From an uncultured Gemmatimonadales bacterium (GTDB lineage: Bacteria; Gemmatimonadota; Gemmatimonadetes; Gemmatimonadales; Gemmatimonadaceae), in the NCBI GenBank assembly GCA_963850905.1, contig CAWKMU010000003.1:2784001-2848000 (forward strand): a DNA stretch of 64,000 bases, in the 5' to 3' direction. Of the stretch, positions 1-64,000 are shown in pieces. The translations under genes were made by a program, and so were the position numbers. Each line of letters starts with the position of its first letter. Positions within the stretch are counted from its first letter, which is position 1. Below the pieces are notes generated by a model. It had not been told where the DNA came from, did no database searches, and saw only the letters and a list, made by a program, of their open reading frames with translations.

Positions 1-5
1 TGTTT

Positions 6-33
6 CCCCAAACCCCAGACCCCACACCCCTGT
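6..33. repeat. Tandem heptamer tract (ACCCCAG-like)
   Basis: tccccaa accccag accccac acccctg just downstream of the esterase stop. Confidence 0.55.
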
Positions 34-36
34 AGT

Positions 37-1713
37 TCAATATTTCCACCAGGGCGTCGTCGTACCCTCCGGCTTCGTCGTCAGCAGATACTCCGCGATC
101 TCGACGTCCCGCTCGGCGGGCGTGACGGGGCCGGTCCAGCAGTGCGGCTTCCGCTCGCCATACATGAAGAAGCCCTCGTAGTGCGGATTGGTCGTGGTTT
201 TCATCCACTCCTGGACGTCGCGGGTCGCGCGATCGAGGAAGAACGTGTCCCAGTTACCGACATACACGTGCAGCTTGCCAATCAGCTTGGGGCCCAGCGT
301 CGCCCAGTTGCGCTGCATGTAGTGCAGGATGTCGGTGCTGTCGCTCCAGTACCTCACGACGTCGGCGTGCATCTCACCAGTGCGGTGATCCCACGCTGGT
401 TCGAAGTATCCGTCCTTGCCCAGCGGCCCGAACACCGATTCCCAGATGTCGAGTTGATCGCCCGACCGGCCGTGCGTGCCCCTCGCCAGCTCGAAGTAGT
501 TGCGTTGCTCCGAGGTCACGTTGATCTCATCCTGCAAAGTTCGTGAGTTGACGGTGGGCTCGCGCCGCCAATCGTACTGCTTGTAGAAGGCGTTCACGTC
601 CTTGTAGACATCCACTCCCTCAACGTCCGAAAACGTGAGGGGATCCGGGCAGTAGCTCCACGTGCCGCCGAAGAAGTCCGGGTGATAGACCTGCAACGCA
701 AATGATTCCCAACCCCCGGTCGACCCGCCGGACAGAATACGCGCCCAGGGCTCGTGAATGATGCGAAAATGGGATTCGACGTACGGGATCAGCTCCTGCA
801 TGATCGCGTCGCCGTACGGTCCGTTGGCCGGGGAGTTCACCGCGTACGAGTCGTCGAAGTACGGCGTGGGGTGTTGGAACGTGACGTCGAGGAACCGCGG
901 GAAATTGTCCTTCGTCCACTCCCTGTAGAACACATTGCCGGGGTCGTCGGTAAATCCCTCCGGGGCCGCTAGACTGAAGTGCCCCTGGATGTAGTGCACG
1001 GGGTAGCTGATGGTCGATGCCTCGTAGTCGCGTGGCAGCAGGATCACGGCCCCGAGATACATCGGCTGTCCCCAGAACTTCGTGAGCAGCGCGCTCTGGA
1101 TTTTGATGCGCTTCACCCACCTGGTGTCTGGAGGCACTACGACCGGCGGCAATACACGGGAGGCCTCGAGGCGAATCGTGTATCCGGCTGCAGGATCGAG
1201 GTGTACCTTGCGCACCTCGCTGACGAGATTGCCCGGCGACGTGGTGAAGTTCTGCCCTTCCCACTGATCATTGTGCATCCAGACGACGTGGCCGTCGGCG
1301 CGATGGAACTCGGTGTACACGTCGACCAGTGCCTGGACGAAGTAGTCACCCGCCGGGATCTGCCCGAGACGTTCCACGGGAGATCCGAGGTCACTGGCGT
1401 CGATCGTCGCGATTTGTCCCGGAACGAGCTTCTCGACATCGCGACCAAAGAGCGGGGCGCCGGTTCGGCCGATCTGCTGGCGCGGTTCGGCAGGGACTCG
1501 TTCCTGGCTTCCAAAGCGGACCATGGAGTCAGTCCGAGAGATCATCACGAACACACGCCCTGTGATGGGTCCGGAATGAGCTGTTGCCGGAAAAGCAATC
1601 TCGAACTTCGTACGCGAAGCGGATCCCTGTGCGGCGACCGGTCCGGCGATCGCGATGAGTGCAACGCCGGCGACGACTAGTGGCCGCCAAGTGTGCGACG
1701 TGAACCCGACCAT
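37..1713 (-). CDS. Secreted alpha/beta-hydrolase (putative esterase family)
   Basis: N-terminal signal peptide; GGSTGG nucleophile elbow; motifs SYAVNSPANGPYGDA and YGERKPHCW typical of putative esterases; 558 aa. Confidence 0.75.
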   Translation of the reverse strand: MVGFTSHTWRPLVVAGVALIAIAGPVAAQGSASRTKFEIAFPATAHSGPITGRVFVMISRTDSMVRFGSQERVPAEPRQQIGRTGAPLFGRDVEKLVPGQIATIDASDLGSPVERLGQIPAGDYFVQALVDVYTEFHRADGHVVWMHNDQWEGQNFTTSPGNLVSEVRKVHLDPAAGYTIRLEASRVLPPVVVPPDTRWVKRIKIQSALLTKFWGQPMYLGAVILLPRDYEASTISYPVHYIQGHFSLAAPEGFTDDPGNVFYREWTKDNFPRFLDVTFQHPTPYFDDSYAVNSPANGPYGDAIMQELIPYVESHFRIIHEPWARILSGGSTGGWESFALQVYHPDFFGGTWSYCPDPLTFSDVEGVDVYKDVNAFYKQYDWRREPTVNSRTLQDEINVTSEQRNYFELARGTHGRSGDQLDIWESVFGPLGKDGYFEPAWDHRTGEMHADVVRYWSDSTDILHYMQRNWATLGPKLIGKLHVYVGNWDTFFLDRATRDVQEWMKTTTNPHYEGFFMYGERKPHCWTGPVTPAERDVEIAEYLLTTKPEGTTTPWWKY

Positions 1714-1771
1714 CCAATCCTCCGCTGTGAGCTGACACTGTCAGGCTGTTGGCGGAGAATATGGGTAGAGC

Positions 1772-1881
1772 AGGGGTTAGGGATTAGGGGTTCGGGGCTA
1801 GGGAAAAAACCGAAGGGCCAGCCGCAATGCACAGCGACTGGCCCTATCGGTTGGTTTCCTAACCCCTGACCCCTGACCCCC
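1772..1881. repeat. ~110 bp hairpin with tandem-heptamer arms (GGGGTTA/TGACCCC)
   Basis: GGGGTTAGGGATTAGGGGTTCGGGGCTAGGGAAAAAACCGAAGGGCCAGCCGC..GCGACTGGCCCTATCGGTTGGTTTCCTAACCCCTGACCCCTGACCCC forms a long imperfect inverted repeat. Confidence 0.8.
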
Positions 1882-1886
1882 GTCCG

Positions 1887-2090
1887 TCAGCAACTATCCC
1901 CGCCAGGCGGGCCGAACAACGACCGGATGAGCCAGACGACAAGGGCGATGGGAAGGACCACGAACAGAAGCACCTTCAGCGCCAGGATGGTGAACAGTCC
2001 CACAGCAATCAGTATCAGCACCGGAAGGCCGAAGATCGCCATCGTAAGGAATGGGCGCAGCGCAAAAAGACGAAGGAGGGCGGCGAGCAT
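1887..2090 (-). CDS. Small hydrophobic membrane protein
   Basis: ATG at 2090 preceded by GGAG; two long hydrophobic stretches. Confidence 0.65.
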   Translation of the reverse strand: MLAALLRLFALRPFLTMAIFGLPVLILIAVGLFTILALKVLLFVVLPIALVVWLIRSLFGPPGGDSC

Positions 2091-2117
2091 CGGTGGGAGC
2101 TCCGGAAATGGTGTCAC

Positions 2118-2678
2118 TTACCATACGGTGCGGGCCGTCCACGGGTTTCGTTCTATTCCCCTGTCGCCCGGGAAAGCGCCCGCAGCACCCCGGGTGGTAG
2201 AAACCAGAATGAGTTGACCCTCGCCGCGGTGGGGTCGACCCGAGAATTCGATCGCGCACGCGCCGCCCTTGCGCAACGGGGTCCGCGATTCATGGATGCC
2301 AGTCAGCAGCCAGGTCGCAAACGTGCCCAGGTGCGGCTCGTGGCCGACGACCGCCACGGTGGCGCGAGCCGGTTGTCGCGCGAGCCAGTCGAGGCCCGCC
2401 TCGAGCGATGCATCTGGTTCAAAGGCAGTCGCGGTGGTGACGGGGAGGTCGTCATAGGCGGCCGAAACAATCGCCGCCGTTTGCGTGGCGCGGAGCAACG
2501 GACTCGAGGCAAGCACATCGATGGCTGGTTCGAGGCGACGCAGCCCTTTCGCGGCGCGTTCCATTTTGGCGCGACCCTCTTTCGTCAGTGGGCGCAGCGC
2601 GTCGTCGTCGCCGCGTGCGCGCGCCGTGACTCGCCGATCCTGTGCGATGGCGTGCCGGATGAGAATTAGCCGTGCCAA
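2118..2678 (-). CDS. sixA: SixA-like phosphohistidine phosphatase (histidine phosphatase family); probable 1-bp insertion near the 3' end
   Basis: LIRHAIA, SSPLLRATQTA and VVGHEP motifs; the shifted frame after ~2207 gives WFLPPGVLRAL..* (stop 2153), a more typical C-terminus. Confidence 0.85.
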   Translation of the reverse strand: MARLILIRHAIAQDRRVTARARGDDDALRPLTKEGRAKMERAAKGLRRLEPAIDVLASSPLLRATQTAAIVSAAYDDLPVTTATAFEPDASLEAGLDWLARQPARATVAVVGHEPHLGTFATWLLTGIHESRTPLRKGGACAIEFSGRPHRGEGQLILVSTTRGAAGAFPGDRGIERNPWTARTVW

Positions 2679-3133
2679 TCCGGGATCCTGAAGGTCTGCT
2701 CGTGCCCTTCGTGGTTGCCGATTCTCAGGTCCTGGAGACGCGCCAGTCTCGCAGCCTCAACGGTCGCCGCTTGTTGCGCGCGTGCAGTGACGAGCCGCCA
2801 GAGTCCTCCGAACTGCACTTCGAACGCGGTGCGGCAGACGCGCGTGACGTTGTGCTGCTCGTCCGGATCGACCGTGTGAGGTCTCGCAACGACCTGCGAC
2901 ACGAAGAAGTTCCGGCTGGCTTCGTCCGGGGTGAGGACCGAGTCCGCCGACGGGAGCGCATTGACCTCGCACCACCACAGAACAGGTGCGGGCGGCGGCG
3001 GGGTTTTTTTCGCTTTTTGGACCGGCTCCGGCGGTGGCGGGGGTGCCGCTTGGCCGGGCTGGCCGGGAGCCTGTGAAAGGGCGATCCGCGGGGTCGCGAG
3101 GGCGAGTATCACGAGGGCGGCGGTCATGAGCAT
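2666..3133 (-). CDS. Hypothetical secreted protein with Pro-rich N-terminus
   Basis: Signal-like MLMTAALVILALATPRIALS, Pro-rich linker, two Cys; overlaps the sixA start; start uncertain. Confidence 0.55.
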   Translation of the reverse strand: MLMTAALVILALATPRIALSQAPGQPGQAAPPPPPEPVQKAKKTPPPPAPVLWWCEVNALPSADSVLTPDEASRNFFVSQVVARPHTVDPDEQHNVTRVCRTAFEVQFGGLWRLVTARAQQAATVEAARLARLQDLRIGNHEGHEQTFRIPDWHG

Positions 3134-3280
3134 GCCGCGACCGTCCGGCATGCGTGCGTGTCGGAACGGCAGGTGCCTGCGGTTGGACGCCAGCGAGCTA
3201 TACATGACCGTGGAACGCTTCACCCATCGTGCCAGTCCACCCAGCCGGAAAGAGCGTGGAAGGTCGTGCCTGTGGCCATA

Positions 3281-5539
3281 TCAGCTTCCCAGCCCCGGCT
3301 CCCGGGCCATTGCCCCAACATGCTGCGCGGCAGGCACCATAGATAGCGGTGCCGTCACGTTGACCGTCGCGGTCCCCGCCGCGCCGTGACTCGAGGCAAC
3401 TACTGTGATCGCGCTGCCGACGTCGAACGGCGTCGGGGTAACCAGGCCGTCGTCCGTAATCCGACCAATTGGCGTACTCGACCAGTCGACGTGGGGGGTG
3501 TTGACGACCTGCCCCCCGCCATTGGTGACGACCGCTTGCATCTGCACGGTCTGCAAGCTGGTAATCGTCGTGTCGGCCGGCTGCACGGTGACGGAGGATC
3601 CGAGCCCGGGCACCGCGGGCGTTACGTTGACGGTGGCCGACCCGGATTGACCACCGCTTGTCGCGATGACGGTGATTGCCGAACCGCCATCAATCGCCTG
3701 TGGCGTCACGAGCCCGGTCGCTGATACGCGTCCCACCGGCACGCTGGTCCACACGACCAATGGCATCGCGACGACGTGACCGTTGACGTCCGTCACCGAG
3801 TCCCGCATCTGTGCCGTTTGCGCCGCGCTGATCGTGGTGTCCGCTGGTTGCACGACGACGGACTGGATCGCGGCGGGTGACACGTTTACGGTACCGGTCC
3901 CCGAGTGACCACCGCTCAATGCAGTGACGGTGATGGCCGTCCCAGCATCTATCGCCTGAGGCGTGACGAGACCGGTGGCGGACACGCGCCCTGCAGGGTT
4001 GGTCGACCAGGCGACGACCGCATTGCTTACGACATGGCCGGTGACATCGGTGACGACCACTCGCATCTGGGCGCTTTGCGTCGGAGCGATGGTGGTATCA
4101 GCCGGCTGAACTGTGACCGACGCAATGGCGGGCGGCGGCGGAATCGAGACGTTGACTATCGCGCTACCGGATTTTGCTCCACTCGAGGCGACGATACTGA
4201 TCGCCACGCCGGTATCGCCAGGCAGCGGTATGACGAGGCCGGCCTGCGAGACGCGCCCTGCAGGAGTGCTCGACCAGGTAACGGTTGGCGACGTCACGGT
4301 GTGCCCGAGCGAATCCACGACCACGACTCGCATCTGGGCTCGGCCCGTCGGCGCAATGGTGGTGTCGGCAGGCTGGACGGTCACGGATCCCACAGGAACC
4401 GAGAACACGGCGACGGCAGCTGTTCCGCTCTTGCCTTGGCTCATGCCCGTGATCGTTGTGATCCCCACACCGACACCTGTAACCATGCCGCTCGCGTTCA
4501 CCTTCGCGACGGCAGTGTTGCTGGACGAGTATGTGACAGTTGCCCCCGCGATCGATTGGCCGGCCGCATTTGTAACTTGCGCCGCCAGTTGCTCCGTTTG
4601 ACCGGCGAACAGAGAGGATGTTGATGGCGAGAGCACCACAGAGCTGACTGGCGCCGCAGTGATGGTGACTGTGTCTGTGCCAGTGACGCCCTCCGCACTC
4701 GCTTGAATGACGGCCCTCCCCGGAGAGATGCCTGTCACCACACCTGTCGCCGAGACGGTTGCCACCGAGCTCGCAAGCGATTGCCACGCGACTTGCTGGC
4801 TCGCCAGCGGATTACCAGCCGAATCCTTTGGGGTCGCCGTCAGTTGTGTTGTCTGTTGCACGAAGACGATCGGATCGCGAGGTGTGATGACAATGGCGGC
4901 GATTGGCACCGCGGTCACCGTAATCGTGGCCGTCCCGCTGACGGTGCTGACGGTGCCCGTGATGTGCGCCGTCCCCGCAGCGCGAGCGATGACCACCGCC
5001 GCCGCATCCACGGATGCGACTGATGCGTTGTCGCTGCTCCAGGTGACGACTTGGCCGGGCACCGGCGCGCCCGCGGCATTTTTGACAGTATCGCTGAGCT
5101 GCAGCGTCGTGTTGATCCTCAAGGTGGCGCTCGACGGGACGACGACAACGGCGGCAATGGGCTGGCCGACGACCGCAATAATCGCGACGCCCGACACGCC
5201 GCCCATGCTGGCGGCGATTTTCGCCGTGCCTACATTCCGCCCCGAGACGACGCCCGCCTGATTGACTGTCGCAATCGTCGTGTCGCTCGAGGACCAGAAA
5301 AACGACGCGGTGGAAATGGGGTTGCCCGACGCATCGCGGGCCACGGCGCTGAGCGTCGTTGTCCTGCCCACCGACACGGCGCTCGATTCGGGACTCACCG
5401 TGATGCTCGCGGCGCTTCCGCCTGGGCTAGTGGCATCGTGTCCACTGGCGCACGCCAGGATGACCGCGCTCACTGTGGCACCGACGACCGCCGCGCGTGC
5501 GCTGCGGCGCAAACCTGACACGTAGATATGGACCCCCAT
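3281..5539 (-). CDS. Surface lipoprotein with ~8 bacterial Ig-like (Big_2-type) repeats
   Basis: Lipobox-like ILAC; repeats SxxVxP...WSSS..VATV...GVV; last four repeats begin with SV(T/V)VQPADTTI. Confidence 0.8.
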   Translation of the reverse strand: MGVHIYVSGLRRSARAAVVGATVSAVILACASGHDATSPGGSAASITVSPESSAVSVGRTTTLSAVARDASGNPISTASFFWSSSDTTIATVNQAGVVSGRNVGTAKIAASMGGVSGVAIIAVVGQPIAAVVVVPSSATLRINTTLQLSDTVKNAAGAPVPGQVVTWSSDNASVASVDAAAVVIARAAGTAHITGTVSTVSGTATITVTAVPIAAIVITPRDPIVFVQQTTQLTATPKDSAGNPLASQQVAWQSLASSVATVSATGVVTGISPGRAVIQASAEGVTGTDTVTITAAPVSSVVLSPSTSSLFAGQTEQLAAQVTNAAGQSIAGATVTYSSSNTAVAKVNASGMVTGVGVGITTITGMSQGKSGTAAVAVFSVPVGSVTVQPADTTIAPTGRAQMRVVVVDSLGHTVTSPTVTWSSTPAGRVSQAGLVIPLPGDTGVAISIVASSGAKSGSAIVNVSIPPPPAIASVTVQPADTTIAPTQSAQMRVVVTDVTGHVVSNAVVAWSTNPAGRVSATGLVTPQAIDAGTAITVTALSGGHSGTGTVNVSPAAIQSVVVQPADTTISAAQTAQMRDSVTDVNGHVVAMPLVVWTSVPVGRVSATGLVTPQAIDGGSAITVIATSGGQSGSATVNVTPAVPGLGSSVTVQPADTTITSLQTVQMQAVVTNGGGQVVNTPHVDWSSTPIGRITDDGLVTPTPFDVGSAITVVASSHGAAGTATVNVTAPLSMVPAAQHVGAMAREPGLGS

Positions 5540-5772
5540 CTGCACCCACAACCGGCGAGCTCGACTGGCTACGCTGACCGACTCGCCCTGGCATGAGTCG
5601 TAAACGCGCGTTGCCCCACGATTCCGGCTCCTCTCCCGAGCTGCCGGCATGATGACCCTGGATGGCAAAGGACGGACCGCGCCGCTGGCGTGCAGTTGCG
5701 ACTGGGAGCCTCCTCCCGGCGGGCGTACCGACCCCTACCTTTCTTACCCATGCCGAACATCTGGGTCGTCGA

Positions 5773-7896
5773 ATGAGCGAAGCCATTGGCGGCGAAACGG
5801 TCGTCAATCGCGAACCAGGGCTTGCGGACGTACCGCCCGGCGGGCGCGCGGCGCTGGGAACCGCGCGGCCAGCGCCCAGCATCGCGGCGGAGCTCCGTGC
5901 ATCGCGGGACTGGCGCTCGACCACCCTGGGCCCCGCGGCCGACTTGTCAGGCATCGACTTGGGCGGGGAAGACCTCCGCGGGGTCGACTTCACTGGCGCG
6001 CCGCTCGCTGGGGCGAACTTCGCCAACGCGAATCTGGCCGACGCCAACTTCAGCTGGGCGCGGCTCGCTCACGCCGACTTTACCGGCGCCACGGGGCTGG
6101 TCGGGTCGCAGTTCGCCCGGGCAGATCTCACCGGCGCGCGCGTGCCGTCGACCGTCCGGTTTGTTGCCTTCGAGACGGCAAACGAAGTTGCCATCGGCAC
6201 GGGCAAGCTCTTTCTGACCTTGCTCCTCGTCTGTGCGTATTCGTGGCTGACCATCAACTCCACGCTCGACGCGAAGCTGCTAACCGATACGGGTGCGTCG
6301 CAGCTGCCCATTCTGAACGCGCAGATCCCCATCGTGAACTTCTACTCGCTGGTCCCGCTCGGACTGGCGGGCCTCGCCCTGATCACCATGCTCCAAGGGC
6401 AGCGCCTCTGGGCGGCCGTTGGTGCTGCGCCAGCTGCCTTGCCCAATGGAACGACCATGGCCGATCGAGCCGGCGCCTGGATCCTGGGCCCCTGGGCGGC
6501 CGCGCGGACGATGCCCGCGGCATCCCGCGGGTTCTTGACGCGCCTCCAGGCTCGCATCGGCGCGCTGATTGGCTGGTGGCTCGTGCCCATGACCGTTGTA
6601 TGGTTCTGGGCCCGCTACCTCCATCGCCACGACTGGGCGGTCACCGCGATTCAGTTGCTGGCGTTGACCGTGACTTGCACCGCTGCAGTCGCCTTTCAGC
6701 GACTTGCCTACCAGACGCTGCCGGAGACGTACCCCGGACCTTCGGCCTCGGCCGGACCTGTTTCCTGGCGAGCGCGCCTGCACGATGTCCGGCCGACCCT
6801 CGCGACGGCGGTCGGAGTGCCGCTGCTATTCGGCGCGCTGTCGTACGCGGCGATCCTGGGCGTTCACCCTGCGGCAGACGCCGAGGTCATTGGCAAGCAA
6901 ACGGGGCAGCAACGCCCGACGCTGTCGCTCGAACGCACGGTGCCGGCGCTGGCGGCCGTTGTGCCAGAGCTCCTGCAAAGGATCGGTGTCCGACCGGTCG
7001 CGCAACTCGAGGAAGCGGAAGTCTCCACTCGCCTCACGAGTGCGACCGCGAGCGACACCAGCGCCGACGCCAAGGCGACCGGCGCACGTCTCATCGGCGC
7101 CGACCTGCGCTTCGCCTCGGCGGAGCGCGTCTACCTTCCGCTGGCGAACCTGACGGGTGCGGATCTGCTGGGCGCGTACCTCTGGTCCGCTGACCTCCGC
7201 GGGGCGAATCTGACCGGCGCGAACCTCGCGGGTGCGCTCCTGTTCCTGGCAGACGTGCGCAAGGTGCGCGCGAGTGCCGTCTCGGTCGTCGCGCGTGTCA
7301 TGAAGAGCGAAACTGGGACGTGGCGCGACACGCTGTATTGCTCCCGCACGTCGTTCGGCGCAGCCAATCTCCGCTACGCCCGCCTGAATGGAGCCGATCT
7401 CCGGGGCGCATCGTTCGACGAAGGGATGCTGCAGGGCGCGACGTTCACCCACGCTCGACTGACGCATGCGACGTTTGTCGGCGCTGATCTCGACGGCGCC
7501 GACTTCCGGGGAGCGTTCGGCCTCACTGCCGACCAGATCATGGCGGCGCAGCACACCGACGCGCTGTACGATTCGACTCTGTTGGCCACGCTCAAGACGC
7601 GAAGCCCCGTGCGCTTCTCACAGTACGACGCAGCGGCGATCGCGGCCGAAGCGGAGCAGGAACGGCTGTCCGGCGACATCGAGCCGGACACGCTCTCCGG
7701 TGACCGTCTCCTTGCGCGCCAGGCGCTGATGCGCCGGGCATACAAGAACGGGCCCGCGGAGCAGGTCGTGGAGGGCGACGCGAACGCGAATGCGTGGCGG
7801 GACTGGAACGGCAAAGGCGAGGACCCGGTCCCGCATGGCTGCTTCGTCGTGCGCGTGATGCTGCCGGGTCAACCCGCGCAACGACCGCCAGCCTAG
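5773..7896 (+). CDS. Membrane protein with N- and C-terminal pentapeptide repeats
   Basis: A(D/N)(L/F)xx repeats at both ends flanking several TM segments; start uncertain (5662 or 5773). Confidence 0.8.
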   Translation: MSEAIGGETVVNREPGLADVPPGGRAALGTARPAPSIAAELRASRDWRSTTLGPAADLSGIDLGGEDLRGVDFTGAPLAGANFANANLADANFSWARLAHADFTGATGLVGSQFARADLTGARVPSTVRFVAFETANEVAIGTGKLFLTLLLVCAYSWLTINSTLDAKLLTDTGASQLPILNAQIPIVNFYSLVPLGLAGLALITMLQGQRLWAAVGAAPAALPNGTTMADRAGAWILGPWAAARTMPAASRGFLTRLQARIGALIGWWLVPMTVVWFWARYLHRHDWAVTAIQLLALTVTCTAAVAFQRLAYQTLPETYPGPSASAGPVSWRARLHDVRPTLATAVGVPLLFGALSYAAILGVHPAADAEVIGKQTGQQRPTLSLERTVPALAAVVPELLQRIGVRPVAQLEEAEVSTRLTSATASDTSADAKATGARLIGADLRFASAERVYLPLANLTGADLLGAYLWSADLRGANLTGANLAGALLFLADVRKVRASAVSVVARVMKSETGTWRDTLYCSRTSFGAANLRYARLNGADLRGASFDEGMLQGATFTHARLTHATFVGADLDGADFRGAFGLTADQIMAAQHTDALYDSTLLATLKTRSPVRFSQYDAAAIAAEAEQERLSGDIEPDTLSGDRLLARQALMRRAYKNGPAEQVVEGDANANAWRDWNGKGEDPVPHGCFVVRVMLPGQPAQRPPA

Positions 7897-8465
7897 TCGT
7901 CGTCGTCGCAGCGGCGAGCTCCATGCTCGTGGTCGTGGTCGTGGTGATCCTGATCAATACTGTCGTCGTCGTGGTCGACGTCGCGTTCAATGTCGCGCTC
8001 GGCTTCGCGCTGCGCGCGCACCGCCTCACGACGCGCCAGCGCCTGCGCGTGAAACGCGATCCGCTGGCCGAAGTCTGCCCAATGGCTGCCAGCCTCCTGC
8101 CACCGCGATCCTTCGTTGCGCCAACGTTCGGACATGCGCCGTGATTCGCGCTCGAGCTGCTCGACGGACGACGACAGGTCCCCCTCATGATCGCCCGGCG
8201 CGAGCTGGGCCGCCGCGGCGAGTGCGTCGTCCATCTCTCGCATCGCACTGGCCACCGCGCTGTCCGCGGTCGCGAGCCGCCTGCGTGCCACGTCGATCCG
8301 GTCCAGGGCGCGGTCGACTGAATCTGCCGCAGCACTCGAGGTGCTCCGGGGAGCGTTCTGCGCTGGCGCCACTCCGCAGGCCGCGATGCAGACAGTGACG
8401 ACCGTAGACAGCGCTGCCCACGCCGCTGTCGCGCGATGCCGGACGATTGCCTGGTAAGCACCCAT
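7893..8465 (-). CDS. Hypothetical helical lipoprotein with His/Asp-rich C-terminus
   Basis: ATG at 8465 after GGAGGG; lipobox IAAC; coiled-coil-like body; tail HDDDSIDQDHHDHDHEHG. Confidence 0.6.
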   Translation of the reverse strand: MGAYQAIVRHRATAAWAALSTVVTVCIAACGVAPAQNAPRSTSSAAADSVDRALDRIDVARRRLATADSAVASAMREMDDALAAAAQLAPGDHEGDLSSSVEQLERESRRMSERWRNEGSRWQEAGSHWADFGQRIAFHAQALARREAVRAQREAERDIERDVDHDDDSIDQDHHDHDHEHGARRCDDDD

Positions 8466-8527
8466 ACAGTCCCTCCTTATTGCGTAACCCTCGTCCAGCG
8501 CGCGATCGTGCCCGACCACACGTGGTA

Positions 8528-8559
8528 ATCTCCTTTCGCCTTTCTCCTCTCTCTCCTCT
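8528..8559. repeat. Pyrimidine heptamer tract (TCTCCTT-like)
   Basis: tctcctt tcgcctt tctcctc tctctcctc in a divergent intergenic region. Confidence 0.45.
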
Positions 8560-8706
8560 ACGAGCCGCGCAGCGGCAAGTCCCCCTACGGCCTCGTGCGG
8601 GGTCTGGTTTCGCGCACGTCGATCACCGGCTCGACAGGCATCAGTTTGGGACCGTCCGGCCGGGTCCGGCTTGCCGAAGCGCTCACAGCCTGCGAATACT
8701 CTGGAT

Positions 8707-9747
8707 ATGAGACACCTTGCCTCGCTTGGGCTGCGGAGCGACGGTCGCCGCCTGTCGATTCTCGACCAAACACAGTTGCCCGATCGCGAGGTGTGGCTGG
8801 ACGCGACCGCGCCGGACACGATGATTGGCCACATCCAGCGATTGAGTGTACGCGGCGCGCCGTTGATCGGAGTCGCCGCCGCCCTCGCGCTCGCGTACCT
8901 GGCCGAGCAAGGTGCCGATGAGGAGCAGTGGCGATCAGCCGCCGAACGACTCAGACGGGCGCGACCGACCGCCGTCAACTTGATGCACGCGATTGATCGC
9001 CTCCTGCGCTCGGCAGGGCCGGCCTTCAATGTCCCGGCGATTATCGCGCAAGCGGAAACGATCTTCGATGAGGACGTGGTGCTCTGCGAGGCCATGGCCA
9101 CGCACGGCGTGACGCTGATCGGGCAGGGAGAGGGCATTCTCACCCACTGCAACACGGGTGGATTGGCGACCGTGGGGATCGGGACCGCGCTCGGCGTGAT
9201 TCGCCGCGCTCACGAGTCGGGTCGCGGCATCCACGTCTATGTGGATGAGACTCGTCCCCTGTTGCAGGGCGCGCGATTGACGACGTGGGAGCTCGCGCAG
9301 CTGGGCGTCCCGTACACGCTCGTCACGGACAACATGGCCCCGATTCTCATGCGGGAAGGCCGCATTCAACGGGTGCTGGTAGGTGCCGACCGGATCGCGC
9401 GCAACGGCGATGTCGCCAACAAAGTGGGGACGTATGGCGTCGCGGTAGCCGCGAACCACCACGGCATTCCTTTTCACGCCGTCGCGCCGTGGACGACAGT
9501 CGATCTGTCCTGCCCGGATGGCGCGGGCATCCCCATCGAGGAGCGAAAGAGCGATGAAGTACGGGGGGCTCGAGGGAGTTTCGGCTCGATTCGGTGGAGC
9601 CCGGTCGATGCGCAGACCTACAATCCCGCGTTCGACGTGACGCCGGCGAGCCTCGTCAGTGCCCTGGTCCTCGACCGGGGAATCGTGCGTAGCGGGATGA
9701 AGCTGGAGGAATTCGCGGAACGACCCGTTATCGGTTCCGCGCGGTAA
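8707..9747 (+). CDS. mtnA: S-methyl-5-thioribose-1-phosphate isomerase
   Basis: LDQTQLP, VRGAPLIG, RPTAVNL, LTHCNTGGLAT, DETRPLLQGARLT, ANKVGTY and NPAFDVTP motifs. Confidence 0.95.
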   Translation: MRHLASLGLRSDGRRLSILDQTQLPDREVWLDATAPDTMIGHIQRLSVRGAPLIGVAAALALAYLAEQGADEEQWRSAAERLRRARPTAVNLMHAIDRLLRSAGPAFNVPAIIAQAETIFDEDVVLCEAMATHGVTLIGQGEGILTHCNTGGLATVGIGTALGVIRRAHESGRGIHVYVDETRPLLQGARLTTWELAQLGVPYTLVTDNMAPILMREGRIQRVLVGADRIARNGDVANKVGTYGVAVAANHHGIPFHAVAPWTTVDLSCPDGAGIPIEERKSDEVRGARGSFGSIRWSPVDAQTYNPAFDVTPASLVSALVLDRGIVRSGMKLEEFAERPVIGSAR

Positions 9748-10255
9748 TCTCTCCGCAGGCTACGCGAGGATCGGTTCCGGGGCGACCGCCGCTGCCAGCG
9801 GTGTGAACATCGATATGGTAGAAGTTGAGAGCGGGATCGATGAAGGGGAATGAGCCCGTAGCCGTGCCGCGCCCGTGGGTATCGACGGCGAGTGGGGCGT
9901 ATTCGCTCGGAGGTCCTGCGGGTTCGGGTGCGGAGCAGATGCCGAGGCGGATGTGCCAGAGGTACGCCTGGCTGGGGTCGAGCCCGGTCAGGAAGAGGAG
10001 CACCGATGCTTTCTGCGTACTGGCGTTGATGGAAATGTCGGCGCGACCCTTACTCATCGTCGTGGCGCTGTCCGGTAGCGTGCTGGTCGGTGGCGCGAGG
10101 ACCGCGACCCAGTAGTCGGACACGGGGGCGTCGAGATCGCCGCTCGCCGATGGCGTGACGAATCGGACCGCGGGGGCATGGTGCGCACAAGCGGCAGCGG
10201 CGAGAAGCTCGACAACAGCGAGAGAGGCTACAAGGCGGACGCGAGCTGACGGCAT
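9728..10255 (-). CDS. Lipoprotein with Cu/Zn-SOD-like or CHRD-like beta fold
   Basis: Lipobox AAAC; WHIRLGIC, IDVH and RVACG motifs. Confidence 0.55.
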   Translation of the reverse strand: MPSARVRLVASLAVVELLAAAACAHHAPAVRFVTPSASGDLDAPVSDYWVAVLAPPTSTLPDSATTMSKGRADISINASTQKASVLLFLTGLDPSQAYLWHIRLGICSAPEPAGPPSEYAPLAVDTHGRGTATGSFPFIDPALNFYHIDVHTAGSGGRPGTDPRVACGEITARNR

Positions 10256-10302
10256 CGTCGGACGTGCTGAGCAGCATTCGTGCGAGAGAGGGACATGGGT
10301 TC

Positions 10303-10331
10303 TTGCTTTCGGTGTTTATTCGGTATAACGT
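10303..10331 (+). promoter_or_regulatory. Putative sigma70 promoter of the imuA-imuB-dnaE2 operon with TTCG-N7-TTCG direct repeat (candidate SOS box)
   Basis: TTGCTT(10303)-17 bp-TAACGT(10326); TTCG at 10308 and 10319 in the spacer; locally AT-rich. Confidence 0.55.
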
Positions 10332-10411
10332 ATACCCCCTTTCTCGCTCACCTGGTTTGGCGCACACCCCTCGATCCCGCCTCTCACCTGCTGCGTTCTT
10401 CGGAGCGTTCT

Positions 10412-11098
10412 CTGTCGTCGCCCGCCGAGTTACGTGCCATCCTGCGCGAGCAATTTCCCGATGCGGTGCCTGTCCCGCAACGCACGGCGGAGCCTGTTGC
10501 GTTGGGGGTGCCGGGGTTGGAGCGGGCGTTCCCCGCGGGCGGGCTCCCACGGAGCCGGCTGACCGCGTGGATGCCGCAAGGCGGAGCCATGGCCATCCTG
10601 CGCGCGAGCTGTCACAACTTGCTCGCGCTTGGCGAGCGCACCGCGTGGATTGATGGCGCGCACACGGTAGGTCCGTGTTGGCAGGAGGGGCCGCTCCTCA
10701 TTCGTCCCTCTGGACGCATCAACGCGTTGCGGTGGGGGGAGGGACTCTTGCGCTGTGGGGGGTTCGCGTTGGTCGTGCTTGCGGGTGTCGAGCCGCAAGG
10801 CACGGAGACGGTGCGTCTCGCGCGAGCGGTCCACGAAGGAGGTGGTGCGTTCGTCGCGTTGACCACGAGCGCCGTCATGGCTGCGCTCCGTGTGACTTCG
10901 CGAGTCCTGCCGCACAGCTACGAGTGGCTTCAGGGGCCATTTGCCGATCCGGCGGCGGCACGAGCCGCGACGGTCAATGTGCGTGTCCGCGCGCCCGGCT
11001 GGAATGAGTCGGTGCGCGTCGTCCTTCCGGTCACCCCGTATGACCTTCGTCTGTCTTTGGATCCCGGACTGGTCGACCGCCGCGGCGTCGACCGCTGA
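10412..11098 (+). CDS. imuA: ImuA-like (degenerate RecA/SulA-like) mutasome protein
   Basis: LGVPGLERAFPAGGLPRSRLT, AWIDG and LLRCGGFALVVL are RecA-fold remnants; sits upstream of imuB-dnaE2; start uncertain (CTG 10412 after GGAG; ORF open from 10280). Confidence 0.75.
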   Translation: MSSPAELRAILREQFPDAVPVPQRTAEPVALGVPGLERAFPAGGLPRSRLTAWMPQGGAMAILRASCHNLLALGERTAWIDGAHTVGPCWQEGPLLIRPSGRINALRWGEGLLRCGGFALVVLAGVEPQGTETVRLARAVHEGGGAFVALTTSAVMAALRVTSRVLPHSYEWLQGPFADPAAARAATVNVRVRAPGWNESVRVVLPVTPYDLRLSLDPGLVDRRGVDR

Positions 11099-12422
11099 AG
11101 CCCCGGCGCTCGATCTGGTCACGGAGGCTCTCCTGCGTATTGCGCCGCGTGTGACGGTCGCTGCGTCCGGATTGATCTGGGCCGATGCGCGAGGACTCCC
11201 GGAGCGCGCGTTGGCCACGTCGTTGTGTGAGGCGGTCCGACGCATAGGGGCGACGCATGCGTCGCCCGCCGTTGAACACACACGACAATCCGACAATCCA
11301 CCCATCAACGTGCGGGCCGGCGTCGCACGGATGCCCGTCGTTGCCGAAGTCGCGGCACGATACGGGACGGAGCAAGTGACGCTCGTGCCGCCTGGCGAGG
11401 ATCGCGGATTCCTCGCGCCGCACCCACTCTCGGTATTGCGCGACGTGGTCGAAACGGATCCGATGCTGCTTTCGCTCCTGGCCGGTCTTGGGATCGAGTC
11501 GTGTGGAGATCTGGCGGTGCTCGGACGCGAAGAGATCGAAGTCCGGTGCGGGGTCGCAGGGATTCGACTCTGGCGGTTGGCGCGGGCAGAGGATCGGCGC
11601 CGTCCATTTGGCGCGTTCCCTCGCTCACTCCCCCGCGCATCGTGTGCGTGGACGGATTATGCATTGCGCGACGCGGAGCGTCTGCTCTTTGTGATTCGCC
11701 GGCTGGTCGCGCACGTGTGTGAAGCACTGCGAGCACAGGGTGAGGGGGCGCGGGCGATCACGCTCCGGTTCGCACTCGCCAATCGCACGGTCGTCGATCA
11801 CCCCTGCCGGGCGGCTCACCCGACCGCGGATCACGCGGCTTGGCTCCGAATCATCCGAACGGATCTCGAGCGTCTCCGCTTCCGGGATGCAGTCACGGGC
11901 ATCACCGTCCGTGTCACAGCGGCGGCTCCGACCCTCGGCAGTCAGGGAGATATCTTCGATCGCGGATTCGCGACAGCACGAGCGACGGAACAAGCGGTCG
12001 CGCAGCTCCTCGATGCATGTGGAACTGACGCCGGCATACTCACCATCTCCGATCATCCGCTCCTGGACCGTCGAGCCCAGTGGCAGGTCCGAGAGCCTGG
12101 CGCTCTGGCAGCGTGGTCGCTCGGGTCGAGCAGGGAATCGACCGCTCCTGCGCCGAGTCTCACCGTGCAACTCTTGCCGGCTCCTCGGAAAGTGCGGGTC
12201 GTGACGACGGAGAGGCGCGATCATGCCGTACCTGTGCGCTATCACGATGGCGAGGTCGCGATCGATGTGCTCATGGCAGTCGGACCTGATTACGTCGACG
12301 GCGGATCTTGGGATGGAGCGCCGTACGCGCGTGGCTACTTCCATTGTGTGACTGGTGATGGTCGACTCGTGCTGATGTTCCAGGCGGGTGAGGAGTGGTT
12401 TCTCCATGGCTGGTGGGACTGA
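11040..12422 (+). CDS. imuB: ImuB, inactive Y-family polymerase-like mutasome protein
   Basis: MTFVCLWIP start, LGIESCGDLA HhH-like motif, QGDIF clamp-binding-like motif, C-terminal WFLHGWWD. Confidence 0.85.
   Translation: MTFVCLWIPDWSTAAASTAEAPALDLVTEALLRIAPRVTVAASGLIWADARGLPERALATSLCEAVRRIGATHASPAVEHTRQSDNPPINVRAGVARMPVVAEVAARYGTEQVTLVPPGEDRGFLAPHPLSVLRDVVETDPMLLSLLAGLGIESCGDLAVLGREEIEVRCGVAGIRLWRLARAEDRRRPFGAFPRSLPRASCAWTDYALRDAERLLFVIRRLVAHVCEALRAQGEGARAITLRFALANRTVVDHPCRAAHPTADHAAWLRIIRTDLERLRFRDAVTGITVRVTAAAPTLGSQGDIFDRGFATARATEQAVAQLLDACGTDAGILTISDHPLLDRRAQWQVREPGALAAWSLGSSRESTAPAPSLTVQLLPAPRKVRVVTTERRDHAVPVRYHDGEVAIDVLMAVGPDYVDGGSWDGAPYARGYFHCVTGDGRLVLMFQAGEEWFLHGWWD
11244..11267 (+). 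repeat. GTAG-type REP palindrome in-frame within imuB
   Basis: ATAGGGGCGACGCATGCGTCGCCC, read as IGATHASP. Confidence 0.85.
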
Positions 12423-15400
12423 CGCGGGCGCTAACGCGCCGTATGTCGAGCTCCGCGCCCACAGCGCGTTTTCGTTCGGGGACGGCACGGCCACACCGGA
12501 GGCGCTCGTTGATACGGCGGCGAAGCTGGGATACTCGGCGCTCGGGCTCACCGATGTCGCCGACTTCGGAGGGGTCGTCCGATTCGCGCTCGCGGCGTGG
12601 GAGGCAGGGATTACGCCACTCATCGGCGCGGAGCTCATCGTCGATGGCGCACCCATCGCGCTGCTCGCACGGACGAGCGAAGGCTGTCGCAATATTGCCG
12701 CGCTCATCACTCGCGCACGCGCGGGATGTCTCCGCACGTGGGACGGCCGCTTCGCGGCCGAGAAAGGGGAAAGGAGAAAGGGGAAAGGAGACGACAGCCG
12801 GCCACGGACCGGTAGGGGCGACGCATTGCGTCGCCCTCTGGCACCGCCCGACACGATTTCTGATGGGCGGGTAGGGGCGACGCATGCGTCGCCCTCTGGC
12901 ACCGTCCACACGATTTCGCGTCCGTCACGCGGGCGGCCTCGCGTGACGTGGCAGGATGTCGTGGATCGCAGCGCCGGAGTGTTCGCGTTCACAGGGCCGC
13001 CTTCGGGTGCGCTTGCGACTCACCTCCGCGCGGGTGATCGGGACGCAGCCGAGCGACAGCTCACGACCTGGCGGTCGGTCTTCGGTGACTCGTGTGCGGT
13101 GGAGGTTCACCTCCACCATGCTGGACGTTCCGAGGCGGCACTGGTCGGTGCACTGATCGAAGTGGCAGAGCGGGCCGGTGTGCCATGGGTCGTAGCCAAC
13201 GCTCCGCGGTATGTGAGTGAAGACGGTCGCCTCGCTCACGACATGCTCACCGCGTTGCGTGCCGGGATGGATCTGGACGCGGCAGCGGCCAACGGCCTGT
13301 TGCTGCCAAACGGCGCGTGGGGACTGCGCGCGCCCGCGGACATGGCCGCAATGTGGCGAGGCCGCGAGCAGGGGTTGGAGACGAGCGCGCGGATTGCGGC
13401 CGCCTGTGATCCGTTCTCGCTCGATTGGTTGCGACCCCCACTGCCGACATATCCATTGCCCGAGCGCTACCCCGATGACAACAGCTATCTCCGGCGTTGC
13501 GTGTACGACGGGGCGGTCGAGCGATGGGGACACGCACTGACTGACGCGCAGACGCGGCAACTCGAGCACGAGTTGGACGTCATTGCACGGCTCGGGTTCG
13601 CCGGGTTTTTCCTCGTCATGTGGGATGCTGCGCGGTTCGCGGACTCACTGGGCATTCTCGCTCAGGGGCGTGGCAGTGCCGCCAATTCAGCCGCGGCGTA
13701 CTGTTTGGGGATCACGGCCGTCGATCCCGTTGCCAACGGCCTCCTCTTCGAGCGGTTTCTCTCCGAGTCCCGTGTCGGTGGACAAACCGAAGCGCCGGAT
13801 ATCGACATCGACATCGAGCACGACCGCCGGGAAGAGGTGCTCGACTACATGTATGGTCGGTACGATCGCGCGCATGCTGCGATCACCGGGATGGTGCAGA
13901 CCTATCGCGCCCCCAACGCCGCGCTCGACGTCATGCGTGCGCTCGGCTATCCGGCCTCGCTCGCATTCCAGATCTCCAAACGCGTGCACTCGTACGAGCC
14001 AGCCGATGGAGCGGCGTATATCCAATCGGAGCTCGGTCGGCGAGTCGGGCTCGATGTCGACGGCCCACGGGGGCAGGCGTTGATGCGTGCCATGGCAGCG
14101 TTGGAGGGCGTGCCGCGGATGCGATCGACGCATCCCGGTGGATTCGTGCTCTCCTCGGCGCCACTCGGCGACTATCTGCCCATCGAGCCCACCGCGATGG
14201 GCCGCACCGTCGTACAGTTCGACAAGGACGATCTCGACCGGATCGGCGTGCCGAAGTTCGACTTCCTCGGACTCGGTGCACTCTCACTGGTGCGACGTGC
14301 GTTCGACTACCTCGAGCACCGAACGGGTTATCGACCGTCCATGTACCGGCTCCCGACCGATGACCGAGCCACCTATCAATTGATCTCCAAAGGCGACACG
14401 GTCGGGACGTTCCAGATCGAGAGTCGGGCACAGATCTCGTCGATCGTCCACACGTGTCCCGAGCGGATGTACGATATCGTCGTGCAAGTCGCACTGATTC
14501 GACCCGGTCCAATTCAAGCGCGTTTTGTCCATCCCTACACGCGCCGCCGGCGTGGGCTGGAACCCGTTACGTATCGCCATCCGGCACTCGTCCCCATTCT
14601 CGCACGTACGCAAGGCATCCCGATTTTTCAGGAGCAGGCGATGGCGATCGCCCGCGATCTGGGCGGGTACACCGGCGCGCAGGCGGATGAATTGCGACGC
14701 ACGATGGGGAACACACGGAAGCTGCCACGGCTTCGCGCAGCGCTGGATCGGTTGCGCCAGCGCATGGAAGGACAGGGCATCGAACCCGATGTAGCGGCCG
14801 AAATCGTGACGGATCTCCAGAGCTTCGCCAATTATGGGTTCCCGGAGTCCCATGCGTGGAGTTTTGCGCTCATCGCGTACGCCACGGCCTTCCTCAAGGC
14901 ACACCATCCCGCGGAGTTTTTTGCCGCGCTGCTCAATTCCTGGCCGATGGGATTTTATCCGGTGTCGACACTGATCCACGACGCCCTTCGGCGTGGGGTC
15001 GAAGTCCGCGGGCCGTGTCTCCGCGATGGAGATTGGGAGTGCACCATCGAAGAGACGGACTGTCGTGAGCGGCCCGCGCTGCGCATTGGATGGCGACAGG
15101 TGCGCGGGGTTGGTGAGACCGCGATCGATACGCTCCGCACGGCGCGTGACCGATCGCAAGGCGGGGAGCCATTTCGTTCGATTGCGGACGCCGTGTCGCG
15201 GGCCTCGCTCGATGACCAGACAGCGGCCGCATTGGCCCGAGCCGGCGCGTTCGGTGCATGGGAGCCCGACCGGCGGCGCGCAGGCTGGGAAGCGCTACGG
15301 GTGGCGGGTGACCGACTGCCGCTCGCGCCTGCCCGGTCAGGAGACGGGACGGGACGCTTCGCGCCCCGCACCCTCACGCGCGATGAGCGAATCGCGCTGG

Positions 15401-15792
15401 ACTACCATGCGATCGGACTCACCACGGCCGGTCACCCCATGGAACGGTTCCGTCAGCGACTCCGAACGCTCGGTGCCATCGACAGCCAGGACCTGCAGGC
15501 GTGCCAGGGAGGTGAACAGGTACTCATGGGCGGGCTCGTGACGATCCGGCAGCGTCCGCAGAGCGCGAAGGGGACGGTGTTCCTCCTTCTGGAGGATGAA
15601 TGGGGAGTGGCGAACGTCATCGTCTCGCGCCGCATGGATGAACGCTTCGGTGAAGAGGTCCGCCACGCATTGTTTCTGCTCATCTATGGCCGCGTGGAAC
15701 GCGATGGCGCGCAAGTCAGCATCATCGGTCAGCGATTCGAGCCGCTCGCGTCCGAGCGCCCCCTCACCCACCATGCACGCAGCTTCCGATGA
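12406..15792 (+). CDS. dnaE2: Error-prone DNA polymerase DnaE2 (ImuC)
   Basis: PHP YVELRAHSAFSF, GRGSAANS, PDIDIDIEH, HPGGFVL, FQIESRAQ, YGFPESH; C-terminal SFR as in DnaE2. Confidence 0.95.
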   Translation: MAGGTDAGANAPYVELRAHSAFSFGDGTATPEALVDTAAKLGYSALGLTDVADFGGVVRFALAAWEAGITPLIGAELIVDGAPIALLARTSEGCRNIAALITRARAGCLRTWDGRFAAEKGERRKGKGDDSRPRTGRGDALRRPLAPPDTISDGRVGATHASPSGTVHTISRPSRGRPRVTWQDVVDRSAGVFAFTGPPSGALATHLRAGDRDAAERQLTTWRSVFGDSCAVEVHLHHAGRSEAALVGALIEVAERAGVPWVVANAPRYVSEDGRLAHDMLTALRAGMDLDAAAANGLLLPNGAWGLRAPADMAAMWRGREQGLETSARIAAACDPFSLDWLRPPLPTYPLPERYPDDNSYLRRCVYDGAVERWGHALTDAQTRQLEHELDVIARLGFAGFFLVMWDAARFADSLGILAQGRGSAANSAAAYCLGITAVDPVANGLLFERFLSESRVGGQTEAPDIDIDIEHDRREEVLDYMYGRYDRAHAAITGMVQTYRAPNAALDVMRALGYPASLAFQISKRVHSYEPADGAAYIQSELGRRVGLDVDGPRGQALMRAMAALEGVPRMRSTHPGGFVLSSAPLGDYLPIEPTAMGRTVVQFDKDDLDRIGVPKFDFLGLGALSLVRRAFDYLEHRTGYRPSMYRLPTDDRATYQLISKGDTVGTFQIESRAQISSIVHTCPERMYDIVVQVALIRPGPIQARFVHPYTRRRRGLEPVTYRHPALVPILARTQGIPIFQEQAMAIARDLGGYTGAQADELRRTMGNTRKLPRLRAALDRLRQRMEGQGIEPDVAAEIVTDLQSFANYGFPESHAWSFALIAYATAFLKAHHPAEFFAALLNSWPMGFYPVSTLIHDALRRGVEVRGPCLRDGDWECTIEETDCRERPALRIGWRQVRGVGETAIDTLRTARDRSQGGEPFRSIADAVSRASLDDQTAAALARAGAFGAWEPDRRRAGWEALRVAGDRLPLAPARSGDGTGRFAPRTLTRDERIALDYHAIGLTTAGHPMERFRQRLRTLGAIDSQDLQACQGGEQVLMGGLVTIRQRPQSAKGTVFLLLEDEWGVANVIVSRRMDERFGEEVRHALFLLIYGRVERDGAQVSIIGQRFEPLASERPLTHHARSFR
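12760..12917 (+). repeat. Composite repeat inside dnaE2: heptamer tract plus two direct REP copies
   Basis: (GAGAAAG GGGAAAG)x2 at 12760-12787, then GTAGGGGCGACGCAT(T)GCGTCGCCCTCTGGCACCG..ACACGATTTC at 12812 and 12871. Confidence 0.85.
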
Positions 15793-15796
15793 GGGA

Positions 15797-15933
15797 CTAG
15801 AGGCAGGACGCTGGACGCTAAATGTTGGGAAGACAACCTCGAGGCGAGCCACGGTGCGTCCAGCCAGCCTCGAGGTTTGTTTTCCAACGTCTAGCGTCTA
15901 GCGTCCATCGTTAGCGTCTAATGTCCAACCTAG
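15797..15933. repeat. Palindromic element with CCTCGAGG cores and GACGCT(A/G)/TAGCGTC heptamer arms
   Basis: GACGCTGGACGCT..TTGGGAAGACAACCTCGAGG..CCTCGAGGTTTGTTTTCCAACGTCTAGCGTCTAGCGTC; may also terminate dnaE2 transcription. Confidence 0.8.
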
Positions 15934-15939
15934 TACGTA

Positions 15940-15968
15940 TTGACACCATATGTTTCCCGGCCTAGTGT
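15940..15968 (+). promoter_or_regulatory. Putative sigma70 promoter
   Basis: TTGACA-17 bp-TAGTGT upstream of the GTG at 16014. Confidence 0.55.
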
Positions 15969-16013
15969 AGGCACAGATCGGTTGACCTTGCCCCACGTCT
16001 TGTGGAGGGTCCT

Positions 16014-16607
16014 GTGCGTCACCTGCCTTCGATCCAGCCGACTGCTTTCGCCGTCACCGCGTTGGTCGCCTCGCTCGCGTGCGCTTCATCGAATAGCAAT
16101 AATCAGCCGGACTCGAACATCACCACCCGACAGCTTTCGAGCCCGGGGTCGCGGCCGATCGAGACGACGGACATGAACAGTGTGGACTTTGTCCCCGTGA
16201 AAGGCTCGCCGGTCGAAGCGATGACGGCGCTGACCCAGATCTACGCGCAGATGCAAATCCCGATTGCGACGATGATCCAGGATGCCGGCCAGATCGGGAA
16301 TCAGAACCTTCGTGTCGCGTCGCACCGCCTGCACGGTCACATGATCTCGTTCTATCTCAACTGTGGTCAGGAATCGATGGTCGGCAGCCGCGCGGACCTC
16401 GACGAAGTCACGATCTCCATCCTCACGAACGTCAAGACGCGCGACAGCGTAACCGTCGTCGGCACGACCGTGCAGGGATGGGCACGCCCATCGGGCACGA
16501 GCAGCAACCCGGTCGACTGCGAGAGCACGGGCGAGCTGGAGAAAGCCATTGCCACGCAGGCCCAGAATGCCCTGGGCGTCCCGACTGCCGTGACCAAGTC
16601 CGAGTAG
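16014..16607 (+). CDS. Hypothetical lipoprotein
   Basis: GGAGGG RBS, lipobox SLAC, YLNCG and CESTG Cys pair. Confidence 0.7.
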   Translation: MRHLPSIQPTAFAVTALVASLACASSNSNNQPDSNITTRQLSSPGSRPIETTDMNSVDFVPVKGSPVEAMTALTQIYAQMQIPIATMIQDAGQIGNQNLRVASHRLHGHMISFYLNCGQESMVGSRADLDEVTISILTNVKTRDSVTVVGTTVQGWARPSGTSSNPVDCESTGELEKAIATQAQNALGVPTAVTKSE

Positions 16608-16640
16608 CGCCGCATGGCCCTCGCCTGGCCTGAGCCGGGA

Positions 16641-17084
16641 CTACCCTCGGGCATGATCGGGTCGTAAGACCTCGGCCGAGCGCAGGTAGACGTGCGCGAT
16701 CTTCGCGCGCGGCCGCGTCGTCTGCACGTGCAGCAGTACACGAATGCATTGCCCCAGTGCCCCGGGGACGGGGATTTCCATGGTACACAAGAGCGGCACG
16801 TCGAGCCACCCCATTTGACGCGCCGCGAGCGCAGGGAACGCGCTCCTCAGATCCGGCGTGACGGTGAAGATCACGCTGATGATGTCATCAGTCGCGATCG
16901 CGTTCCGCGCGACAATCGTCGAGAGTAGTTCCTGTGTCGCCTCGTAGATCGCGGCCGGCTCATCGCGAGCGACGCTGATCGCGCCCCGAATAGCTCGAAG
17001 CTGCGCCCGCTTCGGCGGACGCCCGGCTGGCGCCGACCGGCCGCGTTTGGCCTTGCCCACTGGCGACGATCGGGATCGGGGCAT
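16641..17084 (-). CDS. aroH: Chorismate mutase, AroH type
   Basis: RAIRGAI, SVIFTVTPDL..AFPA.AAR, CIRVLLH and HVYLR.A..LRPD motifs. Confidence 0.92.
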   Translation of the reverse strand: MPRSRSSPVGKAKRGRSAPAGRPPKRAQLRAIRGAISVARDEPAAIYEATQELLSTIVARNAIATDDIISVIFTVTPDLRSAFPALAARQMGWLDVPLLCTMEIPVPGALGQCIRVLLHVQTTRPRAKIAHVYLRSAEVLRPDHARG

Positions 17085-17087
17085 TAC

Positions 17088-17341
17088 GACAGGGGTCAGG
17101 GGTCAGGGGTCAGAGAGCAGCGCGCAGGGAGCCGGGAACAGGAACCGCCAACAAGGAACCGGGAACGCGGCCCGCGATGCAGGAAACGACAACAAATCTG
17201 AACGCCCGGGTATCCCTATCAAATCAGGAGGGCCAGCGACGACGTCGCTGGCCCTCCTTCATTCCCTCACCCCTGACCCCTGACCCCGCCTGTGCCGTCC
17301 CGCCCTTTCAGTTCCCAGACCCCAGACCCCAGACCCCTGTC
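17088..17341. repeat. Intergenic element with inverted heptamer arms (GGGGTCA)3 ... (TGACCCC)n/(AGACCCC)3
   Basis: ggggtcaggggtcaggggtcag at ~17092; cccctgacccctgacccc at ~17270; cccagaccccagaccccagacccc at ~17314; internal GGGAAC/GGAAC repeats. Confidence 0.8.
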
Positions 17342-17343
17342 CG

Positions 17344-17658
17344 TTACCGCCAGTGCCCCTCGACCCAGAAAAACCCACCTTCGCGGCGCACCCAGTGGCC
17401 GGCGACCCACTCGTGGTACCCGGCCGGAGCCTGCGCCCAGTGGCCGGTCATCCAGACGTAGCGCTCACCGTCCCAACGGTAGTGCCCGCCAACCCAGAGA
17501 TACTCCGGGCCCGGCTGGGCCGGGACGACCTCGACGACGTCGGCCGGTGGGGCGGCGACCACATAAACCGCGTGCGGTCGCGGCGGCGGTGCAACGCATC
17601 CCATCGAGGCCAGTGCTACGCCGCACAGCGACACCCGAATAAGCCGTGTGACCATCAT
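17344..17658 (-). CDS. YXWGXW-repeat lipoprotein
   Basis: Lipobox SMGC; repeats YLWVGGHY, YVWMTGHW, WVAGHW, FWVEGHW. Confidence 0.85.
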   Translation of the reverse strand: MMVTRLIRVSLCGVALASMGCVAPPPRPHAVYVVAAPPADVVEVVPAQPGPEYLWVGGHYRWDGERYVWMTGHWAQAPAGYHEWVAGHWVRREGGFFWVEGHWR

Positions 17659-17754
17659 CGGACGATGCCTCAATGCGATAGTTGTGGAGCCCGAAAACGC
17701 TTGCGACCCCATGCATTGAGTAAGACGGCTAGGCCGGCCAAAGGTTAAGGGGAG

Positions 17755-17856
17755 GGCTAGACGCTGGACATTGGAAGGCAAACCTCGAGGCCAGCCGCCG
17801 TGCATGCAGCTGACCTCGAGGTTTGCCTTCCAACGTCTAGCGTCTAGCGTCTAGCC
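17755..17856. repeat. Second copy of the CCTCGAGG-core palindromic element
   Basis: CTAGACGCTGGACATTGGAAGGCAAACCTCGAGG..CCTCGAGGTTTGCCTTCCAACGTCTAGCGTCTAGCGTCTAG; supplies the stop of the DUF4442 gene. Confidence 0.85.
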
Positions 17857-18319
17857 TCCACCTCACCCTCGTCGTCGCCACCACGTCGCCATCTGGGTCG
17901 CGGACGACAGACGTCACCTCATAATCCGTTGGGCCGGACACGACCGGCGGATCACAGCGGCATTCTGCGGTCATCGTCCCCCGTGCCTTTTTCGTGTACT
18001 CGATCGTGATGCTGCGGACGATGCCGCGAACCGTGTCGGGCAGTGCCGCCGTGAGCGCCAACCCGCTGGTGAATTCGGCCAGATTGGCGAGTGCGATGGC
18101 GTGAATCGAATGGAGGTGGTTGCGGACGCGTCGGCGATCACGCATGGCGACGCGCGCGTACCCCGGCTCCAGTTCGAGCACCAGAGGGCGCGTACTGCCG
18201 GTGTACGGGATCAGGATGCCGACCAGTCGGCTGAAAAGGCGACGGCCGCCTGGCAGAGACCGCAGGCGCCGCCATGATGTCCGAATCCTCGCCGCGACAT
18301 CCTGCCGGTGCGTCGACAT
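17837..18319 (-). CDS. Hotdog-fold PaaI/DUF4442 thioesterase-like protein
   Basis: PYTGS, VRNHLHSIHAIALANLAE and IEYTKKARG motifs. Confidence 0.85.
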   Translation of the reverse strand: MSTHRQDVAARIRTSWRRLRSLPGGRRLFSRLVGILIPYTGSTRPLVLELEPGYARVAMRDRRRVRNHLHSIHAIALANLAEFTSGLALTAALPDTVRGIVRSITIEYTKKARGTMTAECRCDPPVVSGPTDYEVTSVVRDPDGDVVATTRVRWRLDARR

Positions 18320-18367
18320 GTTTACGGTCTAAGTCCCTGTGTTACTCTGATTTGACAACGAGTTGCG

Positions 18368-18396
18368 TTGCAAGTGTCGACCCGATCGGTTAACGT
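18368..18396 (+). promoter_or_regulatory. Putative sigma70 promoter of infA
   Basis: TTGCAA-17 bp-TAACGT about 60 bp upstream of infA. Confidence 0.45.
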
Positions 18397-18458
18397 TTGT
18401 TTCAAGATACACGTCCCTGGGGCGTGCGCGCCCTTCGTTCGTCCATCAACTGGTCCCT

Positions 18459-18680
18459 ATGGCGAAACAAGAAGCGATCGAGCTCGAAGGCACGGTAGCG
18501 GAAGTGCTGCCGAACGCCACTTTTCGCGTCGTGATGGACAACGGCCACGACGTGCTCACGACCCTCGGCGGCAACATGCGCCGATTCCGTATCCGCGTCC
18601 TGGCGGGCGATCGGGTCAAGATCGAAGTCTCCCCGTACGATTTGACTCGGGGTCGCATCACCTACCGGCACAAAGCGTAG
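18459..18680 (+). CDS. infA: Translation initiation factor IF-1
   Basis: [42 protein letters not shown]. Confidence 0.97.
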
Positions 18681-20770
18681 CCGCGATTTACCGCGCCGCG
18701 CGGGTCGTCGCCGCCGCTGCGCGGCGCTGGGCCGGGGCGTGCCTCATTGGTCTCGCGGCCGGAACGTCCGGGTCGACCCTCTATGCGCAGGGGGTCGCCG
18801 ACTCGACTCTCGCCCTTGTGCTCCACGCTCGCACCTACGATCGCGCGGGGCAATTAGACAGCGCGCGGGCGGCCTACGAAGCTGCGGCGGACCAGCTGCC
18901 GAGAGTCGGCGACTGGCTGCGGCTGCGCGCCGCGGGCGTGACCGCAGATAGCACCTCGCGCGCCGCCGACTATGCTGCGCTCGTGAATCCGATTGCGCGC
19001 GCGCGGATCCAATGGACGGAAGCCGAAGCCCGAGAGAGAACGGGCGACCTCATTGGCGCCGCGCGCGCGTATGCGTTGCTAGGTGCCCACCTCGACGCGC
19101 TGCGGGACAGCGCCGCCGCGATCGCGGGCAGCAACAACGATTCGACACGCCTTGCCATTCGCACCTCGCTATTGGGCATCATCGCGGACCACTCTGGCGC
19201 GCCGGACGCGCGCGCGGCGATCGACGTGGTCGACCGGTACTTCGTACCCTTGACGCCCAGCGAGGAGCTCACCGTCGGACGCAGCGCCGGGGTCGGCGGG
19301 CCCGCGCCGCGCGCCGTGGCCGCGTTCGACCGCGTGGTCGCTGCGACGTCCATCGATTCACTCGCGCCACGAGATGCGTATCTCTACGCGACCGCACTGG
19401 CGCGGATCCACCGCGACATCGACGCGGCGAGGGTCTATGCCGCCCTCGCAAGCCGGCCGCAAGCAGCGGTGCAGCCCGCGCTCGCACACGCGGCGCTCTA
19501 CCAGCGGGCCCGTGCCCTCATCGCGGCGGGCGACCGCCCGACCGCTCGGACGGTGTTGCGCGGACTGCTCCGGGCTGCGCCACGCGATACGGTGGGTGCG
19601 AGTGCGCTCATGCTGCTCGCCGATCTGGCCACGGACGACCGTGACGACGCGGCCGCACGGCGGACGTTCCTGGAGGTCACCCGCAAGTTCCCCCAGAGCA
19701 TCTGGGCGCCCCGCGCGGCGTTCCATGCCGCGCTGATCGCGTATGTCGCCGGCACCACGACGCAGGCCGCGCGTGAGTGGGACGCGCTGGTCGTACGATA
19801 TCTCCGCACCGACGACTCGAGTGCGGCGCGCTACTGGGCCGGACGCTCGTGGGCGCGAGCGGGCAAGCGGCGCTTCGCCACGGTGCGCTGGCGGCGGGTC
19901 ATCGCCGGTGACCCGCTGTCCTACTATGCGATGCTCAGCGCTCGCCGGCTCGGCACCGCGGCGCCGATCGCCTCGATCACACCCGATACCGCCGCGAGCG
20001 CACTCGCGCCGCCCGTCGACAGCGCAATCACTCGCGCCGCTGAGCTCGAGGGGCTGGGGATGGAAACCGAGGCCAAGTTCGAGGTCGACTACGCGCTGCA
20101 GACGGCCAGCGGGACGCCGTCCGGAGTGTTTGGCGCCGGCGTGGCGCTCGCGCGGGTCGGAGAGGCTCACCGCGCGGTGTCCATCGGATGGCGACTCGTC
20201 GATCGGAGCGATACCGCGTGGCGCGACCCACGTGTGCTCCGTCTCATCTATCCTCTGGCCTACGGTGACACGCTCGCCGAGCTGGCACGGGCGAAAGGGC
20301 TTGATCCGGCGCTGGTAGCGGCCATCGTTCGGCAGGAGTCTGCGTTCAACCCGCACGCCGTATCCGTCGCCGGCGCGCGCGGTCTCATGCAAATCATGCC
20401 GAGTGTGGGCCGTGGCCTGGCGGTTTCGAGACGCCTCGATCCATCAGACCCGACGCTGCTCGATGAACCGGGCGTCAACCTGACGTTCGGCGTCGCGCAC
20501 CTGGCGACGTTCTTCGAGTTGGAAGGCGGCAGCGTCGTTCGCACGCTGGCCGCGTACAATGCCGGCCCGAGCCGCGTCGCCGCTTGGGTGACCAAGCGCG
20601 GCACCGACGATCCGGAGGTGTTTGTCGAGCGGATCCCCTTTCCGGAAACGCGGGACTACGTCCGGGCCATTCTCCGCGGCCGCGAGGTGTATGCCAGACT
20701 GTACGACCTCGCCATGGCTGACCACCCCAGCCCGGCTAGCAAAGCGCCGACGACATCACTCGGCCAGTGA
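18677..20770 (+). CDS. Soluble lytic transglycosylase (Slt70-like, TPR/helical N-terminus)
   Basis: C-terminal SLT domain [35 protein letters not shown]; start codon unclear. Confidence 0.88.
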
Positions 20771-21300
20771 GCGCCCAGATAGACGCGCGAGAACCCCACG
20801 AGCAGGATAAATAGTCCTGCCACCACGAGCGCTCCAATCCGAATGCCGAGTGGCGCGGAGCGGGTCAGGAGGAGCGCACCAAAACCAAAAATGATCACGG
20901 CCAGCATGGCGTGCCCCGACGGGAAGCTGTACCACCCGGCATCGGTCAGCTTCGGCGAGATGCCAACCGGCCGATGGTGGCGGACCAGTTCTTTGATGAG
21001 GAGCATGAATAGCTCACCGCCGATGCACGCGACGACGTACACCAGCGCGTCCCCTCGACGACCCATCAGGTAGAGCGAGACGGCGATCACGAGCGCGATG
21101 GGCACCGCCAACCGCCCCGCGACGAACGAGACGGCGATCAGGAGCGGCGTGAGGCCGGGCGAGGCCAGCGAGCGCACGGCGAGAATCCCGTTCGTGTCCG
21201 GCGGTCGCAGCACATCGGTCGCGACGAGCACACTGAGCACCACCAGCAGCACAGCGCAGACGGCGGCCACCGCCAGCCCTGGCCGCTCACTCGCCGACAT
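20656..21300 (-). CDS. PAP2-family membrane phosphatase
   Basis: K..V.H.RP, SFPSGH and [13 protein letters not shown] motifs. Confidence 0.9.
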   Translation of the reverse strand: MSASERPGLAVAAVCAVLLVVLSVLVATDVLRPPDTNGILAVRSLASPGLTPLLIAVSFVAGRLAVPIALVIAVSLYLMGRRGDALVYVVACIGGELFMLLIKELVRHHRPVGISPKLTDAGWYSFPSGHAMLAVIIFGFGALLLTRSAPLGIRIGALVVAGLFILLVGFSRVYLGAHWPSDVVGALLAGLGWSAMARSYSLAYTSRPRRMART

Positions 21301-21311
21301 CGAGTGCGCCG

Positions 21312-23372
21312 TCACCGATAGCCGGCTGCCTGCATCGCGAACAGTTCGCTATACAGGCCGCCACGATCCACGAGCTCCTGGTGCGTTCCTTCCTCCACGA
21401 CGTGGCCCCCTTCCGGACCCGCCTGCAGGACAACGATGCGATCGGCCATACGCACCGTGGAGAACCGGTGGGAAATGAGCACGGCGGTTCGGCCGGCGAC
21501 GAGCTCGGAGAAGCGCAGGAACACTTCGTATTCGGCGCGCGCATCGAGTGCCGCGGTAGGCTCGTCGAGGATCAGCACTTGCGCTTCCCGGAGATACGCG
21601 CGCGCAAGCGCCACCTTTTGCCACTCGCCCCCCGAGAGATCGATCCCGCCTTGGAACCGCCGTCCGAGCATCTGCCGGTATCCCAACGGCAGCCTCGCGA
21701 GCAGTGTCGTCGCGAGTGACTGCTCGGCAGCGTGCACGATCGGCGCGAACGGACGGACAAACGTGGCGGCCGCAATCGCTCCGGACGTACGCACCGCGCT
21801 GGCCGTGCCGTTGCCCCCAGCGGCGGGGACGCGCGAGCGACTCGCGGCCTTGTCCGACGAGTCGCTTCCCGCACCCTCTCCCTCTCGACGGGTCTCGAAC
21901 GCGCTCAGCGTCGCCTCTGCTTGGTCGAGATACGCGCGGGTCTGATCGATCTGGCCCACACCGATGTTCTCGTCCAGCGGGAAATCGTATCGGACGAAAT
22001 CTTGAAAGATGACACCGATCGTTTGCCGGACCGACGCAATGTCGTAGTCGCGGAGGTCCATGCCATCGAGCAGGATCCGACCCTCGGTCGGGTCGTAGAG
22101 GCGCGCGAGCAGCTTGGTCAGTGTCGTCTTGCCCGAGCCGTTCTCGCCGACGAGTGCGATGCGTTGCCCAGGCGTCAGTTTCAGATTGATGTGTCGGACG
22201 GCCCACCGGTCGCTTCCCGGATACTTGAATCCGACGTCTTCGAAGACAAATCCGGTCTGGAGCGGGCGGGCGATCGCTGGCGCGCCGGCGCGGGCGGCCA
22301 TCGTCGGTTTGATCTCGAAGAAGGCGAACAGGTCGCGAAGGTAGAGCGCCTGTTCGTACACGTCACTAGCCTGCAACAGCAGTCGCTGGATGATGTCGCG
22401 GCTCTGTTGGAATGACCCGGCCAGTCCGTAGAACGCACCGATGGAAATGATGCCTCGGACAGTCTTGATGATGATCAGGACGTAGGCGAGGTAGTAGCCC
22501 GCGGTGCCGAGCAGCGACAATCCGGCACTGACCACGGCGCGCTTGGTTGCGATCTGCCGGTTGGCCTTGTAGAACCGATGCGCGAGCACGCGATAGCGAT
22601 CGGTGAGCCAGGGGGCGATGCGGAACATTTGCACTTCCTTGGCTGTCCGATCGCTTGCGGCCAGGAAGCGCAGGTAATCCAGGAGCCGCCGCTCCGCCGT
22701 CCAGCGAAAGAGCAGCGAATAGCTCATCGCTGCGAAGTGCGTTTGCCCAATGAAGCTGGGCAGGATCGTGATGGCGAGAATGATCAGCAGAACCGGGCTG
22801 AAAAAGACCACCAGCCCTGCGATCAGTGTAATGAGCGTGATCAGGTCCTGGCCCATCGAGAGCATCTGCGTGAGGAGGCCGATTCGACCAACCGTCTCGC
22901 GTCGCGCACGCTCGAGCAGGTCGTAGAAGCGGGGGTCCTCGAACTGCGCCAGATCGAGCGTCGACGCGTGCTCCATGATCCGCACGCTGATCCGGTTCGC
23001 GAACAAGTCGCCCAGCAGGCTCTCGATGAGGATCGAGCCTCTGGCGAGGAGCTCGGCCGCGACCACGATCGCGAACAAGATCCCCACCAGATGCCAGATC
23101 CGCCCCCATTGGGCGATCTCGGTCCAGTGCCAGGTGTGTGCCGGCTGGGCGACGACCTCTTTGCCCTGCGCGATGATGGCGTTGAACAGCAAGCTGATAA
23201 CGGCCAACTCGCCCGCAGGTGTCAGCGCCCGCAGGAAACGCAACACGAACATCGTCGCCGCGAACGGCGGATGTGTTTCCCAGATGAGCTTGATCATCGG
23301 CCCCACGTAGCGCAGTGCGGTAAAGCGCTGCGCCCAGGTGGGCGTCTGCGCGTCGGCGTCTACGGAGGCCAT
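21312..23372 (-). CDS. ABC exporter, fused permease plus ATP-binding domain
   Basis: N-terminal TM domain; GENGSGKTT, LSGGEWQ, ILDEPT, ISHRFSTV. Confidence 0.92.
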   Translation of the reverse strand: MASVDADAQTPTWAQRFTALRYVGPMIKLIWETHPPFAATMFVLRFLRALTPAGELAVISLLFNAIIAQGKEVVAQPAHTWHWTEIAQWGRIWHLVGILFAIVVAAELLARGSILIESLLGDLFANRISVRIMEHASTLDLAQFEDPRFYDLLERARRETVGRIGLLTQMLSMGQDLITLITLIAGLVVFFSPVLLIILAITILPSFIGQTHFAAMSYSLLFRWTAERRLLDYLRFLAASDRTAKEVQMFRIAPWLTDRYRVLAHRFYKANRQIATKRAVVSAGLSLLGTAGYYLAYVLIIIKTVRGIISIGAFYGLAGSFQQSRDIIQRLLLQASDVYEQALYLRDLFAFFEIKPTMAARAGAPAIARPLQTGFVFEDVGFKYPGSDRWAVRHINLKLTPGQRIALVGENGSGKTTLTKLLARLYDPTEGRILLDGMDLRDYDIASVRQTIGVIFQDFVRYDFPLDENIGVGQIDQTRAYLDQAEATLSAFETRREGEGAGSDSSDKAASRSRVPAAGGNGTASAVRTSGAIAAATFVRPFAPIVHAAEQSLATTLLARLPLGYRQMLGRRFQGGIDLSGGEWQKVALARAYLREAQVLILDEPTAALDARAEYEVFLRFSELVAGRTAVLISHRFSTVRMADRIVVLQAGPEGGHVVEEGTHQELVDRGGLYSELFAMQAAGYR

Positions 23373-23458
23373 ACGTGGGGTGAAAAGCTAAGCGTCCTCG
23401 TCCGCGATGGGCGACTTTTTGCATAATTTGATTGCAGTCGCGGCCAGCGGAGAAGCCA

Positions 23459-23926
23459 ATGATCAAGTCGCAGATGGCGGAACGCAATGGACGTCAGCCG
23501 CGCCCGTGGCGCCTCGGCGTCTTGAGCGGGCTTGTGCTCGGGCTGTGCGTGGCTCACAAGGCCTCCGCCCAGGGCGGCGCGGGGGCCTCGAGCCAGGCGG
23601 CCCCGCAACCCGGAACGGATGTCTCGCACACCTTCGGCAGCATGAAGGGTGACCTGCGGCGACTCGTCAGCGCCAACGAGGTGTATCGCGCCGAGAAAGG
23701 GCAGTACGCCGCAAGCGTGGATGCGCTCCGCGGGTACCATGCATTGGCGGGGGTGACGGTGACCATTCTGCAAGCATCGAGCACAGGCTGGGCCGGGCAA
23801 TCGACCGCCGCGTCCGTTCCGGGGAAGAGTTGCGTGATTGCGGTCGGAAAGGTTGCGACTCCATCGACCACGCTCGCCGATAAGCGGTCGGGAGCCGAGG
23901 CCGTCGCGGTCTGCGACAATCCGTAA
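23459..23926 (+). CDS. Hypothetical secreted protein with pilin-like C-terminal region
   Basis: Sec-like signal; MKGDLRRLVSANEVY helix, GWAG and a terminal Cys pair. Confidence 0.6.
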   Translation: MIKSQMAERNGRQPRPWRLGVLSGLVLGLCVAHKASAQGGAGASSQAAPQPGTDVSHTFGSMKGDLRRLVSANEVYRAEKGQYAASVDALRGYHALAGVTVTILQASSTGWAGQSTAASVPGKSCVIAVGKVATPSTTLADKRSGAEAVAVCDNP

Positions 23927-24378
23927 CCGCGCGGGCGTGGCGCGCCCGAGAGAAAAGCACGAAGGAAGGAGAGAGGGACCGCGGACGCCAAATGGCCGGA
24001 CGGGCGAATTGCCGTGAGACAGCGGCACGCCTGGGCCGGCTAAGCCTCCGTTCATCAGGCTTGACGCCCCGGGCGTGAGGCTCCTGTTGCGCCCGTACCA
24101 CGCCCTGTGCTGCAAGCCGGTGCATAAGGTCATGGTCGCAAAACGACCGCCCTCTGCTCTCGCATTTGTCTGCTCTCGGCCGCCTCAGCGGCCGTGGCAC
24201 AACTCTCGCTAGCACCATGGGTTGGAGCGCCGCCGACCCTGCGGATCGCCGGCATGCGCCCCACCTCCCGATGGCACAAGCCCCGCACATCCGGGTCGCG
24301 CACGCGCGACTCGGACATGCGGCGCCTGTGCCCCCAATCGTCACGATTCACCTTCGCGCCCCTTGGATGGAGATCGCC

Positions 24379-25689
24379 ATGCCCCGCAGCCAGATCGATA
24401 CGGAAGTCGCGGCCTTGACCAGAGCGTGGGAGTCGGATGCTCGCTGGCGCGGGGTCCGGCGCGACTACACTCCGGCCGATGTCGTCCGCTTGCGGGGCTC
24501 CGTGCGGATTGAGCATTCACTGGCCCGGCGCGGCGCCGTGCGCCTCTGGGACCGCCTGCGTGGCGATGGCTACGTCCACACATTCGGCGCCCTCACCGGT
24601 GCCCAAGCGGTGCAGATGGTGAAAGCGGGCCTCGAGGCGATCTACCTGAGCGGTTGGCAGGTCGCGGCCGATGCCAACCTCGCGGCGCAGACCTACCCCG
24701 ACCAGAGCCTGTACCCATCGTCGAGCGTGCCAGCGCTCGTCAAACGCCTCAACAACGCGCTGGTGCGAGCCGACCAGATCGAGTGGGGCGAGGGCGAGGC
24801 ACAGCGAGATTGGATGGTCCCCATCGTCGCAGACGCGGAGGCCGGGTTCGGTGGGCCCATCCATGCGTTTGAGCTCATGAAGGCGATGATTGAGTCCGGA
24901 GCCGCCGGCGTCCACTTCGAGGACCAACTGGCGTCGGAGAAGAAGTGCGGACACATGGGAGGCAAAGTCCTGGTTCCGACCGCGCAGTTCATTCGGACCC
25001 TGACGGCCGCCCGGCTCGCCGCGGACGTGGCCGGGGTGCCGACCGTCCTCGTCGCTCGAACCGACGCGCTGGCTGCGAGTCTCATCACGAGCGACGTCGA
25101 CGAGCGCGATCGCGCGTTCATGACCGGGACGCGCACGGCCGAGGGATACTACGGTGTCGAGGGGTCGCTCGAGAGCGCGACCGCCCGAGCCATCGCGTAT
25201 GCCCCGTACGCGGACATGCTGTGGTGTGAGACGTCGCGGCCCGATCTCGCCGAAGCGCGTCGGTTCGCGGCCGCCATCCACGCCCACTACCCCGGCAAGC
25301 TGCTCGCGTACAACTGCTCCCCCTCATTCAACTGGCAGCGCAACCTGGACGCCGGGCAGATCGCCAGGTTCCAACGCGAGCTCTCGGCGATGGGCTACAA
25401 ATTCCAGTTCATCACGCTCGCCGGCTGGCACCTCGTCAATCTCGAGACTTTCGAGCTCGCGGCCGCGTACCGCGCGGAGGGCATGCCCGCGTACGTCCGC
25501 GTGCAAGAGCGCGAGTTTGCGCGCGAGCGCGACGGTTATACTGCGACGAAGCATCAGCGAGAGGCCGGGACCGGATACTTCGACCAGGTGCTGAACGTCG
25601 TGAGTGGCGGACACGCGTCGACGGGTGCGCTCGCCGGCTCGACGGAGGAGGAGCAGTTTCGCGGGCTAGAGGTGGCTGCAACGGTGTGA
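24379..25689 (+). CDS. aceA: Isocitrate lyase
   Basis: [10 protein letters not shown] catalytic motif, [37 protein letters not shown]. Confidence 0.97.
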
Positions 25690-25711
25690 CGACGCAGGGC
25701 CGGGTGACCCA

Positions 25712-25936
25712 TCACCCGGCTCTTTCAGTCCGTCCCCGCTGCAGCGCCGCTACCACCGCCTCTCCAAACGGGGGCAAATCCGCTGGCACACGCGCGCTGA
25801 TCAAGTTGCCGTCGATGACAACTGGCGCGTCACACCAGCTGCCTCCCGCGTTGGTGATGTCGTCCCGGATGCCGACCGTGGACGTCAGCCGTCGGCCACG
25901 GATCACGCCGGCGGTCGATGCGGCAGGGGCTCGCAT
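25712..25936 (-). pseudogene. C-terminal fragment of a PfpI/DJ-1 family protein
   Basis: AGVIRGRRLTS..GIRDDITNAGGSW.DAPVVIDGNLISARVPADLPPF; no N-terminal half or catalytic Cys motif upstream. Confidence 0.75.
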
Positions 25937-26077
25937 TTGGGAAGCGGGACTTGACGCGACCCGCACCATGAAATTCCATACCGGATGCCTTGCCAGGTAG
26001 GGGGACGCTCGTCGCCCCGCAGCGCCGGTGCAGCGTCGAGCTGTGAATTGTCCGTAATCCGCCTTATACCACGACAC

Positions 26078-27523
26078 ATGGCAGGCGGGGTCGTGATCGC
26101 GCTCCTGGCCGGCGCGGGGTGTCGGCCCGCGCCGACGGTGCGTCCGCAACCCGTAGCGGCGCCGGTCGTGGTGACCGATGTCGCATATCGGAGCGACCCG
26201 TTTCTCTCCGACGTCGAAAGCCGGACGTTCGACTACTTCTGGCGCACGAGCGATCCGCGCTCGGGTCTGACCCCCGACCGCAGTCCGTCCCCGTCTTTTT
26301 CGAGTATCGCAGCGGTCGGTTTCGCGTTGACCGCGTACCCGATCGGAGTGGCCGAAGGCTATGTGTCCCGCGAACAAGCCGCACAGCGCGCGTGGACGAC
26401 CCTCAAGTATCTCTACGAGCTGCCGCAGGGACCCACGGACACCGGAGTGGCCGGCTACAAGGGCTTCTTCTATCACTTCCTCGACATGGAGACCGGACAC
26501 CGGTTTGCCCACGTCGAGCTGTCCACGATTGACACGGCGATCCTCGTGGCGGGCGCGCTGTTCTGCGCGGACTACTTCGACGGACCGTCCGCAGCCGAAT
26601 CGGGTGTACGCGCGTATGCGGATTCGCTCTACCGACGTGTCGACTGGACCTGGGCCTCACCCAACCCACCGGCTGTGTCGCTCGGCTGGAAGCCGGACAG
26701 TGGGTTCATTCAGTACGATTGGCGGGGATACAACGAAGGAATGATGCTGTACGTGCTCGCCCTCGGCTCGCCGACCCATCCAGTGGCGCCAGGGGCCTGG
26801 AACGAGTACACGCGGACGTACCGGTGGGAGGAGTGGTTCGGCCAGCAATACCTCGATTTCGGTCCCGCGTTCGGCCACGACTATTCGCAGATCTGGATCG
26901 ACTTCCGCGGGATCCAGGATGGGTTCATGCGGCAGCACGGGATCGATTACTTCGAGAACTCCCGTCGGGCCGCGTATGCCCAGCGCGCATACGCCATGTA
27001 CAATCCGATGGGATGGATTGGCTACGGGCCGGATGCCTGGGGGTTGAGCGCGTGCGACGGACCGGCGGACACCGGTGTGTCATTGAACGGCGTCTACCGC
27101 GTATTCCACTCCTATTGGGCGCGCGGCACGGACTTCACCCGTATCGCCGACGATGGGACCATCACCCCGTCCGCCGCCGGGGGCCTGATTCCATTCGCTC
27201 CCGAGCTCGCGATCCCGGCTCTCAAAGCGATTCGCTCGCGATACGGCAATCTGGTGTACTCGACCTATGGCTTCGTGGACGCCTACAACCCGAACTTCAC
27301 GCTGCCCATTCACACGCCGCTCGGACGCGTAGATGGCGCGCGCGGGTGGTTTGACACGGACTTCCTCGGCATCGATGAAGGCCCCTTGCTGACCATGATC
27401 GAGAACTATCGGACCGAGATGATCTGGACCATCATGCGCCGCAATCGGTACATCGTCAGAGGGCTCGAGCGCGCGGGGTTTTCGGGTGGATGGCTCGGCC
27501 GTGCCCCACCCCTGACGCAGTGA
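26078..27523 (+). CDS. Glucoamylase-like GH144 (DUF3131) glycoside hydrolase, probable endo-beta-1,2-glucanase
   Basis: SIAAVGFALTAY, GFFYHFLDM, ELSTIDTA, GYNE, GIDEGP and IENYR motifs; exported N-terminus. Confidence 0.85.
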   Translation: MAGGVVIALLAGAGCRPAPTVRPQPVAAPVVVTDVAYRSDPFLSDVESRTFDYFWRTSDPRSGLTPDRSPSPSFSSIAAVGFALTAYPIGVAEGYVSREQAAQRAWTTLKYLYELPQGPTDTGVAGYKGFFYHFLDMETGHRFAHVELSTIDTAILVAGALFCADYFDGPSAAESGVRAYADSLYRRVDWTWASPNPPAVSLGWKPDSGFIQYDWRGYNEGMMLYVLALGSPTHPVAPGAWNEYTRTYRWEEWFGQQYLDFGPAFGHDYSQIWIDFRGIQDGFMRQHGIDYFENSRRAAYAQRAYAMYNPMGWIGYGPDAWGLSACDGPADTGVSLNGVYRVFHSYWARGTDFTRIADDGTITPSAAGGLIPFAPELAIPALKAIRSRYGNLVYSTYGFVDAYNPNFTLPIHTPLGRVDGARGWFDTDFLGIDEGPLLTMIENYRTEMIWTIMRRNRYIVRGLERAGFSGGWLGRAPPLTQ

Positions 27524-28857
27524 CACGGCGCGGGCTCGCCCTGCTCGCGGTCGCGGCCGCCCTGCTCGCTGCCTGTGAACCGGCGGCCCGTAGCGACGCG
27601 ACGGTGACATTGCGGTTCTGGGCTTTCGGCCACGAAGGCGAGGTGGTGCAGGCCATGATGCCGGCGTTCGAGCGCACGCACCCCGGCATCCACGTTCGCG
27701 TCGAGCAGATCCCATTCACCGCGGCGCACGAGAAGCTGTTGACCGCGGTGGTCGGCGGCGCGGCCCCCGACCTCGCGCAGCTGGGCAACACCTGGCTGCC
27801 CGAGCTTGGCACACTCCACGCGCTCGTGCCGCTCGATTCGCTCATCGATCGCTCTCGGGTGATCGCGCGCCCGGACTACTTCCCGGGCATCTGGGCGACG
27901 AACGTGCTCGCGGACACGACCTTCGGCGTGCCATGGTACGTCGACACACGGGTGCTCTTCTATCGGTCGGATCTGCTCGCGGATGCCGGCTATGCGCAGC
28001 CGCCCGCGACCTGGTCCGCGTGGTACGACGCCATGCGTCGCCTCCGCGCGCAGCGCGGCATCGGTCGCTACGGCGTGCTGCTACCTGTGAACGAGTGGGC
28101 GCAGCCTGTCATTCTGGGACTGGGGGCGGGAGCACCGCTGTTGCGCGATGGCGACCGATACGGCGATTTCACCGACCCGCGGTTTGCCGCCGCCTTCGCG
28201 TTCTACGTGCGTCTCTTCGACGACAGCCTCGCGCCGCCGGTGAGTAACACCCAGATCAGCAATCTGTACCAGTCGTTCGCGCGGGGGGACTTTGCGATGT
28301 TTGTTTCGGGGCCCTGGGACGTCGGCGAATGCCTCCGGCGACTCCCCGCCTCGCTGAGCGGTCACTGGATGACGACGCCAATGCCTGCGCCCGATCCGAT
28401 CGCGAGTATTCCCGCGACTGCCGTCATCGCGAGGGCCACCGACACGAGCGGTCCGGGCGCGTCGCTCGCCGGCGGCTCGAGCCTGGTGCTCTTCCGCGGG
28501 TCCAGGCATCAAGACGCGGCGTGGTCTCTGATTGAATATCTGTCAGACCCGGCGCAACAAGCGACGTTCTATCGACTCGCCGAGGATCTGCCGGCGCGTC
28601 GGTCGGCGTGGCGTGACTCGGCGATCGCTCGCAATCCGTACATGGCCGCCTTTGCGCGCCAGCTGACCGCGGTCCGGCCTACGCCACAGGTCTCCGAGTG
28701 GGATCAGATCACCGATATGATCACCAGCGCCGGGGAGATGGCTGTGCGCGGCGTGGCATCGCCCGGAGCGACGTTGGCGGGGCTCAATGCGGACGTCGAT
28801 CGTGCCCTCGCCAGACGGCGGTGGGTGATCGCGCGTACGGCTAGCGTCGGTCGCTGA
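27520..28857 (+). CDS. Sugar ABC transporter substrate-binding lipoprotein
   Basis: Lipobox LAAC; AHEKLLTA, QLGNTW, VPWYVDTR; GTGA overlap with the GH144 stop. Confidence 0.92.
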   Translation: MTRRGLALLAVAAALLAACEPAARSDATVTLRFWAFGHEGEVVQAMMPAFERTHPGIHVRVEQIPFTAAHEKLLTAVVGGAAPDLAQLGNTWLPELGTLHALVPLDSLIDRSRVIARPDYFPGIWATNVLADTTFGVPWYVDTRVLFYRSDLLADAGYAQPPATWSAWYDAMRRLRAQRGIGRYGVLLPVNEWAQPVILGLGAGAPLLRDGDRYGDFTDPRFAAAFAFYVRLFDDSLAPPVSNTQISNLYQSFARGDFAMFVSGPWDVGECLRRLPASLSGHWMTTPMPAPDPIASIPATAVIARATDTSGPGASLAGGSSLVLFRGSRHQDAAWSLIEYLSDPAQQATFYRLAEDLPARRSAWRDSAIARNPYMAAFARQLTAVRPTPQVSEWDQITDMITSAGEMAVRGVASPGATLAGLNADVDRALARRRWVIARTASVGR

Positions 28858-28863
28858 GCGCGC

Positions 28864-29781
28864 ATGGCCTCGCAAGATCTCTCGGTTCACGACCAGGGCG
28901 GGCCTTCGGTGCGCCGCGCGGCGCTCATGTTCCTCGCGCCGGGCCTGCTGCTCATCCTCGTCACGTTCTTCCTGCCCGCCGTTGCATCGCTCCTCCTGAG
29001 CTTTACGGACTTCGATCTATACGCGGTCGCGTCGGGGGCCAACCTGCGCGTGGTCGGGCTGCAGAACTACAGCGCGCTCGTGCACGATCCGCTTTTCTGG
29101 ACCGCGCTCCGCAACACGCTGTATTACGTCCTCGTTGGCGGTCCACTCTCGGTCGCGGTCTCGCTCGGGGTCGCGCTGCTCCTGGACTCGCGGCTCGTGC
29201 GGTTCAAGGCCTTCTTCCGCACCGTGTTCTTTGCGCCGGTCGTCACGACGCTCGTCGCCGTCGCCGTCATCTTCAACTACCTGTACGCCCCCCGGGTCGG
29301 TCTGCTCGACATCGGCCTCCGCTCGGTGGGGCTGCCGTCCATTGATTGGCTGGGGTCCACCCAATGGGCGATGCCGGCGCTCATTCTCATGAGCGTGTGG
29401 AAGAGCTTCGGTTACAACATGATCATCTTCCTGGCGGGACTGCAGGCCGTCCCCGAGGAGTTGTACGACGCGGCACTGGTCGACGGCGCGGGCGCGTGGC
29501 AGCGATTCTGGTACGTGACGTTGCCGGCGCTCGCGCCGACGTTCCTCTTCGTCAGCATCACGACGATGATCGGCTATCTCCAGCTCTTCGTCGAGCCGTA
29601 TGTGATGACGCAGGGAGGTCCGCTCCACGCGACGACCAGCCTCGTGCTCTACATGTTCGACCAGGGCTTTCAGTGGTGGCACGTCGGCTTTGCCGCGGCC
29701 ATCGCGTTCGTGGTGTTCGTTCTGACCATCATTGGGGCAGCGCTGCAGTTGCGCGTGCGCCGCGACCCGGCGACGACATGA
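28864..29781 (+). CDS. Sugar ABC transporter permease
   Basis: EAA-type loop LYDAALVDGAGAWQRF; multiple TM segments. Confidence 0.93.
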   Translation: MASQDLSVHDQGGPSVRRAALMFLAPGLLLILVTFFLPAVASLLLSFTDFDLYAVASGANLRVVGLQNYSALVHDPLFWTALRNTLYYVLVGGPLSVAVSLGVALLLDSRLVRFKAFFRTVFFAPVVTTLVAVAVIFNYLYAPRVGLLDIGLRSVGLPSIDWLGSTQWAMPALILMSVWKSFGYNMIIFLAGLQAVPEELYDAALVDGAGAWQRFWYVTLPALAPTFLFVSITTMIGYLQLFVEPYVMTQGGPLHATTSLVLYMFDQGFQWWHVGFAAAIAFVVFVLTIIGAALQLRVRRDPATT

Positions 29782-30623
29782 GCGGGCCGACAGGGGCGCG
29801 CGCGCGTGTGTGGGGGGCGACCTTCGCGCTCCACGCCGTGCTCCTCGCCATCGCCGGGCTGGCGATCGCGCCGCTCGCGTGGATGGTGGCGGCCTCTTTC
29901 ATGCCCACCGGTGCGGCGACAACCTACCCACCGCCCCTGCTGCCGCACCCGGCGACGCTCGCCCACTACCGCGAGCTGCTCACCCGACTGGACGTGGCTC
30001 GTGATTTTGGAAACAGTGTCCTCGTTTCGGTGCTCATCACGGCGTCCTCGCTCGTGATCAACTCGATGGCGGGCTACGCATTTGCCAAGTTGCGCTTTGG
30101 CGGCCGGGAGCGGTTGTTCCGTCTCTTGCTCTTGGGACTGTTCATCCCGCCCCAGGTCGCGATGCTCCCGCTGTTCATTCTCATGCGGCAGCTGCATCTC
30201 GTCGATAGCTTCGCCGCCGTTGTCATTCCGAGCATGGCCAGCGTATTCGGGATCTTTCTCATCCGACAGTACGTGCTCGGCATCCCCGATGAGCTCCTGG
30301 ATGCTGCGCGCGTCGACGGGGCGAGTGAGTTGCGGATCTATTGGTCGGTGATCCTGCCGCTCGCGGCACCGGTGCTCGTGACGCTGGCGATCTTCGTGTT
30401 CATGAGTGCCTGGAACGATTTTATGTGGCCGCTCATCGTGTTGACGGACAACGCCAAGTACACCTTGCCCGTCGGCCTGGCGAATCTCTCTGGCGAGCAT
30501 GTGCAGGACACCGAGCTCATGATGGCCGCGGCTGTCGTCACGCTCCTTCCTGTGCTCCTGCTGTTCGTGTCGCTGCAGCGGTACTATCTGCGAGGGATTA
30601 CCAGTGGGGCGGTGAAGGGGTGA
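29778..30623 (+). CDS. Sugar ABC transporter permease
   Basis: LLDAARVDGASE, WNDFMWP, ends GAVKG; ATGA overlap with the previous gene. Confidence 0.93.
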   Translation: MSGPTGARARVWGATFALHAVLLAIAGLAIAPLAWMVAASFMPTGAATTYPPPLLPHPATLAHYRELLTRLDVARDFGNSVLVSVLITASSLVINSMAGYAFAKLRFGGRERLFRLLLLGLFIPPQVAMLPLFILMRQLHLVDSFAAVVIPSMASVFGIFLIRQYVLGIPDELLDAARVDGASELRIYWSVILPLAAPVLVTLAIFVFMSAWNDFMWPLIVLTDNAKYTLPVGLANLSGEHVQDTELMMAAAVVTLLPVLLLFVSLQRYYLRGITSGAVKG

Positions 30624-30625
30624 GG

Positions 30626-30874
30626 CCGGGTAACAGGTAACGGGTGACGGGAACGGCAACGACACTTGCAATCGGCGGGTAGGGGCGACGCAATGCGTCG
30701 CCCGCCGTTGGCCGAATCGCACACGACGCCCGCGCGTCGCATTTGGGGCGCCCCGACGAATCACGGCCGCATCGCCGCACCGTAGGGCGACGCATTGCGT
30801 CGCCCCTACCAGCCGTGGTCACGTTCATGGCCGTTACGCCGAAACCCCGTTAGACCTGTCACCCGTCACCTGGC
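30626..30874. repeat. Inverted REP pair (REPIN/BIME-like) nested inside heptamer arms
   Basis: REPs at 30679-30703 and 30782-30809 in opposite orientation; outer arms GGTAACA GGTAACG GGTGACG ... CCTGTCA CCCGTCA CC. Confidence 0.85.
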
Positions 30875-30877
30875 TTT

Positions 30878-32254
30878 TCACCCTCCCAAGCCATTCCGTT
30901 CAATCACCGCGCGGTAAAACTCGCCACTCGCCTTTATAACCCGCCGCTGCGTCGCGAAGTCGACATGGATCAGTCCGAATCGCTTCGAATAGCCCTGGGC
31001 CCACTCGAAGTTGTCGAGTAGCGACCACGCGAAATAACCGCGGAGGTCGACCCCCGCGTGTATGGCGTCGAGTGCTGCACGCAGGTGGGACCGGTAGTAC
31101 TCCAGCCGGAGGGGATCATTGATGCGGCCGCGCGTAGCGACTGGTGGATCGCGAAACGCCGCGCCGTTTTCGGCGATGTAGAGTGGGATGGGGCCGTATC
31201 GATCACGGACCCAGCGCAGGATGTCGGTGAGCCCCGCGGGGTACACCTCCCAGCCCATCTCCGTGTGAGCGCTCCGCCGTTGGAAAACCGCGCGGGCTCG
31301 CGTAGGGTACGCGCGGCGGTCCCCGCGGACCACTCTGCGCGAGTAGTAGTTCACGCCGATGAAATCGGTAGGCGTTCGGAGCGTCGCCGCCTCGTCGGAC
31401 GCCGCCGTCGGCCACGCATCGCCGAAGATGTCGCGCACTTCATCTGGGTAGGTGCCCAGAAGCACGGGATCGAGGTAGTAGCGATTCACGTAGGCATCGG
31501 CCCGTGCAGCCGCTGCCTGGTCCGCGGGCCGGGAGGAAGCGGGATATTGCGGCTCGAGGTTGACGACGATGCCGATCTGGTGCGCCCCGACGCTTCGGTA
31601 GGCGGCGACGCCCGCGGCATGAGCGCGGAGCAGGTTGTGCGCCGCACGTGGTGCCTCGAACCGATTCCGGTGTCCCGGTGCAAAGACGCCCCGGAGGTAG
31701 CCGCAATCTGCGACGATTCCCGGTTCGTTGAACGTCACCCACAACGCGACTCGGTCATCGAGCGCACGGGCAACGGCGGTCGTATAGTCGGCGAACCAGG
31801 ATGCGGAGTCAGGGTTGAGCCACCCGCCGCGGTCCTCGAGGTCGGCGGGCAGATCCCAGTGGAACAGCGTCAGGACCGGCTGTATGTTTGACGCCAACAA
31901 CTCATCCACGAGACGTTCGTAGAACGACAGTCCGGCACCGTTCACGCGACCGCGGCCGGTCGGCATGATGCGACTCCACGACACGCTGAATCGGTAGGCC
32001 GTGAGTCCCAATTCGCGCATGAGCGCGATGTCTTCGCGCCATCAATGGTAGTGATTGCAGGCGACGTCTCCGGTATCGCCGTTGCGAGTCGTGCCTGGGG
32101 TGTGTGCGAACCGATGCCAGATGCTCTGACCCGCCCCGTCCGCCAATGGGGCACCCTCGATCTGGTAGGCGGAAGTCGCGGCGCCCCAGACAAAACCAGC
32201 GGGAAACCGGTGAGTGCTGGGTTGTGGAGTTCCTACCCGCGTGCGCTGTATCAT
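30878..32254 (-). pseudogene. GH1 beta-glucosidase interrupted by an in-frame TGA at 32042-32044
   Basis: [19 protein letters not shown] and IAENG motifs; reads HYH*WREDIALM in a single frame. Confidence 0.88.
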
Positions 32255-32317
32255 CGGGCGTGCTCCGGACGCGGGCCACGTTGGCGCGCGCGTTCACGCC
32301 CACCAGGGATTTGAGTC

Positions 32318-33445
32318 ATGGCCCGTGTGACGCTCGAGCGTGTGCGGAAGGTGTATAGCGATTCTGGCTTCGTCGCTGTGCACGATCTCGATCTCGATGT
32401 CGCGGACGGCGAATTCGTTGTTCTCGTCGGCCCATCGGGTTGCGGCAAATCCACGACGCTCCGGATGATCGCGGGTCTCGAGTCCATCACGTCCGGGCGA
32501 CTGTCGATCGGCGGGCGCGTCGTCAACGCGCTGCCGCCCAAAGAGCGCGATGTCGCCATGGTGTTTCAGGGCTATGCGCTCTACCCGCATATGACCGTGT
32601 TCGAGAATATGGCGTTCGCGTTGCAGCTCCGCAAACGACCGCGCGAGGAAATCGCGGCTCGCGTTGGTCGCGCGGCCCAGTTGCTCGCGTTGACGGATGT
32701 GCTTGGTCGGCGCCCACGACAGCTATCCGGCGGCCAGCGGCAGCGAGTCGCGATTGGTCGCGCGATCGTACGCGAGCCGCAGGTGTTTTTGTTCGACGAG
32801 CCGCTCTCCAACCTCGACGCGCAGTTACGGAGTGAAATGCGTCGCGAGATCGCCGCGCTTCACCGCACCCTGCGAGCGACGACGATTTATGTCACCCATG
32901 ACCAGGTCGAGGCGATGACACTCGGGGACCGGATCGTCGTGCTCGACCGCGGCTTCGTCCAGCAGATCGATGCGCCGCTCCCACTGTATCAGTGGCCAGC
33001 CAATCGATTCGTCGCCTCATTCATCGGAAGTCCGCCGATGAATCTGATCGACGGCCGGCTGGAAGCCGACGCGGCGGACGGCGCCCCGGGGCGGAGTCGC
33101 TTCACGTCGCTCGACGGCGGGTTCCACCTTCCTTTGCCCTTTGCGCCGGTCTCCGGTGGCGGAGTGACGCTCGGCATTCGCCCGGAGCAGCTGACAGTGT
33201 GGCCGGCGACTGCGACCCACGACAAGACGGCGCCCGCTCCCACCATCGTCGGTCAACTCGAGGGCGCCGAGCTGCTGGGATACGAATCGGTCGTCCACGT
33301 TCGCGTGGGGAGCATTCGTCTCACCGCCCGCGCCGATCCGACCATCGTGCCGTCCGTTGGATCTTCCCTCGCGCTATCCGTTGATGTCGCGCATGTGCAT
33401 CTGTTTGATCAGGCAAGTGGGGTGGCGCTGGACGCTGGACGCTAG
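32318..33445 (+). CDS. Sugar ABC transporter ATP-binding subunit (MalK/UgpC family)
   Basis: GPSGCGKST, LSGGQRQR, FDEPLSNLD, THDQVEAM, TOBE-like tail. Confidence 0.95.
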   Translation: MARVTLERVRKVYSDSGFVAVHDLDLDVADGEFVVLVGPSGCGKSTTLRMIAGLESITSGRLSIGGRVVNALPPKERDVAMVFQGYALYPHMTVFENMAFALQLRKRPREEIAARVGRAAQLLALTDVLGRRPRQLSGGQRQRVAIGRAIVREPQVFLFDEPLSNLDAQLRSEMRREIAALHRTLRATTIYVTHDQVEAMTLGDRIVVLDRGFVQQIDAPLPLYQWPANRFVASFIGSPPMNLIDGRLEADAADGAPGRSRFTSLDGGFHLPLPFAPVSGGGVTLGIRPEQLTVWPATATHDKTAPAPTIVGQLEGAELLGYESVVHVRVGSIRLTARADPTIVPSVGSSLALSVDVAHVHLFDQASGVALDAGR

Positions 33446-33560
33446 ACGTTGGACGGTGGACGATTTGGTTGCTGAGCTAGGTGGGCACGGTCTGTCCTTG
33501 GACCGGTCCTGATGGCCCGCCCGTGGCATCGTATACGCGTCTAGCGTCCAGCGTCTAGCC
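33427..33560. repeat. Hairpin with GACGCT(G/A)/(T/C)AGCGTC heptamer arms between convergent genes
   Basis: gacgctg gacgcta gacgttg gacggtg gacg ... cgtctag cgtccag cgtctag; supplies the stop of the ATPase gene. Confidence 0.8.
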
Positions 33561-33562
33561 TC

Positions 33563-36445
33563 TCACGGCGTGACCCGCAACGCCACATACGCCCGCAGCT
33601 TGTACTTGTAGGGCGTGCTGATCGAGTAGGCAGCGCCCGCAACGCCTGAGAGGCCTGGCACCGCAAGGAATGGCACCGGCGATAGCCCGCCGCGAAACTC
33701 GCCCCCAAAGAGATCGTGTTTTTCGCTGTGATCGGCTGGCGTGATGAACCGGTCGTAGTAGATCGCCAACGGCCCAATCGCATCTTCCAGACGCTGCCCG
33801 ACGATCTGGGTGCCAGCCACGACGCCAACGGGGAGCGCGAGCTCGGGGAGCCGCTGCGACAGGAGCGCGGTATCGGTCAGCGGCGGCGTGCTCCCACCGA
33901 CGACGGGACGCTCGAACACCGGCGCGCCGGAATTGGACTGGGCGTATGTAATGGCATAGTGGATGAGAAAGCCGTCCCAGCCGACGGACGCCGATGCGCG
34001 AGCGAGCAGTCGCTGCCATCCCGTATTCTCGGTGTTGCCCGCGCTGACCAATGCGCCGACGCCACCAAACAGCGTAAGCATCCCTTGACTGAGGTCGGCT
34101 GCTCCGGTGTATCCGGCAAACGCGAGCCCACGCGCCCCGCTCGCGGCGGGTTGCGCGATGTGCGCGACTGAGACCCCGAGCCGCGCGGCGCTCGTTCCAA
34201 AACTGCCGTATCGGACGAGATTGGCCGACAGCACGCCGCCGACGAGCGACGCGTCGAGCGCCGGCGCGGCAAAGGTTCCGGCATCCTGACGGGAGGGATA
34301 GTCCGACACGCCAAACGCGCTCCCCGCCAGTGTGACGGGCAGTCCACGCCACGCCCCCGCGATCGCGCCGCCACGCCACGTCCCGGGATCACCAATCGCG
34401 CCCTGCAGCGTCCAGGCGAGTCGTCCGACGGGATCGCTGCTCGAAATGCCGAGCGTGACATACCAACCGGCCGGAGTGAAGGCTCCCGCGGGGAGGTAGA
34501 GGTACTGACGTGGTCCGAAACCATACGGGGTTGGAGCCGGCACCGGAGGCAACGCGCTCAGGTCCAGCGTTGGCGTCGCCCCGGGCACGGCAGCGGGAGC
34601 CAACGACACTGGCAACATTGGGGGGGTGGTGTCGCGCGCATCCCGGAGTGCGACGCGATGCAGATCGCGACCTCGCGCGGACACCGTCAGGAAGTACACC
34701 ATTGAGTCGATCGGCGAGGCGTCGGGTGCGCTGATGCCCCCGGTCGTTACGGCCAGCATCTTCACGGCGCCTGAGACCTTGTCGATCGTCTCCAAGTGCT
34801 CGATGCCACCCCAATCGGAGACGGTGACGATCGCAGAGCCGTTGGCGACGTACGCCGGGCCGTATCGGTTGGCGCCATCGTCGGGCCCGACGCGACGCGT
34901 GGCAGTCACGACGGTGTCACTCAGGTCGATTTCTTGGTCGTGCCATCCCGCGGTGTCGCGCACAGCAACGACCGCGGAGCGACCGTTGGGAGCAAATCGC
35001 GGATGATTGTACGCGAGCGTCGGCGACCCCTTGAGCAGCACATTGACGTGACCGTCCGAGAGTCGCACACGCACGAGATCGCAGATGCCGTTCAGACAGC
35101 GCACGCCGATCGCGCTCTGCCCGTCGGGCGCCGGATCCGCGTCGCGCACCGCCGCGCCGTGCGTAATACGCCGCACGCGACCGGAGCGCATGTTCCACTC
35201 GAAGAGCTCCGGCCGTATCGCACCGTCTGGCCGCGGCTCGGGATGACTGACCAGCAGGCGCGTGCTGTCGGCAAAAAATCGGGGCATGTCGTAGCCGGTC
35301 CCACGCGATGCGTCCAGGGTCGCCATTGGCGTTCGCGGCGCGGGAAATGGATGCACGGCAGGGACGTCGGCGGAATCACGGCTCAGCAGATACCGCCGAG
35401 CCTCGATGGTAGCCGAGTCGACTGGGGCGGGGGCCGTTGACCACACAACGATCCTCGTTGGTTCGCCTGGCACGCGAACTGGCACAGCGAGCCGGTGTCC
35501 GTCCACCGATACCGCTGGGTCGCCCGTATACCAGGTCAGATGTTGAAAAGTGTCTCCGCTGTCGAGTCCGGCGCCCGTGATGAGATCCGCGGCACGCAGC
35601 GCCTTGCCTGTGAGCTCGGCGGTGAATCGCCCGTACAGTGCGTTGGGCGAGTCGCCGTACACACCGATGAAGGCCATGTTGAAGTCGCGCGTGACGCGCG
35701 CCGACAGGCGCCGCCAGACATTCGGGAGACTTGGCTCACCATAGTGAGCTACAAGCCATTCCAGGAACGCGGACCCGACGAGGTATTCCATGTCGTCGCC
35801 GAGGAACCGCGGACTTCCATCGAGCTCCGCGTAGCTGGGCAGTCGCCCCTCAATGGCCCACTGACGAAGGATCGCAGCTCGACCTGCGCTGTGCGGGCGA
35901 CCACCCTCGAGCAGTCCTTCGACGTATACCGCGTACGCTTCCATTACCCAGCGCGGCGCGCGGCGCGCGACGGGGCCCAGCTCGATAGGTAAAACCCGCC
36001 ACAACGTGCGGTCGGTCGCGTTGCGAGACGGCCAGGTCAGTTGGGCGATGTGCGCGAATTCGTGTGCGGCGAGGAGTGCCGCCCAGTCAGGCGCCGTGCC
36101 GAGATCATCCGACGGACCGGGCGGCGTGGGCCACAGCACGATCGTTGGCCAGGTGAGGATCGGCAGCGCTGCTCCATTGCTAACGTTGTACGGATCGTCG
36201 ATGACCACAGTGACGCGCCGGGATGGCGCGTTGCCGACCAGGCGGACGATGGGGCCCTCCACCGCCTCGAGTCGCGTCGCAGCATCGAGCGCCCAGGCCT
36301 GCATCGAACGCGGGAAGTGCAACTCGAAGTGCGCGGTTTCCAACGTTTCCCAGCGCAGCTCGGGGCGCGTGAACACCTGCGCCGCGAGTGGCCGCGCACA
36401 CGCGGCGAGCACGACCAGCGGCCACGCCGCGCGGGGGACACGCAT
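33563..36445 (-). CDS. Exported protein: zinc-peptidase-like domain, TolB/PD40 beta-propeller and putative beta-barrel
   Basis: Signal peptide; HEFAH plus downstream WVMEAYA; propeller repeats PAVSVDG, PAPDG, PRFAPNG; amphipathic beta strands at the C-terminus. Confidence 0.72.
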   Translation of the reverse strand: MRVPRAAWPLVVLAACARPLAAQVFTRPELRWETLETAHFELHFPRSMQAWALDAATRLEAVEGPIVRLVGNAPSRRVTVVIDDPYNVSNGAALPILTWPTIVLWPTPPGPSDDLGTAPDWAALLAAHEFAHIAQLTWPSRNATDRTLWRVLPIELGPVARRAPRWVMEAYAVYVEGLLEGGRPHSAGRAAILRQWAIEGRLPSYAELDGSPRFLGDDMEYLVGSAFLEWLVAHYGEPSLPNVWRRLSARVTRDFNMAFIGVYGDSPNALYGRFTAELTGKALRAADLITGAGLDSGDTFQHLTWYTGDPAVSVDGHRLAVPVRVPGEPTRIVVWSTAPAPVDSATIEARRYLLSRDSADVPAVHPFPAPRTPMATLDASRGTGYDMPRFFADSTRLLVSHPEPRPDGAIRPELFEWNMRSGRVRRITHGAAVRDADPAPDGQSAIGVRCLNGICDLVRVRLSDGHVNVLLKGSPTLAYNHPRFAPNGRSAVVAVRDTAGWHDQEIDLSDTVVTATRRVGPDDGANRYGPAYVANGSAIVTVSDWGGIEHLETIDKVSGAVKMLAVTTGGISAPDASPIDSMVYFLTVSARGRDLHRVALRDARDTTPPMLPVSLAPAAVPGATPTLDLSALPPVPAPTPYGFGPRQYLYLPAGAFTPAGWYVTLGISSSDPVGRLAWTLQGAIGDPGTWRGGAIAGAWRGLPVTLAGSAFGVSDYPSRQDAGTFAAPALDASLVGGVLSANLVRYGSFGTSAARLGVSVAHIAQPAASGARGLAFAGYTGAADLSQGMLTLFGGVGALVSAGNTENTGWQRLLARASASVGWDGFLIHYAITYAQSNSGAPVFERPVVGGSTPPLTDTALLSQRLPELALPVGVVAGTQIVGQRLEDAIGPLAIYYDRFITPADHSEKHDLFGGEFRGGLSPVPFLAVPGLSGVAGAAYSISTPYKYKLRAYVALRVTP

Positions 36446-36511
36446 CAAAGGAAAGTAGTTGTGGCCGCAGTTGGACGAGGGTGGTTCGCGTGCGGCCGCC
36501 CGACTTCGCAA

Positions 36512-36535
36512 GGCGACGCGATGCGTCGCCCCTAT
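36512..36535 (-). repeat. GTAG-type REP overlapping the htpX stop
   Basis: Minus strand reads ATAGGGGCGACGCATCGCGTCGCC; its TAG is the stop codon. Confidence 0.75.
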
Positions 36536-37560
36536 GCCGGCACGAAGGTTCCTGCCGCCTTCTCTTCCTGATAACCCATGGCCTTGAGACGCGCGATCCG
36601 GACAGCCATCGGTGGATGCGTGCCAAGCAGGTCGGCGAGTCGCCCCTCGCGGCTCGACACCGTTCGGCCCAGCGGGTCCGCGATGCAGAGGTGAGCAGCG
36701 CCTCCCTTGATCACGCTCGACGGGGCCTCGTTCGCCTCGATCTTCTGGAGCGCCGACGCGAGCGCGAGTGGATTGCGCGTGAATTGCGCCGACATGGCGT
36801 CGGCAAGGTATTCCCGGTCGCGACTCACGCCGAGTGCCAGGAGCCGCGTGATGAGCGGCGCGATCAACCAGCTGAGCAGCCAAAACACCAGCACGACGAC
36901 GAATACACCTCCGAGCCCGCGTTCTGAGTCGCTGGACCGCGAGAAAGAGATGCGCCCGCCGCGCTGAAACAACAGGCGCCGGGCGCCATCCGACATGAGC
37001 GCAATCGCCCCCACCAGCCCTGCCAGGAGGGTCATGAGCCGCACATCGAGGTTCTTGACGTGCCCCATTTCATGGGCGATCACGGCCTCCAACTCATCGC
37101 GCGAGCACAGGGTCAACAGCGCCGACGTGACGGCAATCGACGCATTCGTCGCGTCACGCCCGGTCGCAAAGGCGTTGGGATCCGGGTCATCGACTATATA
37201 GATCCGCGGCGTTGGCAGGCCCGCGGCGACGGCCATCTCCTGGACCACATCGACCAGCTGGTGCTCTGCCTGGGTCGCCGGGGTGGTGATCTCACGCGCG
37301 CCAGTCGACCACAGCACCTTCTGCGCACCAGTGCGCCACGCGTACCACGCGATCGCTGCGCCCAGGCACGCCAGCACGACGCCAAACCACGGCACCGTGT
37401 GATGGTAGTGCCCGGGCACCGCCCCGCGCGTGGCTTCAATGGCGAGCCAGTCGCCGCCGAACCCGAGCCATGCAAAGAACGCGATGAAGGCGAGCACGAG
37501 CCAGAGCGACCGACGGCGGTTCGCCTCCTGCTGCGCGAAGAGATTCGTCGTGTCGCTCAT
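36532..37560 (-). CDS. htpX: HtpX-family M48 zinc metalloprotease
   Basis: PNAFATG, AHEMGH, SRDREYLAD and THPP motifs. Confidence 0.9.
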   Translation of the reverse strand: MSDTTNLFAQQEANRRRSLWLVLAFIAFFAWLGFGGDWLAIEATRGAVPGHYHHTVPWFGVVLACLGAAIAWYAWRTGAQKVLWSTGAREITTPATQAEHQLVDVVQEMAVAAGLPTPRIYIVDDPDPNAFATGRDATNASIAVTSALLTLCSRDELEAVIAHEMGHVKNLDVRLMTLLAGLVGAIALMSDGARRLLFQRGGRISFSRSSDSERGLGGVFVVVLVFWLLSWLIAPLITRLLALGVSRDREYLADAMSAQFTRNPLALASALQKIEANEAPSSVIKGGAAHLCIADPLGRTVSSREGRLADLLGTHPPMAVRIARLKAMGYQEEKAAGTFVPA

Positions 37561-37567
37561 AGGGTGC

Positions 37568-37692
37568 GAGACGTTAGACGTCGCACGTTGGACATTAGAC
37601 GCTTGACGATCGACAATGCCGGAATGGGAGCCACGGAGGTATCACGACGGGGTCGAGGTCTAACCTCCAACGTCCAACGTCTAACGTCCAAT
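37568..37692. repeat. Hairpin with GACGTT(A/G)/(C/T)AACGTC heptamer arms
   Basis: gacgtta gacgtcg cacgttg gacatta gacgctt gacg ... taacctc caacgtc caacgtc taacgtc caa. Confidence 0.75.
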
Positions 37693-37698
37693 CGCCCT

Positions 37699-38316
37699 TC
37701 AGCTGGGTGCAGGTGTCGGGGGAGTGCTGGTCGAGGTGGGCGGCATTGAAAGGTCGACACGCACATTCTCTCGCTCGCTCGCGTCGGTGATCTCCCAGAG
37801 ATCGGCGTGCGTCGCTCCCGCCAGGCCCGCAACGAGCACGGTCGGGAATTGCTGCTGTCGCGTGTTGTACATCGTCGCCGTGTCATTGTACATTCGACGA
37901 GCGAACGCAATCTTGTTCTCGGTCGAGGTCAGCTCTTCCTGGAGCTGCGCTGCGTTCCCGATCGACTTGAGGTCAGGATAGGCCTCGACGACGGCCAACA
38001 GTCGCCCTAGCGCACCGGTCAAAGCGCCTTCGGCCGCGGCGGTCGCGGCGACATTCGCGCCCGCTCCGCTGCTGGCCTGCACCGCCACAGCGCGGCTCCG
38101 CGCACTGACCACCGCCTCCAGCGTGCCTTTCTCGAACTGCATAGCGCCTTTGACGGTCTCGACCAGATTGGGGATGAGGTCATGTCGGCGCTTGAGCTGC
38201 ACATCGATTTGCTTCCAGGCGTTCGCGACCTGGTTCTTCAGGCTCACCAGGCCGTTGTACGCACTGGCGACCCAGATCAGCAGCGCAACAAGAATGACCA
38301 CCAGGATGAGCAGCAT
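37699..38316 (-). CDS. lemA: LemA family protein
   Basis: YNGLV, IDVQLKRRHDLIPNLVE, EAYPDLK and TENKIAFARR.YN motifs. Confidence 0.95.
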   Translation of the reverse strand: MLLILVVILVALLIWVASAYNGLVSLKNQVANAWKQIDVQLKRRHDLIPNLVETVKGAMQFEKGTLEAVVSARSRAVAVQASSGAGANVAATAAAEGALTGALGRLLAVVEAYPDLKSIGNAAQLQEELTSTENKIAFARRMYNDTATMYNTRQQQFPTVLVAGLAGATHADLWEITDASERENVRVDLSMPPTSTSTPPTPAPS

Positions 38317-38399
38317 TTGATGTCTCGGCGTTGGGGTCTAGCGGGGCGGGAGCGTGGCTGTAACCCCGTACTCGGCTCAACGTGCTGGCGTTGGGCGCG

Positions 38400-38588
38400 T
38401 TACGGCTTTCCCCCGCCTTTCTCCGCTGGCGCTCCAATCCCGAAGCGCTCCAGCACCCACGTGAGCGGGATGACGAAAAGTGGCGTGAGGAACATTGGCA
38501 GGAGCGTATTGACCCAGATCAGCGCGACATAAAAGCAGCCCAGTCCAATGCCCATCCACACAAGTGCCAACGGCCCTTCGGTGTTCAC
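38400..38588 (-). CDS. Small membrane protein
   Basis: GTG after GAGAGAGG; hydrophobic 62 aa. Confidence 0.5.
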   Translation of the reverse strand: MNTEGPLALVWMGIGLGCFYVALIWVNTLLPMFLTPLFVIPLTWVLERFGIGAPAEKGGGKP

Positions 38589-38623
38589 AAAACCTCTCTC
38601 GTCCGAGTTGTTGGAGTTCGTTC

Positions 38624-38648
38624 ACCCCTGATCCCTAATCCCCAAACC
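38624..38648. repeat. Tandem heptamer tract (ACCCCTG ATCCCTA ATCCCCA)
   Basis: Seen upstream of tilS. Confidence 0.5.
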
Positions 38649-38673
38649 GGCTGTCGTTAACGATATTCACCGC

Positions 38674-39726
38674 ATGACTCTGGCACCAGACGAGTCTGGC
38701 GGGGGATCGCAGACCCGGGACGACCCTGCGATCGCGGTGGGCGACGCCCTGCGCCGCGCCGGTCGGGTGGTCCTCGCGGTGTCTGGGGGCAGAGACTCGA
38801 TGGCCCTGCTGGATGCTGCCGCACGGGCCGCCCCGGCGTGTGTCGCCCTGGTCGCGACCTTCGATCACGGAACGGGTGCTGCCGCCACCGCGGGGGTCGA
38901 GTTGGTCGCACGCGAAGCGGCGCGGCATCGACTTCCCTGCCGCCAAGGGCGCGGCGCAATGGCCGACGTCCCGTCCGAGTCGGCCTGGCGCGAGCAACGC
39001 TGGTCCTTCCTGCGAAGCAGCGCGGCCGATGTGGATGCGCGGACCATTGTGACGGCCCATACGCGCGACGACCAGATCGAGACGGTCATCATTCGCATCC
39101 TGCGCCACGCGGGCGCGCGTGGTTTGGCAGCGCTCGACGTGGACGGAGACGTTGCGCGACCCTGGCTTCACACCAGCCGGACCGACGTCGCCCGATACGC
39201 CGCTCGCTGGGGCGTTCGTCATGTGGAGGACCCATCGAACCGCTCCAGAGCATTTCTCCGGAATCGTGTACGCCTCGACCTGTTGCCTGCGTTGCGCATT
39301 GCCAATCCACATATCGATGAGGACCTCCTCGCGTCTGCAGCCAAGGCAGCGTCATGGCGCCGACGACTCGATCGTCTGGTCGCAGCTGCCCACCCACTGC
39401 GGGTCGGGTCGGACGGCGTTGCCATTGATGCGCCGGGGCTGGCGAGCTACGACCTCGCCTCGCTGGCGGTCCTGTGGCAGGTGCTTGCAGCAGGTGCGGG
39501 GGTGACGCTCGACCGCCGCGGCACGGCGCACCTCGCCGCGTTCACGAAGACGGCGAGAGTCGGAGCGATCGCTCAAGTATCGGGGGGCTTCGAAGTGCAG
39601 CGTTCGCGATTTAGCCTGGTCGTCCGCAGGCCCGGGTATCGGCCATCCGCAGCGGGCTCATCGGACGTCCATCGTACGGCGACCGCGCCATCGGTCCAGT
39701 GGATCCCGGCAAAGGAGCCACGTTGA
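38674..39726 (+). CDS. tilS: tRNA(Ile)-lysidine synthase
   Basis: AVSGGRDS PP-loop, TAHTRDDQIET, EDPSN, RNRVR; precedes hpt-ftsH. Confidence 0.92.
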   Translation: MTLAPDESGGGSQTRDDPAIAVGDALRRAGRVVLAVSGGRDSMALLDAAARAAPACVALVATFDHGTGAAATAGVELVAREAARHRLPCRQGRGAMADVPSESAWREQRWSFLRSSAADVDARTIVTAHTRDDQIETVIIRILRHAGARGLAALDVDGDVARPWLHTSRTDVARYAARWGVRHVEDPSNRSRAFLRNRVRLDLLPALRIANPHIDEDLLASAAKAASWRRRLDRLVAAAHPLRVGSDGVAIDAPGLASYDLASLAVLWQVLAAGAGVTLDRRGTAHLAAFTKTARVGAIAQVSGGFEVQRSRFSLVVRRPGYRPSAAGSSDVHRTATAPSVQWIPAKEPR

Positions 39727-40289
39727 GCCCGGTGGACCGTCCCGCTGCCTCGCCGTCCGATCCGCGCCTCGGCGGCCGCTCCCTCAAACGCGTGATCTAC
39801 GATGAGGCTGCGATCGCTCGACGCGTGGGCGAACTCGGCGCCGAGATCACGGATTCATACCCTGATGGCGATCTGCTCGTAGTCGGGTTACTCAAGGGCA
39901 GCGTCATCTTCGTGAGCGACCTCGTCCGTGCCATCCGTCGCCCGCTGCAGATCGATTTCCTCGCTGCGGCGAGTTACGGCGCAGGCACCTCGTCGAGCGG
40001 AACCGTTCGACTGGTGTATGATCCGGAGACTCATCTGGACGGCCGTCACATTTTGGTCGTCGAGGATATTGTCGACTCCGGACGAACGCTGTCGCGGTTG
40101 CTCGAAATCGTTCGGACGCGGGGACCGCGATCGCTTGCGGTCTGCGCATTGCTCCACAAACGCATTGCGAGTGCGTTGCAAGAGCCAGTCAGGTTCGTCG
40201 GCTTTGACGCGCCGAGCGAGTTCTTGGTTGGGTACGGATTGGACCACGCGGAGGACTACCGCCATCTGCCCTATATTGGTTCGATCTGA
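39723..40289 (+). CDS. hpt: Hypoxanthine phosphoribosyltransferase
   Basis: LLKGS, VEDIVDSGRTL and FLVGYGLD motifs. Confidence 0.95.
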   Translation: MSPVDRPAASPSDPRLGGRSLKRVIYDEAAIARRVGELGAEITDSYPDGDLLVVGLLKGSVIFVSDLVRAIRRPLQIDFLAAASYGAGTSSSGTVRLVYDPETHLDGRHILVVEDIVDSGRTLSRLLEIVRTRGPRSLAVCALLHKRIASALQEPVRFVGFDAPSEFLVGYGLDHAEDYRHLPYIGSI

Positions 40290-40486
40290 GGGGGCGCCAA
40301 CCGGCCGGTCCAGGGCCCGGGGCGCCGCGGCGCGAATCATATGTGTGGCGCTGCGCAGTCAGGCGTGGCAGGCGGTAGATTGCTGAGCGGGCGGCGAGGG
40401 CCGCCCGCGCCAGGCGAGGCTGGGAAACGGCTCGCCGTTGGACACGTAAGGCGCCGGTTGTCAGGACCGGTGCCGTAGGGGTCGAA

Positions 40487-42477
<1,991 letters not shown>

Positions 42478-42509
42478 GGGCGGCATGAATCGCCGCTGAG
42501 TCCGCGCAC

Positions 42510-43394
42510 ATGATCTGGCGGATCAAAGGCGGCGCAATATCACTCGCGCGTCCCGTGATCCTTGGGATCGTAAATGTTACCCCCGACAGCTTCAGCGACG
42601 GGGGTAATTTTTTGTCGCTCTCCGCGGCCATTGAACACGCGCAACGACTTGTCGCCGACGGGGCGGATTTGATCGATATCGGAGGAGAGTCAACGCGCCC
42701 ACAGGGCGCCGTGCGAGTAAGCACCGACGAGGAGCGCATGCGCATCCTGCCGGTCATCGAAGCGGTCCACACACAATGCCCTGCCACCCCGATCTCCGTC
42801 GACACAGTCAAGGCGGATGTCGCTGCCGCCGCTCTCGACGCAGGGGCCGCCGTGGTCAATGACGTGTCCATGCTCCGCGAGGATCCGGCGCTGGCGTCGG
42901 TCGTCGCCGCCCGCGGAGCCGGCCTCGTTTTGATGCATTCGCGGGGCGATGTGCCCACGATGGCGACGTACGCGCTGGCGGATTACGGCATGGATGTGAT
43001 GGGCGAGGTCAGCACCGAATTGGAATCGCAGATTGCGAGGGCCCGAGCCGCGGGGGTCGACGCCGAGTCGATCGTTGTCGACCCCGGTATCGGCTTCTCG
43101 AAGCGAACGGCGCATTCCCTGATCGTGCTCGCCGAGCTGCCCCGGATCGCGGCGCTTGGTTATCCCGTGCTCGTGGGCGTTTCGCGGAAACGCTTCATTG
43201 GAGAGATTACCGGGGTGACCGTCGCCGCAAATCGAGTCTATGGAACGATCGGAGCCAACGTCGCCGCGCTCGCGCTCGGCGCCCGACTGTTCCGTGTGCA
43301 CGACGTGCGCGCCGCGCGGGAAGCCTTGGACACGGCCTGGGAGATTCTCCGCCGCCGGCCGGTGACTGCGCCGGCGCCGCTCGGGAGCCTGTAG
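42510..43394 (+). CDS. folP: Dihydropteroate synthase
   Basis: NVTPDSFSDGG, GGESTRP, DPGIGF, SRKRF and RVHDV motifs. Confidence 0.96.
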   Translation: MIWRIKGGAISLARPVILGIVNVTPDSFSDGGNFLSLSAAIEHAQRLVADGADLIDIGGESTRPQGAVRVSTDEERMRILPVIEAVHTQCPATPISVDTVKADVAAAALDAGAAVVNDVSMLREDPALASVVAARGAGLVLMHSRGDVPTMATYALADYGMDVMGEVSTELESQIARARAAGVDAESIVVDPGIGFSKRTAHSLIVLAELPRIAALGYPVLVGVSRKRFIGEITGVTVAANRVYGTIGANVAALALGARLFRVHDVRAAREALDTAWEILRRRPVTAPAPLGSL

Positions 43395-44279
43395 ATGCCA
43401 CTACCTCCGGAGCTGCGCCACCTGACGTTCGGCGTTCGCGACGCACTGGAGATCGCGATTGTCGCGTATGTGCTGTACCGCGTGCTCCTCTTGATTCACG
43501 GCACGCGAGCGGTACAAATGCTGACCGGCATCGTCGTCCTGGTGGTCGTGTACGCCTTGGCGCTCGTCGGGCACCTGACGATGATCGCCTACCTGCTACG
43601 CGTCCTGTTCACGTATGGCGCGCTCGCCGGTGTCATCATCTTCCAACCCGAGCTCCGGCAGGCGCTCGCCCACCTCGGCCAGTCGCGCGTCACACGGTTC
43701 CTCCGGCGGATGGGTCCCAGCGAGGTCGCGGAGGAGGTGGTCGAGGCGTTGGAGCGACTGAGCCAGTCCGGAATGGGCGCAATCGTTGTGGTGGAGCGCG
43801 AGATGGGACTGGGCGAATACGTGGAGTCGGGATCGGCCTTGCAGGCCAAGGTCTCATCTGACTTGCTGGCCACCATCTTTACGCCTTACAGCCCACTCCA
43901 CGACGGAGCGGTAGTTATCCGCGCCGACACCGTGATCGGCGCCGCCTGCATTCTGCCCCTGTCGCAGGCCCAGATCAGCGACCGGTCCCTCGGCACTCGC
44001 CACCGAGCTGCGCTCGGCCTCGCCGAAGAGACTGACGCCATTGTCTTTGTCGTGTCCGAAGAGACCTCAACGATCTCCGTTGCCGTGGACGGCCGCCTCA
44101 TACGCTCGGTCTCCACGTCAGAGATCCGGAGCCTGCTCGAGGGGCATGGGACAACTCGCCTGGCCCAGTCCGACGCGTCGATGGTCCGCGGCGGGAACAG
44201 CGGGTCGAAGGCTGTGATCGAGAACGGCGGGGACGGGCGCTTTCGCGCCCGAGAAGGTAGAACCACGGAGAGAGAGTAA
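43395..44279 (+). CDS. cdaA: Diadenylate cyclase CdaA (DacA)
   Basis: Three N-terminal TMs, FQPELR, PLHDGA, GTRHRAA, VSEET. Confidence 0.95.
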   Translation: MPLPPELRHLTFGVRDALEIAIVAYVLYRVLLLIHGTRAVQMLTGIVVLVVVYALALVGHLTMIAYLLRVLFTYGALAGVIIFQPELRQALAHLGQSRVTRFLRRMGPSEVAEEVVEALERLSQSGMGAIVVVEREMGLGEYVESGSALQAKVSSDLLATIFTPYSPLHDGAVVIRADTVIGAACILPLSQAQISDRSLGTRHRAALGLAEETDAIVFVVSEETSTISVAVDGRLIRSVSTSEIRSLLEGHGTTRLAQSDASMVRGGNSGSKAVIENGGDGRFRAREGRTTERE

Positions 44280-44310
44280 ACGACCAGGGTCCCCGCGCGT
44301 CATAAGAAAT

Positions 44311-44334
44311 GTAGGGGCGACGCATGCGTCACCC
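44311..44334 (+). repeat. GTAG-type REP palindrome
   Basis: GTAGGGGCGACGCATGCGTCACCC. Confidence 0.8.
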
Positions 44335-44422
44335 GTTGTTGCCGGCCACCCGACGACCAAGAGCGGAGCAAGGGTCCGTCGTCCCTTGCCTCGGCGTCTA
44401 ACCACCGGTACTTTCGCATGTT

Positions 44423-45130
44423 ATGCATTTTCCCGAGCTGCCAGAGCGGCTGGCGGAAGTGCAGGGTCGATTGGCGGCTGCGGTGCAACGCGGAGGACAC
44501 GGCCAGCGGGTGACGTTGATCGCCGTGACAAAAACGTTCGGAATCGAGGCCGTCGAGGCAGCGTGGGGCGCGGGCATCCACGACGTTGGCGAAAACCGGG
44601 TCCAGGAAGCGCTCTCCAAGATGGTAGACGTCAAGGTCCCCGTGCGATGGCACCTCATCGGTCACTTGCAACGGAACAAGGCAAAAGCGGCAGACGCCTT
44701 TTACTTGGTCCATTCGATGGATAGTGCACGGCTGGCAGAGGCACTGCATGCTCGCGGGCTGGCCCGGGCCCAGCCGATTGACGTTCTGGTGCAGGTGAAT
44801 GTTGCGGGCGAGGGGTCGAAGTCTGGATGGGCGCCAGAGGACGTGCCAGCCGAAGCCGAGCGACTTATCGACCTGCCTGGGGTACGCGTTCGTGGTGTGA
44901 TGGTCATGGCTCCGCTGGATGCACCGGAGGCGGTTCTCCGCGCAACTTTTGCGGGCGCGCGGACCGCACGGGCCGTGCTGGAGATGGCTGGGCACCCGGC
45001 GACGGAGTTGTCGATGGGAATGTCGAACGATTACGAAATTGCGGTCGAGGAAGGCGCCACCATGGTGCGCGTTGGGACGGCGCTCTTTGGCGAGCGCACT
45101 CACGTGGCCGCGGGACCAGCTGATGATTGA
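44423..45130 (+). CDS. yggS: PLP homeostasis protein YggS
   Basis: IAVTK, GENRVQE, WHLIGHLQRNK, LSMGMSNDY and VRVGTALFG motifs. Confidence 0.95.
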   Translation: MHFPELPERLAEVQGRLAAAVQRGGHGQRVTLIAVTKTFGIEAVEAAWGAGIHDVGENRVQEALSKMVDVKVPVRWHLIGHLQRNKAKAADAFYLVHSMDSARLAEALHARGLARAQPIDVLVQVNVAGEGSKSGWAPEDVPAEAERLIDLPGVRVRGVMVMAPLDAPEAVLRATFAGARTARAVLEMAGHPATELSMGMSNDYEIAVEEGATMVRVGTALFGERTHVAAGPADD

Positions 45131-45797
45131 CGAATCGTTCCATCTAACTCCGCTCGACGTTCGGCGCACCGAGTTCCCGGCTGCCCTGCGCGGCTATGAC
45201 AAGGCGCGGGTGGATGAATTCCGCGATCGGGTTGCCAATGAACTGGAGCGCCTGACGCGCATCAATCAGGAGCTCGAGTCGAAGGCGAAGGGCTTTCACG
45301 AGCAGCTGCGCGCCTTCCGCGAGCGGGACAAGGCGCTCAACGATGCGTTGGTGTCGGCGCAGCAGCTGCGTGCAGAAGTCCGGGAGCAGGCCGATCGAGA
45401 GGCGCAGCTCATCCGCCGGGAGGCGAGGGCCGAGGGCGAGCGCATCATCGACGACGCGCGCGTCGAATTGCGTGGCATCGCTACTGAGATCGAGGGTCTG
45501 GAGCGCGCCCGACGTGCGTACCTGGCCCAGTTTCGGTCCATGGTGGCCAGGCAGCTCGCGGAGCTCGACGCGATCCCCGACCTCTCCTCCGCGCGCCCGG
45601 TCAACCCAGCCACGTCCCCCGGCCCGTCCGCTCCGGCTCCCGGCTCGGCGCCGGCCGCCACCAACAACGTGGTCTCGCCCGCGCCGGTCGCGCCGCCACC
45701 GCCCCCACCGCCCGGAACCCCTCCTGCCAATGGAGCGGATGGGTTGCGCGCACCGGCTCCAACGCCGGCGTGGTTGAACAGCGTCCCCGGAGAATGA
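45123..45797 (+). CDS. divIVA: DivIVA-domain coiled-coil protein
   Basis: LTPLDVR..F...LRGYD..VDEF N-terminus, coiled coil, Pro-rich tail. Confidence 0.88.
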
Positions 45798-46687
45798 CGG
45801 TCTCGTCGTCGACTGCTGTCGGTGGTGGTGCGGTGGATCCGGGAGTCGGTGGCGTGGAGGACGTCTCGTTGCACACCGCAGCCCGCATCGCGGAAGCCGC
45901 CCGTGTGGTGCGCGCCCGCTTTGCAGACACACCACGCGTCGCGCTGGTGCTTGGCACGGGCCTAGGCGGATTGGCCGACTCGATCGACGTAGAAACCAGG
46001 ATCGAGTATGGAGACATACCCGGGTTTCCGCTGTCGACCGTCGAAAGCCATAAGGGTCGCCTGCTGTGCGGCACATTGCGCGGCCGAACGGTCATCGCCA
46101 TGCAGGGTCGCTTCCACCGCTACGAGGGCTATTCCCTGCAACAAGTGACGTTTCCAGTGCGCGTGCTGCGCGCCCTGGGAGCCGAAATCCTGATCGTGTC
46201 GAACGCGTGCGGCGGCATGCGCGCGGACTGGGCGCCCGGAGACCTGATGCTGATCGGCGACCACATCAACCTTCTCGGCGACAACCCGCTGGTCGGGCGC
46301 AACGACGACAGCTTGGGTCCTCGCTTTCCGGACATGTCGGCGCCCTATGACGCCGAACTGCGGAGCCTCGCGCGCCGGGTAGCGGCCGATCAAGGCATTA
46401 CCGTGCGGGAGGGCGTCTACGTCGCCGTGACCGGTCCGAACCTCGAGACACGCGCCGAGTATCGCTGGCTGCGCGGAATGGGCGCGGATGTGGTCGGCAT
46501 GTCCACGGTGCCGGAAGTCATCGTGGCCGTCCACGGTGGGCTGCGCGTCTTGGGGATTTCGGTCATCACGGATCAGTGCGTCCCCGAGACGCTCGAGCCG
46601 GCATCGCTTGGCCGCATTCTCGCGGTGGCGGCTGCCGCCGAGCCACGCCTCACGGCGGTCGTCGCCGGGGTCGTGGAGCAGCTCTGA
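45794..46687 (+). CDS. Purine-nucleoside phosphorylase (trimeric type)
   Basis: [23 protein letters not shown] and VGMSTVPE motifs. Confidence 0.94.
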
Positions 46688-46706
46688 CGATAAGGGCGCC
46701 CACCTC

Positions 46707-49700
46707 GTGACTGCCGTGGCCCAGGAGACTCGCCGGTTTCGGTTGCTGCCTGCCGACTGGCCAAGCCTGGAGACGGAGATGCTCTCCCGGTGGGAGGCCG
46801 AGCATCTGTTCGTCAAGTCGCTCGAGGCGGCGGAGGGCCGCCCGCCTTTCGTCTTTTACGAGGGGCCGCCGACGGCCAATGGCCGCCCTGGCATCCATCA
46901 CGTGTTCTCGCGAACGCTCAAGGACCTCGTGTGTCGGCACCGCGCCATGCGGGGGTTCTACGTCCCGCGAAAGGCCGGGTGGGACACGCACGGGTTGCCC
47001 GTCGAGATCGAGGTCGAAAAGTCACTCGGGATCACTGCCAAAGCGCAAATCGAAGCCCTGGGCGTCGCGCGATTCAATGAGCTCTGCCGAGAGAACGTGT
47101 GGAAATACCGCTCGGACTGGGAGCAGTTGAGTGAGCGGATCGGATACTGGCTGGATTACAGCTCGCCGTACATCACCTACGCAGCCACCTACATCGAGAG
47201 CGTGTGGTGGGCCCTCGCGACCCTGTGGGGCCGCGGGTTGCTGTATCCCGGCCACAAGATTCTGCCCTACTGCCCGCGATGCGAGACGGCGCTCTCGAGC
47301 CACGAGCTCGCACTGGGGTATCGCGATGTCCAAGACCCGAGCATCTACGTGGCGCTCGATCTCATCGACGCGGGTCGCCGCATTCTAGTGTGGACGACGA
47401 CACCGTGGACTCTCGTATCGAATACGGCTTTGGCGGTCCATCCGGAGCTCGAGTACGTCGAGCTGCGACCCCGGACCGGCGCGGATCGCCGGACGCTGAT
47501 TCTGGCGGAGGCGCGCGTCGGAGCGGTGCTCGGGCCGGATCACGCCGACGCATGGGAGACGGTGCGACGGATGCACGGGTCGGAGCTTGTCGGCCTCCGC
47601 TATCATCGTCCCCTCGATTGGGTGCCGTATCCGCCGAATGGCGACCACGAGCTCATCGTCGGTGAGACGTTCGTCACCGCCGAAGACGGCAGCGGGGTCG
47701 TGCACATGTCACCGGCATTCGGTGCCGACGACTACGCCGCCGGTCAGCGACATGGCCTCGCGTTTGTTCAACCAGTCACCAACCGGGGTGCGTTCGCGAG
47801 GACAGTACCCGTGGTGGGTGACTTGTTCGTGAAGGAGGCGGACAAGGCTATCATCGCCGAACTGCGGAAGGCGGGCCTGCTTTGGAGAGCGGATCGCGTA
47901 GAGCACGCGTATCCCCATTGTTGGCGGTGCGGCACGCCGCTCCTGTACTACGCGAGGTCGTCCTGGTTCGTGCGCACGACCGCCTACCGCGACGCCATGC
48001 TCGCGCGCAACGCGCGGGTCGGATGGCACCCGCCGGAAACGGGAGCGGGCCGGTTCGGAGAATGGCTCGCCGGCAACATCGATTGGGCGATCTCGCGTGA
48101 TCGCTACTGGGGCACGCCGCTCCCCGTCTGGGTGTGCGATCGGGAGGCGACGCACGTGGAGGTGGTTGACAGCTTTGCCACACTGGCCGAGCGCATCGGC
48201 CGCCCGCTGCCCAACGACTTCGACCCGCACAAGCCGACGGTGGACGGATATCACTGGCCATGCCGGACGTGCGTCGCGAGCTCGGAGACGCCTGGCACGA
48301 TGCGCCGCGTCGGCGAAGTCATCGACGCGTGGTTCGATTCCGGTTCGATGTCATTCGCCCAGTGGCACTATCCGTTCGAAAATCAGGAGCGCGTCGCTCG
48401 CCAGTACCCCGCCGATTTCATCTGCGAAGGCGTCGATCAGACTCGCGGGTGGTTCTATTCGCTGCTCGCGATCGCCACAGGGCTCGGGAACGCACTGCCG
48501 CATAACGAGGATGGGGCGACCGCACCGTATCGGAATGTCATCGTCAATGACCTGGTGCTCGACGCGCAGGGTCAGAAGATGTCCAAGAGTCGCGGCAACG
48601 CCGTCGACCCCTGGAGTGTGATCCAGGAGCACGGCGCCGACGCGATCCGATTCTTTCTCATCGAGGCGAGCCAGGTGTGGGTCCCGCGGCGCTTCGACGA
48701 GCAGGGGATCCGTGATTCAGCCGGGCGCCTGTTGATCACGCTCAAAAACACGTACAATGGCATCTTTGCGCAATACGCCAACTTCGGCTGGTCGCCATCG
48801 GGGCAGGATCCAGCCATCGCGGATCGTCCCGCGCTCGACCGCTGGATCCTGTCTCGTCTCGCGCACGTGGAGCGCGAGGCGGATGACTACCTGGAACACT
48901 ACGAGCCGACGCTCGCGGCGCGCGTCGTCCGGCAATTCATCGACGACGACGTCTCGAAGTGGTACGTGCGCCTGTCGCGAGCAAGGTTCTACGATGTGGA
49001 ACCGGCGGATTCGCGCTCGGCATTTGCGACGCTCCACGAGGTTCTGACAGTCATGAGTCGGTTGCTGGCCCCTATCATGCCTTTCGTGACGGATTGGCTG
49101 CATCGAGAGCTGGTGGGCACGTCGGTCCATTTGGCGCCCTATGTCCGTGCGGACGCTGGCGCGGCAATCGACGACGCGCTGGAGAGTGCAATGGCCGACA
49201 TCCGGCGGCTGGCCACCCTGGGCCGCGCCGCGCGCGAGACCGCCAAGATCAAGACGCGACACCCCCTGTCCCGTCTGGTATGCGTTGTGCCGAGAGCGAC
49301 CGGGGCGCGTTTGGAGGGTCTGCAGGCTCTGGCGCCGCTCCTCCAAGCCGAGCTCAACGTCAAGCGGGTCGAATGGCTTTCGTCGGCTGACTCGTTGGTA
49401 CGCCTGAGCGGAAAGGCTAACTTTAGAGGTCTGGGCAAAAAATTCGGCAACCGCACTCCTGAGGCAGCACGGGCGGTCGCTCAGCTGACGAGTGATCAGC
49501 TCCGCGCTTTTGAGGAGGGCGGGCAGCTCGTGATTCGGGTTGGAACAGATGATCGGGCGTTGGATCGCGAGGACGTCATCATTACGCACGGGGCGGCGGG
49601 AGATCTCGTCGTGCAAGAGGGCGACGGGTATCTCGCGGCGATCGACCCGCGGGTAACTCCCGAGTTGGCCGCGGAGGGACTGGCCCGGGAGCTCGTCAGT

Positions 49701-49994
49701 TCTATTCAACGGCTGCGGAAGGATGCGGGGTTCGCCGTCAGTGACCGGATCCGGCTGCTCGTCGTCGGGGTGCCGGCTGTGGCCGCGGCGGCCACCACGC
49801 ACCGCGACTGGATCGCGCACGAGGTGCTGGCGCGCGAGGTGGTCATCAAGGAAGTGCCCCATCTCGATCCCGCGACCGGAACGGGGCCGAGCACGGGAAC
49901 GCAGGATCGGCTTCAGGGATTTGACGCGGTGCGCTCGCTCGACCTCGACGGACTGAGCGTGCGGATTGCCATCACCAGGGAAGTGGACTCATGA
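46707..49994 (+). CDS. ileS: Isoleucine--tRNA ligase, type 2 (IleRS2)
   Basis: EGPPTANGRPGIHH, GWDTHGLPVE, SRDRYWGTP, EGVDQTRGWFY, KMSKS; IleRS2-type C-terminus. Confidence 0.96.
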   Translation: MTAVAQETRRFRLLPADWPSLETEMLSRWEAEHLFVKSLEAAEGRPPFVFYEGPPTANGRPGIHHVFSRTLKDLVCRHRAMRGFYVPRKAGWDTHGLPVEIEVEKSLGITAKAQIEALGVARFNELCRENVWKYRSDWEQLSERIGYWLDYSSPYITYAATYIESVWWALATLWGRGLLYPGHKILPYCPRCETALSSHELALGYRDVQDPSIYVALDLIDAGRRILVWTTTPWTLVSNTALAVHPELEYVELRPRTGADRRTLILAEARVGAVLGPDHADAWETVRRMHGSELVGLRYHRPLDWVPYPPNGDHELIVGETFVTAEDGSGVVHMSPAFGADDYAAGQRHGLAFVQPVTNRGAFARTVPVVGDLFVKEADKAIIAELRKAGLLWRADRVEHAYPHCWRCGTPLLYYARSSWFVRTTAYRDAMLARNARVGWHPPETGAGRFGEWLAGNIDWAISRDRYWGTPLPVWVCDREATHVEVVDSFATLAERIGRPLPNDFDPHKPTVDGYHWPCRTCVASSETPGTMRRVGEVIDAWFDSGSMSFAQWHYPFENQERVARQYPADFICEGVDQTRGWFYSLLAIATGLGNALPHNEDGATAPYRNVIVNDLVLDAQGQKMSKSRGNAVDPWSVIQEHGADAIRFFLIEASQVWVPRRFDEQGIRDSAGRLLITLKNTYNGIFAQYANFGWSPSGQDPAIADRPALDRWILSRLAHVEREADDYLEHYEPTLAARVVRQFIDDDVSKWYVRLSRARFYDVEPADSRSAFATLHEVLTVMSRLLAPIMPFVTDWLHRELVGTSVHLAPYVRADAGAAIDDALESAMADIRRLATLGRAARETAKIKTRHPLSRLVCVVPRATGARLEGLQALAPLLQAELNVKRVEWLSSADSLVRLSGKANFRGLGKKFGNRTPEAARAVAQLTSDQLRAFEEGGQLVIRVGTDDRALDREDVIITHGAAGDLVVQEGDGYLAAIDPRVTPELAAEGLARELVSSIQRLRKDAGFAVSDRIRLLVVGVPAVAAAATTHRDWIAHEVLAREVVIKEVPHLDPATGTGPSTGTQDRLQGFDAVRSLDLDGLSVRIAITREVDS

Positions 49995-50416
49995 CGTCAC
50001 CGACTGACGTGACCACGAGCAAGAAATTCAAGCCGATGTCGAAGAAACTGCTGGCTCACTTCGAAAAACGGCTGCTCGAAGAGCGGAAACGCGTGCTCAA
50101 GGAGCTTGGCAACTACACCGAGACCTTCGGTGCCACTCCCCAAAGCGCTGATGGCGATCTCAGCTCGTATTCCTTCCACATGGCCGATCAGGGCACGGAC
50201 GCCATGGAACGGGAGAAAGCGTTTCTTTTCGCAAGCCAGGAAGGGCGCTTCCTGTGGCATATCGACGAGGCGCTGCGCAGGCTCTACAGGGCACCTGAGA
50301 CCTTCGGACGGTGTCATAACTGTGGTGAGGAGATTGCATTCGAGCGGCTCGACGCGCTGCCGCATGCGCGCTACTGTTTCGCCTGCAAACAGCGTGAGGA
50401 GGACGGGAAGCGGTGA
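49991..50416 (+). CDS. DksA/TraR C4-type zinc finger protein
   Basis: HMADQGTD, CHNC..I...RL.ALP....CFAC. Confidence 0.9.
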   Translation: MTSPTDVTTSKKFKPMSKKLLAHFEKRLLEERKRVLKELGNYTETFGATPQSADGDLSSYSFHMADQGTDAMEREKAFLFASQEGRFLWHIDEALRRLYRAPETFGRCHNCGEEIAFERLDALPHARYCFACKQREEDGKR

Positions 50417-50438
50417 CCTGGATTTCTGACGAGAGACA

Positions 50439-50960
50439 ATGAACGAAGCGGCAGAGTCATCGAAGCGGCGATTGTTTTGGATTGTGGCGGCCGCCATCGT
50501 AGTGGCTGACCTCGTCACGAAGGCGCTCGCCGTATCATCGCTGACGATGGGATTCCCGCATGACGTCGTCGGCTCAGTGGTGCGCCTGAATCTGGTGTAC
50601 AATCCCGGCGCCGCGTTTGGTATCAACTTCGGTCCGTCGTCGCGGTGGATCTTCCTCGCGCTCACGCTCGCGGCTCTGGGGATCCTCGTGCGCCTCTACC
50701 GGGCGACTCGCGCCGGCGATGTGGCGCGCACGTTGGCGGTGGCGCTCGTGGCAGGCGGAGCGGTCGGGAACCTCGTCGACCGGATTCGATCGGCCGTGGG
50801 CGTCGTCGATTTCATCGACATCGGTGTCGGCTTCCACCGCTGGCCCACGTTCAACGTCGCGGATATGGCCGTGACGACCGGGGCATTCCTGCTCGCGTGG
50901 GTGCTGTGGATGGAGGACCGCACGCGCGAGCGACACGTCGCGCCCGTCCCCGAGATGTAG
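50439..50960 (+). CDS. lspA: Lipoprotein signal peptidase
   Basis: NPGAAFG, GNLVDR, VVDFI and FNVAD motifs. Confidence 0.95.
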   Translation: MNEAAESSKRRLFWIVAAAIVVADLVTKALAVSSLTMGFPHDVVGSVVRLNLVYNPGAAFGINFGPSSRWIFLALTLAALGILVRLYRATRAGDVARTLAVALVAGGAVGNLVDRIRSAVGVVDFIDIGVGFHRWPTFNVADMAVTTGAFLLAWVLWMEDRTRERHVAPVPEM

Positions 50961-52000
50961 CTACGGGCGAACCGACGAGCGGACGCCAGATCGCATTCGA
51001 AGTTGCCCCAGACGCCAGCGACCGGCTCGACATGCTGGTGGCCGCCGCGGCGGGGATTTCCCGCACGCAGGCTGCTACGCTGATCGCAACCGACTGCGTT
51101 GCAGTCGAAGGGCGTCGCGAAAAGGCGAGCTACAGGCCCAAGCCAGGGGAGCACATCACGGTCGGCATCCCCGTTGCCCGCGAGCGCACGCTCGTCCCGG
51201 AATCGATTCCCCTCCGCATCGTGTACGAGGATGGCGATCTCCTGGTCGTCGACAAAGCGGCGGGCATGGTCGTGCACCCCGCTCCTGGCCATTGGAGCGG
51301 CACGCTGGTCAACGCGCTTCTGGGCCGGCAGGACGAAACGGCCAACTCCGACGCAATCGATCCGAACGAGCCGCCGAGTGGTTCGATCGCGCGCGCCGGC
51401 CTCATTCATCGGTTGGACAAGGACACCTCAGGTCTCTTACTCGTCGCGAAGACGGAACGAGCGCACCGGCGACTGAGCTCGGCCATGGCCGAGCGACAGA
51501 TCCGACGACGATACGCGGTACTGGTGTGCGGACACCTCCGCGACGACCGGCTCACCATCGAGCAGCCGATCGATCGGGATCCCCGAGACCGAAAGCGGAT
51601 GGCGATCGTCAGTACGGGACGGCCGGCACGGACGGATTTCGTGCGGCTGGCACGATTCGATTCGGTTGACTTGTTGCGCGCTCGGCTACTCACGGGCAGG
51701 ACGCACCAGATCCGTGTACACCTGGCGTCGGCGGGGCACCCGGTCGTGGGTGATGATACGTACGGTGGCGGCGGGGGACGGCGCTTCGTAGGGCTACCGC
51801 CGCGACGGCACTTCCTGCACGCGGCGTGGCTGCTGTTTCGTCACCCGTTGACGGGGGAGCCGATGGACCTGCGGTCGCCGCTGCCAAGTGACCTCGAGAC
51901 GTCGCTGGCTAGTGTCGCAGGGCAGCCTGGAGCGGACGACAGCCGGATTTGGAAGGGGGATGGTCTTGAGGAATGGGGCTTCTACCGAGCCGACGACTGA
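50957..52000 (+). CDS. rluD: RluA/RluD-family pseudouridine synthase
   Basis: S4-like RLD..SRTQ, GMVVHP, HRLDKDTSG, TGRTHQIRVH; start unclear. Confidence 0.9.
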   Translation, partial: VATGEPTSGRQIAFEVAPDASDRLDMLVAAAAGISRTQAATLIATDCVAVEGRREKASYRPKPGEHITVGIPVARERTLVPESIPLRIVYEDGDLLVVDKAAGMVVHPAPGHWSGTLVNALLGRQDETANSDAIDPNEPPSGSIARAGLIHRLDKDTSGLLLVAKTERAHRRLSSAMAERQIRRRYAVLVCGHLRDDRLTIEQPIDRDPRDRKRMAIVSTGRPARTDFVRLARFDSVDLLRARLLTGRTHQIRVHLASAGHPVVGDDTYGGGGGRRFVGLPPRRHFLHAAWLLFRHPLTGEPMDLRSPLPSDLETSLASVAGQPGADDSRIWKGDGLEEWGFYRADD

Positions 52001-52541
52001 CGCGTCCCCGGACGCCGCGGGCGTCGCCGGAGATCAGGAAAATGCGGAGCAGGGTGGAGGAGCACTCCACGCCCTGGGCAACTCAGCCGATGCCCCGCGC
52101 TTGCTCGTGTTCACGGCTGCGGGTCGAACGTGCGCGTGCGAGTTGACCGCGGTTCGGGAGATCATCCCGCATCGGCGGGCGACGCGACTGCCTGGTGCGC
52201 CGTCGTTCGCCGTGGGGCTGATCAATCTCCGAGGATCCATCGTCACGGTACTGGATCTCGGTATTCGACTTGGTGGGCGCGCTGTGGATGTGGAGCGCGG
52301 CTCGATCGTCCTCGTGGACCACGGTTCGAGAGTGGTGGGTTTGGCCGTCGACGAATTGCGTGACGTCCAGCGCGTGTGGCGATCGTCGATCGAACCGGCC
52401 GACGCTGAGGCCGAGCAAGAGGGATTCGTGCGTGGGATGTTGAGGGCAGCGGGCGAGGTCGCCGCGCTGTTGGACGTGAGCCGCATCGTCGCTGATGCCC
52501 TGGGGTCGGCGACGTACCGCCAGCATAACAGCCTGGAGTGA
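51960..52541 (+). CDS. cheW: Chemotaxis coupling protein CheW
   Basis: VREII..TRLPGAP..GLINLRGSIVTVLDL, GLAVD. Confidence 0.92.
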   Translation: MVLRNGASTEPTTDASPDAAGVAGDQENAEQGGGALHALGNSADAPRLLVFTAAGRTCACELTAVREIIPHRRATRLPGAPSFAVGLINLRGSIVTVLDLGIRLGGRAVDVERGSIVLVDHGSRVVGLAVDELRDVQRVWRSSIEPADAEAEQEGFVRGMLRAAGEVAALLDVSRIVADALGSATYRQHNSLE

Positions 52542-52543
52542 TC

Positions 52544-52906
52544 GTGAGCCATTCAGTCCTCATCTGTGACGATGCCATTTTCATGCGGACCATGGTGGGT
52601 GATATCCTGCAGCAGGCGGGATTCGACATCGTGGGCGAGGCCGAGACGGGTCTGCAGGCGGTCGAGAAGTACAAGCAGCTTCGCCCGGACCTCGTCACTA
52701 TGGACATCGTCATGCCCGACATGGGCGGGATCGATGCCGTCCGGGAGATCACGAAGTTCGATCCCCAAGCCAAGATCCTGATGTGCAGCGCGATGGGACA
52801 GCAGGCGCTCGTCGTCGAGGCCATCCAGGCGGGCGCGCGGGATTTTGTCGTGAAGCCCTTCCAGCCCAGTCGCGTGCTGGAAGCGGTTCAGCGCGTGCTC
52901 GGCTAG
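52544..52906 (+). CDS. cheY: Response regulator CheY
   Basis: ICDDAIFMR, MDIVMP, CSAMGQQ, VKPF (Bacillus/Thermotoga-like CheY). Confidence 0.93.
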   Translation: MSHSVLICDDAIFMRTMVGDILQQAGFDIVGEAETGLQAVEKYKQLRPDLVTMDIVMPDMGGIDAVREITKFDPQAKILMCSAMGQQALVVEAIQAGARDFVVKPFQPSRVLEAVQRVLG

Positions 52907-52960
52907 GGTGACGATGCGTCGTCCCTGGTTGGTCGAGTAGGGGCGACGCATGCGTCGCCC
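52903..52960 (+). repeat. Degenerate plus intact GTAG-type REP between cheY and cheA
   Basis: CTAGGGTGACGATGCGTCGTCCC (contains the cheY stop) then GTAGGGGCGACGCATGCGTCGCCC at 52937. Confidence 0.8.
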
Positions 52961-53003
52961 CCGTTCGGACGACTAGGCGTCCGGGTCGCCCGGCCTCGCA
53001 CGC

Positions 53004-55118
53004 ATGGACGCAGCGCAATACGCCGATCTCTTCCTGACCGAGAGTCGTGAGCACCTCTCGGCCATCAATCTCGCCCTACTCGATATCGAGCGTGGGCTGA
53101 CTGCCAACCCGCCCGCCGGTGACGCGGTCGCGGCGGGCTCCGGGTCCGAAGGCGGTGGAAGCAGCGAGGGCATCGCCGCCGCCGTGGCATCGCTGTTCCG
53201 GGCCGTTCACACCATCAAGGGAATGAGCGCGACGCTGCGCTACGACGCAGTGGCTGCTCTGTCGCACGAGCTCGAAGCCCTTCTCGACCGGCTGCGGCGT
53301 GGAGAGCTCGCGCCCGACGCGAACCTGATGAATATCCTGTTCGCTGCCGCGGATCTGCTCGAAGCATCGATCGAGCGAGCCGTGGCGGGCCAGCCAGATG
53401 ACGCGCGTCTCGAAGAAGTTGTTGGTCGCATTCGACGGGCGGCGGCCGCGCGGCACGAACCAGTGAACGGTCGCGCCGCGCCTGGGCGCAAGACGTCTCG
53501 TGCGAAGCGCGCGCCGCCCGCTCGTCGATCACGAGCGGGCGCCAGAGGTGCCTCGCGAGGAAAGGCCACGAGGCAGCGGGTGCGCCCCGCCGTGCCGCGA
53601 GACGATGCCGCAGGCGGAGCCGAGACGATCGTACGGGTCCACCTGGCCGCCGCAGCGACGTTCCGCGCGGCGCGGGCTGCCGTGGCCGTGCAACGCGCGC
53701 GGGCGCTGGGGGACGTGCTCGGCGTGAGCCCCGTGCTGGAGACCGTGCCAGCGGATGGTCCTGGGCCGGAGGTGATCGAGATCCGTCTGCGCACGCAGGC
53801 GAAGACGGCGGCCATCGTCGGGCAGATCGAGGGGGCAGGGGACGTCGCGCGCGTCGAGGTGCGTCGCGATCGAGTCCGCGGGGGTACGCGACCCGGCCGC
53901 CATTCCGGAGCCGCCCGGCACTCTGCCAACGGCAACGGCGACAGCGGCGCCGATGGCATCGCGCGAACGCGACACGTGCGAATCGATCTGCGACGGTTGG
54001 ACGCGCTCATGGACTTGATCGGCGAGTTGGTCATCGCACGTGGCCGCCTCGTCGAGCTCACGAGCACCGAGGAAGAGTCCGCGCTGAGCGAGGCGGTCGC
54101 CGATGCCAGTCGGTTGATCGGAGACCTGCAGCAGGAGATCATGACCTGCCGGATGGTGCCCGTCTGGCAGGTCTTCGATCGATTCCCTCGCCTGGTACGC
54201 GACACCGCCCAGGTGCTCGGGAAGCAGGTCAGTTTCGAAGTCGAGGGCAAGGACATCGAGCTCGATCGGTCGATGCTCGACGAGATCGGGGATCCGATAG
54301 TCCACCTGCTGCGGAATGCGTTGGATCATGGAATCGAGCTGCCGGACACGCGGGTTGCCGCCGGTAAGCCGCCTCAGGGCCACTTGACGCTGAGCGCTGC
54401 ACGCGACCGATCTGCCGTGCTGATCCGGGTCACGGACGATGGGCGTGGGATCGACCGAAACAAGGTGCTCGTACGTGCGCTCGAGTCTGGGCTCGTGGAC
54501 CCTGGGACGACCGCACTCAGTGACGACGAAGTGATCCGGCTGATCGCGCGCCCGGGCTTCACGACGGCCGAAGAGGTGACAGATGTGTCGGGTCGGGGCG
54601 TCGGCATTGACGCGGTCCAGGCCAGGGTTCGGGCGTTGGGTGGCTCCATCGACATCAAGAGTGCGGCCGGTGAGGGGACCACGGTGACCGCGCGGCTGCC
54701 GCTCACCCTTGCCATCATGCGGGCGCTGCTCGCCCGGGTCGGACGAGAGGCTTATGCCTTTCCCATGGCCCACGTCGACGAAACGGTTGGTACGGAAGGG
54801 GCAAACTATGCGGCCGTGCGCGGTCGCCCAGTGATCGTGATCCGAGGGGAGGCAATCCCCTTCGTGAGGTTGCGTGATCTGGTCGGACTCGAGCCGGCCT
54901 CGAGCCCGGTGCCGACCCCCGATCCCGAGCAGCATGTCATTGTCGTCGAGTCGGGTGGCCATCGGGCCGCAGTCGCGGTCGACGAGCTGATGGGGCAGGC
55001 CGACATCGTCGTGAAGCAGTACGACCATGTGCGCGGCGGTGCGGCGTTGTTCAGCGGAGCCACAGTCCTCGGGGACGGAGCACCCGCCTTGATCGTCAAT
55101 GTGAGCAGCCTTTTCTAG
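53004..55118 (+). CDS. cheA: Chemotaxis histidine kinase CheA
   Basis: Hpt FRAVHTIKG, HLLRNALDHG, DDGRG, SGRGVG, C-terminal CheW domain. Confidence 0.95.
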   Translation: MDAAQYADLFLTESREHLSAINLALLDIERGLTANPPAGDAVAAGSGSEGGGSSEGIAAAVASLFRAVHTIKGMSATLRYDAVAALSHELEALLDRLRRGELAPDANLMNILFAAADLLEASIERAVAGQPDDARLEEVVGRIRRAAAARHEPVNGRAAPGRKTSRAKRAPPARRSRAGARGASRGKATRQRVRPAVPRDDAAGGAETIVRVHLAAAATFRAARAAVAVQRARALGDVLGVSPVLETVPADGPGPEVIEIRLRTQAKTAAIVGQIEGAGDVARVEVRRDRVRGGTRPGRHSGAARHSANGNGDSGADGIARTRHVRIDLRRLDALMDLIGELVIARGRLVELTSTEEESALSEAVADASRLIGDLQQEIMTCRMVPVWQVFDRFPRLVRDTAQVLGKQVSFEVEGKDIELDRSMLDEIGDPIVHLLRNALDHGIELPDTRVAAGKPPQGHLTLSAARDRSAVLIRVTDDGRGIDRNKVLVRALESGLVDPGTTALSDDEVIRLIARPGFTTAEEVTDVSGRGVGIDAVQARVRALGGSIDIKSAAGEGTTVTARLPLTLAIMRALLARVGREAYAFPMAHVDETVGTEGANYAAVRGRPVIVIRGEAIPFVRLRDLVGLEPASSPVPTPDPEQHVIVVESGGHRAAVAVDELMGQADIVVKQYDHVRGGAALFSGATVLGDGAPALIVNVSSLF

Positions 55119-55142
55119 GCCGACCCGCGGGAGCCGCTACGC

Positions 55143-55763
55143 ATGGATGACATTCGATCGCTGAAGGCGCACCAACTCGATGCCCTCCGGGAAGTTGCTA
55201 ACATCGGCGCGGGTCACGCGGCGACCGCCCTGTCGCAGATGACCGGCGGCACGATCATGATCAGCGTGCCGACGATCAACATCGCGCGCCTCGAGGACGT
55301 GCCGCCCCAGATCTCGGGCCCCGAAGAGCCGGTCGCGGCCGTGCTGATGAACATGCTCGGTGACCTGACCGGACGGACGTTGCTGGTATTCCCGCACCCG
55401 ACCGCGGTGCGACTGTCGGAGATCATGCTGAGCCGGCCGCGCGGGGGAGATTTCGAGCTGGGCGAGATCGAGCAGTCGGCGATCAAAGAGGCGGGCAACA
55501 TCCTGAGCGGCGCCTACCTCAACGCGCTCAGTGAGTTCATGGGCCTGATGCTCCTCCCGTCACCCCCGAGTCTCGCCGTGGATATGTCGAGCGCGGTGTT
55601 GACGACGGCGTACCTGCAGTTTGGGACGGATCGCGACTACGTGTTTTGCGTCGAGACGGAGTTCTTCATGCAGGAGCTGAAGGAGCGCTTGCGCGGCTTC
55701 TTCCTGCTGCTGCCTGACGTCGCCTCGCTCCACGCGATCCTGCGCGCCGTCCGCGTCGCCTGA
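55143..55763 (+). CDS. cheC: CheY-P phosphatase CheC
   Basis: DALREVANIGAGHAATALS and SAIKEAGNIL (two ExxN motifs). Confidence 0.93.
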   Translation: MDDIRSLKAHQLDALREVANIGAGHAATALSQMTGGTIMISVPTINIARLEDVPPQISGPEEPVAAVLMNMLGDLTGRTLLVFPHPTAVRLSEIMLSRPRGGDFELGEIEQSAIKEAGNILSGAYLNALSEFMGLMLLPSPPSLAVDMSSAVLTTAYLQFGTDRDYVFCVETEFFMQELKERLRGFFLLLPDVASLHAILRAVRVA

Positions 55764-55784
55764 CGCGAGCGCGGGGGCGGTGGC

Positions 55785-58556
55785 GTGACCGCAACGCGTC
55801 CGAACAACCTGCTCTCTGAACGGGACCGCGAGGTCCTGCGGTCGTTCGCACGGCGCATCGATCCCTCGGACGCCGGCGCGCACAACAACCTCGGAGTCCT
55901 CTACTACCACAAGGGTCTGTACGAGGAGGCCGTCGCCGCGTTCACGCGAGCGCTCGAGCTGGACTCCAAGATGCGCGTGGCGCAGCGCAATCTGGAGATC
56001 GCGTACTTCAGCACCGGCTACTACGATCGTCGCGTCGCGACGCTGCGCGACCGTCTGCGTGCCGCGCCGGAGGACCGGGACGCCCGGTGGGAGTTGGGCC
56101 GCGCGTACAGCCTCCTTGGCCGGTTCGCCGAATCCACCGCTGAATTCGTCGAGCTACTCAAGCACCATCCCAACGATCTCGGCGCCCTCGTCCAGTTGGG
56201 CCTGGCCGAAAAATCGTCGGGTGACCTCGAGCAAGCCCAGACCTGGTTCGAGCGGGCACTCGCGTTGGATCCCGAAAGTCCCGTCATTCTCTTTTACATC
56301 GGCGAGGTCCTGTACAATCGTGGGTTGAACGACGAGGCGTTGGTCGCACTCGAACGCGCCATTGCGGCGCATCCTGACAACCCCGATGCGCACTACCTGA
56401 TGGGCTTCGTGCTGGGCGACATGGGTCGTCACGAGGACGCTCGTCAGGCAACCAAGCGCGCCGTGCAGCTCAACCCGGCGTTGTCGAGAGCGCAGACCAA
56501 TCTGTCGCTCGACGAGTCGGCCCTCGCCAAACCGGCACCCGCGTCCGAAGCGACGAATCGGCTGGCAGAAGCCGCGATGACCGTGGCCGACGAGGGCGCG
56601 CTCGCGCATTTCAACCTCGGACTCGCCTTTCGGCAAAAGGGCTATTACGCCGAAGCGTTGCATGAATACGAGCTCGCGCTCACACGCGGGGAGGAGCGGG
56701 GCCTCGTCCAACAGGCAATCGCCGAAGTGCACCTGCTCCGACGGGATGTCACCGGCGCCGTGGCGGGGTACGACCTGCTCCTCGTCGACCATCCGACGAG
56801 TCCGAAACTGTGGAACGAGCGCGGTGTGGCCCTCCACCAGGATGGCCGCTACGAAGAGGCCGCACACAGCTACCGGCGCGCCATCGACTGCGACGCGCAC
56901 TACGCGATCGCCCACAACAATCTCGGTGTGGCGCGCTATCACGCGGGTGAGCCGGATGCCGCGGCGGAATCATTCGGCGCTGCCTTGCAACTGGTGCCCG
57001 GGTTCGCGCACGCGCGGTTGAACCTCGCACTCCTGCACTTCAAGGCAAAAAGGCTCCCGGCGAGCTTGGAGTCGTACCGCCGGGTGCTGGCCGACGAGCC
57101 CGAAAATGCCGCGGGATGGAATGGAGTCGGGCTGGTCCTGACGGAGCTGCGTCGGTTCGACGAGGCGCGCAATGCTTTTGCGCGTGCGGTACAGAGCAAA
57201 CCCGGGTACGCGGAGGCCCGCTACAACCTGAGTTTTGCGCTGTCGAACCTCGGCGAGTTCGATGCGGCCCTTCGCGAGACGAAACGCGCGATTGAGCTCG
57301 ATCCCTACTACGTGCCGCAAAAATTCGAGCTGGCGATCGACTTCCAGTATGAGCATCCCGAGCTCTCGATCGTGCCGGATCTGGGGGGCGCCGCCCGCGC
57401 CGACGAGCATGCCATCGCCGATTTCGCGTTCGATCCGTCGCTCCTCGACTCGCTCTTCACCACGCTGACCCCGGCGGCTGGCGTCGAAGCGGTGCAGCCC
57501 CTCGGTCCCGACCCGTACGGCATTGCGCTCGACTACCTGTCGAAAGGGATGTACGAGCGGGCGACAGCCGAGGTCAGTCGCGCGCTGCTCCGCGGAGCCG
57601 ATCGCGCGAGCGGCATGACGATCCTCGGGGACTTGTTCCAGCGCCAGGGCCTCCATGGCGAGGCGTTGGATCGATACCGCGACGCGCGGCGGACGAATCC
57701 GGGTGCCGCTCGAGCGCTGGCCGGCGAAATTCGCGCGCTCGTCGCGCTCGGACGTGGCGCGGACGCTCGATCCGCCGCCGATGAGCTCCTGCACGTGGCC
57801 CCGAACGATACCGATGCACTGCTGGCCGTCGCGGCCGCACGGGCGAGTGGCGGAGATCCCACCGGCGCCCTCGCGTTGCTCGAGACCGCGAAGGGCCTCG
57901 CCCCAGAGCGGGCCGACGTGCTGCACGCTGTCGGTGATGTGAGCCGGGACGCCGGCGACACGGGGAACGCCGTCGCCGCTTATCGTGCCGCACTGGTCCT
58001 CGACCCCGAACGCGCGGTCATCCGTTACGAGTTGGCACGGCTGCTCGCCGCGACCGCCAACGTGGCTGAGGCGGAAGCAGAGCTCCTCGCGGCACTGGAA
58101 CAGGTCCCCACGTACGCACATGCCACGCTGGCACTGGCCGATCTGTGGCGCACCTCCGGTCGCACCGCCGAGGCGATCGACCTGCTGGTCGGGCTGCTCG
58201 AGCGCGACCGGTCGCACGTCGATGGGCTGTTGGTCTTGGGAGAACTGCTGTTCGATGCCGGGCGCCGGCGCGACGCCGCCCGCGTGTTTGCCAGGCTCCT
58301 CGTGGTCGATCCAGCGCATCCCGGCGCGCTGTATTACGGCGGCGCGCTCCTCGCGGATCAGCACCGCTATCGAGAGGCGATTGAGCGCTGGGATGCCGTG
58401 ATCGCCACGCAGCCGGACGGGCTGTTTGGCCAACGCGCGCGCCGGGATCGACGAACCGCGAGAGACCTCGCACACATCTTCGTGCGCCGCCAAGAGACGC
58501 AGGGCGGTGGGCTGGGCGCGGTGCAGGCGGAACTCGCGTTCGGGAGGGCCAGCTAG
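55785..58556 (+). CDS. Large cytoplasmic TPR-repeat protein (923 aa)
   Basis: Many AHNNLG/AHFNLG/ARYNL-type TPR units; no signal peptide. Confidence 0.9.
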   Translation: MTATRPNNLLSERDREVLRSFARRIDPSDAGAHNNLGVLYYHKGLYEEAVAAFTRALELDSKMRVAQRNLEIAYFSTGYYDRRVATLRDRLRAAPEDRDARWELGRAYSLLGRFAESTAEFVELLKHHPNDLGALVQLGLAEKSSGDLEQAQTWFERALALDPESPVILFYIGEVLYNRGLNDEALVALERAIAAHPDNPDAHYLMGFVLGDMGRHEDARQATKRAVQLNPALSRAQTNLSLDESALAKPAPASEATNRLAEAAMTVADEGALAHFNLGLAFRQKGYYAEALHEYELALTRGEERGLVQQAIAEVHLLRRDVTGAVAGYDLLLVDHPTSPKLWNERGVALHQDGRYEEAAHSYRRAIDCDAHYAIAHNNLGVARYHAGEPDAAAESFGAALQLVPGFAHARLNLALLHFKAKRLPASLESYRRVLADEPENAAGWNGVGLVLTELRRFDEARNAFARAVQSKPGYAEARYNLSFALSNLGEFDAALRETKRAIELDPYYVPQKFELAIDFQYEHPELSIVPDLGGAARADEHAIADFAFDPSLLDSLFTTLTPAAGVEAVQPLGPDPYGIALDYLSKGMYERATAEVSRALLRGADRASGMTILGDLFQRQGLHGEALDRYRDARRTNPGAARALAGEIRALVALGRGADARSAADELLHVAPNDTDALLAVAAARASGGDPTGALALLETAKGLAPERADVLHAVGDVSRDAGDTGNAVAAYRAALVLDPERAVIRYELARLLAATANVAEAEAELLAALEQVPTYAHATLALADLWRTSGRTAEAIDLLVGLLERDRSHVDGLLVLGELLFDAGRRRDAARVFARLLVVDPAHPGALYYGGALLADQHRYREAIERWDAVIATQPDGLFGQRARRDRRTARDLAHIFVRRQETQGGGLGAVQAELAFGRAS

Positions 58557-59710
58557 TGCCGATTGAAGGCGCCCTTCGCGAGCTGAGTATCCATGATGTG
58601 TTCCAGCTGCTGGACCTGAGCCGGAAGACGGGTGCGCTGCGGGTGACGTCGGAGCTGCGTGACAACGAGGGCATCGTGCTCTTCGATCGCGGGCGGATCG
58701 TCTCGGCGACGGTGCGCAGCAGCCCGCACCCGCTCGGCTCCATGCTCGTGCGGGCAGGCCGGATCAGTGAAGCAGAGCTCGCGCACGCGCACCAGCTGCA
58801 AGCGGAGGGCGACCCCCGGCGCCTCGGCGAGATCCTCTTGGCGATGGGCGCGATCGGCGCCCGAGAGCTGGAGCGCCAGGTGCGGCTTCAGATGGAGACC
58901 GTCGTCTTCGAGCTCATGTCGTGGCGGGACGGGTTCTTCTCCTTCGAGGAACGCGACGTCAGCGACGCCGTGGTGGAAGCCCCCGTCCATGTCTCGACGG
59001 AATCGCTCCTGATGGAAGGAGCTCGGCGCATTGACGAGTGGTCGCGCATGGCCGACCGCATCCCGACGCTCGATGTGGTGCCCGTCCTCGCCGCCGTACA
59101 GGAGGACCACGCCACGTTACTGGACTTGCTCCCCAGCGAATGGGAAGTGCTGGCGGCGATCGATGGGACGAGCGACCTCCGGGGAATCGCGGGCTCGCTC
59201 GGACGCAGCGAATTCAATGTGGCGAGAGTCGTCTACGGCTTGCTGTCGACCGGCGTGGTTGCGCTCGATCCTCGCGCCATGAACGGGCGGACCCCGACCG
59301 GCGTGCCGCTCGCGGCCGACCCGGAGTCCACGCTGGCAGCTGCGCGTCACGCACTGGCCGCAGGCGTTCCGGAGGAGGCGCTCCATGGCGCTCGTCAGAT
59401 CATTGGTCTCGATCCTTCCCGGGTCGAGGCCCGCCTTCTGGCGGCCCGTGCGCTGCGGCGACTCAGACGATTCGGGGATGCAGCGGAGGAGATCCGACGC
59501 GCGTTGGAGTTGGCTCCCGACCATCCTGGCCTGTGTCTCGAGCAAGGCTTCGCTGCATTGAGCCGCGGTGACTTCCACGGTGCCGCGACAAGCTGGGAGC
59601 GCTACCTCCGGCTCACGCCGGCCAGTGCGCCTGACGCGGACGGGGTGCGCGAGGCGGTGGCATCGGCATCCTACCTGCGCGGCTTCCTGGAGGCATATAC
59701 CGGTGGCTGA
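58556..59710 (+). CDS. DUF4388 (PATAN-like) domain protein with C-terminal TPR
   Basis: IEGALRELSIHDVFQLL..SRKTG.L, W.DG.F.F, LLMEGARRIDEW, then a wHTH-like region and TPR. Confidence 0.88.
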   Translation: MPIEGALRELSIHDVFQLLDLSRKTGALRVTSELRDNEGIVLFDRGRIVSATVRSSPHPLGSMLVRAGRISEAELAHAHQLQAEGDPRRLGEILLAMGAIGARELERQVRLQMETVVFELMSWRDGFFSFEERDVSDAVVEAPVHVSTESLLMEGARRIDEWSRMADRIPTLDVVPVLAAVQEDHATLLDLLPSEWEVLAAIDGTSDLRGIAGSLGRSEFNVARVVYGLLSTGVVALDPRAMNGRTPTGVPLAADPESTLAAARHALAAGVPEEALHGARQIIGLDPSRVEARLLAARALRRLRRFGDAAEEIRRALELAPDHPGLCLEQGFAALSRGDFHGAATSWERYLRLTPASAPDADGVREAVASASYLRGFLEAYTGG

Positions 59711-60662
59711 CGACATCGAGCGTTGGAGCGAGGAGCTCGCCCGAGACCCGGGCAGCGGTGTGTTCATTCCTCTCGCGGATGCGCTGCGCCGTCGCGGGCA
59801 ACTCGATCTGGCCTTTCGCGTCGCGACCCGCGGATTGGCGCGACGGCCCTATGACGGAGATGCACACGACCTGCTCGCTCGCATCTGGGCGGATCGCGGC
59901 GATGGCGAACGCGCCATGGATGAGTGGGGCATCGCCCTGCAGTGTGCGCCGGCCCATGCCGGTGCGCTCAAGGGCATGGGCTTCGCGTGCTATCAAGCGG
60001 GTCGACTGGCCGATGCTGAGCGCTATCTCGTGGAGGCAGCCGCGATCGACCCCGACGACGTCAGCATTCGCACGGCACTCGCTCGCGTCCGTCACCTAGC
60101 ACCGCGGGTACAGCCGGCGGGAGCGGAGGGCGAGGTTCGCCGCAATGGCGCGGATCATCCTGTCCCGATCGCGTCGACCGAAGTCGCGCCCATGGCGCGG
60201 ATTGAGAAAGCAGCCAGCACGCTGGAGCGTCGCGCGCCCGGCCGCCGCATCGATCCCCGACTCGTTTTCGCGGAACAGCTCGATCCGGCTGATCAAGCGG
60301 CACTCCTGGTCGACGCGGACGGTCTCGTGCTGGCGGGGAGCTACGTCGTGGCCGATGGTCGGGATGTCGCGCAGGAGGTAGGTGCGGCGTTGAGCGGCGT
60401 GAGCGATGAGGCGCGGCGCGCGATGCGCCACCTCGGGCTCGGAGCGTGGAGCTCCCTGGTCTTCGAGGCGGAGGCCGCGACGGTCGGCATGGCCCCGGTC
60501 GCGGTTGGCGCCGCCGAGGCATCCGGTGATGCAACGGACGGTGTGGCATTCGTGGCGGCGGGCCCGTCGGTACCGCTTGGGCTGGTACGCCGGCTGTTGG
60601 CGCGCGTCGGTACGTGCGCCCAGGAATGGCTCAGACACGACGGCGCGGGAGCGGATCGATGA
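59703..60662 (+). CDS. TPR plus Roadblock/LC7 fusion protein
   Basis: N-terminal DPGS.VF..LADALRRRG TPR; C-terminal ALLVDADGLVL..LG.W..L..E Roadblock-like. Confidence 0.8.
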   Translation: MADDIERWSEELARDPGSGVFIPLADALRRRGQLDLAFRVATRGLARRPYDGDAHDLLARIWADRGDGERAMDEWGIALQCAPAHAGALKGMGFACYQAGRLADAERYLVEAAAIDPDDVSIRTALARVRHLAPRVQPAGAEGEVRRNGADHPVPIASTEVAPMARIEKAASTLERRAPGRRIDPRLVFAEQLDPADQAALLVDADGLVLAGSYVVADGRDVAQEVGAALSGVSDEARRAMRHLGLGAWSSLVFEAEAATVGMAPVAVGAAEASGDATDGVAFVAAGPSVPLGLVRRLLARVGTCAQEWLRHDGAGADR

Positions 60663-61006
60663 GCTCTCCCTTCATCGATCTGCTGCTCGGGCTTGCGAGG
60701 CATCGGGGCGTGCAGGGCGGCCTAATCGTCAGCGAACGCGATGGAATTGTGGTGGACGCCCACGTCCAGATTGGCGTGCGCACGAGCGTCGTCGCGGCGC
60801 TGGCGGCGTCGATCTATCGCAGGGCACGACAGTCCGCTGGCGCCGCGGGGCTCGGCGCGGTGACGTACCTCGAGCTCGTCGCGGCGAGTGGGAGACTCTG
60901 TATGGCCGGGCGCGACGATCTGGTGATCGTCGTGATCACCGACGCTCGGGCAACGGCCGGTCTCCTGCGGACGGCTGTCCTTCGCGCCTGCGAGACGCTG
61001 GCGTGA
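60659..61006 (+). CDS. Roadblock/LC7 (MglB/MglC-like) protein
   Basis: GVQGGLIVSERDGIVV..VAALAAS..GLG..LE. Confidence 0.82.
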   Translation: MSSPFIDLLLGLARHRGVQGGLIVSERDGIVVDAHVQIGVRTSVVAALAASIYRRARQSAGAAGLGAVTYLELVAASGRLCMAGRDDLVIVVITDARATAGLLRTAVLRACETLA

Positions 61007-61473
61007 CGACGGCCGTCGTCGAGAAGTGGATTGAAGGCCCGCTGCGGCAATTCGTCGAGGATGCGCATGTGTTGCTCGCCCTCATCCTGACGCCAAGTGG
61101 CCAGGTCCTGGCGCAACACGGGTTCTCCCGGGCCGTCGACGTCATGTCGGCCTGCGCGCTCGCCGCGGCGATTCATGCGTCGGGCGGCGAGCTGGGTCGT
61201 CAATTACAGGGGCGGCCGTTTGGCGGGTTGCACCATTCCGGTACGGCGCGGCAGTTGTTCCTCGCGGCAGCCGAGACGCGGCGGGGTCTCTTGCTGTGCC
61301 TCACGGTGTTTGACGAGGCGACGTCGTTTGGCCTCGTGCAGCTGTACTTCGATGAGTTGCGGATGCACCTGGCTGACGCCGCGCCCGTATCAGAGACGCT
61401 GCCACCCGCCGTCCTGGCCGAGACCTTCGAGCAGGATCTCGACCGCAATCTCGCTCTCCTCTTTCGCCGATAA
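61003..61473 (+). CDS. mglB: MglB-like Roadblock protein (probable GAP)
   Basis: L..SGQVLAQHG, A.ALAAA, F..L.H.G, VFD..TSFGLV, C-terminal helix DLD.NL..LF; immediately upstream of mglA. Confidence 0.78.
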   Translation: MTTAVVEKWIEGPLRQFVEDAHVLLALILTPSGQVLAQHGFSRAVDVMSACALAAAIHASGGELGRQLQGRPFGGLHHSGTARQLFLAAAETRRGLLLCLTVFDEATSFGLVQLYFDELRMHLADAAPVSETLPPAVLAETFEQDLDRNLALLFRR

Positions 61474-61477
61474 GCCC

Positions 61478-62125
61478 GTGCCGCTCGTCAACTACGCCAC
61501 GCGCGAGATCACGTGCAAGATCGTCTACTACGGCCCGGGGCGGTCGGGGAAGACGACCAACTTGCACTACATCTACGGCCAGGTTCCGACCGATCGCAAA
61601 GGGCGCATGGTATCGCTCGCGACCCAGACGGACCGCACGTTGTTCTTCGATTTTCTCCCCCTCGATCTCGGCACGATCTCTGGTTTCACGACCAAGATCC
61701 AACTCTATACTGTCCCGGGCCAGGTGTACTACCAGACGACACGCAAGCTCGTGCTCCAGGGCGCGGACGGCGTGGTGTTCGTGGCGGACAGTCAGGCGCG
61801 CCAGCTCGAGGAGAACATCGAAAGCCTGCAGGACTTGCACGCGAACCTGGCGGAGCACGGCATGGACGCGCGGGTCGTGCCGCTGGTGCTGCAGTACAAC
61901 AAGCAGAATCTCCCCGCTGACCTCATCCTCGACGTCGCGGCACTCGACGATGCGCTCAACTTTCGGAACGTGCCGTCGTTCCCGGCCGATGCGCTGCACG
62001 GACCGGGCGTATTCGAGACGCTGCGCGGCATTTCCGAGCTCGTCCTGAAACGATTGAGTGGTCCGGGCCGGCCCGTCGGAGCCGGTAGAAGCTCGTCACC
62101 GGCGGCCGCCGGCACGCGGCGCTAG
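61478..62125 (+). CDS. mglA: MglA-family small Ras-like GTPase
   Basis: KIVYYGPGRSGKTTNL, TDRTLFFDF, YTVPGQ, GADGVVFVADS; G4 reads NKQN. Confidence 0.95.
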   Translation: MPLVNYATREITCKIVYYGPGRSGKTTNLHYIYGQVPTDRKGRMVSLATQTDRTLFFDFLPLDLGTISGFTTKIQLYTVPGQVYYQTTRKLVLQGADGVVFVADSQARQLEENIESLQDLHANLAEHGMDARVVPLVLQYNKQNLPADLILDVAALDDALNFRNVPSFPADALHGPGVFETLRGISELVLKRLSGPGRPVGAGRSSSPAAAGTRR

Positions 62126-62138
62126 CGGAGGGACGTCG

Positions 62139-64000
62139 GTGCAGCTGGACGAGCGATATCGCTTCGACAACTTCGTCGTTGGCTCTGCCAACCGGCTGGC
62201 GGCAGCTGCCGCTCGAGCTGTGGCCGAAGCCCCGGGCACGACCTACAACCCGCTCGTGATCTACGGGGCGACGGGCCTCGGGAAGACGCACCTGCTAGGC
62301 GCCATCGGCAGCCACGCCGCCAGCCTCCAGCCCGGCTTGCATGTGGACGCACTCGCGCTGGACGAGTTTGTGCGTCAGCTCCACGCGGCCGTATCGGTGG
62401 GCGAGGTCGATGCTTTTCGACAGCGGTATGCGCACGCCGACATGCTCCTGATCGACGATATCCAGTTCCTCACGGGCCGGCGGGAGACACAGACGGAGTT
62501 GCTGCGGTTGTGCCAGTCGCTGCAAGACAGCGGACGCCAGATCGTATTGACCAGCGACCGCCCGCCCACCGAGATCACGGATGTGGACGATCGCCTCGTC
62601 GCACGGCTGGCGGGTGGTCTGGTCGTCGACATCGGAGTCCCGGACTATGAGACGCGGGCTGCAATGCTCGCGACCTGGTGCCAGGAGCGGAGCGTGCAAT
62701 GCGGGCCCGGTGTCATCGAGGAGTTGGCGCGCCTCGATCTGCGCAACATTCGTGAGCTGCAGGGCGCGCTGACTCGCGTTGTCGCATACCAGACTCTCGG
62801 GCCCAATGGACGAACGATCGAGGTCAGTGACGTGCGTCGGTTGTTCGCGGCCCAGTCCGAGCGGCGTCGCACGGACACACGAGGGACCGGTGAGCCGCGC
62901 ACGCCATCCGCCAATGGTGCCGCGCCGGAAGCGGGTGAATACCTGAATTTCCTGTCCGACATGGCCAGCGCGGTCGCCCAGCATGTCGAGCCGTGGCGCA
63001 TGCAGCTCGCCGAGGCAGCGGCGTACTGGGCGGGCGAGGGGTATCGACCGGCAATCCTCGAGCGCGCGCTGCACGCGAGTGTGGACCCTGGAAGCGAAAG
63101 CGTGCTCAATGCCTACGTCGCGACGATTGAGCGCCTGCGCGCGCTCGAGACGGAGGTCCTGCAGATCGACCCGTCCGTGGCGGGCACTGACGTCTTCCGG
63201 GATCCGGAGCGTGTCGCCGAAGCCGAGGGATTGTTGACCCGTGTGCGCGCCGGCACCACTCCGCCTTCGGGGCCATCGACCGAGTTCACCCGTCGTGGCT
63301 TTGCGGTGGGCAACTCCAATGAGCTGGCGGTGCGTGCCGCGGATGCGGTCGTGTCGGAACCGGGCCGCCGGTTCAATCCGCTCTTCGTCCACGGACCGAG
63401 TGGCGTCGGCAAAACGCATCTCCTCAATGCGATCGGCAACGGGCTCGTGGCCGCACGACAGGGTCGCAGTGTCGTGGCGTGCGTGGGCGCCCAATTACTC
63501 ATCGATGAGCTGATCGATGCGCTGCGAGAGGGACAGGTAGAACGGTGGCGGCGCCGCTACCGGGCCACGGATGCACTGCTCATCGACGACGTCCATTTCC
63601 TGGCAGGGAAGGAGCGGACGCAAGAGGAGTTCTTTCACGTCTTCAATGACCTGTACGCCGCCGGCAAGCAGATCGTGCTGACGAGCGATCGCCCGCCGCA
63701 AGCGCTGGCGGAGCTCGAGGGACGACTCCAGTCACGGTTCGCGGGAGGTCTCGTGGCGGAAATCCAACCGCCGGACCACGACCTGAGAGAGAAGCTCTTT
63801 ACCCACTACCTCAGGACCACGACCGCCGGCCGTGACACTGCACTGGCCGAGTACCTCGCCGCGCAACCCGTTGCGAATGCGCGTGAGATCCTCGGAGTGG
63901 TCAATCGCCTGGCCGCCGCCGCGGAGATGGCGGCCGTGTCGCTCACCCTCGATTTCGCTCGGACCCAGCTGGAAGCCGGAGGAACCGCGGACCCGACGCC
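62139..64000 (+). CDS. DnaA/Hda-family protein with two tandem AAA+ modules (3'-truncated by the window)
   Basis: Manual translation from GTG 62139 (GGAGGG RBS): YRFDNFVVGSANRLA..NPLVIYGATGLGKTHLL..LLIDDIQFL; second module NPLFVHGPSGVGKTHLL..LLIDDVHFLAGKERTQEEFFH; open to the end; absent from the ORF track. Confidence 0.92.
   Translation, partial: MQLDERYRFDNFVVGSANRLAAAAARAVAEAPGTTYNPLVIYGATGLGKTHLLGAIGSHAASLQPGLHVDALALDEFVRQLHAAVSVGEVDAFRQRYAHADMLLIDDIQFLTGRRETQTELLRLCQSLQDSGRQIVLTSDRPPTEITDVDDRLVARLAGGLVVDIGVPDYETRAAMLATWCQERSVQCGPGVIEELARLDLRNIRELQGALTRVVAYQTLGPNGRTIEVSDVRRLFAAQSERRRTDTRGTGEPRTPSANGAAPEAGEYLNFLSDMASAVAQHVEPWRMQLAEAAAYWAGEGYRPAILERALHASVDPGSESVLNAYVATIERLRALETEVLQIDPSVAGTDVFRDPERVAEAEGLLTRVRAGTTPPSGPSTEFTRRGFAVGNSNELAVRAADAVVSEPGRRFNPLFVHGPSGVGKTHLLNAIGNGLVAARQGRSVVACVGAQLLIDELIDALREGQVERWRRRYRATDALLIDDVHFLAGKERTQEEFFHVFNDLYAAGKQIVLTSDRPPQALAELEGRLQSRFAGGLVAEIQPPDHDLREKLFTHYLRTTTAGRDTALAEYLAAQPVANAREILGVVNRLAAAAEMAAVSLTLDFARTQLEAGGTADPT

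Follow-up and report, generated by a model that had tools for sequence, protein, structure and literature searches.

Why should a DnaA-like ATPase be encoded among chemosensory genes and an MglA polarity GTPase? The question is raised by a gene cluster on contig C3 of an uncultured Gemmatimonadales genome (G000, 82% complete), at the end of the 64,000-nucleotide stretch of DNA analysed here (the window). Gemmatimonadota are an abundant group of which little is understood. The cluster is found in most genomes of their main order, frequently in the absence of flagella. A first-pass annotation made from the sequence alone had seen eleven tightly packed, co-directional genes and had suggested that chemosensory kinase, polarity module and a replication-initiator-like ATPase form one coupled system of uncharacterised composition. 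According to our analysis the cluster has one new component. In the best reading, to which we give slightly better than even chances, it is a single signalling cluster, ancestral in the class, through which Che, MglA and PATAN proteins control polarity and type IV pili or some other surface structure at the pole, not a flagellum.

All eleven genes are present with the claimed domains (positions in the window; other contigs are labelled likewise, G004, G009 etc. are relatives and L numbers are relative loci):

51960..52541, + strand: cheW, CheW (PF01584, E 2e-32, and sequence context); it may start at ATG 51960 or at TTG 51966 and overlaps the end of rluA
52538..52906, + strand: cheY, CheY with one receiver domain (PF00072)
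53004..55118, + strand: cheA, CheA with Hpt, dimerisation, HATPase and CheW domains
55143..55763, + strand: cheC, CheC phosphatase with two ExxN motifs (PF04509)
55785..58556, + strand: 923-aa all-TPR protein (TPR923)
58556..59710, + strand: PATAN (DUF4388)-a-TPR protein (PF14332, E 2e-30)
59703..60662, + strand: TPR-Roadblock fusion (PF03259, E 1e-5)
60659..61006, + strand: stand-alone Roadblock/LC7 protein (PF03259, E 9e-7)
61003..61473, + strand: MglB-like Roadblock protein, candidate GAP (M. xanthus MglB 6h5b, E 8.5e-7)
61478..62125, + strand: MglA GTPase, Group 1 (M. xanthus MglA in the PDB, E 5e-71)
62139..64000, + strand, continuing outside the window to G000:C3:2848112 (window-equivalent 64112): DnaA-derived AAA+ protein, 657 aa
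62145..62843, + strand: its AAA-1, DnaA domain III fold
62922..63260, + strand: its helical linker domain, matching no Pfam family
about 62937-62999, + strand: first helix of the linker, EFxxFLxDVxxxVA
63285..63974, + strand: its AAA-2, DnaA domain III fold, more degenerate and missing in some relatives
just beyond the window end: its conserved C-terminal tail (residues ~632-657, 26 aa)

The packing is as tight as first described: five of the ten junctions overlap (in order, starting after cheW: -4, +97, +24, +21, -1, -8, -4, -4, +4 and +13 nt). The extent of 51960..64000 holds for these eleven genes only, which are the first part of a cluster of ~19. Beyond the ATPase follow a second PATAN (DUF4388)-TPR protein (PATAN-b), cheR, cheD, cheB (its end out of frame in G000 and G004), two cheW, a TPR protein and a peptidase-MA-like gene. 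A promoter and terminator scan performed no better than chance, with 0 promoters where 1.7 were expected and 6 terminators where 7.4 were expected.

The interval from rluA to the downstream marker was fully spanned in 50 of 60 relative loci. The analysis left out G062, the sole remaining linker-negative genome of families f1 and f2. All 15 core genes are held by 28 of the 50, with their order kept. Since the same gene order is shared by several families of the class, the cluster is more than a chance assembly. Of 140 genomes in the order, 136 have an orthologue of PATAN-b. Single parts, namely Che, Mgl/Roadblock and ATPase/PATAN-b, have been lost separately in some lineages, and these natural deletions map the wiring of the cluster. 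Che genes persist without MglA in L137-L139, MglA persists without the Che core in L134 and L135, and L039-L041, L145 and L146 show a Roadblock-less form. The idea of one coupled system stands as far as a conserved, tightly packed unit is concerned, and the separate losses speak against one rigid machine; given this independent loss of modules, the Che-to-MglA link may be loose.

The MglA of the cluster is a second paralogue in G000. Group 1 MglA is recognised by a G1 motif GxxxxGKT, a G2 threonine with an adjacent Arg finger and a G3 motif TVPGQ (PMC4316618). Here G1 to G3 and the Arg finger are intact, as in Group 1; orthologues read GPGRSGKTT in 40 of 50 and TVPGQ in 49 of 50, and DRT appears in every motif variant shown (42/50 rows). 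At G4, 43 of 50 orthologues have NKxD; NKQN stands there in G000 and five genus-mates. The MglB-like protein has no Pfam match, reaches NF052242 at E 6e-4, far below cut-off, and is missing in several carriers.

In its Group 1 MglA with intrinsic Arg finger, MglB-like protein, extra Roadblock proteins, large TPR protein, Che pathway and genomic type IV pili the system resembles the MglA/MglB/Roadblock/RomR/RomX module of Myxococcus xanthus with Frz and SgmX. It differs in that all parts lie in one cluster, which encodes no receptor, and by two PATAN-TPR proteins and the DnaA-derived ATPase. FrzE is a CheA-CheY hybrid; the CheA found here is a plain kinase accompanied by CheC and CheD. If the polarity reading is true, we are looking at a single-locus version of the chemosensory-to-MglA link, which in Myxococcus is spread over the genome. 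TPR923 and SgmX are alike in architecture only. SgmX has 14 TPRs (PMC9811614) and, according to the text available to us, binds MglA-GTP and a CheY-like domain; the available parts of two SgmX papers contain 0 mentions of MshEN or DUF4388.

Both PATAN proteins exceed the PF14332 cut-off of 25 (105.5 and 127 bits). PATAN-b also passes the MshE-type c-di-GMP model NF053729 (55.5 bits vs a cut-off of 38) and is predicted, from its RLG-type motif, to be an MshEN-type c-di-GMP reader; PATAN-a carries a degenerate MshEN-like insert at about 58730-58876 (34.8 bits, below the same cut-off). In Synechocystis, the accessible portion of bioRxiv 10.1101/2021.06.11.447907 reports, PATAN (the same domain as DUF4388) has PilB1 and PilC as binding partners and determines in which direction cells move, and cyanobacterial PATAN bears an alpha-clip insert like the PilB N-terminus. 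As far as that source goes, the cyanobacterial PatA-type Tax regulators are likewise PATAN proteins encoded in a chemosensory cluster; here, in contrast, TPRs take the place of a receiver domain as the fusion partner of PATAN, which is accompanied by MglA/Roadblock proteins and an ATPase. One row of Table S2 in PMC4316618 (Wuichet and Sogaard-Andersen) gives a Gemmatimonas aurantiaca locus as PATAN>MglA>-PATAN>. This is the order of the Roadblock-less form, and we infer that the row shows the same locus type; the gene between MglA and PATAN is unlabelled, and the main text has 0 matches for chemotaxis, TPR or DnaA. Our literature searches found the cluster described nowhere else, in line with the first-pass remark that its composition is uncharacterised; one Gemmatimonas paper that they turned up does not discuss it in the part available.

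These precedents, together with the lack of a flagellar switch match in most carriers, fit a role in polarity or surface motility; polarity and motility reversal had been suggested at first pass. In such a controller the CheA/CheY/CheC/CheD/CheR/CheB pathway, its receptors encoded elsewhere, would feed the polarity module, with CheY-P acting on the TPR/PATAN-a/MglA layer. The MglB-like and extra Roadblock proteins would confine MglA-GTP in space, and the large TPR protein might serve MglA-GTP as a binding partner in the way SgmX serves MglA. The PATAN domains may contact PilB/PilC, as in cyanobacterial PATAN, and PATAN-b would read c-di-GMP via its MshEN insert. If true, the cluster is a candidate controller of Gemmatimonadota surface behaviour. 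Type IV pilus genes are present in G000 (pilB(MshEN)-pilT-pilC and pilM), and twelve genomes at least 95% complete have the full cluster and no FliM/N match. Several observations speak against this reading: G000 has a separate canonical mglBA, adjoining ybaB-recR on contig C4; no pil gene lies within the cluster; and PilM, found in 49 of 51 genomes, is present in most cluster-less ones too, so its co-occurrence does not discriminate. The separate loss of modules and the out-of-frame cheB end in G000 and G004 count against it as well.

The motifs of the Che proteins are intact: CheY is 78-100% identical among relatives with a conserved phospho-Asp motif (TMDI), and the ExxN motifs of CheC are conserved. 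The only CheA found in G000 is the cluster's own, and chemoreceptors are unlinked. Best NCBIfam matches for CheA, CheC, CheD and CheY are to halophile and Thermotoga models, all below cut-off. A CheW-CheY-CheA-CheC set with CheD, unlinked receptors and no FliM/FliN found in G000 (82% complete) presumably resembles M. xanthus Dif, and we grant roughly one chance in five to a Dif-like pathway that acts, via c-di-GMP, mainly on exopolysaccharide, adhesion or biofilm state and in which MglA and PATAN have an accessory part in localisation. The MshEN-type insert in PATAN-b would suit this; the absence of any EPS gene from the cluster does not, and the partners described for PATAN and MglA in the cited sources are proteins of pili and polarity.

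The neighbourhood points elsewhere. The cluster sits between yggS-divIVA-ileS-lspA-rluA and the dcw genes rsmH-ftsI-murE-murF-mraY and is near-universal in the order, as one might expect if it set cell division, budding or pole identity instead of motility. We regard this as rather unlikely: the whole cluster has been lost with flanks intact in three near-complete genomes (L141, L143 and L144), in several families most genomes gave no match to it, and the unit holds no division protein.

Less probable still is a role of the DnaA-like protein in regulating the start of replication, Hda-like or as a DnaA co-polymer, which would tie signalling to the cell cycle. Its two AAA domains do keep the DnaA domain III fold (8bv3: TM 0.94 on target, rmsd 1.4 A), and the AAA-1 motifs are mostly intact (Walker A K 40/41, Walker B DD 39/41, Arg finger 29/41, sensor II R 31/41). 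TIGR00362 is passed through summing two domains. The protein, however, starts at domain III, with no conserved N-terminal extension ahead of it, and runs through AAA-1, linker and AAA-2 to end in the 26-aa tail; domains I, II and IV were not found (no Bac_DnaA_C or DnaA_N match). Hda models are not passed (TIGR03420 156.6 bits vs a cut-off of 194.8; others far lower). In our tree the domains fall outside the replicative DnaA group, the product of G000's own dnaA included, across a 97/88 branch with 20 canonical DnaA rows on one side, a biased sample with one Gemmatimonadota DnaA. The Trp of RFEWG, present in 39 of 41 canonical DnaA, occurs in 0/25 AAA-1 and 0/21 AAA-2. Fold and ATPase motifs are like those of DnaA domain III and Hda; the tandem, single or absent AAA+ domains, the new linker and tail and the W-to-G change beside the Arg finger are not. 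The tandem architecture first noted is true of G000 but not constant, the number of AAA+ domains in relatives being two, one or none; both have been lost in 3-4 independent events on the tree, and 8 loci retain only a helix-plus-tail microprotein of ~60-85 aa. With the DNA-binding domain missing, a normal dnaA elsewhere in G000 and a docking peptide that outlasts the ATPase, the proposed coupling to replication or cell cycle is unlikely, and the name 'chromosomal replication initiator' given to close homologues in JGI annotations is probably wrong.

An ordinary flagellar chemotaxis operon with unrelated inserted genes is the least credible reading, since despite a complete Che set and FliM/N in 37 of 136 linker-positive genomes (hand count) there is no match in the other 99, several flagellated carriers have further CheA genes outside the cluster, and the order of the inserted genes is the same from family to family.

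The always-kept part of the DnaA-derived protein is its short tail and helix, and the AAA+ domains are dispensable: the first helix of the linker and the tail are kept in 8/8 ATPase-less loci. That the full-length ATPase and PATAN-b are inseparable was considered and dropped, as only helix and tail persist. Complex prediction, run on the single-AAA pair of relative G009 instead of the G000 proteins, places the tail in the TPR groove of PATAN-b (ipSAE 0.77 vs 0.01 for the best of 3 controls; agreement between runs on 37% or more of contacts; partner pLDDT 63 or above). The ipSAE mark is reached by 116 of 157 solved pairs vs 2 of 215 mismatched ones. Peptides lying in TPR grooves are frequent among solved structures, and likeness to these may account for part of the pass. 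All 8 ATPase-less loci retain the asparagines N322 and N428 of the groove. Under the polarity reading the protein would be an adaptor whose tail holds PATAN-b and whose short amphipathic helix holds a second partner, and the optional AAA+ domains would add an ATP-dependent oligomer or switch, tending to vanish together with the c-di-GMP insert. The MshEN insert is kept in 47/47 AAA-bearing loci and deleted in 7/8 ATPase-less loci; the exception, L134, has a PATAN-b without the last predicted contact repeat.

A broader joint reading, which we hold only tentatively, is that of a non-replicative, DnaA-derived ATP-switch family common to Gemmatimonadota and archaea, which here would form a polar, c-di-GMP-gated oligomer placing or reversing pili. 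A DnaA AAA+ core and helical repeat would pair with PATAN/MshEN-type domains, by the tail-TPR clasp between neighbouring genes (here) or within one chain, and a DnaA-like oligomer gated by c-di-GMP through PATAN-b would be a second nucleotide switch beside MglA-GTP and CheY-P. If true, the DnaA AAA+ core has been re-used outside replication, with relatives that are apparently archaeal.

After its first helix the linker is the repeat unit of long, partly archaeal proteins; its predicted fold is a helical bundle with nothing clear among structural matches (best Z 5.9, EzrA, rmsd 8.2 A, 109 aligned). P0009, P0024, P0176 and kin combine the repeat (1-11 copies) with a DnaA-type AAA+ without domain IV. 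These AAA-bearing proteins are probably from Thermoplasmata archaea, judging by DUF835 fusions and the archaeal names of repeat-only relatives. A genome-collection search for the family returned one canonical DnaA. A metagenome search gave 80 loci, used as tree references only, whose matches are DnaA without linker, PATAN or tail, nearly all with domain IV. A PATAN fusion in the repeat-plus-AAA proteins (a 'Rosetta stone') is a lead only: the Atlas suggested DUF2226 (0.88) and PatA_N (0.85) for their N-terminus, the reciprocal Atlas query gave no DUF2226 cluster, Pfam at E up to 0.3 found neither there, and profile-profile comparison gave P = 0.02-0.05 (probability 1-2%). The archaeal-type proteins differ from the ATPase by zinc ribbons or DUF835 and have no tail motif. 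What appears to link the two is the linker repeat and the W-to-G signature, RFEGG being common to both (G in 19/25).

Our analysis shows a real, ancient and modular system, a variation on the Che-MglA-PATAN polarity theme in which one component is new. The eleven genes of the first-pass annotation and their domains were confirmed by domain and homology searches, with genes overlapping at 5 of the 10 junctions. The window covers positions 2784001-2848000 of contig C3, and the cluster extends beyond its end: the DnaA-derived AAA+ protein (ATPase) terminates at position 2848112 of this contig, a second PATAN(DUF4388)-TPR gene (PATAN-b, 543 aa) overlaps this end, and cheR, cheD, cheB, two cheW, a TPR protein and a peptidase-MA-like gene follow in that order. 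We found no account of the cluster or the ATPase in the open-access literature (subscription papers and bioRxiv supplements were outside coverage); the nearest entry there is one row in Table S2 of PMC4316618, PATAN>MglA>-PATAN> in Gemmatimonas aurantiaca. This analysis itself tested the reduction of the ATPase to a microprotein, the co-loss of the c-di-GMP-type MshEN insert and the tail-TPR model, as well as the shared linker and signature.

Gene order, one of the points on which the first-pass annotation had let its proposal stand or fall, is kept in relatives. Among 60 non-randomly chosen relative loci (40 via ATPase matches, 13 missed by the linker search and 7 further positives), 50 span the interval and 28 of these 50 carry all 15 core genes in the order of the source genome, G000; three gene-order flags were traced to unrelated downstream matches. 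In an even sample of 201 phylum genomes the ATPase linker was matched in 136, PATAN-b in 147 (136 of 140 within the order, 2 of 24 in family f7, none found in families f6 and f9-f12) and FliM/N in 52, tallies that include one unpublished genome, G016, of which the remaining claims are independent.

Several loci have lost parts of the cluster. All three Roadblocks and cheR are gone from L039-L041, L145 and L146, and four of these five have also lost the MshEN insert of PATAN-a. L137-L139 have the Che core and no MglA, L134 and L135 have MglA and no Che core, and L036 retains cheY and the TPR/PATAN/Mgl block with every other che gene absent. Only the ATPase and PATAN-b are left in L037 and L038, and in L141, L143 and L144 the cluster is lost. 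From these piecemeal losses it follows that the cluster is modular; PATAN-b and the partner encoded upstream of it persist longest.

That partner is the new component. The AlphaFold model of the ATPase (pLDDT 88.9) comprises two DnaA domain III folds (TM 0.94 on target, rmsd 1.4 A to 8bv3), a helical linker and a short tail; DnaA domains I, II and IV are absent from it. Among 41 sequences, AAA-1 keeps the Walker A lysine in 40, the Walker B DD in 39, the arginine finger in 29 and sensor II in 31; the motifs of AAA-2 are eroded further, and some relatives have a single AAA domain. Homologues that are 53-58% identical to it across the linker carry the name Gemmatimonadaceae, and on this basis G000 is assigned to the Gemmatimonadota. 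Thirteen of the 14 linker-negative genomes of families f1 and f2 were fetched, and 8 of these 13 have lost both AAA domains. At each of the eight loci an ORF of ~60-85 aa beside PATAN-b consists of the first linker helix (EFxxFLxD[L/I]xxxVA) and the tail (xKxxxxWPxxxxRxxEExR), the whole remnant of the ATPase gene there. Seven were identified by profile and that of L133 by reading frames:

L132:10924-11145, helix-plus-tail microprotein
L137:6882-7082, helix-plus-tail microprotein
L139:12949-13176, helix-plus-tail microprotein
L140:2097-2408, helix-plus-tail microprotein
L134, L135, L133 and L138, helix-plus-tail microproteins

These microproteins probably lack annotation so far. On a quick tree (RluA+LspA+DksA, 36 rows) the loss of the AAA domains needs 4 changes, at least 3 of them forced by starred branches. 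In L134 (genome G131) about 5 tandem copies of a short sequence, ATGCGGGACGCCTCG, lie between the microprotein and PATAN-b (10985-11092).

PATAN-b has a c-di-GMP-type motif scoring above the model cut-off. Its MshEN insert is cleanly deleted in 7 of the 8 ATPase-less loci (L134 is the exception) as against 0 of 47 AAA-bearing loci, a pattern rather than a statistic since kin loci are not independent; on the same tree this loss needs 3 changes. The complex of the natural single-AAA protein of relative G009 (407 aa) with its PATAN-b (543 aa), predicted from 36-row alignments of each, scored 0.77, compared with 0.01 for the best of three controls. Of 157 solved pairs 116 reach this mark, as do 2 of 215 mismatched pairs, counts that apply only approximately to our own alignments. 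Since peptide-in-TPR complexes are abundant among solved structures, likeness to them may account for part of the pass. At least 37% of contacts agree between runs, with a partner pLDDT of at least 63, and the sole confident interface is predicted to place tail residues 380-406 inside the TPR groove 283-494 of PATAN-b. Conservation is higher at the groove positions (0.64) than elsewhere in the TPR region (0.55); N322 and N428 are kept in 8/8 ATPase-less loci, Q458 and N462 in 7/8. The tail-groove model is credible because genomes independently retain exactly that peptide.

A linker profile search of 1.84 billion representatives gave 486 matches at E up to 0.001. Many top matches are long and helical and repeat the linker unit 4-25 times; this unit is a ~95-aa helical repeat (P0001-P0017, P0155-P0184; motif W..EGY....LE...DP) that has no family name. 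Named members belong to Thermoplasmata, Thermoplasmatota, Bathyarchaeia and Thermoproteota (names in 3 of 10 clusters looked up). One repeat group joins 1-11 linker copies to a DnaA-type AAA+ and zinc ribbons or DUF835, and P0172 (1893 aa) is a single chain that unites MshEN with a pair of DnaA-type AAA+ domains and with DUF4398 repeats; every AAA-bearing repeat member looked up lacked an organism name. The tryptophan of the RFEWG signature, present in 39/41 canonical DnaA, is replaced by glycine in AAA-1 (20/25), AAA-2 (16/21) and the repeat family (19/25, tryptophan in only 2 members). In an unrooted IQ-TREE analysis of 58 rows subsampled from 112, without the two P0185 domains, a 97/88 branch sets the 20 canonical DnaA rows, including that of G000, apart from all others. 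A common origin of the ATPase and the repeat-plus-AAA family is suggested rather than shown, because the tree is unrooted and long-branched and its canonical sample biased. That repeat-family proteins begin with a PATAN-like region is a weak lead.

The motifs of Che and MglA are intact in the cluster. The MglA G4 motif (window 61895-61909) reads NKQN instead of NKxD in 6 of 50 cases, namely G000 and five members of its genus, a change that could alter nucleotide affinity or specificity. We propose the pilus motor as the target of CheY-P and MglA-GTP, which would reach it by way of the large TPR protein (923 aa) and the PATAN proteins; the ATPase would clasp PATAN-b plus a second partner, its AAA domains perhaps serving as an optional switch coupled to the sensing of c-di-GMP. 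In the Synechocystis account of bioRxiv 10.1101/2021.06.11.447907, PATAN binds PilB1/PilC and switches direction; for M. xanthus, PMC9811614 and PMC7668184 describe SgmX TPRs bound by MglA-GTP and a CheY-like domain, activating pili. G000 (82% complete) encodes pilB(MshEN)-pilT-pilC and pilM, and pili are compatible with the cluster without being diagnostic, because 49 of 51 hand-chosen genomes gave a PilM match whether or not they carry the cluster. An output in EPS or adhesion is unlikely. A role in division or budding is less likely, although the gene neighbourhood favours it: the cluster lies between yggS-divIVA-pnp-ileS-dksA-lspA-rluA upstream and one further TPR gene followed by rsmH-ftsI-murE-murF-mraY downstream (ftsI, murE, murF and mraY named by inspecting translations). 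Replication control is improbable: a normal dnaA lies outside the cluster. G000 also has a second, canonical mglBA that adjoins ybaB-recR, so both the MglA gene and the DnaA-like gene of the cluster are additional paralogues. The one CheA of G000 is that of the cluster, and its four MCP matches lie elsewhere. Ordinary flagellar chemotaxis is very improbable: FliM/FliN had no match in this 82% complete genome, and by hand count FliM/N is present in just 37 of the 136 genomes with a linker match. All 15 genes occur, with no FliM/N match, in twelve genomes whose completeness is at least 95%.

A CheB-CheR-PAS-histidine kinase fusion (1200-aa frame, L156:4296-7895) lies elsewhere in G000 and is not linked to the cluster. 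At L153:6987-11553 a GAF-containing MCP adjoins trpA and an HD-domain protein. The conserved, co-directional genes dacA-yggS-divIVA-pnp-ileS-dksA/traR-lspA-rluA (window 43395-52000) abut the cluster; L039-L041, L146 and L151 have two lspA copies. In G000 (L002:5956-7218, C3 ~2851094-2852218) and in its close relative G004 (L011:2439-4202), CheB departs from the family frame ~40 residues short of its end, the usual C-terminus being readable in another frame; the two genomes share either a real frameshift or an assembly artefact. The second cheW of G000 appears frameshifted too. The downstream TPR gene (L002:8312-9204), a single ~290-aa ORF in 13 of 18 relatives checked, is spread over three frames in G000, probably by sequencing errors. 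A tRNA-like sequence, spotted by eye, lies between the cluster end and the TPR-rsmH genes (L002 ~10755-10825).

Follow-up and report, generated by a model that had tools for sequence, protein, structure and literature searches.

Gene and operon context

The stretch of DNA analysed here (the window; 64,000 nt) comprises positions 2,784,001–2,848,000 of the forward strand of contig CAWKMU010000003.1 (assembly GCA_963850905.1), from an uncultured Gemmatimonadales bacterium. The host is a soil-dwelling member of the phylum Gemmatimonadota, in which some bacteria divide by budding. At the 3' end of the window lies a forward-strand gene encoding two DnaA-type modules in one chain, and we use the name DnaA2x for the gene and its product. 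The gene begins at position 62139, runs to the last base of the window (64000), and has the genome coordinates G000:C3:2846139-2848112. A sequence-only reading of the window had described an open reading frame of at least 620 codons without an end. The frame was indeed free of stops from 62139 to 64000 (620 codons), and the genome sequence shows the stop 37 codons further on, giving a product of 657 aa when counted from the GTG at 62139. The residues encoded past base 64000 number just 37 and contain no HTH. This GTG is the likely start, since a Shine–Dalgarno sequence, GGAGGG, lies ahead of it at 62127–62132 and homologues start at the same residue and have the same length.

All of the genes described upstream are on the forward strand. 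The chemosensory genes (51888–55763) were identified with Pfam as CheW (51888–52541), CheY (52538–52906), CheA (53004–55118) and CheC/CheX (55143–55763). They are followed by a large TPR protein of 923 aa (55785–58556), which matches Pfam TPR families and has a conserved place in relatives, and by a PATAN (DUF4388)-TPR protein of 384 aa (58556–59710; DUF4388 E 2.4e-30, plus TPR). The next gene encodes a TPR and Roadblock fusion (59706–60662; TPR families, Robl_LC7 E 1.7e-5), whose approximate start, GTG 59706, was inferred from the alignment of homologues, which begins near residue 46 of the long open reading frame. A second Roadblock/LC7 protein of 115 aa (60659–61006; Pfam Robl_LC7 E 6.3e-7) precedes an MglB-like Roadblock/LC7 protein of 156 aa (61003–61473), for which the Robl_LC7 match (E 0.0035) was below the cut-off and the match to the PDB entry for MglB, 6h5b_B, had an E of 8.5e-7. 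Finally, mglA (61478–62125; 215 aa, GTG start read from the DNA) ends 13 nt 5' of DnaA2x, and its product gave full-length matches to Myxococcus xanthus MglA (5ymx_A, E 2.9e-71) and Thermus thermophilus MglA (3t12_A, E 2.3e-64).

The order mglA, double-DnaA gene, PATAN-TPR gene is conserved within a Che cluster. The mglA gene was immediately 5' of DnaA2x in 34 of 37 related genomes, which bears out the tie to MglA proposed earlier, and a PATAN-TPR gene was immediately 3' in 36 of the 37; the DnaA2x stop overlaps the start of this downstream gene. CheA and CheC (CheC/X) lie 5' and CheR and CheB 3' in most of the 18-kb loci of relatives. The conserved neighbours are all signalling or polarity genes, with no replication gene among them. 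The cluster adjoins dcw division genes in several genomes.

The downstream PATAN-TPR protein scored 55.5 bits (cut-off 38) at residues 60–112 with NF053729, a model of the MshE-type c-di-GMP-binding motif. The insert of its PATAN domain thus appears to match this motif.

Domain architecture

DnaA2x combines a pair of AAA+ modules of the domain III type with a helical domain specific to the family and two short conserved motifs, A and B, and has neither domain I nor domain IV. Pfam found two matches to Bac_DnaA (PF00308; E 9.7e-110), while Bac_DnaA_C (PF08299) and DnaA_N (PF11638) were missing among the 18 families listed for E ≤ 0.01; the genome's own DnaA, unlike DnaA2x, matched Bac_DnaA_C at 8.3e-26. 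The start of the protein coincides with that of domain III, as Pfam and the alignment both indicate, and only 45 residues follow module 2. The sequence-only reading, which had proposed a covalent pair of DnaA modules starting directly at domain III and lacking the initiator domains, and had predicted two Bac_DnaA matches and no Bac_DnaA_C match, was therefore correct on each of these points. Its Walker A positions were also exact (G43–T50 at 62265–62288 and G419–T426 at 63393–63416), and every Walker B, box VII and sensor II string that it quoted was found in the protein.

Module 1 (residues 1–240; 62139–62858) is a DnaA domain III with lid, containing K49, the Walker B residues D106/D107, the box VII residues R152/R156 and the sensor II residue R205. 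It is followed by a low-confidence segment of variable length in the alignment (about residues 241–264; 62859–62930; pLDDT below 50 at 249–267), and then by motif A (residues 265–282; 62931–62984), a short helix with the core E267-x3-F271-L-x-D, for which the pLDDT was 57–63 when the linker domain was folded on its own. The family-specific inter-module helical domain (residues 283–372; 62985–63254) was modelled with a pLDDT of 87–97. The region between the modules measured about 135 residues, close to the approximately 140 estimated before. Module 2 (residues 378–612; 63270–63974) is again a domain III with lid (K425, D483/D484, box VII R529/R533, sensor II R582). A disordered C-terminal tail starts at 63975 and continues past 64000, and motif B, of the type EKxVWxWPxxxxRxIEExR-COOH, occupies residues 639–657 just beyond the window end.

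Each module fitted solved structures of DnaA domain III in Foldseek searches; for module 1, the match to Bacillus subtilis DnaA domain III (8bv3_A) had a TMt of 0.94, an rmsd of 1.4 Å and 43% identity. The complete model, with a pTM of 0.53, does not fix how the two modules are placed relative to each other. Classical tandem (type II) AAA+ proteins such as p97, NSF and Rix7 were listed at E near 1e-13, yet with a TM of 0.24–0.29 and an rmsd of about 27 Å, and module 1 and module 2 both belong to the DnaA type.

A canonical dnaA gene (DnaA_N, Bac_DnaA and Bac_DnaA_C), followed by dnaN, is present at G000:C3 near 1.0 Mb, 1.8 Mb from DnaA2x, which has no dnaN neighbour and is flanked by mglA and the PATAN-TPR gene. 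Since the canonical dnaA–dnaN pair is located elsewhere, DnaA2x is not the initiator. This locus, together with the lack of an HTH in the last 37 residues, excludes the earlier possibility that a domain IV lay past the window end in a genome with no other dnaA.

The NCBIfam equivalog model TIGR00362 scored 504.4 bits on DnaA2x (cut-off 343.9), but this value adds up two partial matches covering only positions 103–330 of the 437 in the profile, and is therefore no proof of equivalence. The Hda/HdaA models were all below their cut-offs (TIGR03420, 156.6 bits against 194.8; NF005982, 56.8 against 268; NF006571, 55.1 against 297; NF051883, 43.8 against 300), as were the models for IstB (NF038214, 109.3 against 200) and DnaC (NF005931, 35.6 against 357). 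An N-terminal clamp-binding motif is a feature of Hda. No conserved N-terminal residues were found in alignments of 32 and 59 members of the DnaA2x family, and no conserved motif of the clamp-binding type was seen there.

Distribution of the family

In a whole-protein search, E-values alone did not suffice to tell DnaA2x apart from canonical DnaA, and the linker domain was therefore used as the query. It detected the family in 134 of 201 sampled Gemmatimonadota genomes (f1 27/38, f2 94/96, f3 3/3, f4 3/4, f5 1/1, f8 3/3, f7 2/23) and in none of the 32 genomes of f6 and f9–f12. Within this sample, the family is almost confined to the order of the window's genome and the nearest families. The gene is single-copy, with an intact and conserved frame, and the recurrence of the architecture in 134 genomes excludes the misassembly that had earlier been named as a possible cause of the duplication. 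A pseudogene was likewise ruled out by conservation across homologues. A related-locus search of genome contigs kept 80 loci, of which only three (L003, L004 and L037) belonged to the family; the others were canonical DnaA loci of other phyla, matched via QEEFFHVF, and 12 of them served as outgroups only.

Pfam assigned no family to the linker domain or to the mini-proteins described below. The linker-domain model had no Foldseek match in pdb at E ≤ 0.001 (best E 3), and in a wide VIA-align search its best match had a Z of 5.7 and an rmsd of 10 Å, to generic helical proteins, so that neither a known fold nor a novel one can be claimed for it. A protein-atlas search with linker residues 255–380 gave no usable match. 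No paper describing DnaA2x was found in searches of a library of open-access papers, and the paper found there that treats MglA in Gemmatimonadetes makes no mention of DnaA.

Conservation and origin of the two modules

Nucleotide-site residues were counted in 97 two-module family members, and other residue equivalents in 59 members. The Walker A Lys (K49) and Walker B Asp (D106) of module 1 were present in 96 and 97 of the 97 members, respectively, and its arginine finger in 71; sensor II R205 was conserved in 56/59. In module 2, the corresponding figures for Lys, Asp and the finger were 78, 82 and 80 of 97. The P-loop Lys of module 2 was lost in 19 members, 17 of which retain the module 2 finger, and the finger itself was missing in 16/97. 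The family diverges down to about 30% identity, with variation at the sensor I and arginine-finger positions of its distant members. Both modules contain the helices between Walker A and Walker B, and in distant members both are shortened there by deletions. For the short motifs, E267 and F271 of motif A were at least 90% conserved, and W645 and E654 of motif B were found in 56/59 and 52/59, respectively.

Residues of the V211, R245 and R227 type serve ssDNA binding and protomer contacts in Escherichia coli DnaA, according to passages in one report (PMC5716108). These H/B-motif and AID-1 equivalents are altered in module 1 and retained in module 2. Module 2 keeps the V211 equivalent in 36/59 members, the R245 equivalent in 42/59 and the AID-1 R227 equivalent in 47/59, with the arginine finger in 54/59; module 1 has His (35/59) and Glu (44/59) at the V211 and R245 positions. 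The retention of ssDNA-binding and AID-1 equivalents in module 2 would be left unexplained if neither DNA nor DnaA were involved. Module 1 had been described previously as the more diverged, which holds for these DnaA-specific residues but not for identity to the genome's own DnaA (44% for module 1, 42% for module 2) or for stem lengths in the module tree (0.28 and 0.29).

In this tree, a quick LG+G4 search, the two modules formed sister clades (SH-aLRT support 99 for module 1, 96 for module 2 and 95 for the two together) that were jointly sister to Gemmatimonadota DnaA with a support of only 84. The phylogeny shows that DnaA2x probably derived from domain III of a Gemmatimonadota-type DnaA, with a later internal duplication.

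Mini-proteins and predicted docking

All four genomes that kept the operon-type mglA in the absence of DnaA2x carry an open reading frame of 69–73 aa in its place. In the alignment, these mini-proteins retain motifs A and B only. The mini-protein genomes fall in two separate places of the PATAN-TPR tree (support 99 and 96); thus, at least two lineages have swapped DnaA2x for a protein of 69–73 aa. In these reduced lineages, the downstream PATAN-TPR protein has lost its last two TPRs along with the AAA+ modules of DnaA2x. The dispensability of DnaA2x in some lineages makes its role an accessory one.

The complex of the PATAN-TPR protein and the mini-protein of genome G036, rather than DnaA2x of the window, was used for complex prediction. 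The ipSAE was 0.86, against 0.42 for the best control. Among solved complexes, 116 of 157 attain this ipSAE mark, and among mismatched pairs 2 of 215 do so, counts that are only a rough calibration because custom alignments were used for the complex, and the pass may partly mirror solved structures, since TPR–peptide complexes are common among them. The docking runs shared at least 80% of their contacts, with a partner pLDDT of at least 58. The predicted interface places mini-protein residues 17–25 (motif A) and 55–73 (motif B) against residues 230–411 of the TPR part, suggesting that the TPR groove of the downstream PATAN-TPR protein is the docking site of both motifs. Judged by gene order, co-loss and the predicted complex, it is this protein, and not MglA, to which DnaA2x is most tightly linked.

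Discussion

On balance we lean towards the explanation that DnaA2x is a non-initiator paralogue of DnaA, and that it is not a replication protein but one of the subunits that make up a Che/MglA/PATAN-TPR polarity-signalling module in Gemmatimonadales. The earlier proposal of a repurposed signalling ATPase or scaffold is partly supported by these results: the gene context and the predicted docking to the PATAN-TPR protein fit it. As judged from residue conservation, the nucleotide site in use would be that of module 1, and module 2 would chiefly provide its box VII arginine finger (R533) in trans to that site, the two acting as one internal DnaA–DnaA-like dimer. A head-to-tail polymer or other geometries are also conceivable, since some members have no module 2 finger and most retain that of module 1. 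The ATP/ADP state of the pair may alter how the scaffold is shaped or assembled, and an ATP switch would be added to the inputs of GTP (MglA), c-di-GMP (PATAN) and phosphorylation/methylation (Che). DnaA2x would then sit, as the ATP-switch subunit, on a c-di-GMP-sensor-like scaffold of the MglA polarity module.

The similarity of both modules to domain III of the genome's DnaA, and their derivation from Gemmatimonadota DnaA, would also suit a polarity-linked regulator of DnaA. Held by the scaffold, DnaA2x would pair with domain III of canonical DnaA via the DnaA-type AAA+ interface, capping DnaA oligomers or stimulating or blocking ATP hydrolysis in the manner of Hda, so that the chemosensory, GTPase or c-di-GMP state gates replication initiation. 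The finger, R227 and H/B-motif equivalents kept by module 2, and the position of the cluster beside dcw genes in several genomes, are in keeping with such a role. We nevertheless regard it as unlikely, given that the Hda model TIGR03420 stayed below its cut-off, that the N-terminus is unconserved and shows no conserved motif of the clamp-binding type, that some lineages with DnaA have dispensed with DnaA2x or cut it down to a mini-protein, and that every conserved neighbour belongs to signalling or polarity and none to replication. The specific form in which module 2 of the scaffold-tethered protein engages canonical DnaA domain III, and the Che/MglA-GTP/c-di-GMP state of the pole gates replication or, in reverse, DnaA-ATP is read by the polarity module, seems quite unlikely.

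We hold it similarly doubtful that DnaA2x is a scaffold independent of ATPase action, in which nucleotide is structural or absent and bridging occurs through the motifs and the helical domain. Nature has deleted the modules while motifs A and B stayed, module 2 is often without a P-loop or lid, and sensor I and arginine-finger positions are variable in distant members, all of which would fit a scaffold of this kind. However, the near-invariant nucleotide site of module 1, retained down to about 30% identity, and the conservation of R205 are hard to square with a nucleotide-independent function.

A DNA-binding polar tether, in which module 2 or both modules bind single-stranded or duplex DNA via the initiator-specific helices and so link the nucleoid to the polar complex, is very unlikely. 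Points in its favour are that both modules possess the helices between the two Walker motifs and that module 2 has V211 and R245 equivalents, but Pfam found no domain IV or other DNA-binding domain, module 1 has His and Glu at the positions concerned, and both modules of distant members show deletions here. An artefact, a pseudogene or a second initiator, for example for another replicon, has a negligible probability: the TIGR00362 score and the label 'chromosomal replication initiator protein' in some sources speak for an initiator, but the partial profile coverage, the missing HTH domain, and the intact, single-copy gene with its fixed signalling context in 134 of 201 genomes speak against this reading.

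DnaA domain III is known as the motor that opens the origin, a motor that is itself regulated by such a domain in Hda. In the DnaA2x family, a doubled domain III without the DNA-binding parts is a fixed part of a Che/small-GTPase/c-di-GMP polarity cluster in an abundant and little-studied soil phylum, which suggests that the initiator motor has been reused; if our preferred reading holds, an AAA+ protein of the initiator clade was recruited as a signalling switch. The two short motifs and the TPR groove offer a handle on an undescribed multi-input polarity system, and a link between polarity signalling and replication in Gemmatimonadales becomes testable. In practice, genomes of this order may seem to carry two dnaA genes, as DnaA2x passes the DnaA equivalog cut-off and is labelled as an initiator in some sources.

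Comparison with known systems

Like DnaA, each module of DnaA2x is a complete domain III with lid, with Walker A, Walker B, box VII and sensor II in place. Unlike DnaA, DnaA2x has two such modules per chain, lacks domains I, II and IV, has no adjoining dnaN, and is encoded in a Che/MglA cluster; it also has a helical domain of its own and two predicted docking motifs, and the H/B-motif and AID-1 equivalents are no longer present in its module 1. Hda/HdaA resembles DnaA2x in being a paralogue of DnaA domain III without a DNA-binding domain, and the arginine finger of Hda acts in trans on the ATP of another protomer. Hda, however, is a single module. The modules of DnaA2x branch with Gemmatimonadota DnaA.

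The neighbourhood resembles the Frz, MglA/MglB and SgmX system of M. xanthus in bringing together MglA, an MglB-like Roadblock protein, TPR proteins and Che genes. We know of no DnaA-like ATPase described for the Frz/MglA system, and the window differs further in having one gene string, two PATAN-TPR proteins and extra Roadblock proteins. In M. xanthus, the TPR protein SgmX is bound by MglA, as stated in part of a published account (PMC11580455). With the PATAN (DUF4388) adaptors, including cyanobacterial response regulators of the PatA type, the locus shares a PATAN domain with a helical insertion. PATAN regulators reportedly bind the type IV pilus motor, according to a preprint. The mglA and mglB genes sometimes adjoin PATAN genes, as a section of another paper notes (PMC4316618). 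In our window, the PATAN domain is fused to TPRs and not to a receiver domain, and its predicted partner is a DnaA-type ATPase docked at the TPR part and not at the PATAN part.

The predicted docking recalls Hop, whose TPR domain holds the C-terminal acidic EEVD tail of Hsp70 and Hsp90: in DnaA2x, the TPR groove is predicted to receive the conserved IEExR-COOH motif at the C-terminus. Motif B differs from that tail in being longer, with a nearly invariant core of the Trp-x-Trp-Pro type, and in the helix of motif A predicted to lie alongside it.

Gene structure and the canonical dnaA

From the sequence alone, an open frame of at least 620 codons had been proposed to start at DnaA domain III and to encode two DnaA-type AAA+ modules. 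From window position 62139, 620 codons run to the window end without a stop, which in the genome comes 37 codons further on. The frame thus encodes, from the GTG at 62139 (+), a double-DnaA protein of 657 aa, here DnaA2x. GGAGGG lies 6-7 nt 5' of this GTG, and the closest homologues among the matches listed are likewise 657 aa long with the same first residue. A GTG further upstream (62058), which overlaps the 3' end of mglA, is an unlikely start. The two Walker A motifs lie exactly where the sequence-only reading had placed them (62265-62288 and 63393-63416). Pfam found the two expected Bac_DnaA matches (E 9.7e-110), and neither Bac_DnaA_C, which had been predicted to be absent, nor DnaA_N was among the 18 Pfam families of the DnaA2x scan at E <= 0.01. 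There was nothing like a domain IV after base 64000.

The window corresponds to C3:2784001-2848000 of its own genome, G000. A single further DnaA-like match occurs in that genome, at C3:999922-1000617 (44% identity). The protein of this gene is 475 aa long, with DnaA_N, Bac_DnaA and Bac_DnaA_C, and dnaN follows (DNA_pol3_beta, E 1.7e-31), so that the genome has the canonical dnaA-dnaN locus that was to be looked for. The completeness of the genome is only 82%, which has no bearing on this result or on that for domain IV. DnaA2x is not the replication initiator. It scores 504.4 bits on the NCBIfam DnaA equivalog (cut-off 343.9) via two partial matches within positions 103-330 of the profile, and several sources name the protein 'chromosomal replication initiator'; despite passing this cut-off, it should not be tallied as a second dnaA.

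Distribution and origin

A word-index search returned thousands of DnaA-like matches, of which the 120 best ranged from 629 to 711 aa in length, with 100% query coverage and 55-94% identity; where names were given among these 120, they were 'DnaA/Hda family protein' or 'DnaA ATPase domain-containing protein', from Gemmatimonadaceae. An exhaustive search of protein representatives gave full-length matches in one stretch at identities as low as 31%, and in the ten of these that were checked, the cluster members with a taxon in their name were all Gemmatimonadales. Because canonical DnaA also matches the whole of DnaA2x, the inter-module domain (residues 262-378) was taken as the family marker. 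It was found in 134 of the 201 sampled genomes of the phylum, including 27/38 in the window's own family (f1), 94/96 in f2, 3/3 in f3, 3/4 in f4, 1/1 in f5, 3/3 in f8 and 2/23 in f7, tallies that take in four genomes flagged unpublished (G057, G097, G157 and G182). With the same query and sample, no marker was found in f6 (0/11), f9 (0/2) or f10-f12 (0/19). All marker-positive genomes except two gave a single match.

We built a tree of 84 domain III sequences (32 from each of the two modules, eight Gemmatimonadota DnaA and 12 DnaA of other phyla) by a quick LG+G4 search with SH-aLRT support, the outgroup being rich in Patescibacteria and of odd composition. Module 1 and module 2 each formed a single clade (99 and 96, respectively); these were sisters (95), and together they were sister to Gemmatimonadota DnaA (84). 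The simplest history would be that domain III of the resident DnaA was copied once and then duplicated internally, ahead of the diversification of the family. Within G000, module 1 is 44% and module 2 42% identical to DnaA, and the modules are 39% identical to each other.

The AlphaFold2 model of DnaA2x (59-row alignment) had a mean pLDDT of 88.2 and a pTM of 0.53; the single domains are predicted with confidence, their placement relative to one another is not, and residues 249-267 and 615-637 are of low confidence. Each module (residues 1-240 and 378-612) fits solved DnaA domain III (8bv3_A, TMt 0.94, rmsd 1.4 Å; further 8btg, 2z4r, 3r8f and 2hcb). The inter-module domain, modelled by itself, is a helical bundle (pLDDT 85.7) with a weaker first helix (pLDDT 57-63), which carries motif A; it matched no Pfam family, and fold searches gave no clear structural relative.

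Signalling and polarity cluster

The genes preceding DnaA2x, all on the plus strand, encode CheW (51888-52541), CheY (52538-52906), CheA (53004-55118), CheC/X (55143-55763), a 923-aa TPR protein (55785-58556), an upstream PATAN(DUF4388)-TPR protein (58556-59710), a TPR-Roadblock protein (~59706-60662), a Roadblock protein (60659-61006), an MglB-like Roadblock protein of 156 aa (61003-61473; PDB MglB 6h5b_B, E 8.5e-7) and MglA (61478-62125; full-length match to M. xanthus MglA 5ymx_A, E 2.9e-71). The stop of DnaA2x is overlapped by the start of a second PATAN-TPR gene (546 aa; L119:204-1844, equal to G000:C3:2848103-2849743), hereafter simply PATAN-TPR, beyond which lie CheR, CheB, CheW, a peptidase-like gene and then the dcw genes rsmH, ftsI and murE. 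These division and cell-wall genes (L119:9370-14101) follow the cluster at a distance of a few kb, as they do in loci L104, L106 and L120-L123. On the other side, 5' of the Che genes, the cluster is bounded by two ordinary housekeeping genes, for a class I aminoacyl-tRNA synthetase (1168 aa; 46488-49994) and a pseudouridine synthase (50645-52000).

Directly 5' of DnaA2x, mglA was found in 34 of the 37 other genomes for which a DnaA2x locus was available; the three others were the f7 loci L108 and L109, and L037, where the contig is cut. PATAN-TPR lies directly 3' in 36/37, the exception (L124) being cut by the contig end. Both junctions have overlapping stop and start codons in many genomes. 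Most 18-kb loci carry CheA/CheC upstream and CheR/CheB downstream of DnaA2x, which is not so in the two f7 loci, where the DnaA2x/PATAN-TPR pair (L108:3962-5971 and L109:7556-9559, both on the minus strand) has no adjoining mglA or Che genes and an MglA-like gene (~55% identity) is located elsewhere.

Most sampled Gemmatimonadales genomes, including G000, had two MglA-like matches: operon copies ~62-90% identical to the window's MglA, and a second copy (~51-64%) elsewhere. Genomes without the cluster had the second, more distant copy only. In L004, from a relative 88% identical (MAG contig CAWDVJ010000013.1), all cluster genes align as many short pieces with shifting frames, which looks like assembly indel errors rather than true pseudogenes.

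Mini-proteins and predicted docking

Some f1 genomes had the operon-type mglA (E ~1e-85 to 1e-95), and DnaA2x was not found in them. All four of these that were fetched (G036, G047, G114 and G168) contained a 69-73 aa ORF between mglA and PATAN-TPR (at L120:7927-8148 (+), L123:8824-9042 (-), L122:8694-8912 (-) and, in G114, L121:7778-7987 (+)). The two mini-proteins scanned matched no Pfam family. Aligned with DnaA2x, the mini-protein retained only motif A, EFxxF[LMV]x[DE] plus a short helix (DnaA2x residues 265-282), and the C-terminal motif B, [IV]xxW[PD]xxxxRxIEExR (residues 639-657). Within these, E267, F271, E639, K640, W645, P646 and E654 rank with the most strongly conserved positions of the DnaA2x family outside the ATPase residues. 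In G114, the mini-ORF and the start of PATAN-TPR are separated by a short tandem repeat (L121:7988-8092; one frame reads MRDAS five times), which interrupts the usual stop/start overlap.

A quick PATAN-TPR tree placed the reduced forms at two positions, as a clade of three (99) and as G114, sister to the G000 protein (96); these are nested among full-length forms, and therefore the reduction occurred at least twice. In both lineages PATAN-TPR has also lost its last two TPRs, ~70-110 residues (430-477 aa vs 538-573 aa). This suggests that the TPRs that disappeared had served the AAA+ part lost in the same lineages and that the retained ones serve motifs A and B, two events being too few for statistics.

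We then predicted the complex of the G036 PATAN-TPR (430 aa, alignment of 21 rows) with the mini-protein of the same genome (73 aa, alignment of 32 rows, DnaA2x rows among them). The ipSAE was 0.86 (runs 0.85, 0.87 and 0.86), as against 0.42, 0.00 and 0.01 for three controls, a mark that in calibration 116 of the 157 solved complexes and 2 of the 215 mismatched pairs attained, author-supplied alignments being used here; part of the score may mirror likeness to the many TPR-peptide complexes in the set of solved structures. The runs agreed in at least 80% of contacts, with partner pLDDT of at least 58, and in the confident interface motif A (mini-protein residues 17-25) and motif B (residues 55-73) contacted residues 230-411 of the TPR part. 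The model speaks for binding of the mini-protein to PATAN-TPR through both motifs; that the window's DnaA2x would dock likewise rests on motif conservation.

Residues 60-112 of PATAN-TPR, the helical insertion of PATAN, matched NCBIfam NF053729, 'cyclic di-GMP-binding domain, MshE-related' (55.5 bits vs cut-off 38). The insertion is gone in the clade of three reduced genomes and retained in G114. The upstream PATAN-TPR (58556-59710) has a similar RLGxxL...Q repeat, as judged by eye.

Asymmetry of the modules and possible functions

Residues were numbered after E. coli K-12 DnaA, in which we take R227 to be AID-1 and R334 to be sensor II. V211 and R245 bind ssDNA and R285 is the arginine finger, according to excerpts of a published account (PMC5716108). 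In the alignment of 59 DnaA2x sequences, the Walker A Lys and the first Walker B Asp were present in both modules throughout (59/59 each). The sensor II Arg (R334 equivalent) was found in 56/59 for each module, and the arginine finger was Arg in 41/59 (module 1) and 54/59 (module 2). At the V211 equivalent, module 1 had His (35/59) and module 2 Ile (36/59); at that of R245, Glu (44/59) and Arg (42/59), respectively; at that of R227, module 1 was variable and module 2 had Arg (47/59).

The wider sample comprised 97 two-module members (50%-identity representatives and locus proteins, after 9/106 rows, each missing one of three regions, were dropped). Here the Lys and Asp were retained in 96/97 and 97/97 for module 1, and in 78/97 and 82/97 for module 2. 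Module 2 had no sensor II Arg/Lys in 33/97, the whole lid being gone in some short forms. The finger was Arg in 80/97 (module 2) and 71/97 (module 1), and 17 of the 19 members that had lost the module 2 Lys kept the module 2 finger. Because of this pattern in both modules, we infer that nucleotide may be handled by the module 1 site, and that module 2 may be retained largely as finger donor. In f7 (L108, L109; also P0161, P0191), the module 2 Walker A is degenerate and the lid region altered; short forms of ~590-600 aa (L110, L111, L113 and representatives such as P0131, P0133 and P0134) miss the module 2 lid and sensor II and keep motif B.

On balance, we lean towards DnaA2x being an ATP-dependent switch subunit of the MglA/Che polarity module: motifs A and B would anchor it on PATAN-TPR, a c-di-GMP-sensor-like scaffold of that module, with module 1 holding the nucleotide and module 2 donating the arginine finger. 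It is unlikely that DnaA2x instead regulates DnaA while tethered to the polarity module: module 2 does retain the DnaA interface and ssDNA residues, but no replication gene is linked, and lineages that still have DnaA have lost DnaA2x. A nucleotide-independent scaffold is rather improbable, as the Walker residues of module 1 are near-invariant, and a DNA tether is very improbable. Misassembly, which would have undone the sequence-only reading, is excluded by a conserved family with the marker in 134/201 genomes, and an artefact or second initiator is scarcely credible.

In the open-access literature covered, there was no report of a double-DnaA protein or of a link between MglA and a DnaA-like ATPase. 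The excerpted text of a survey mentioning MglA in Gemmatimonadetes never mentions DnaA and notes PATAN neighbours (PMC4316618).
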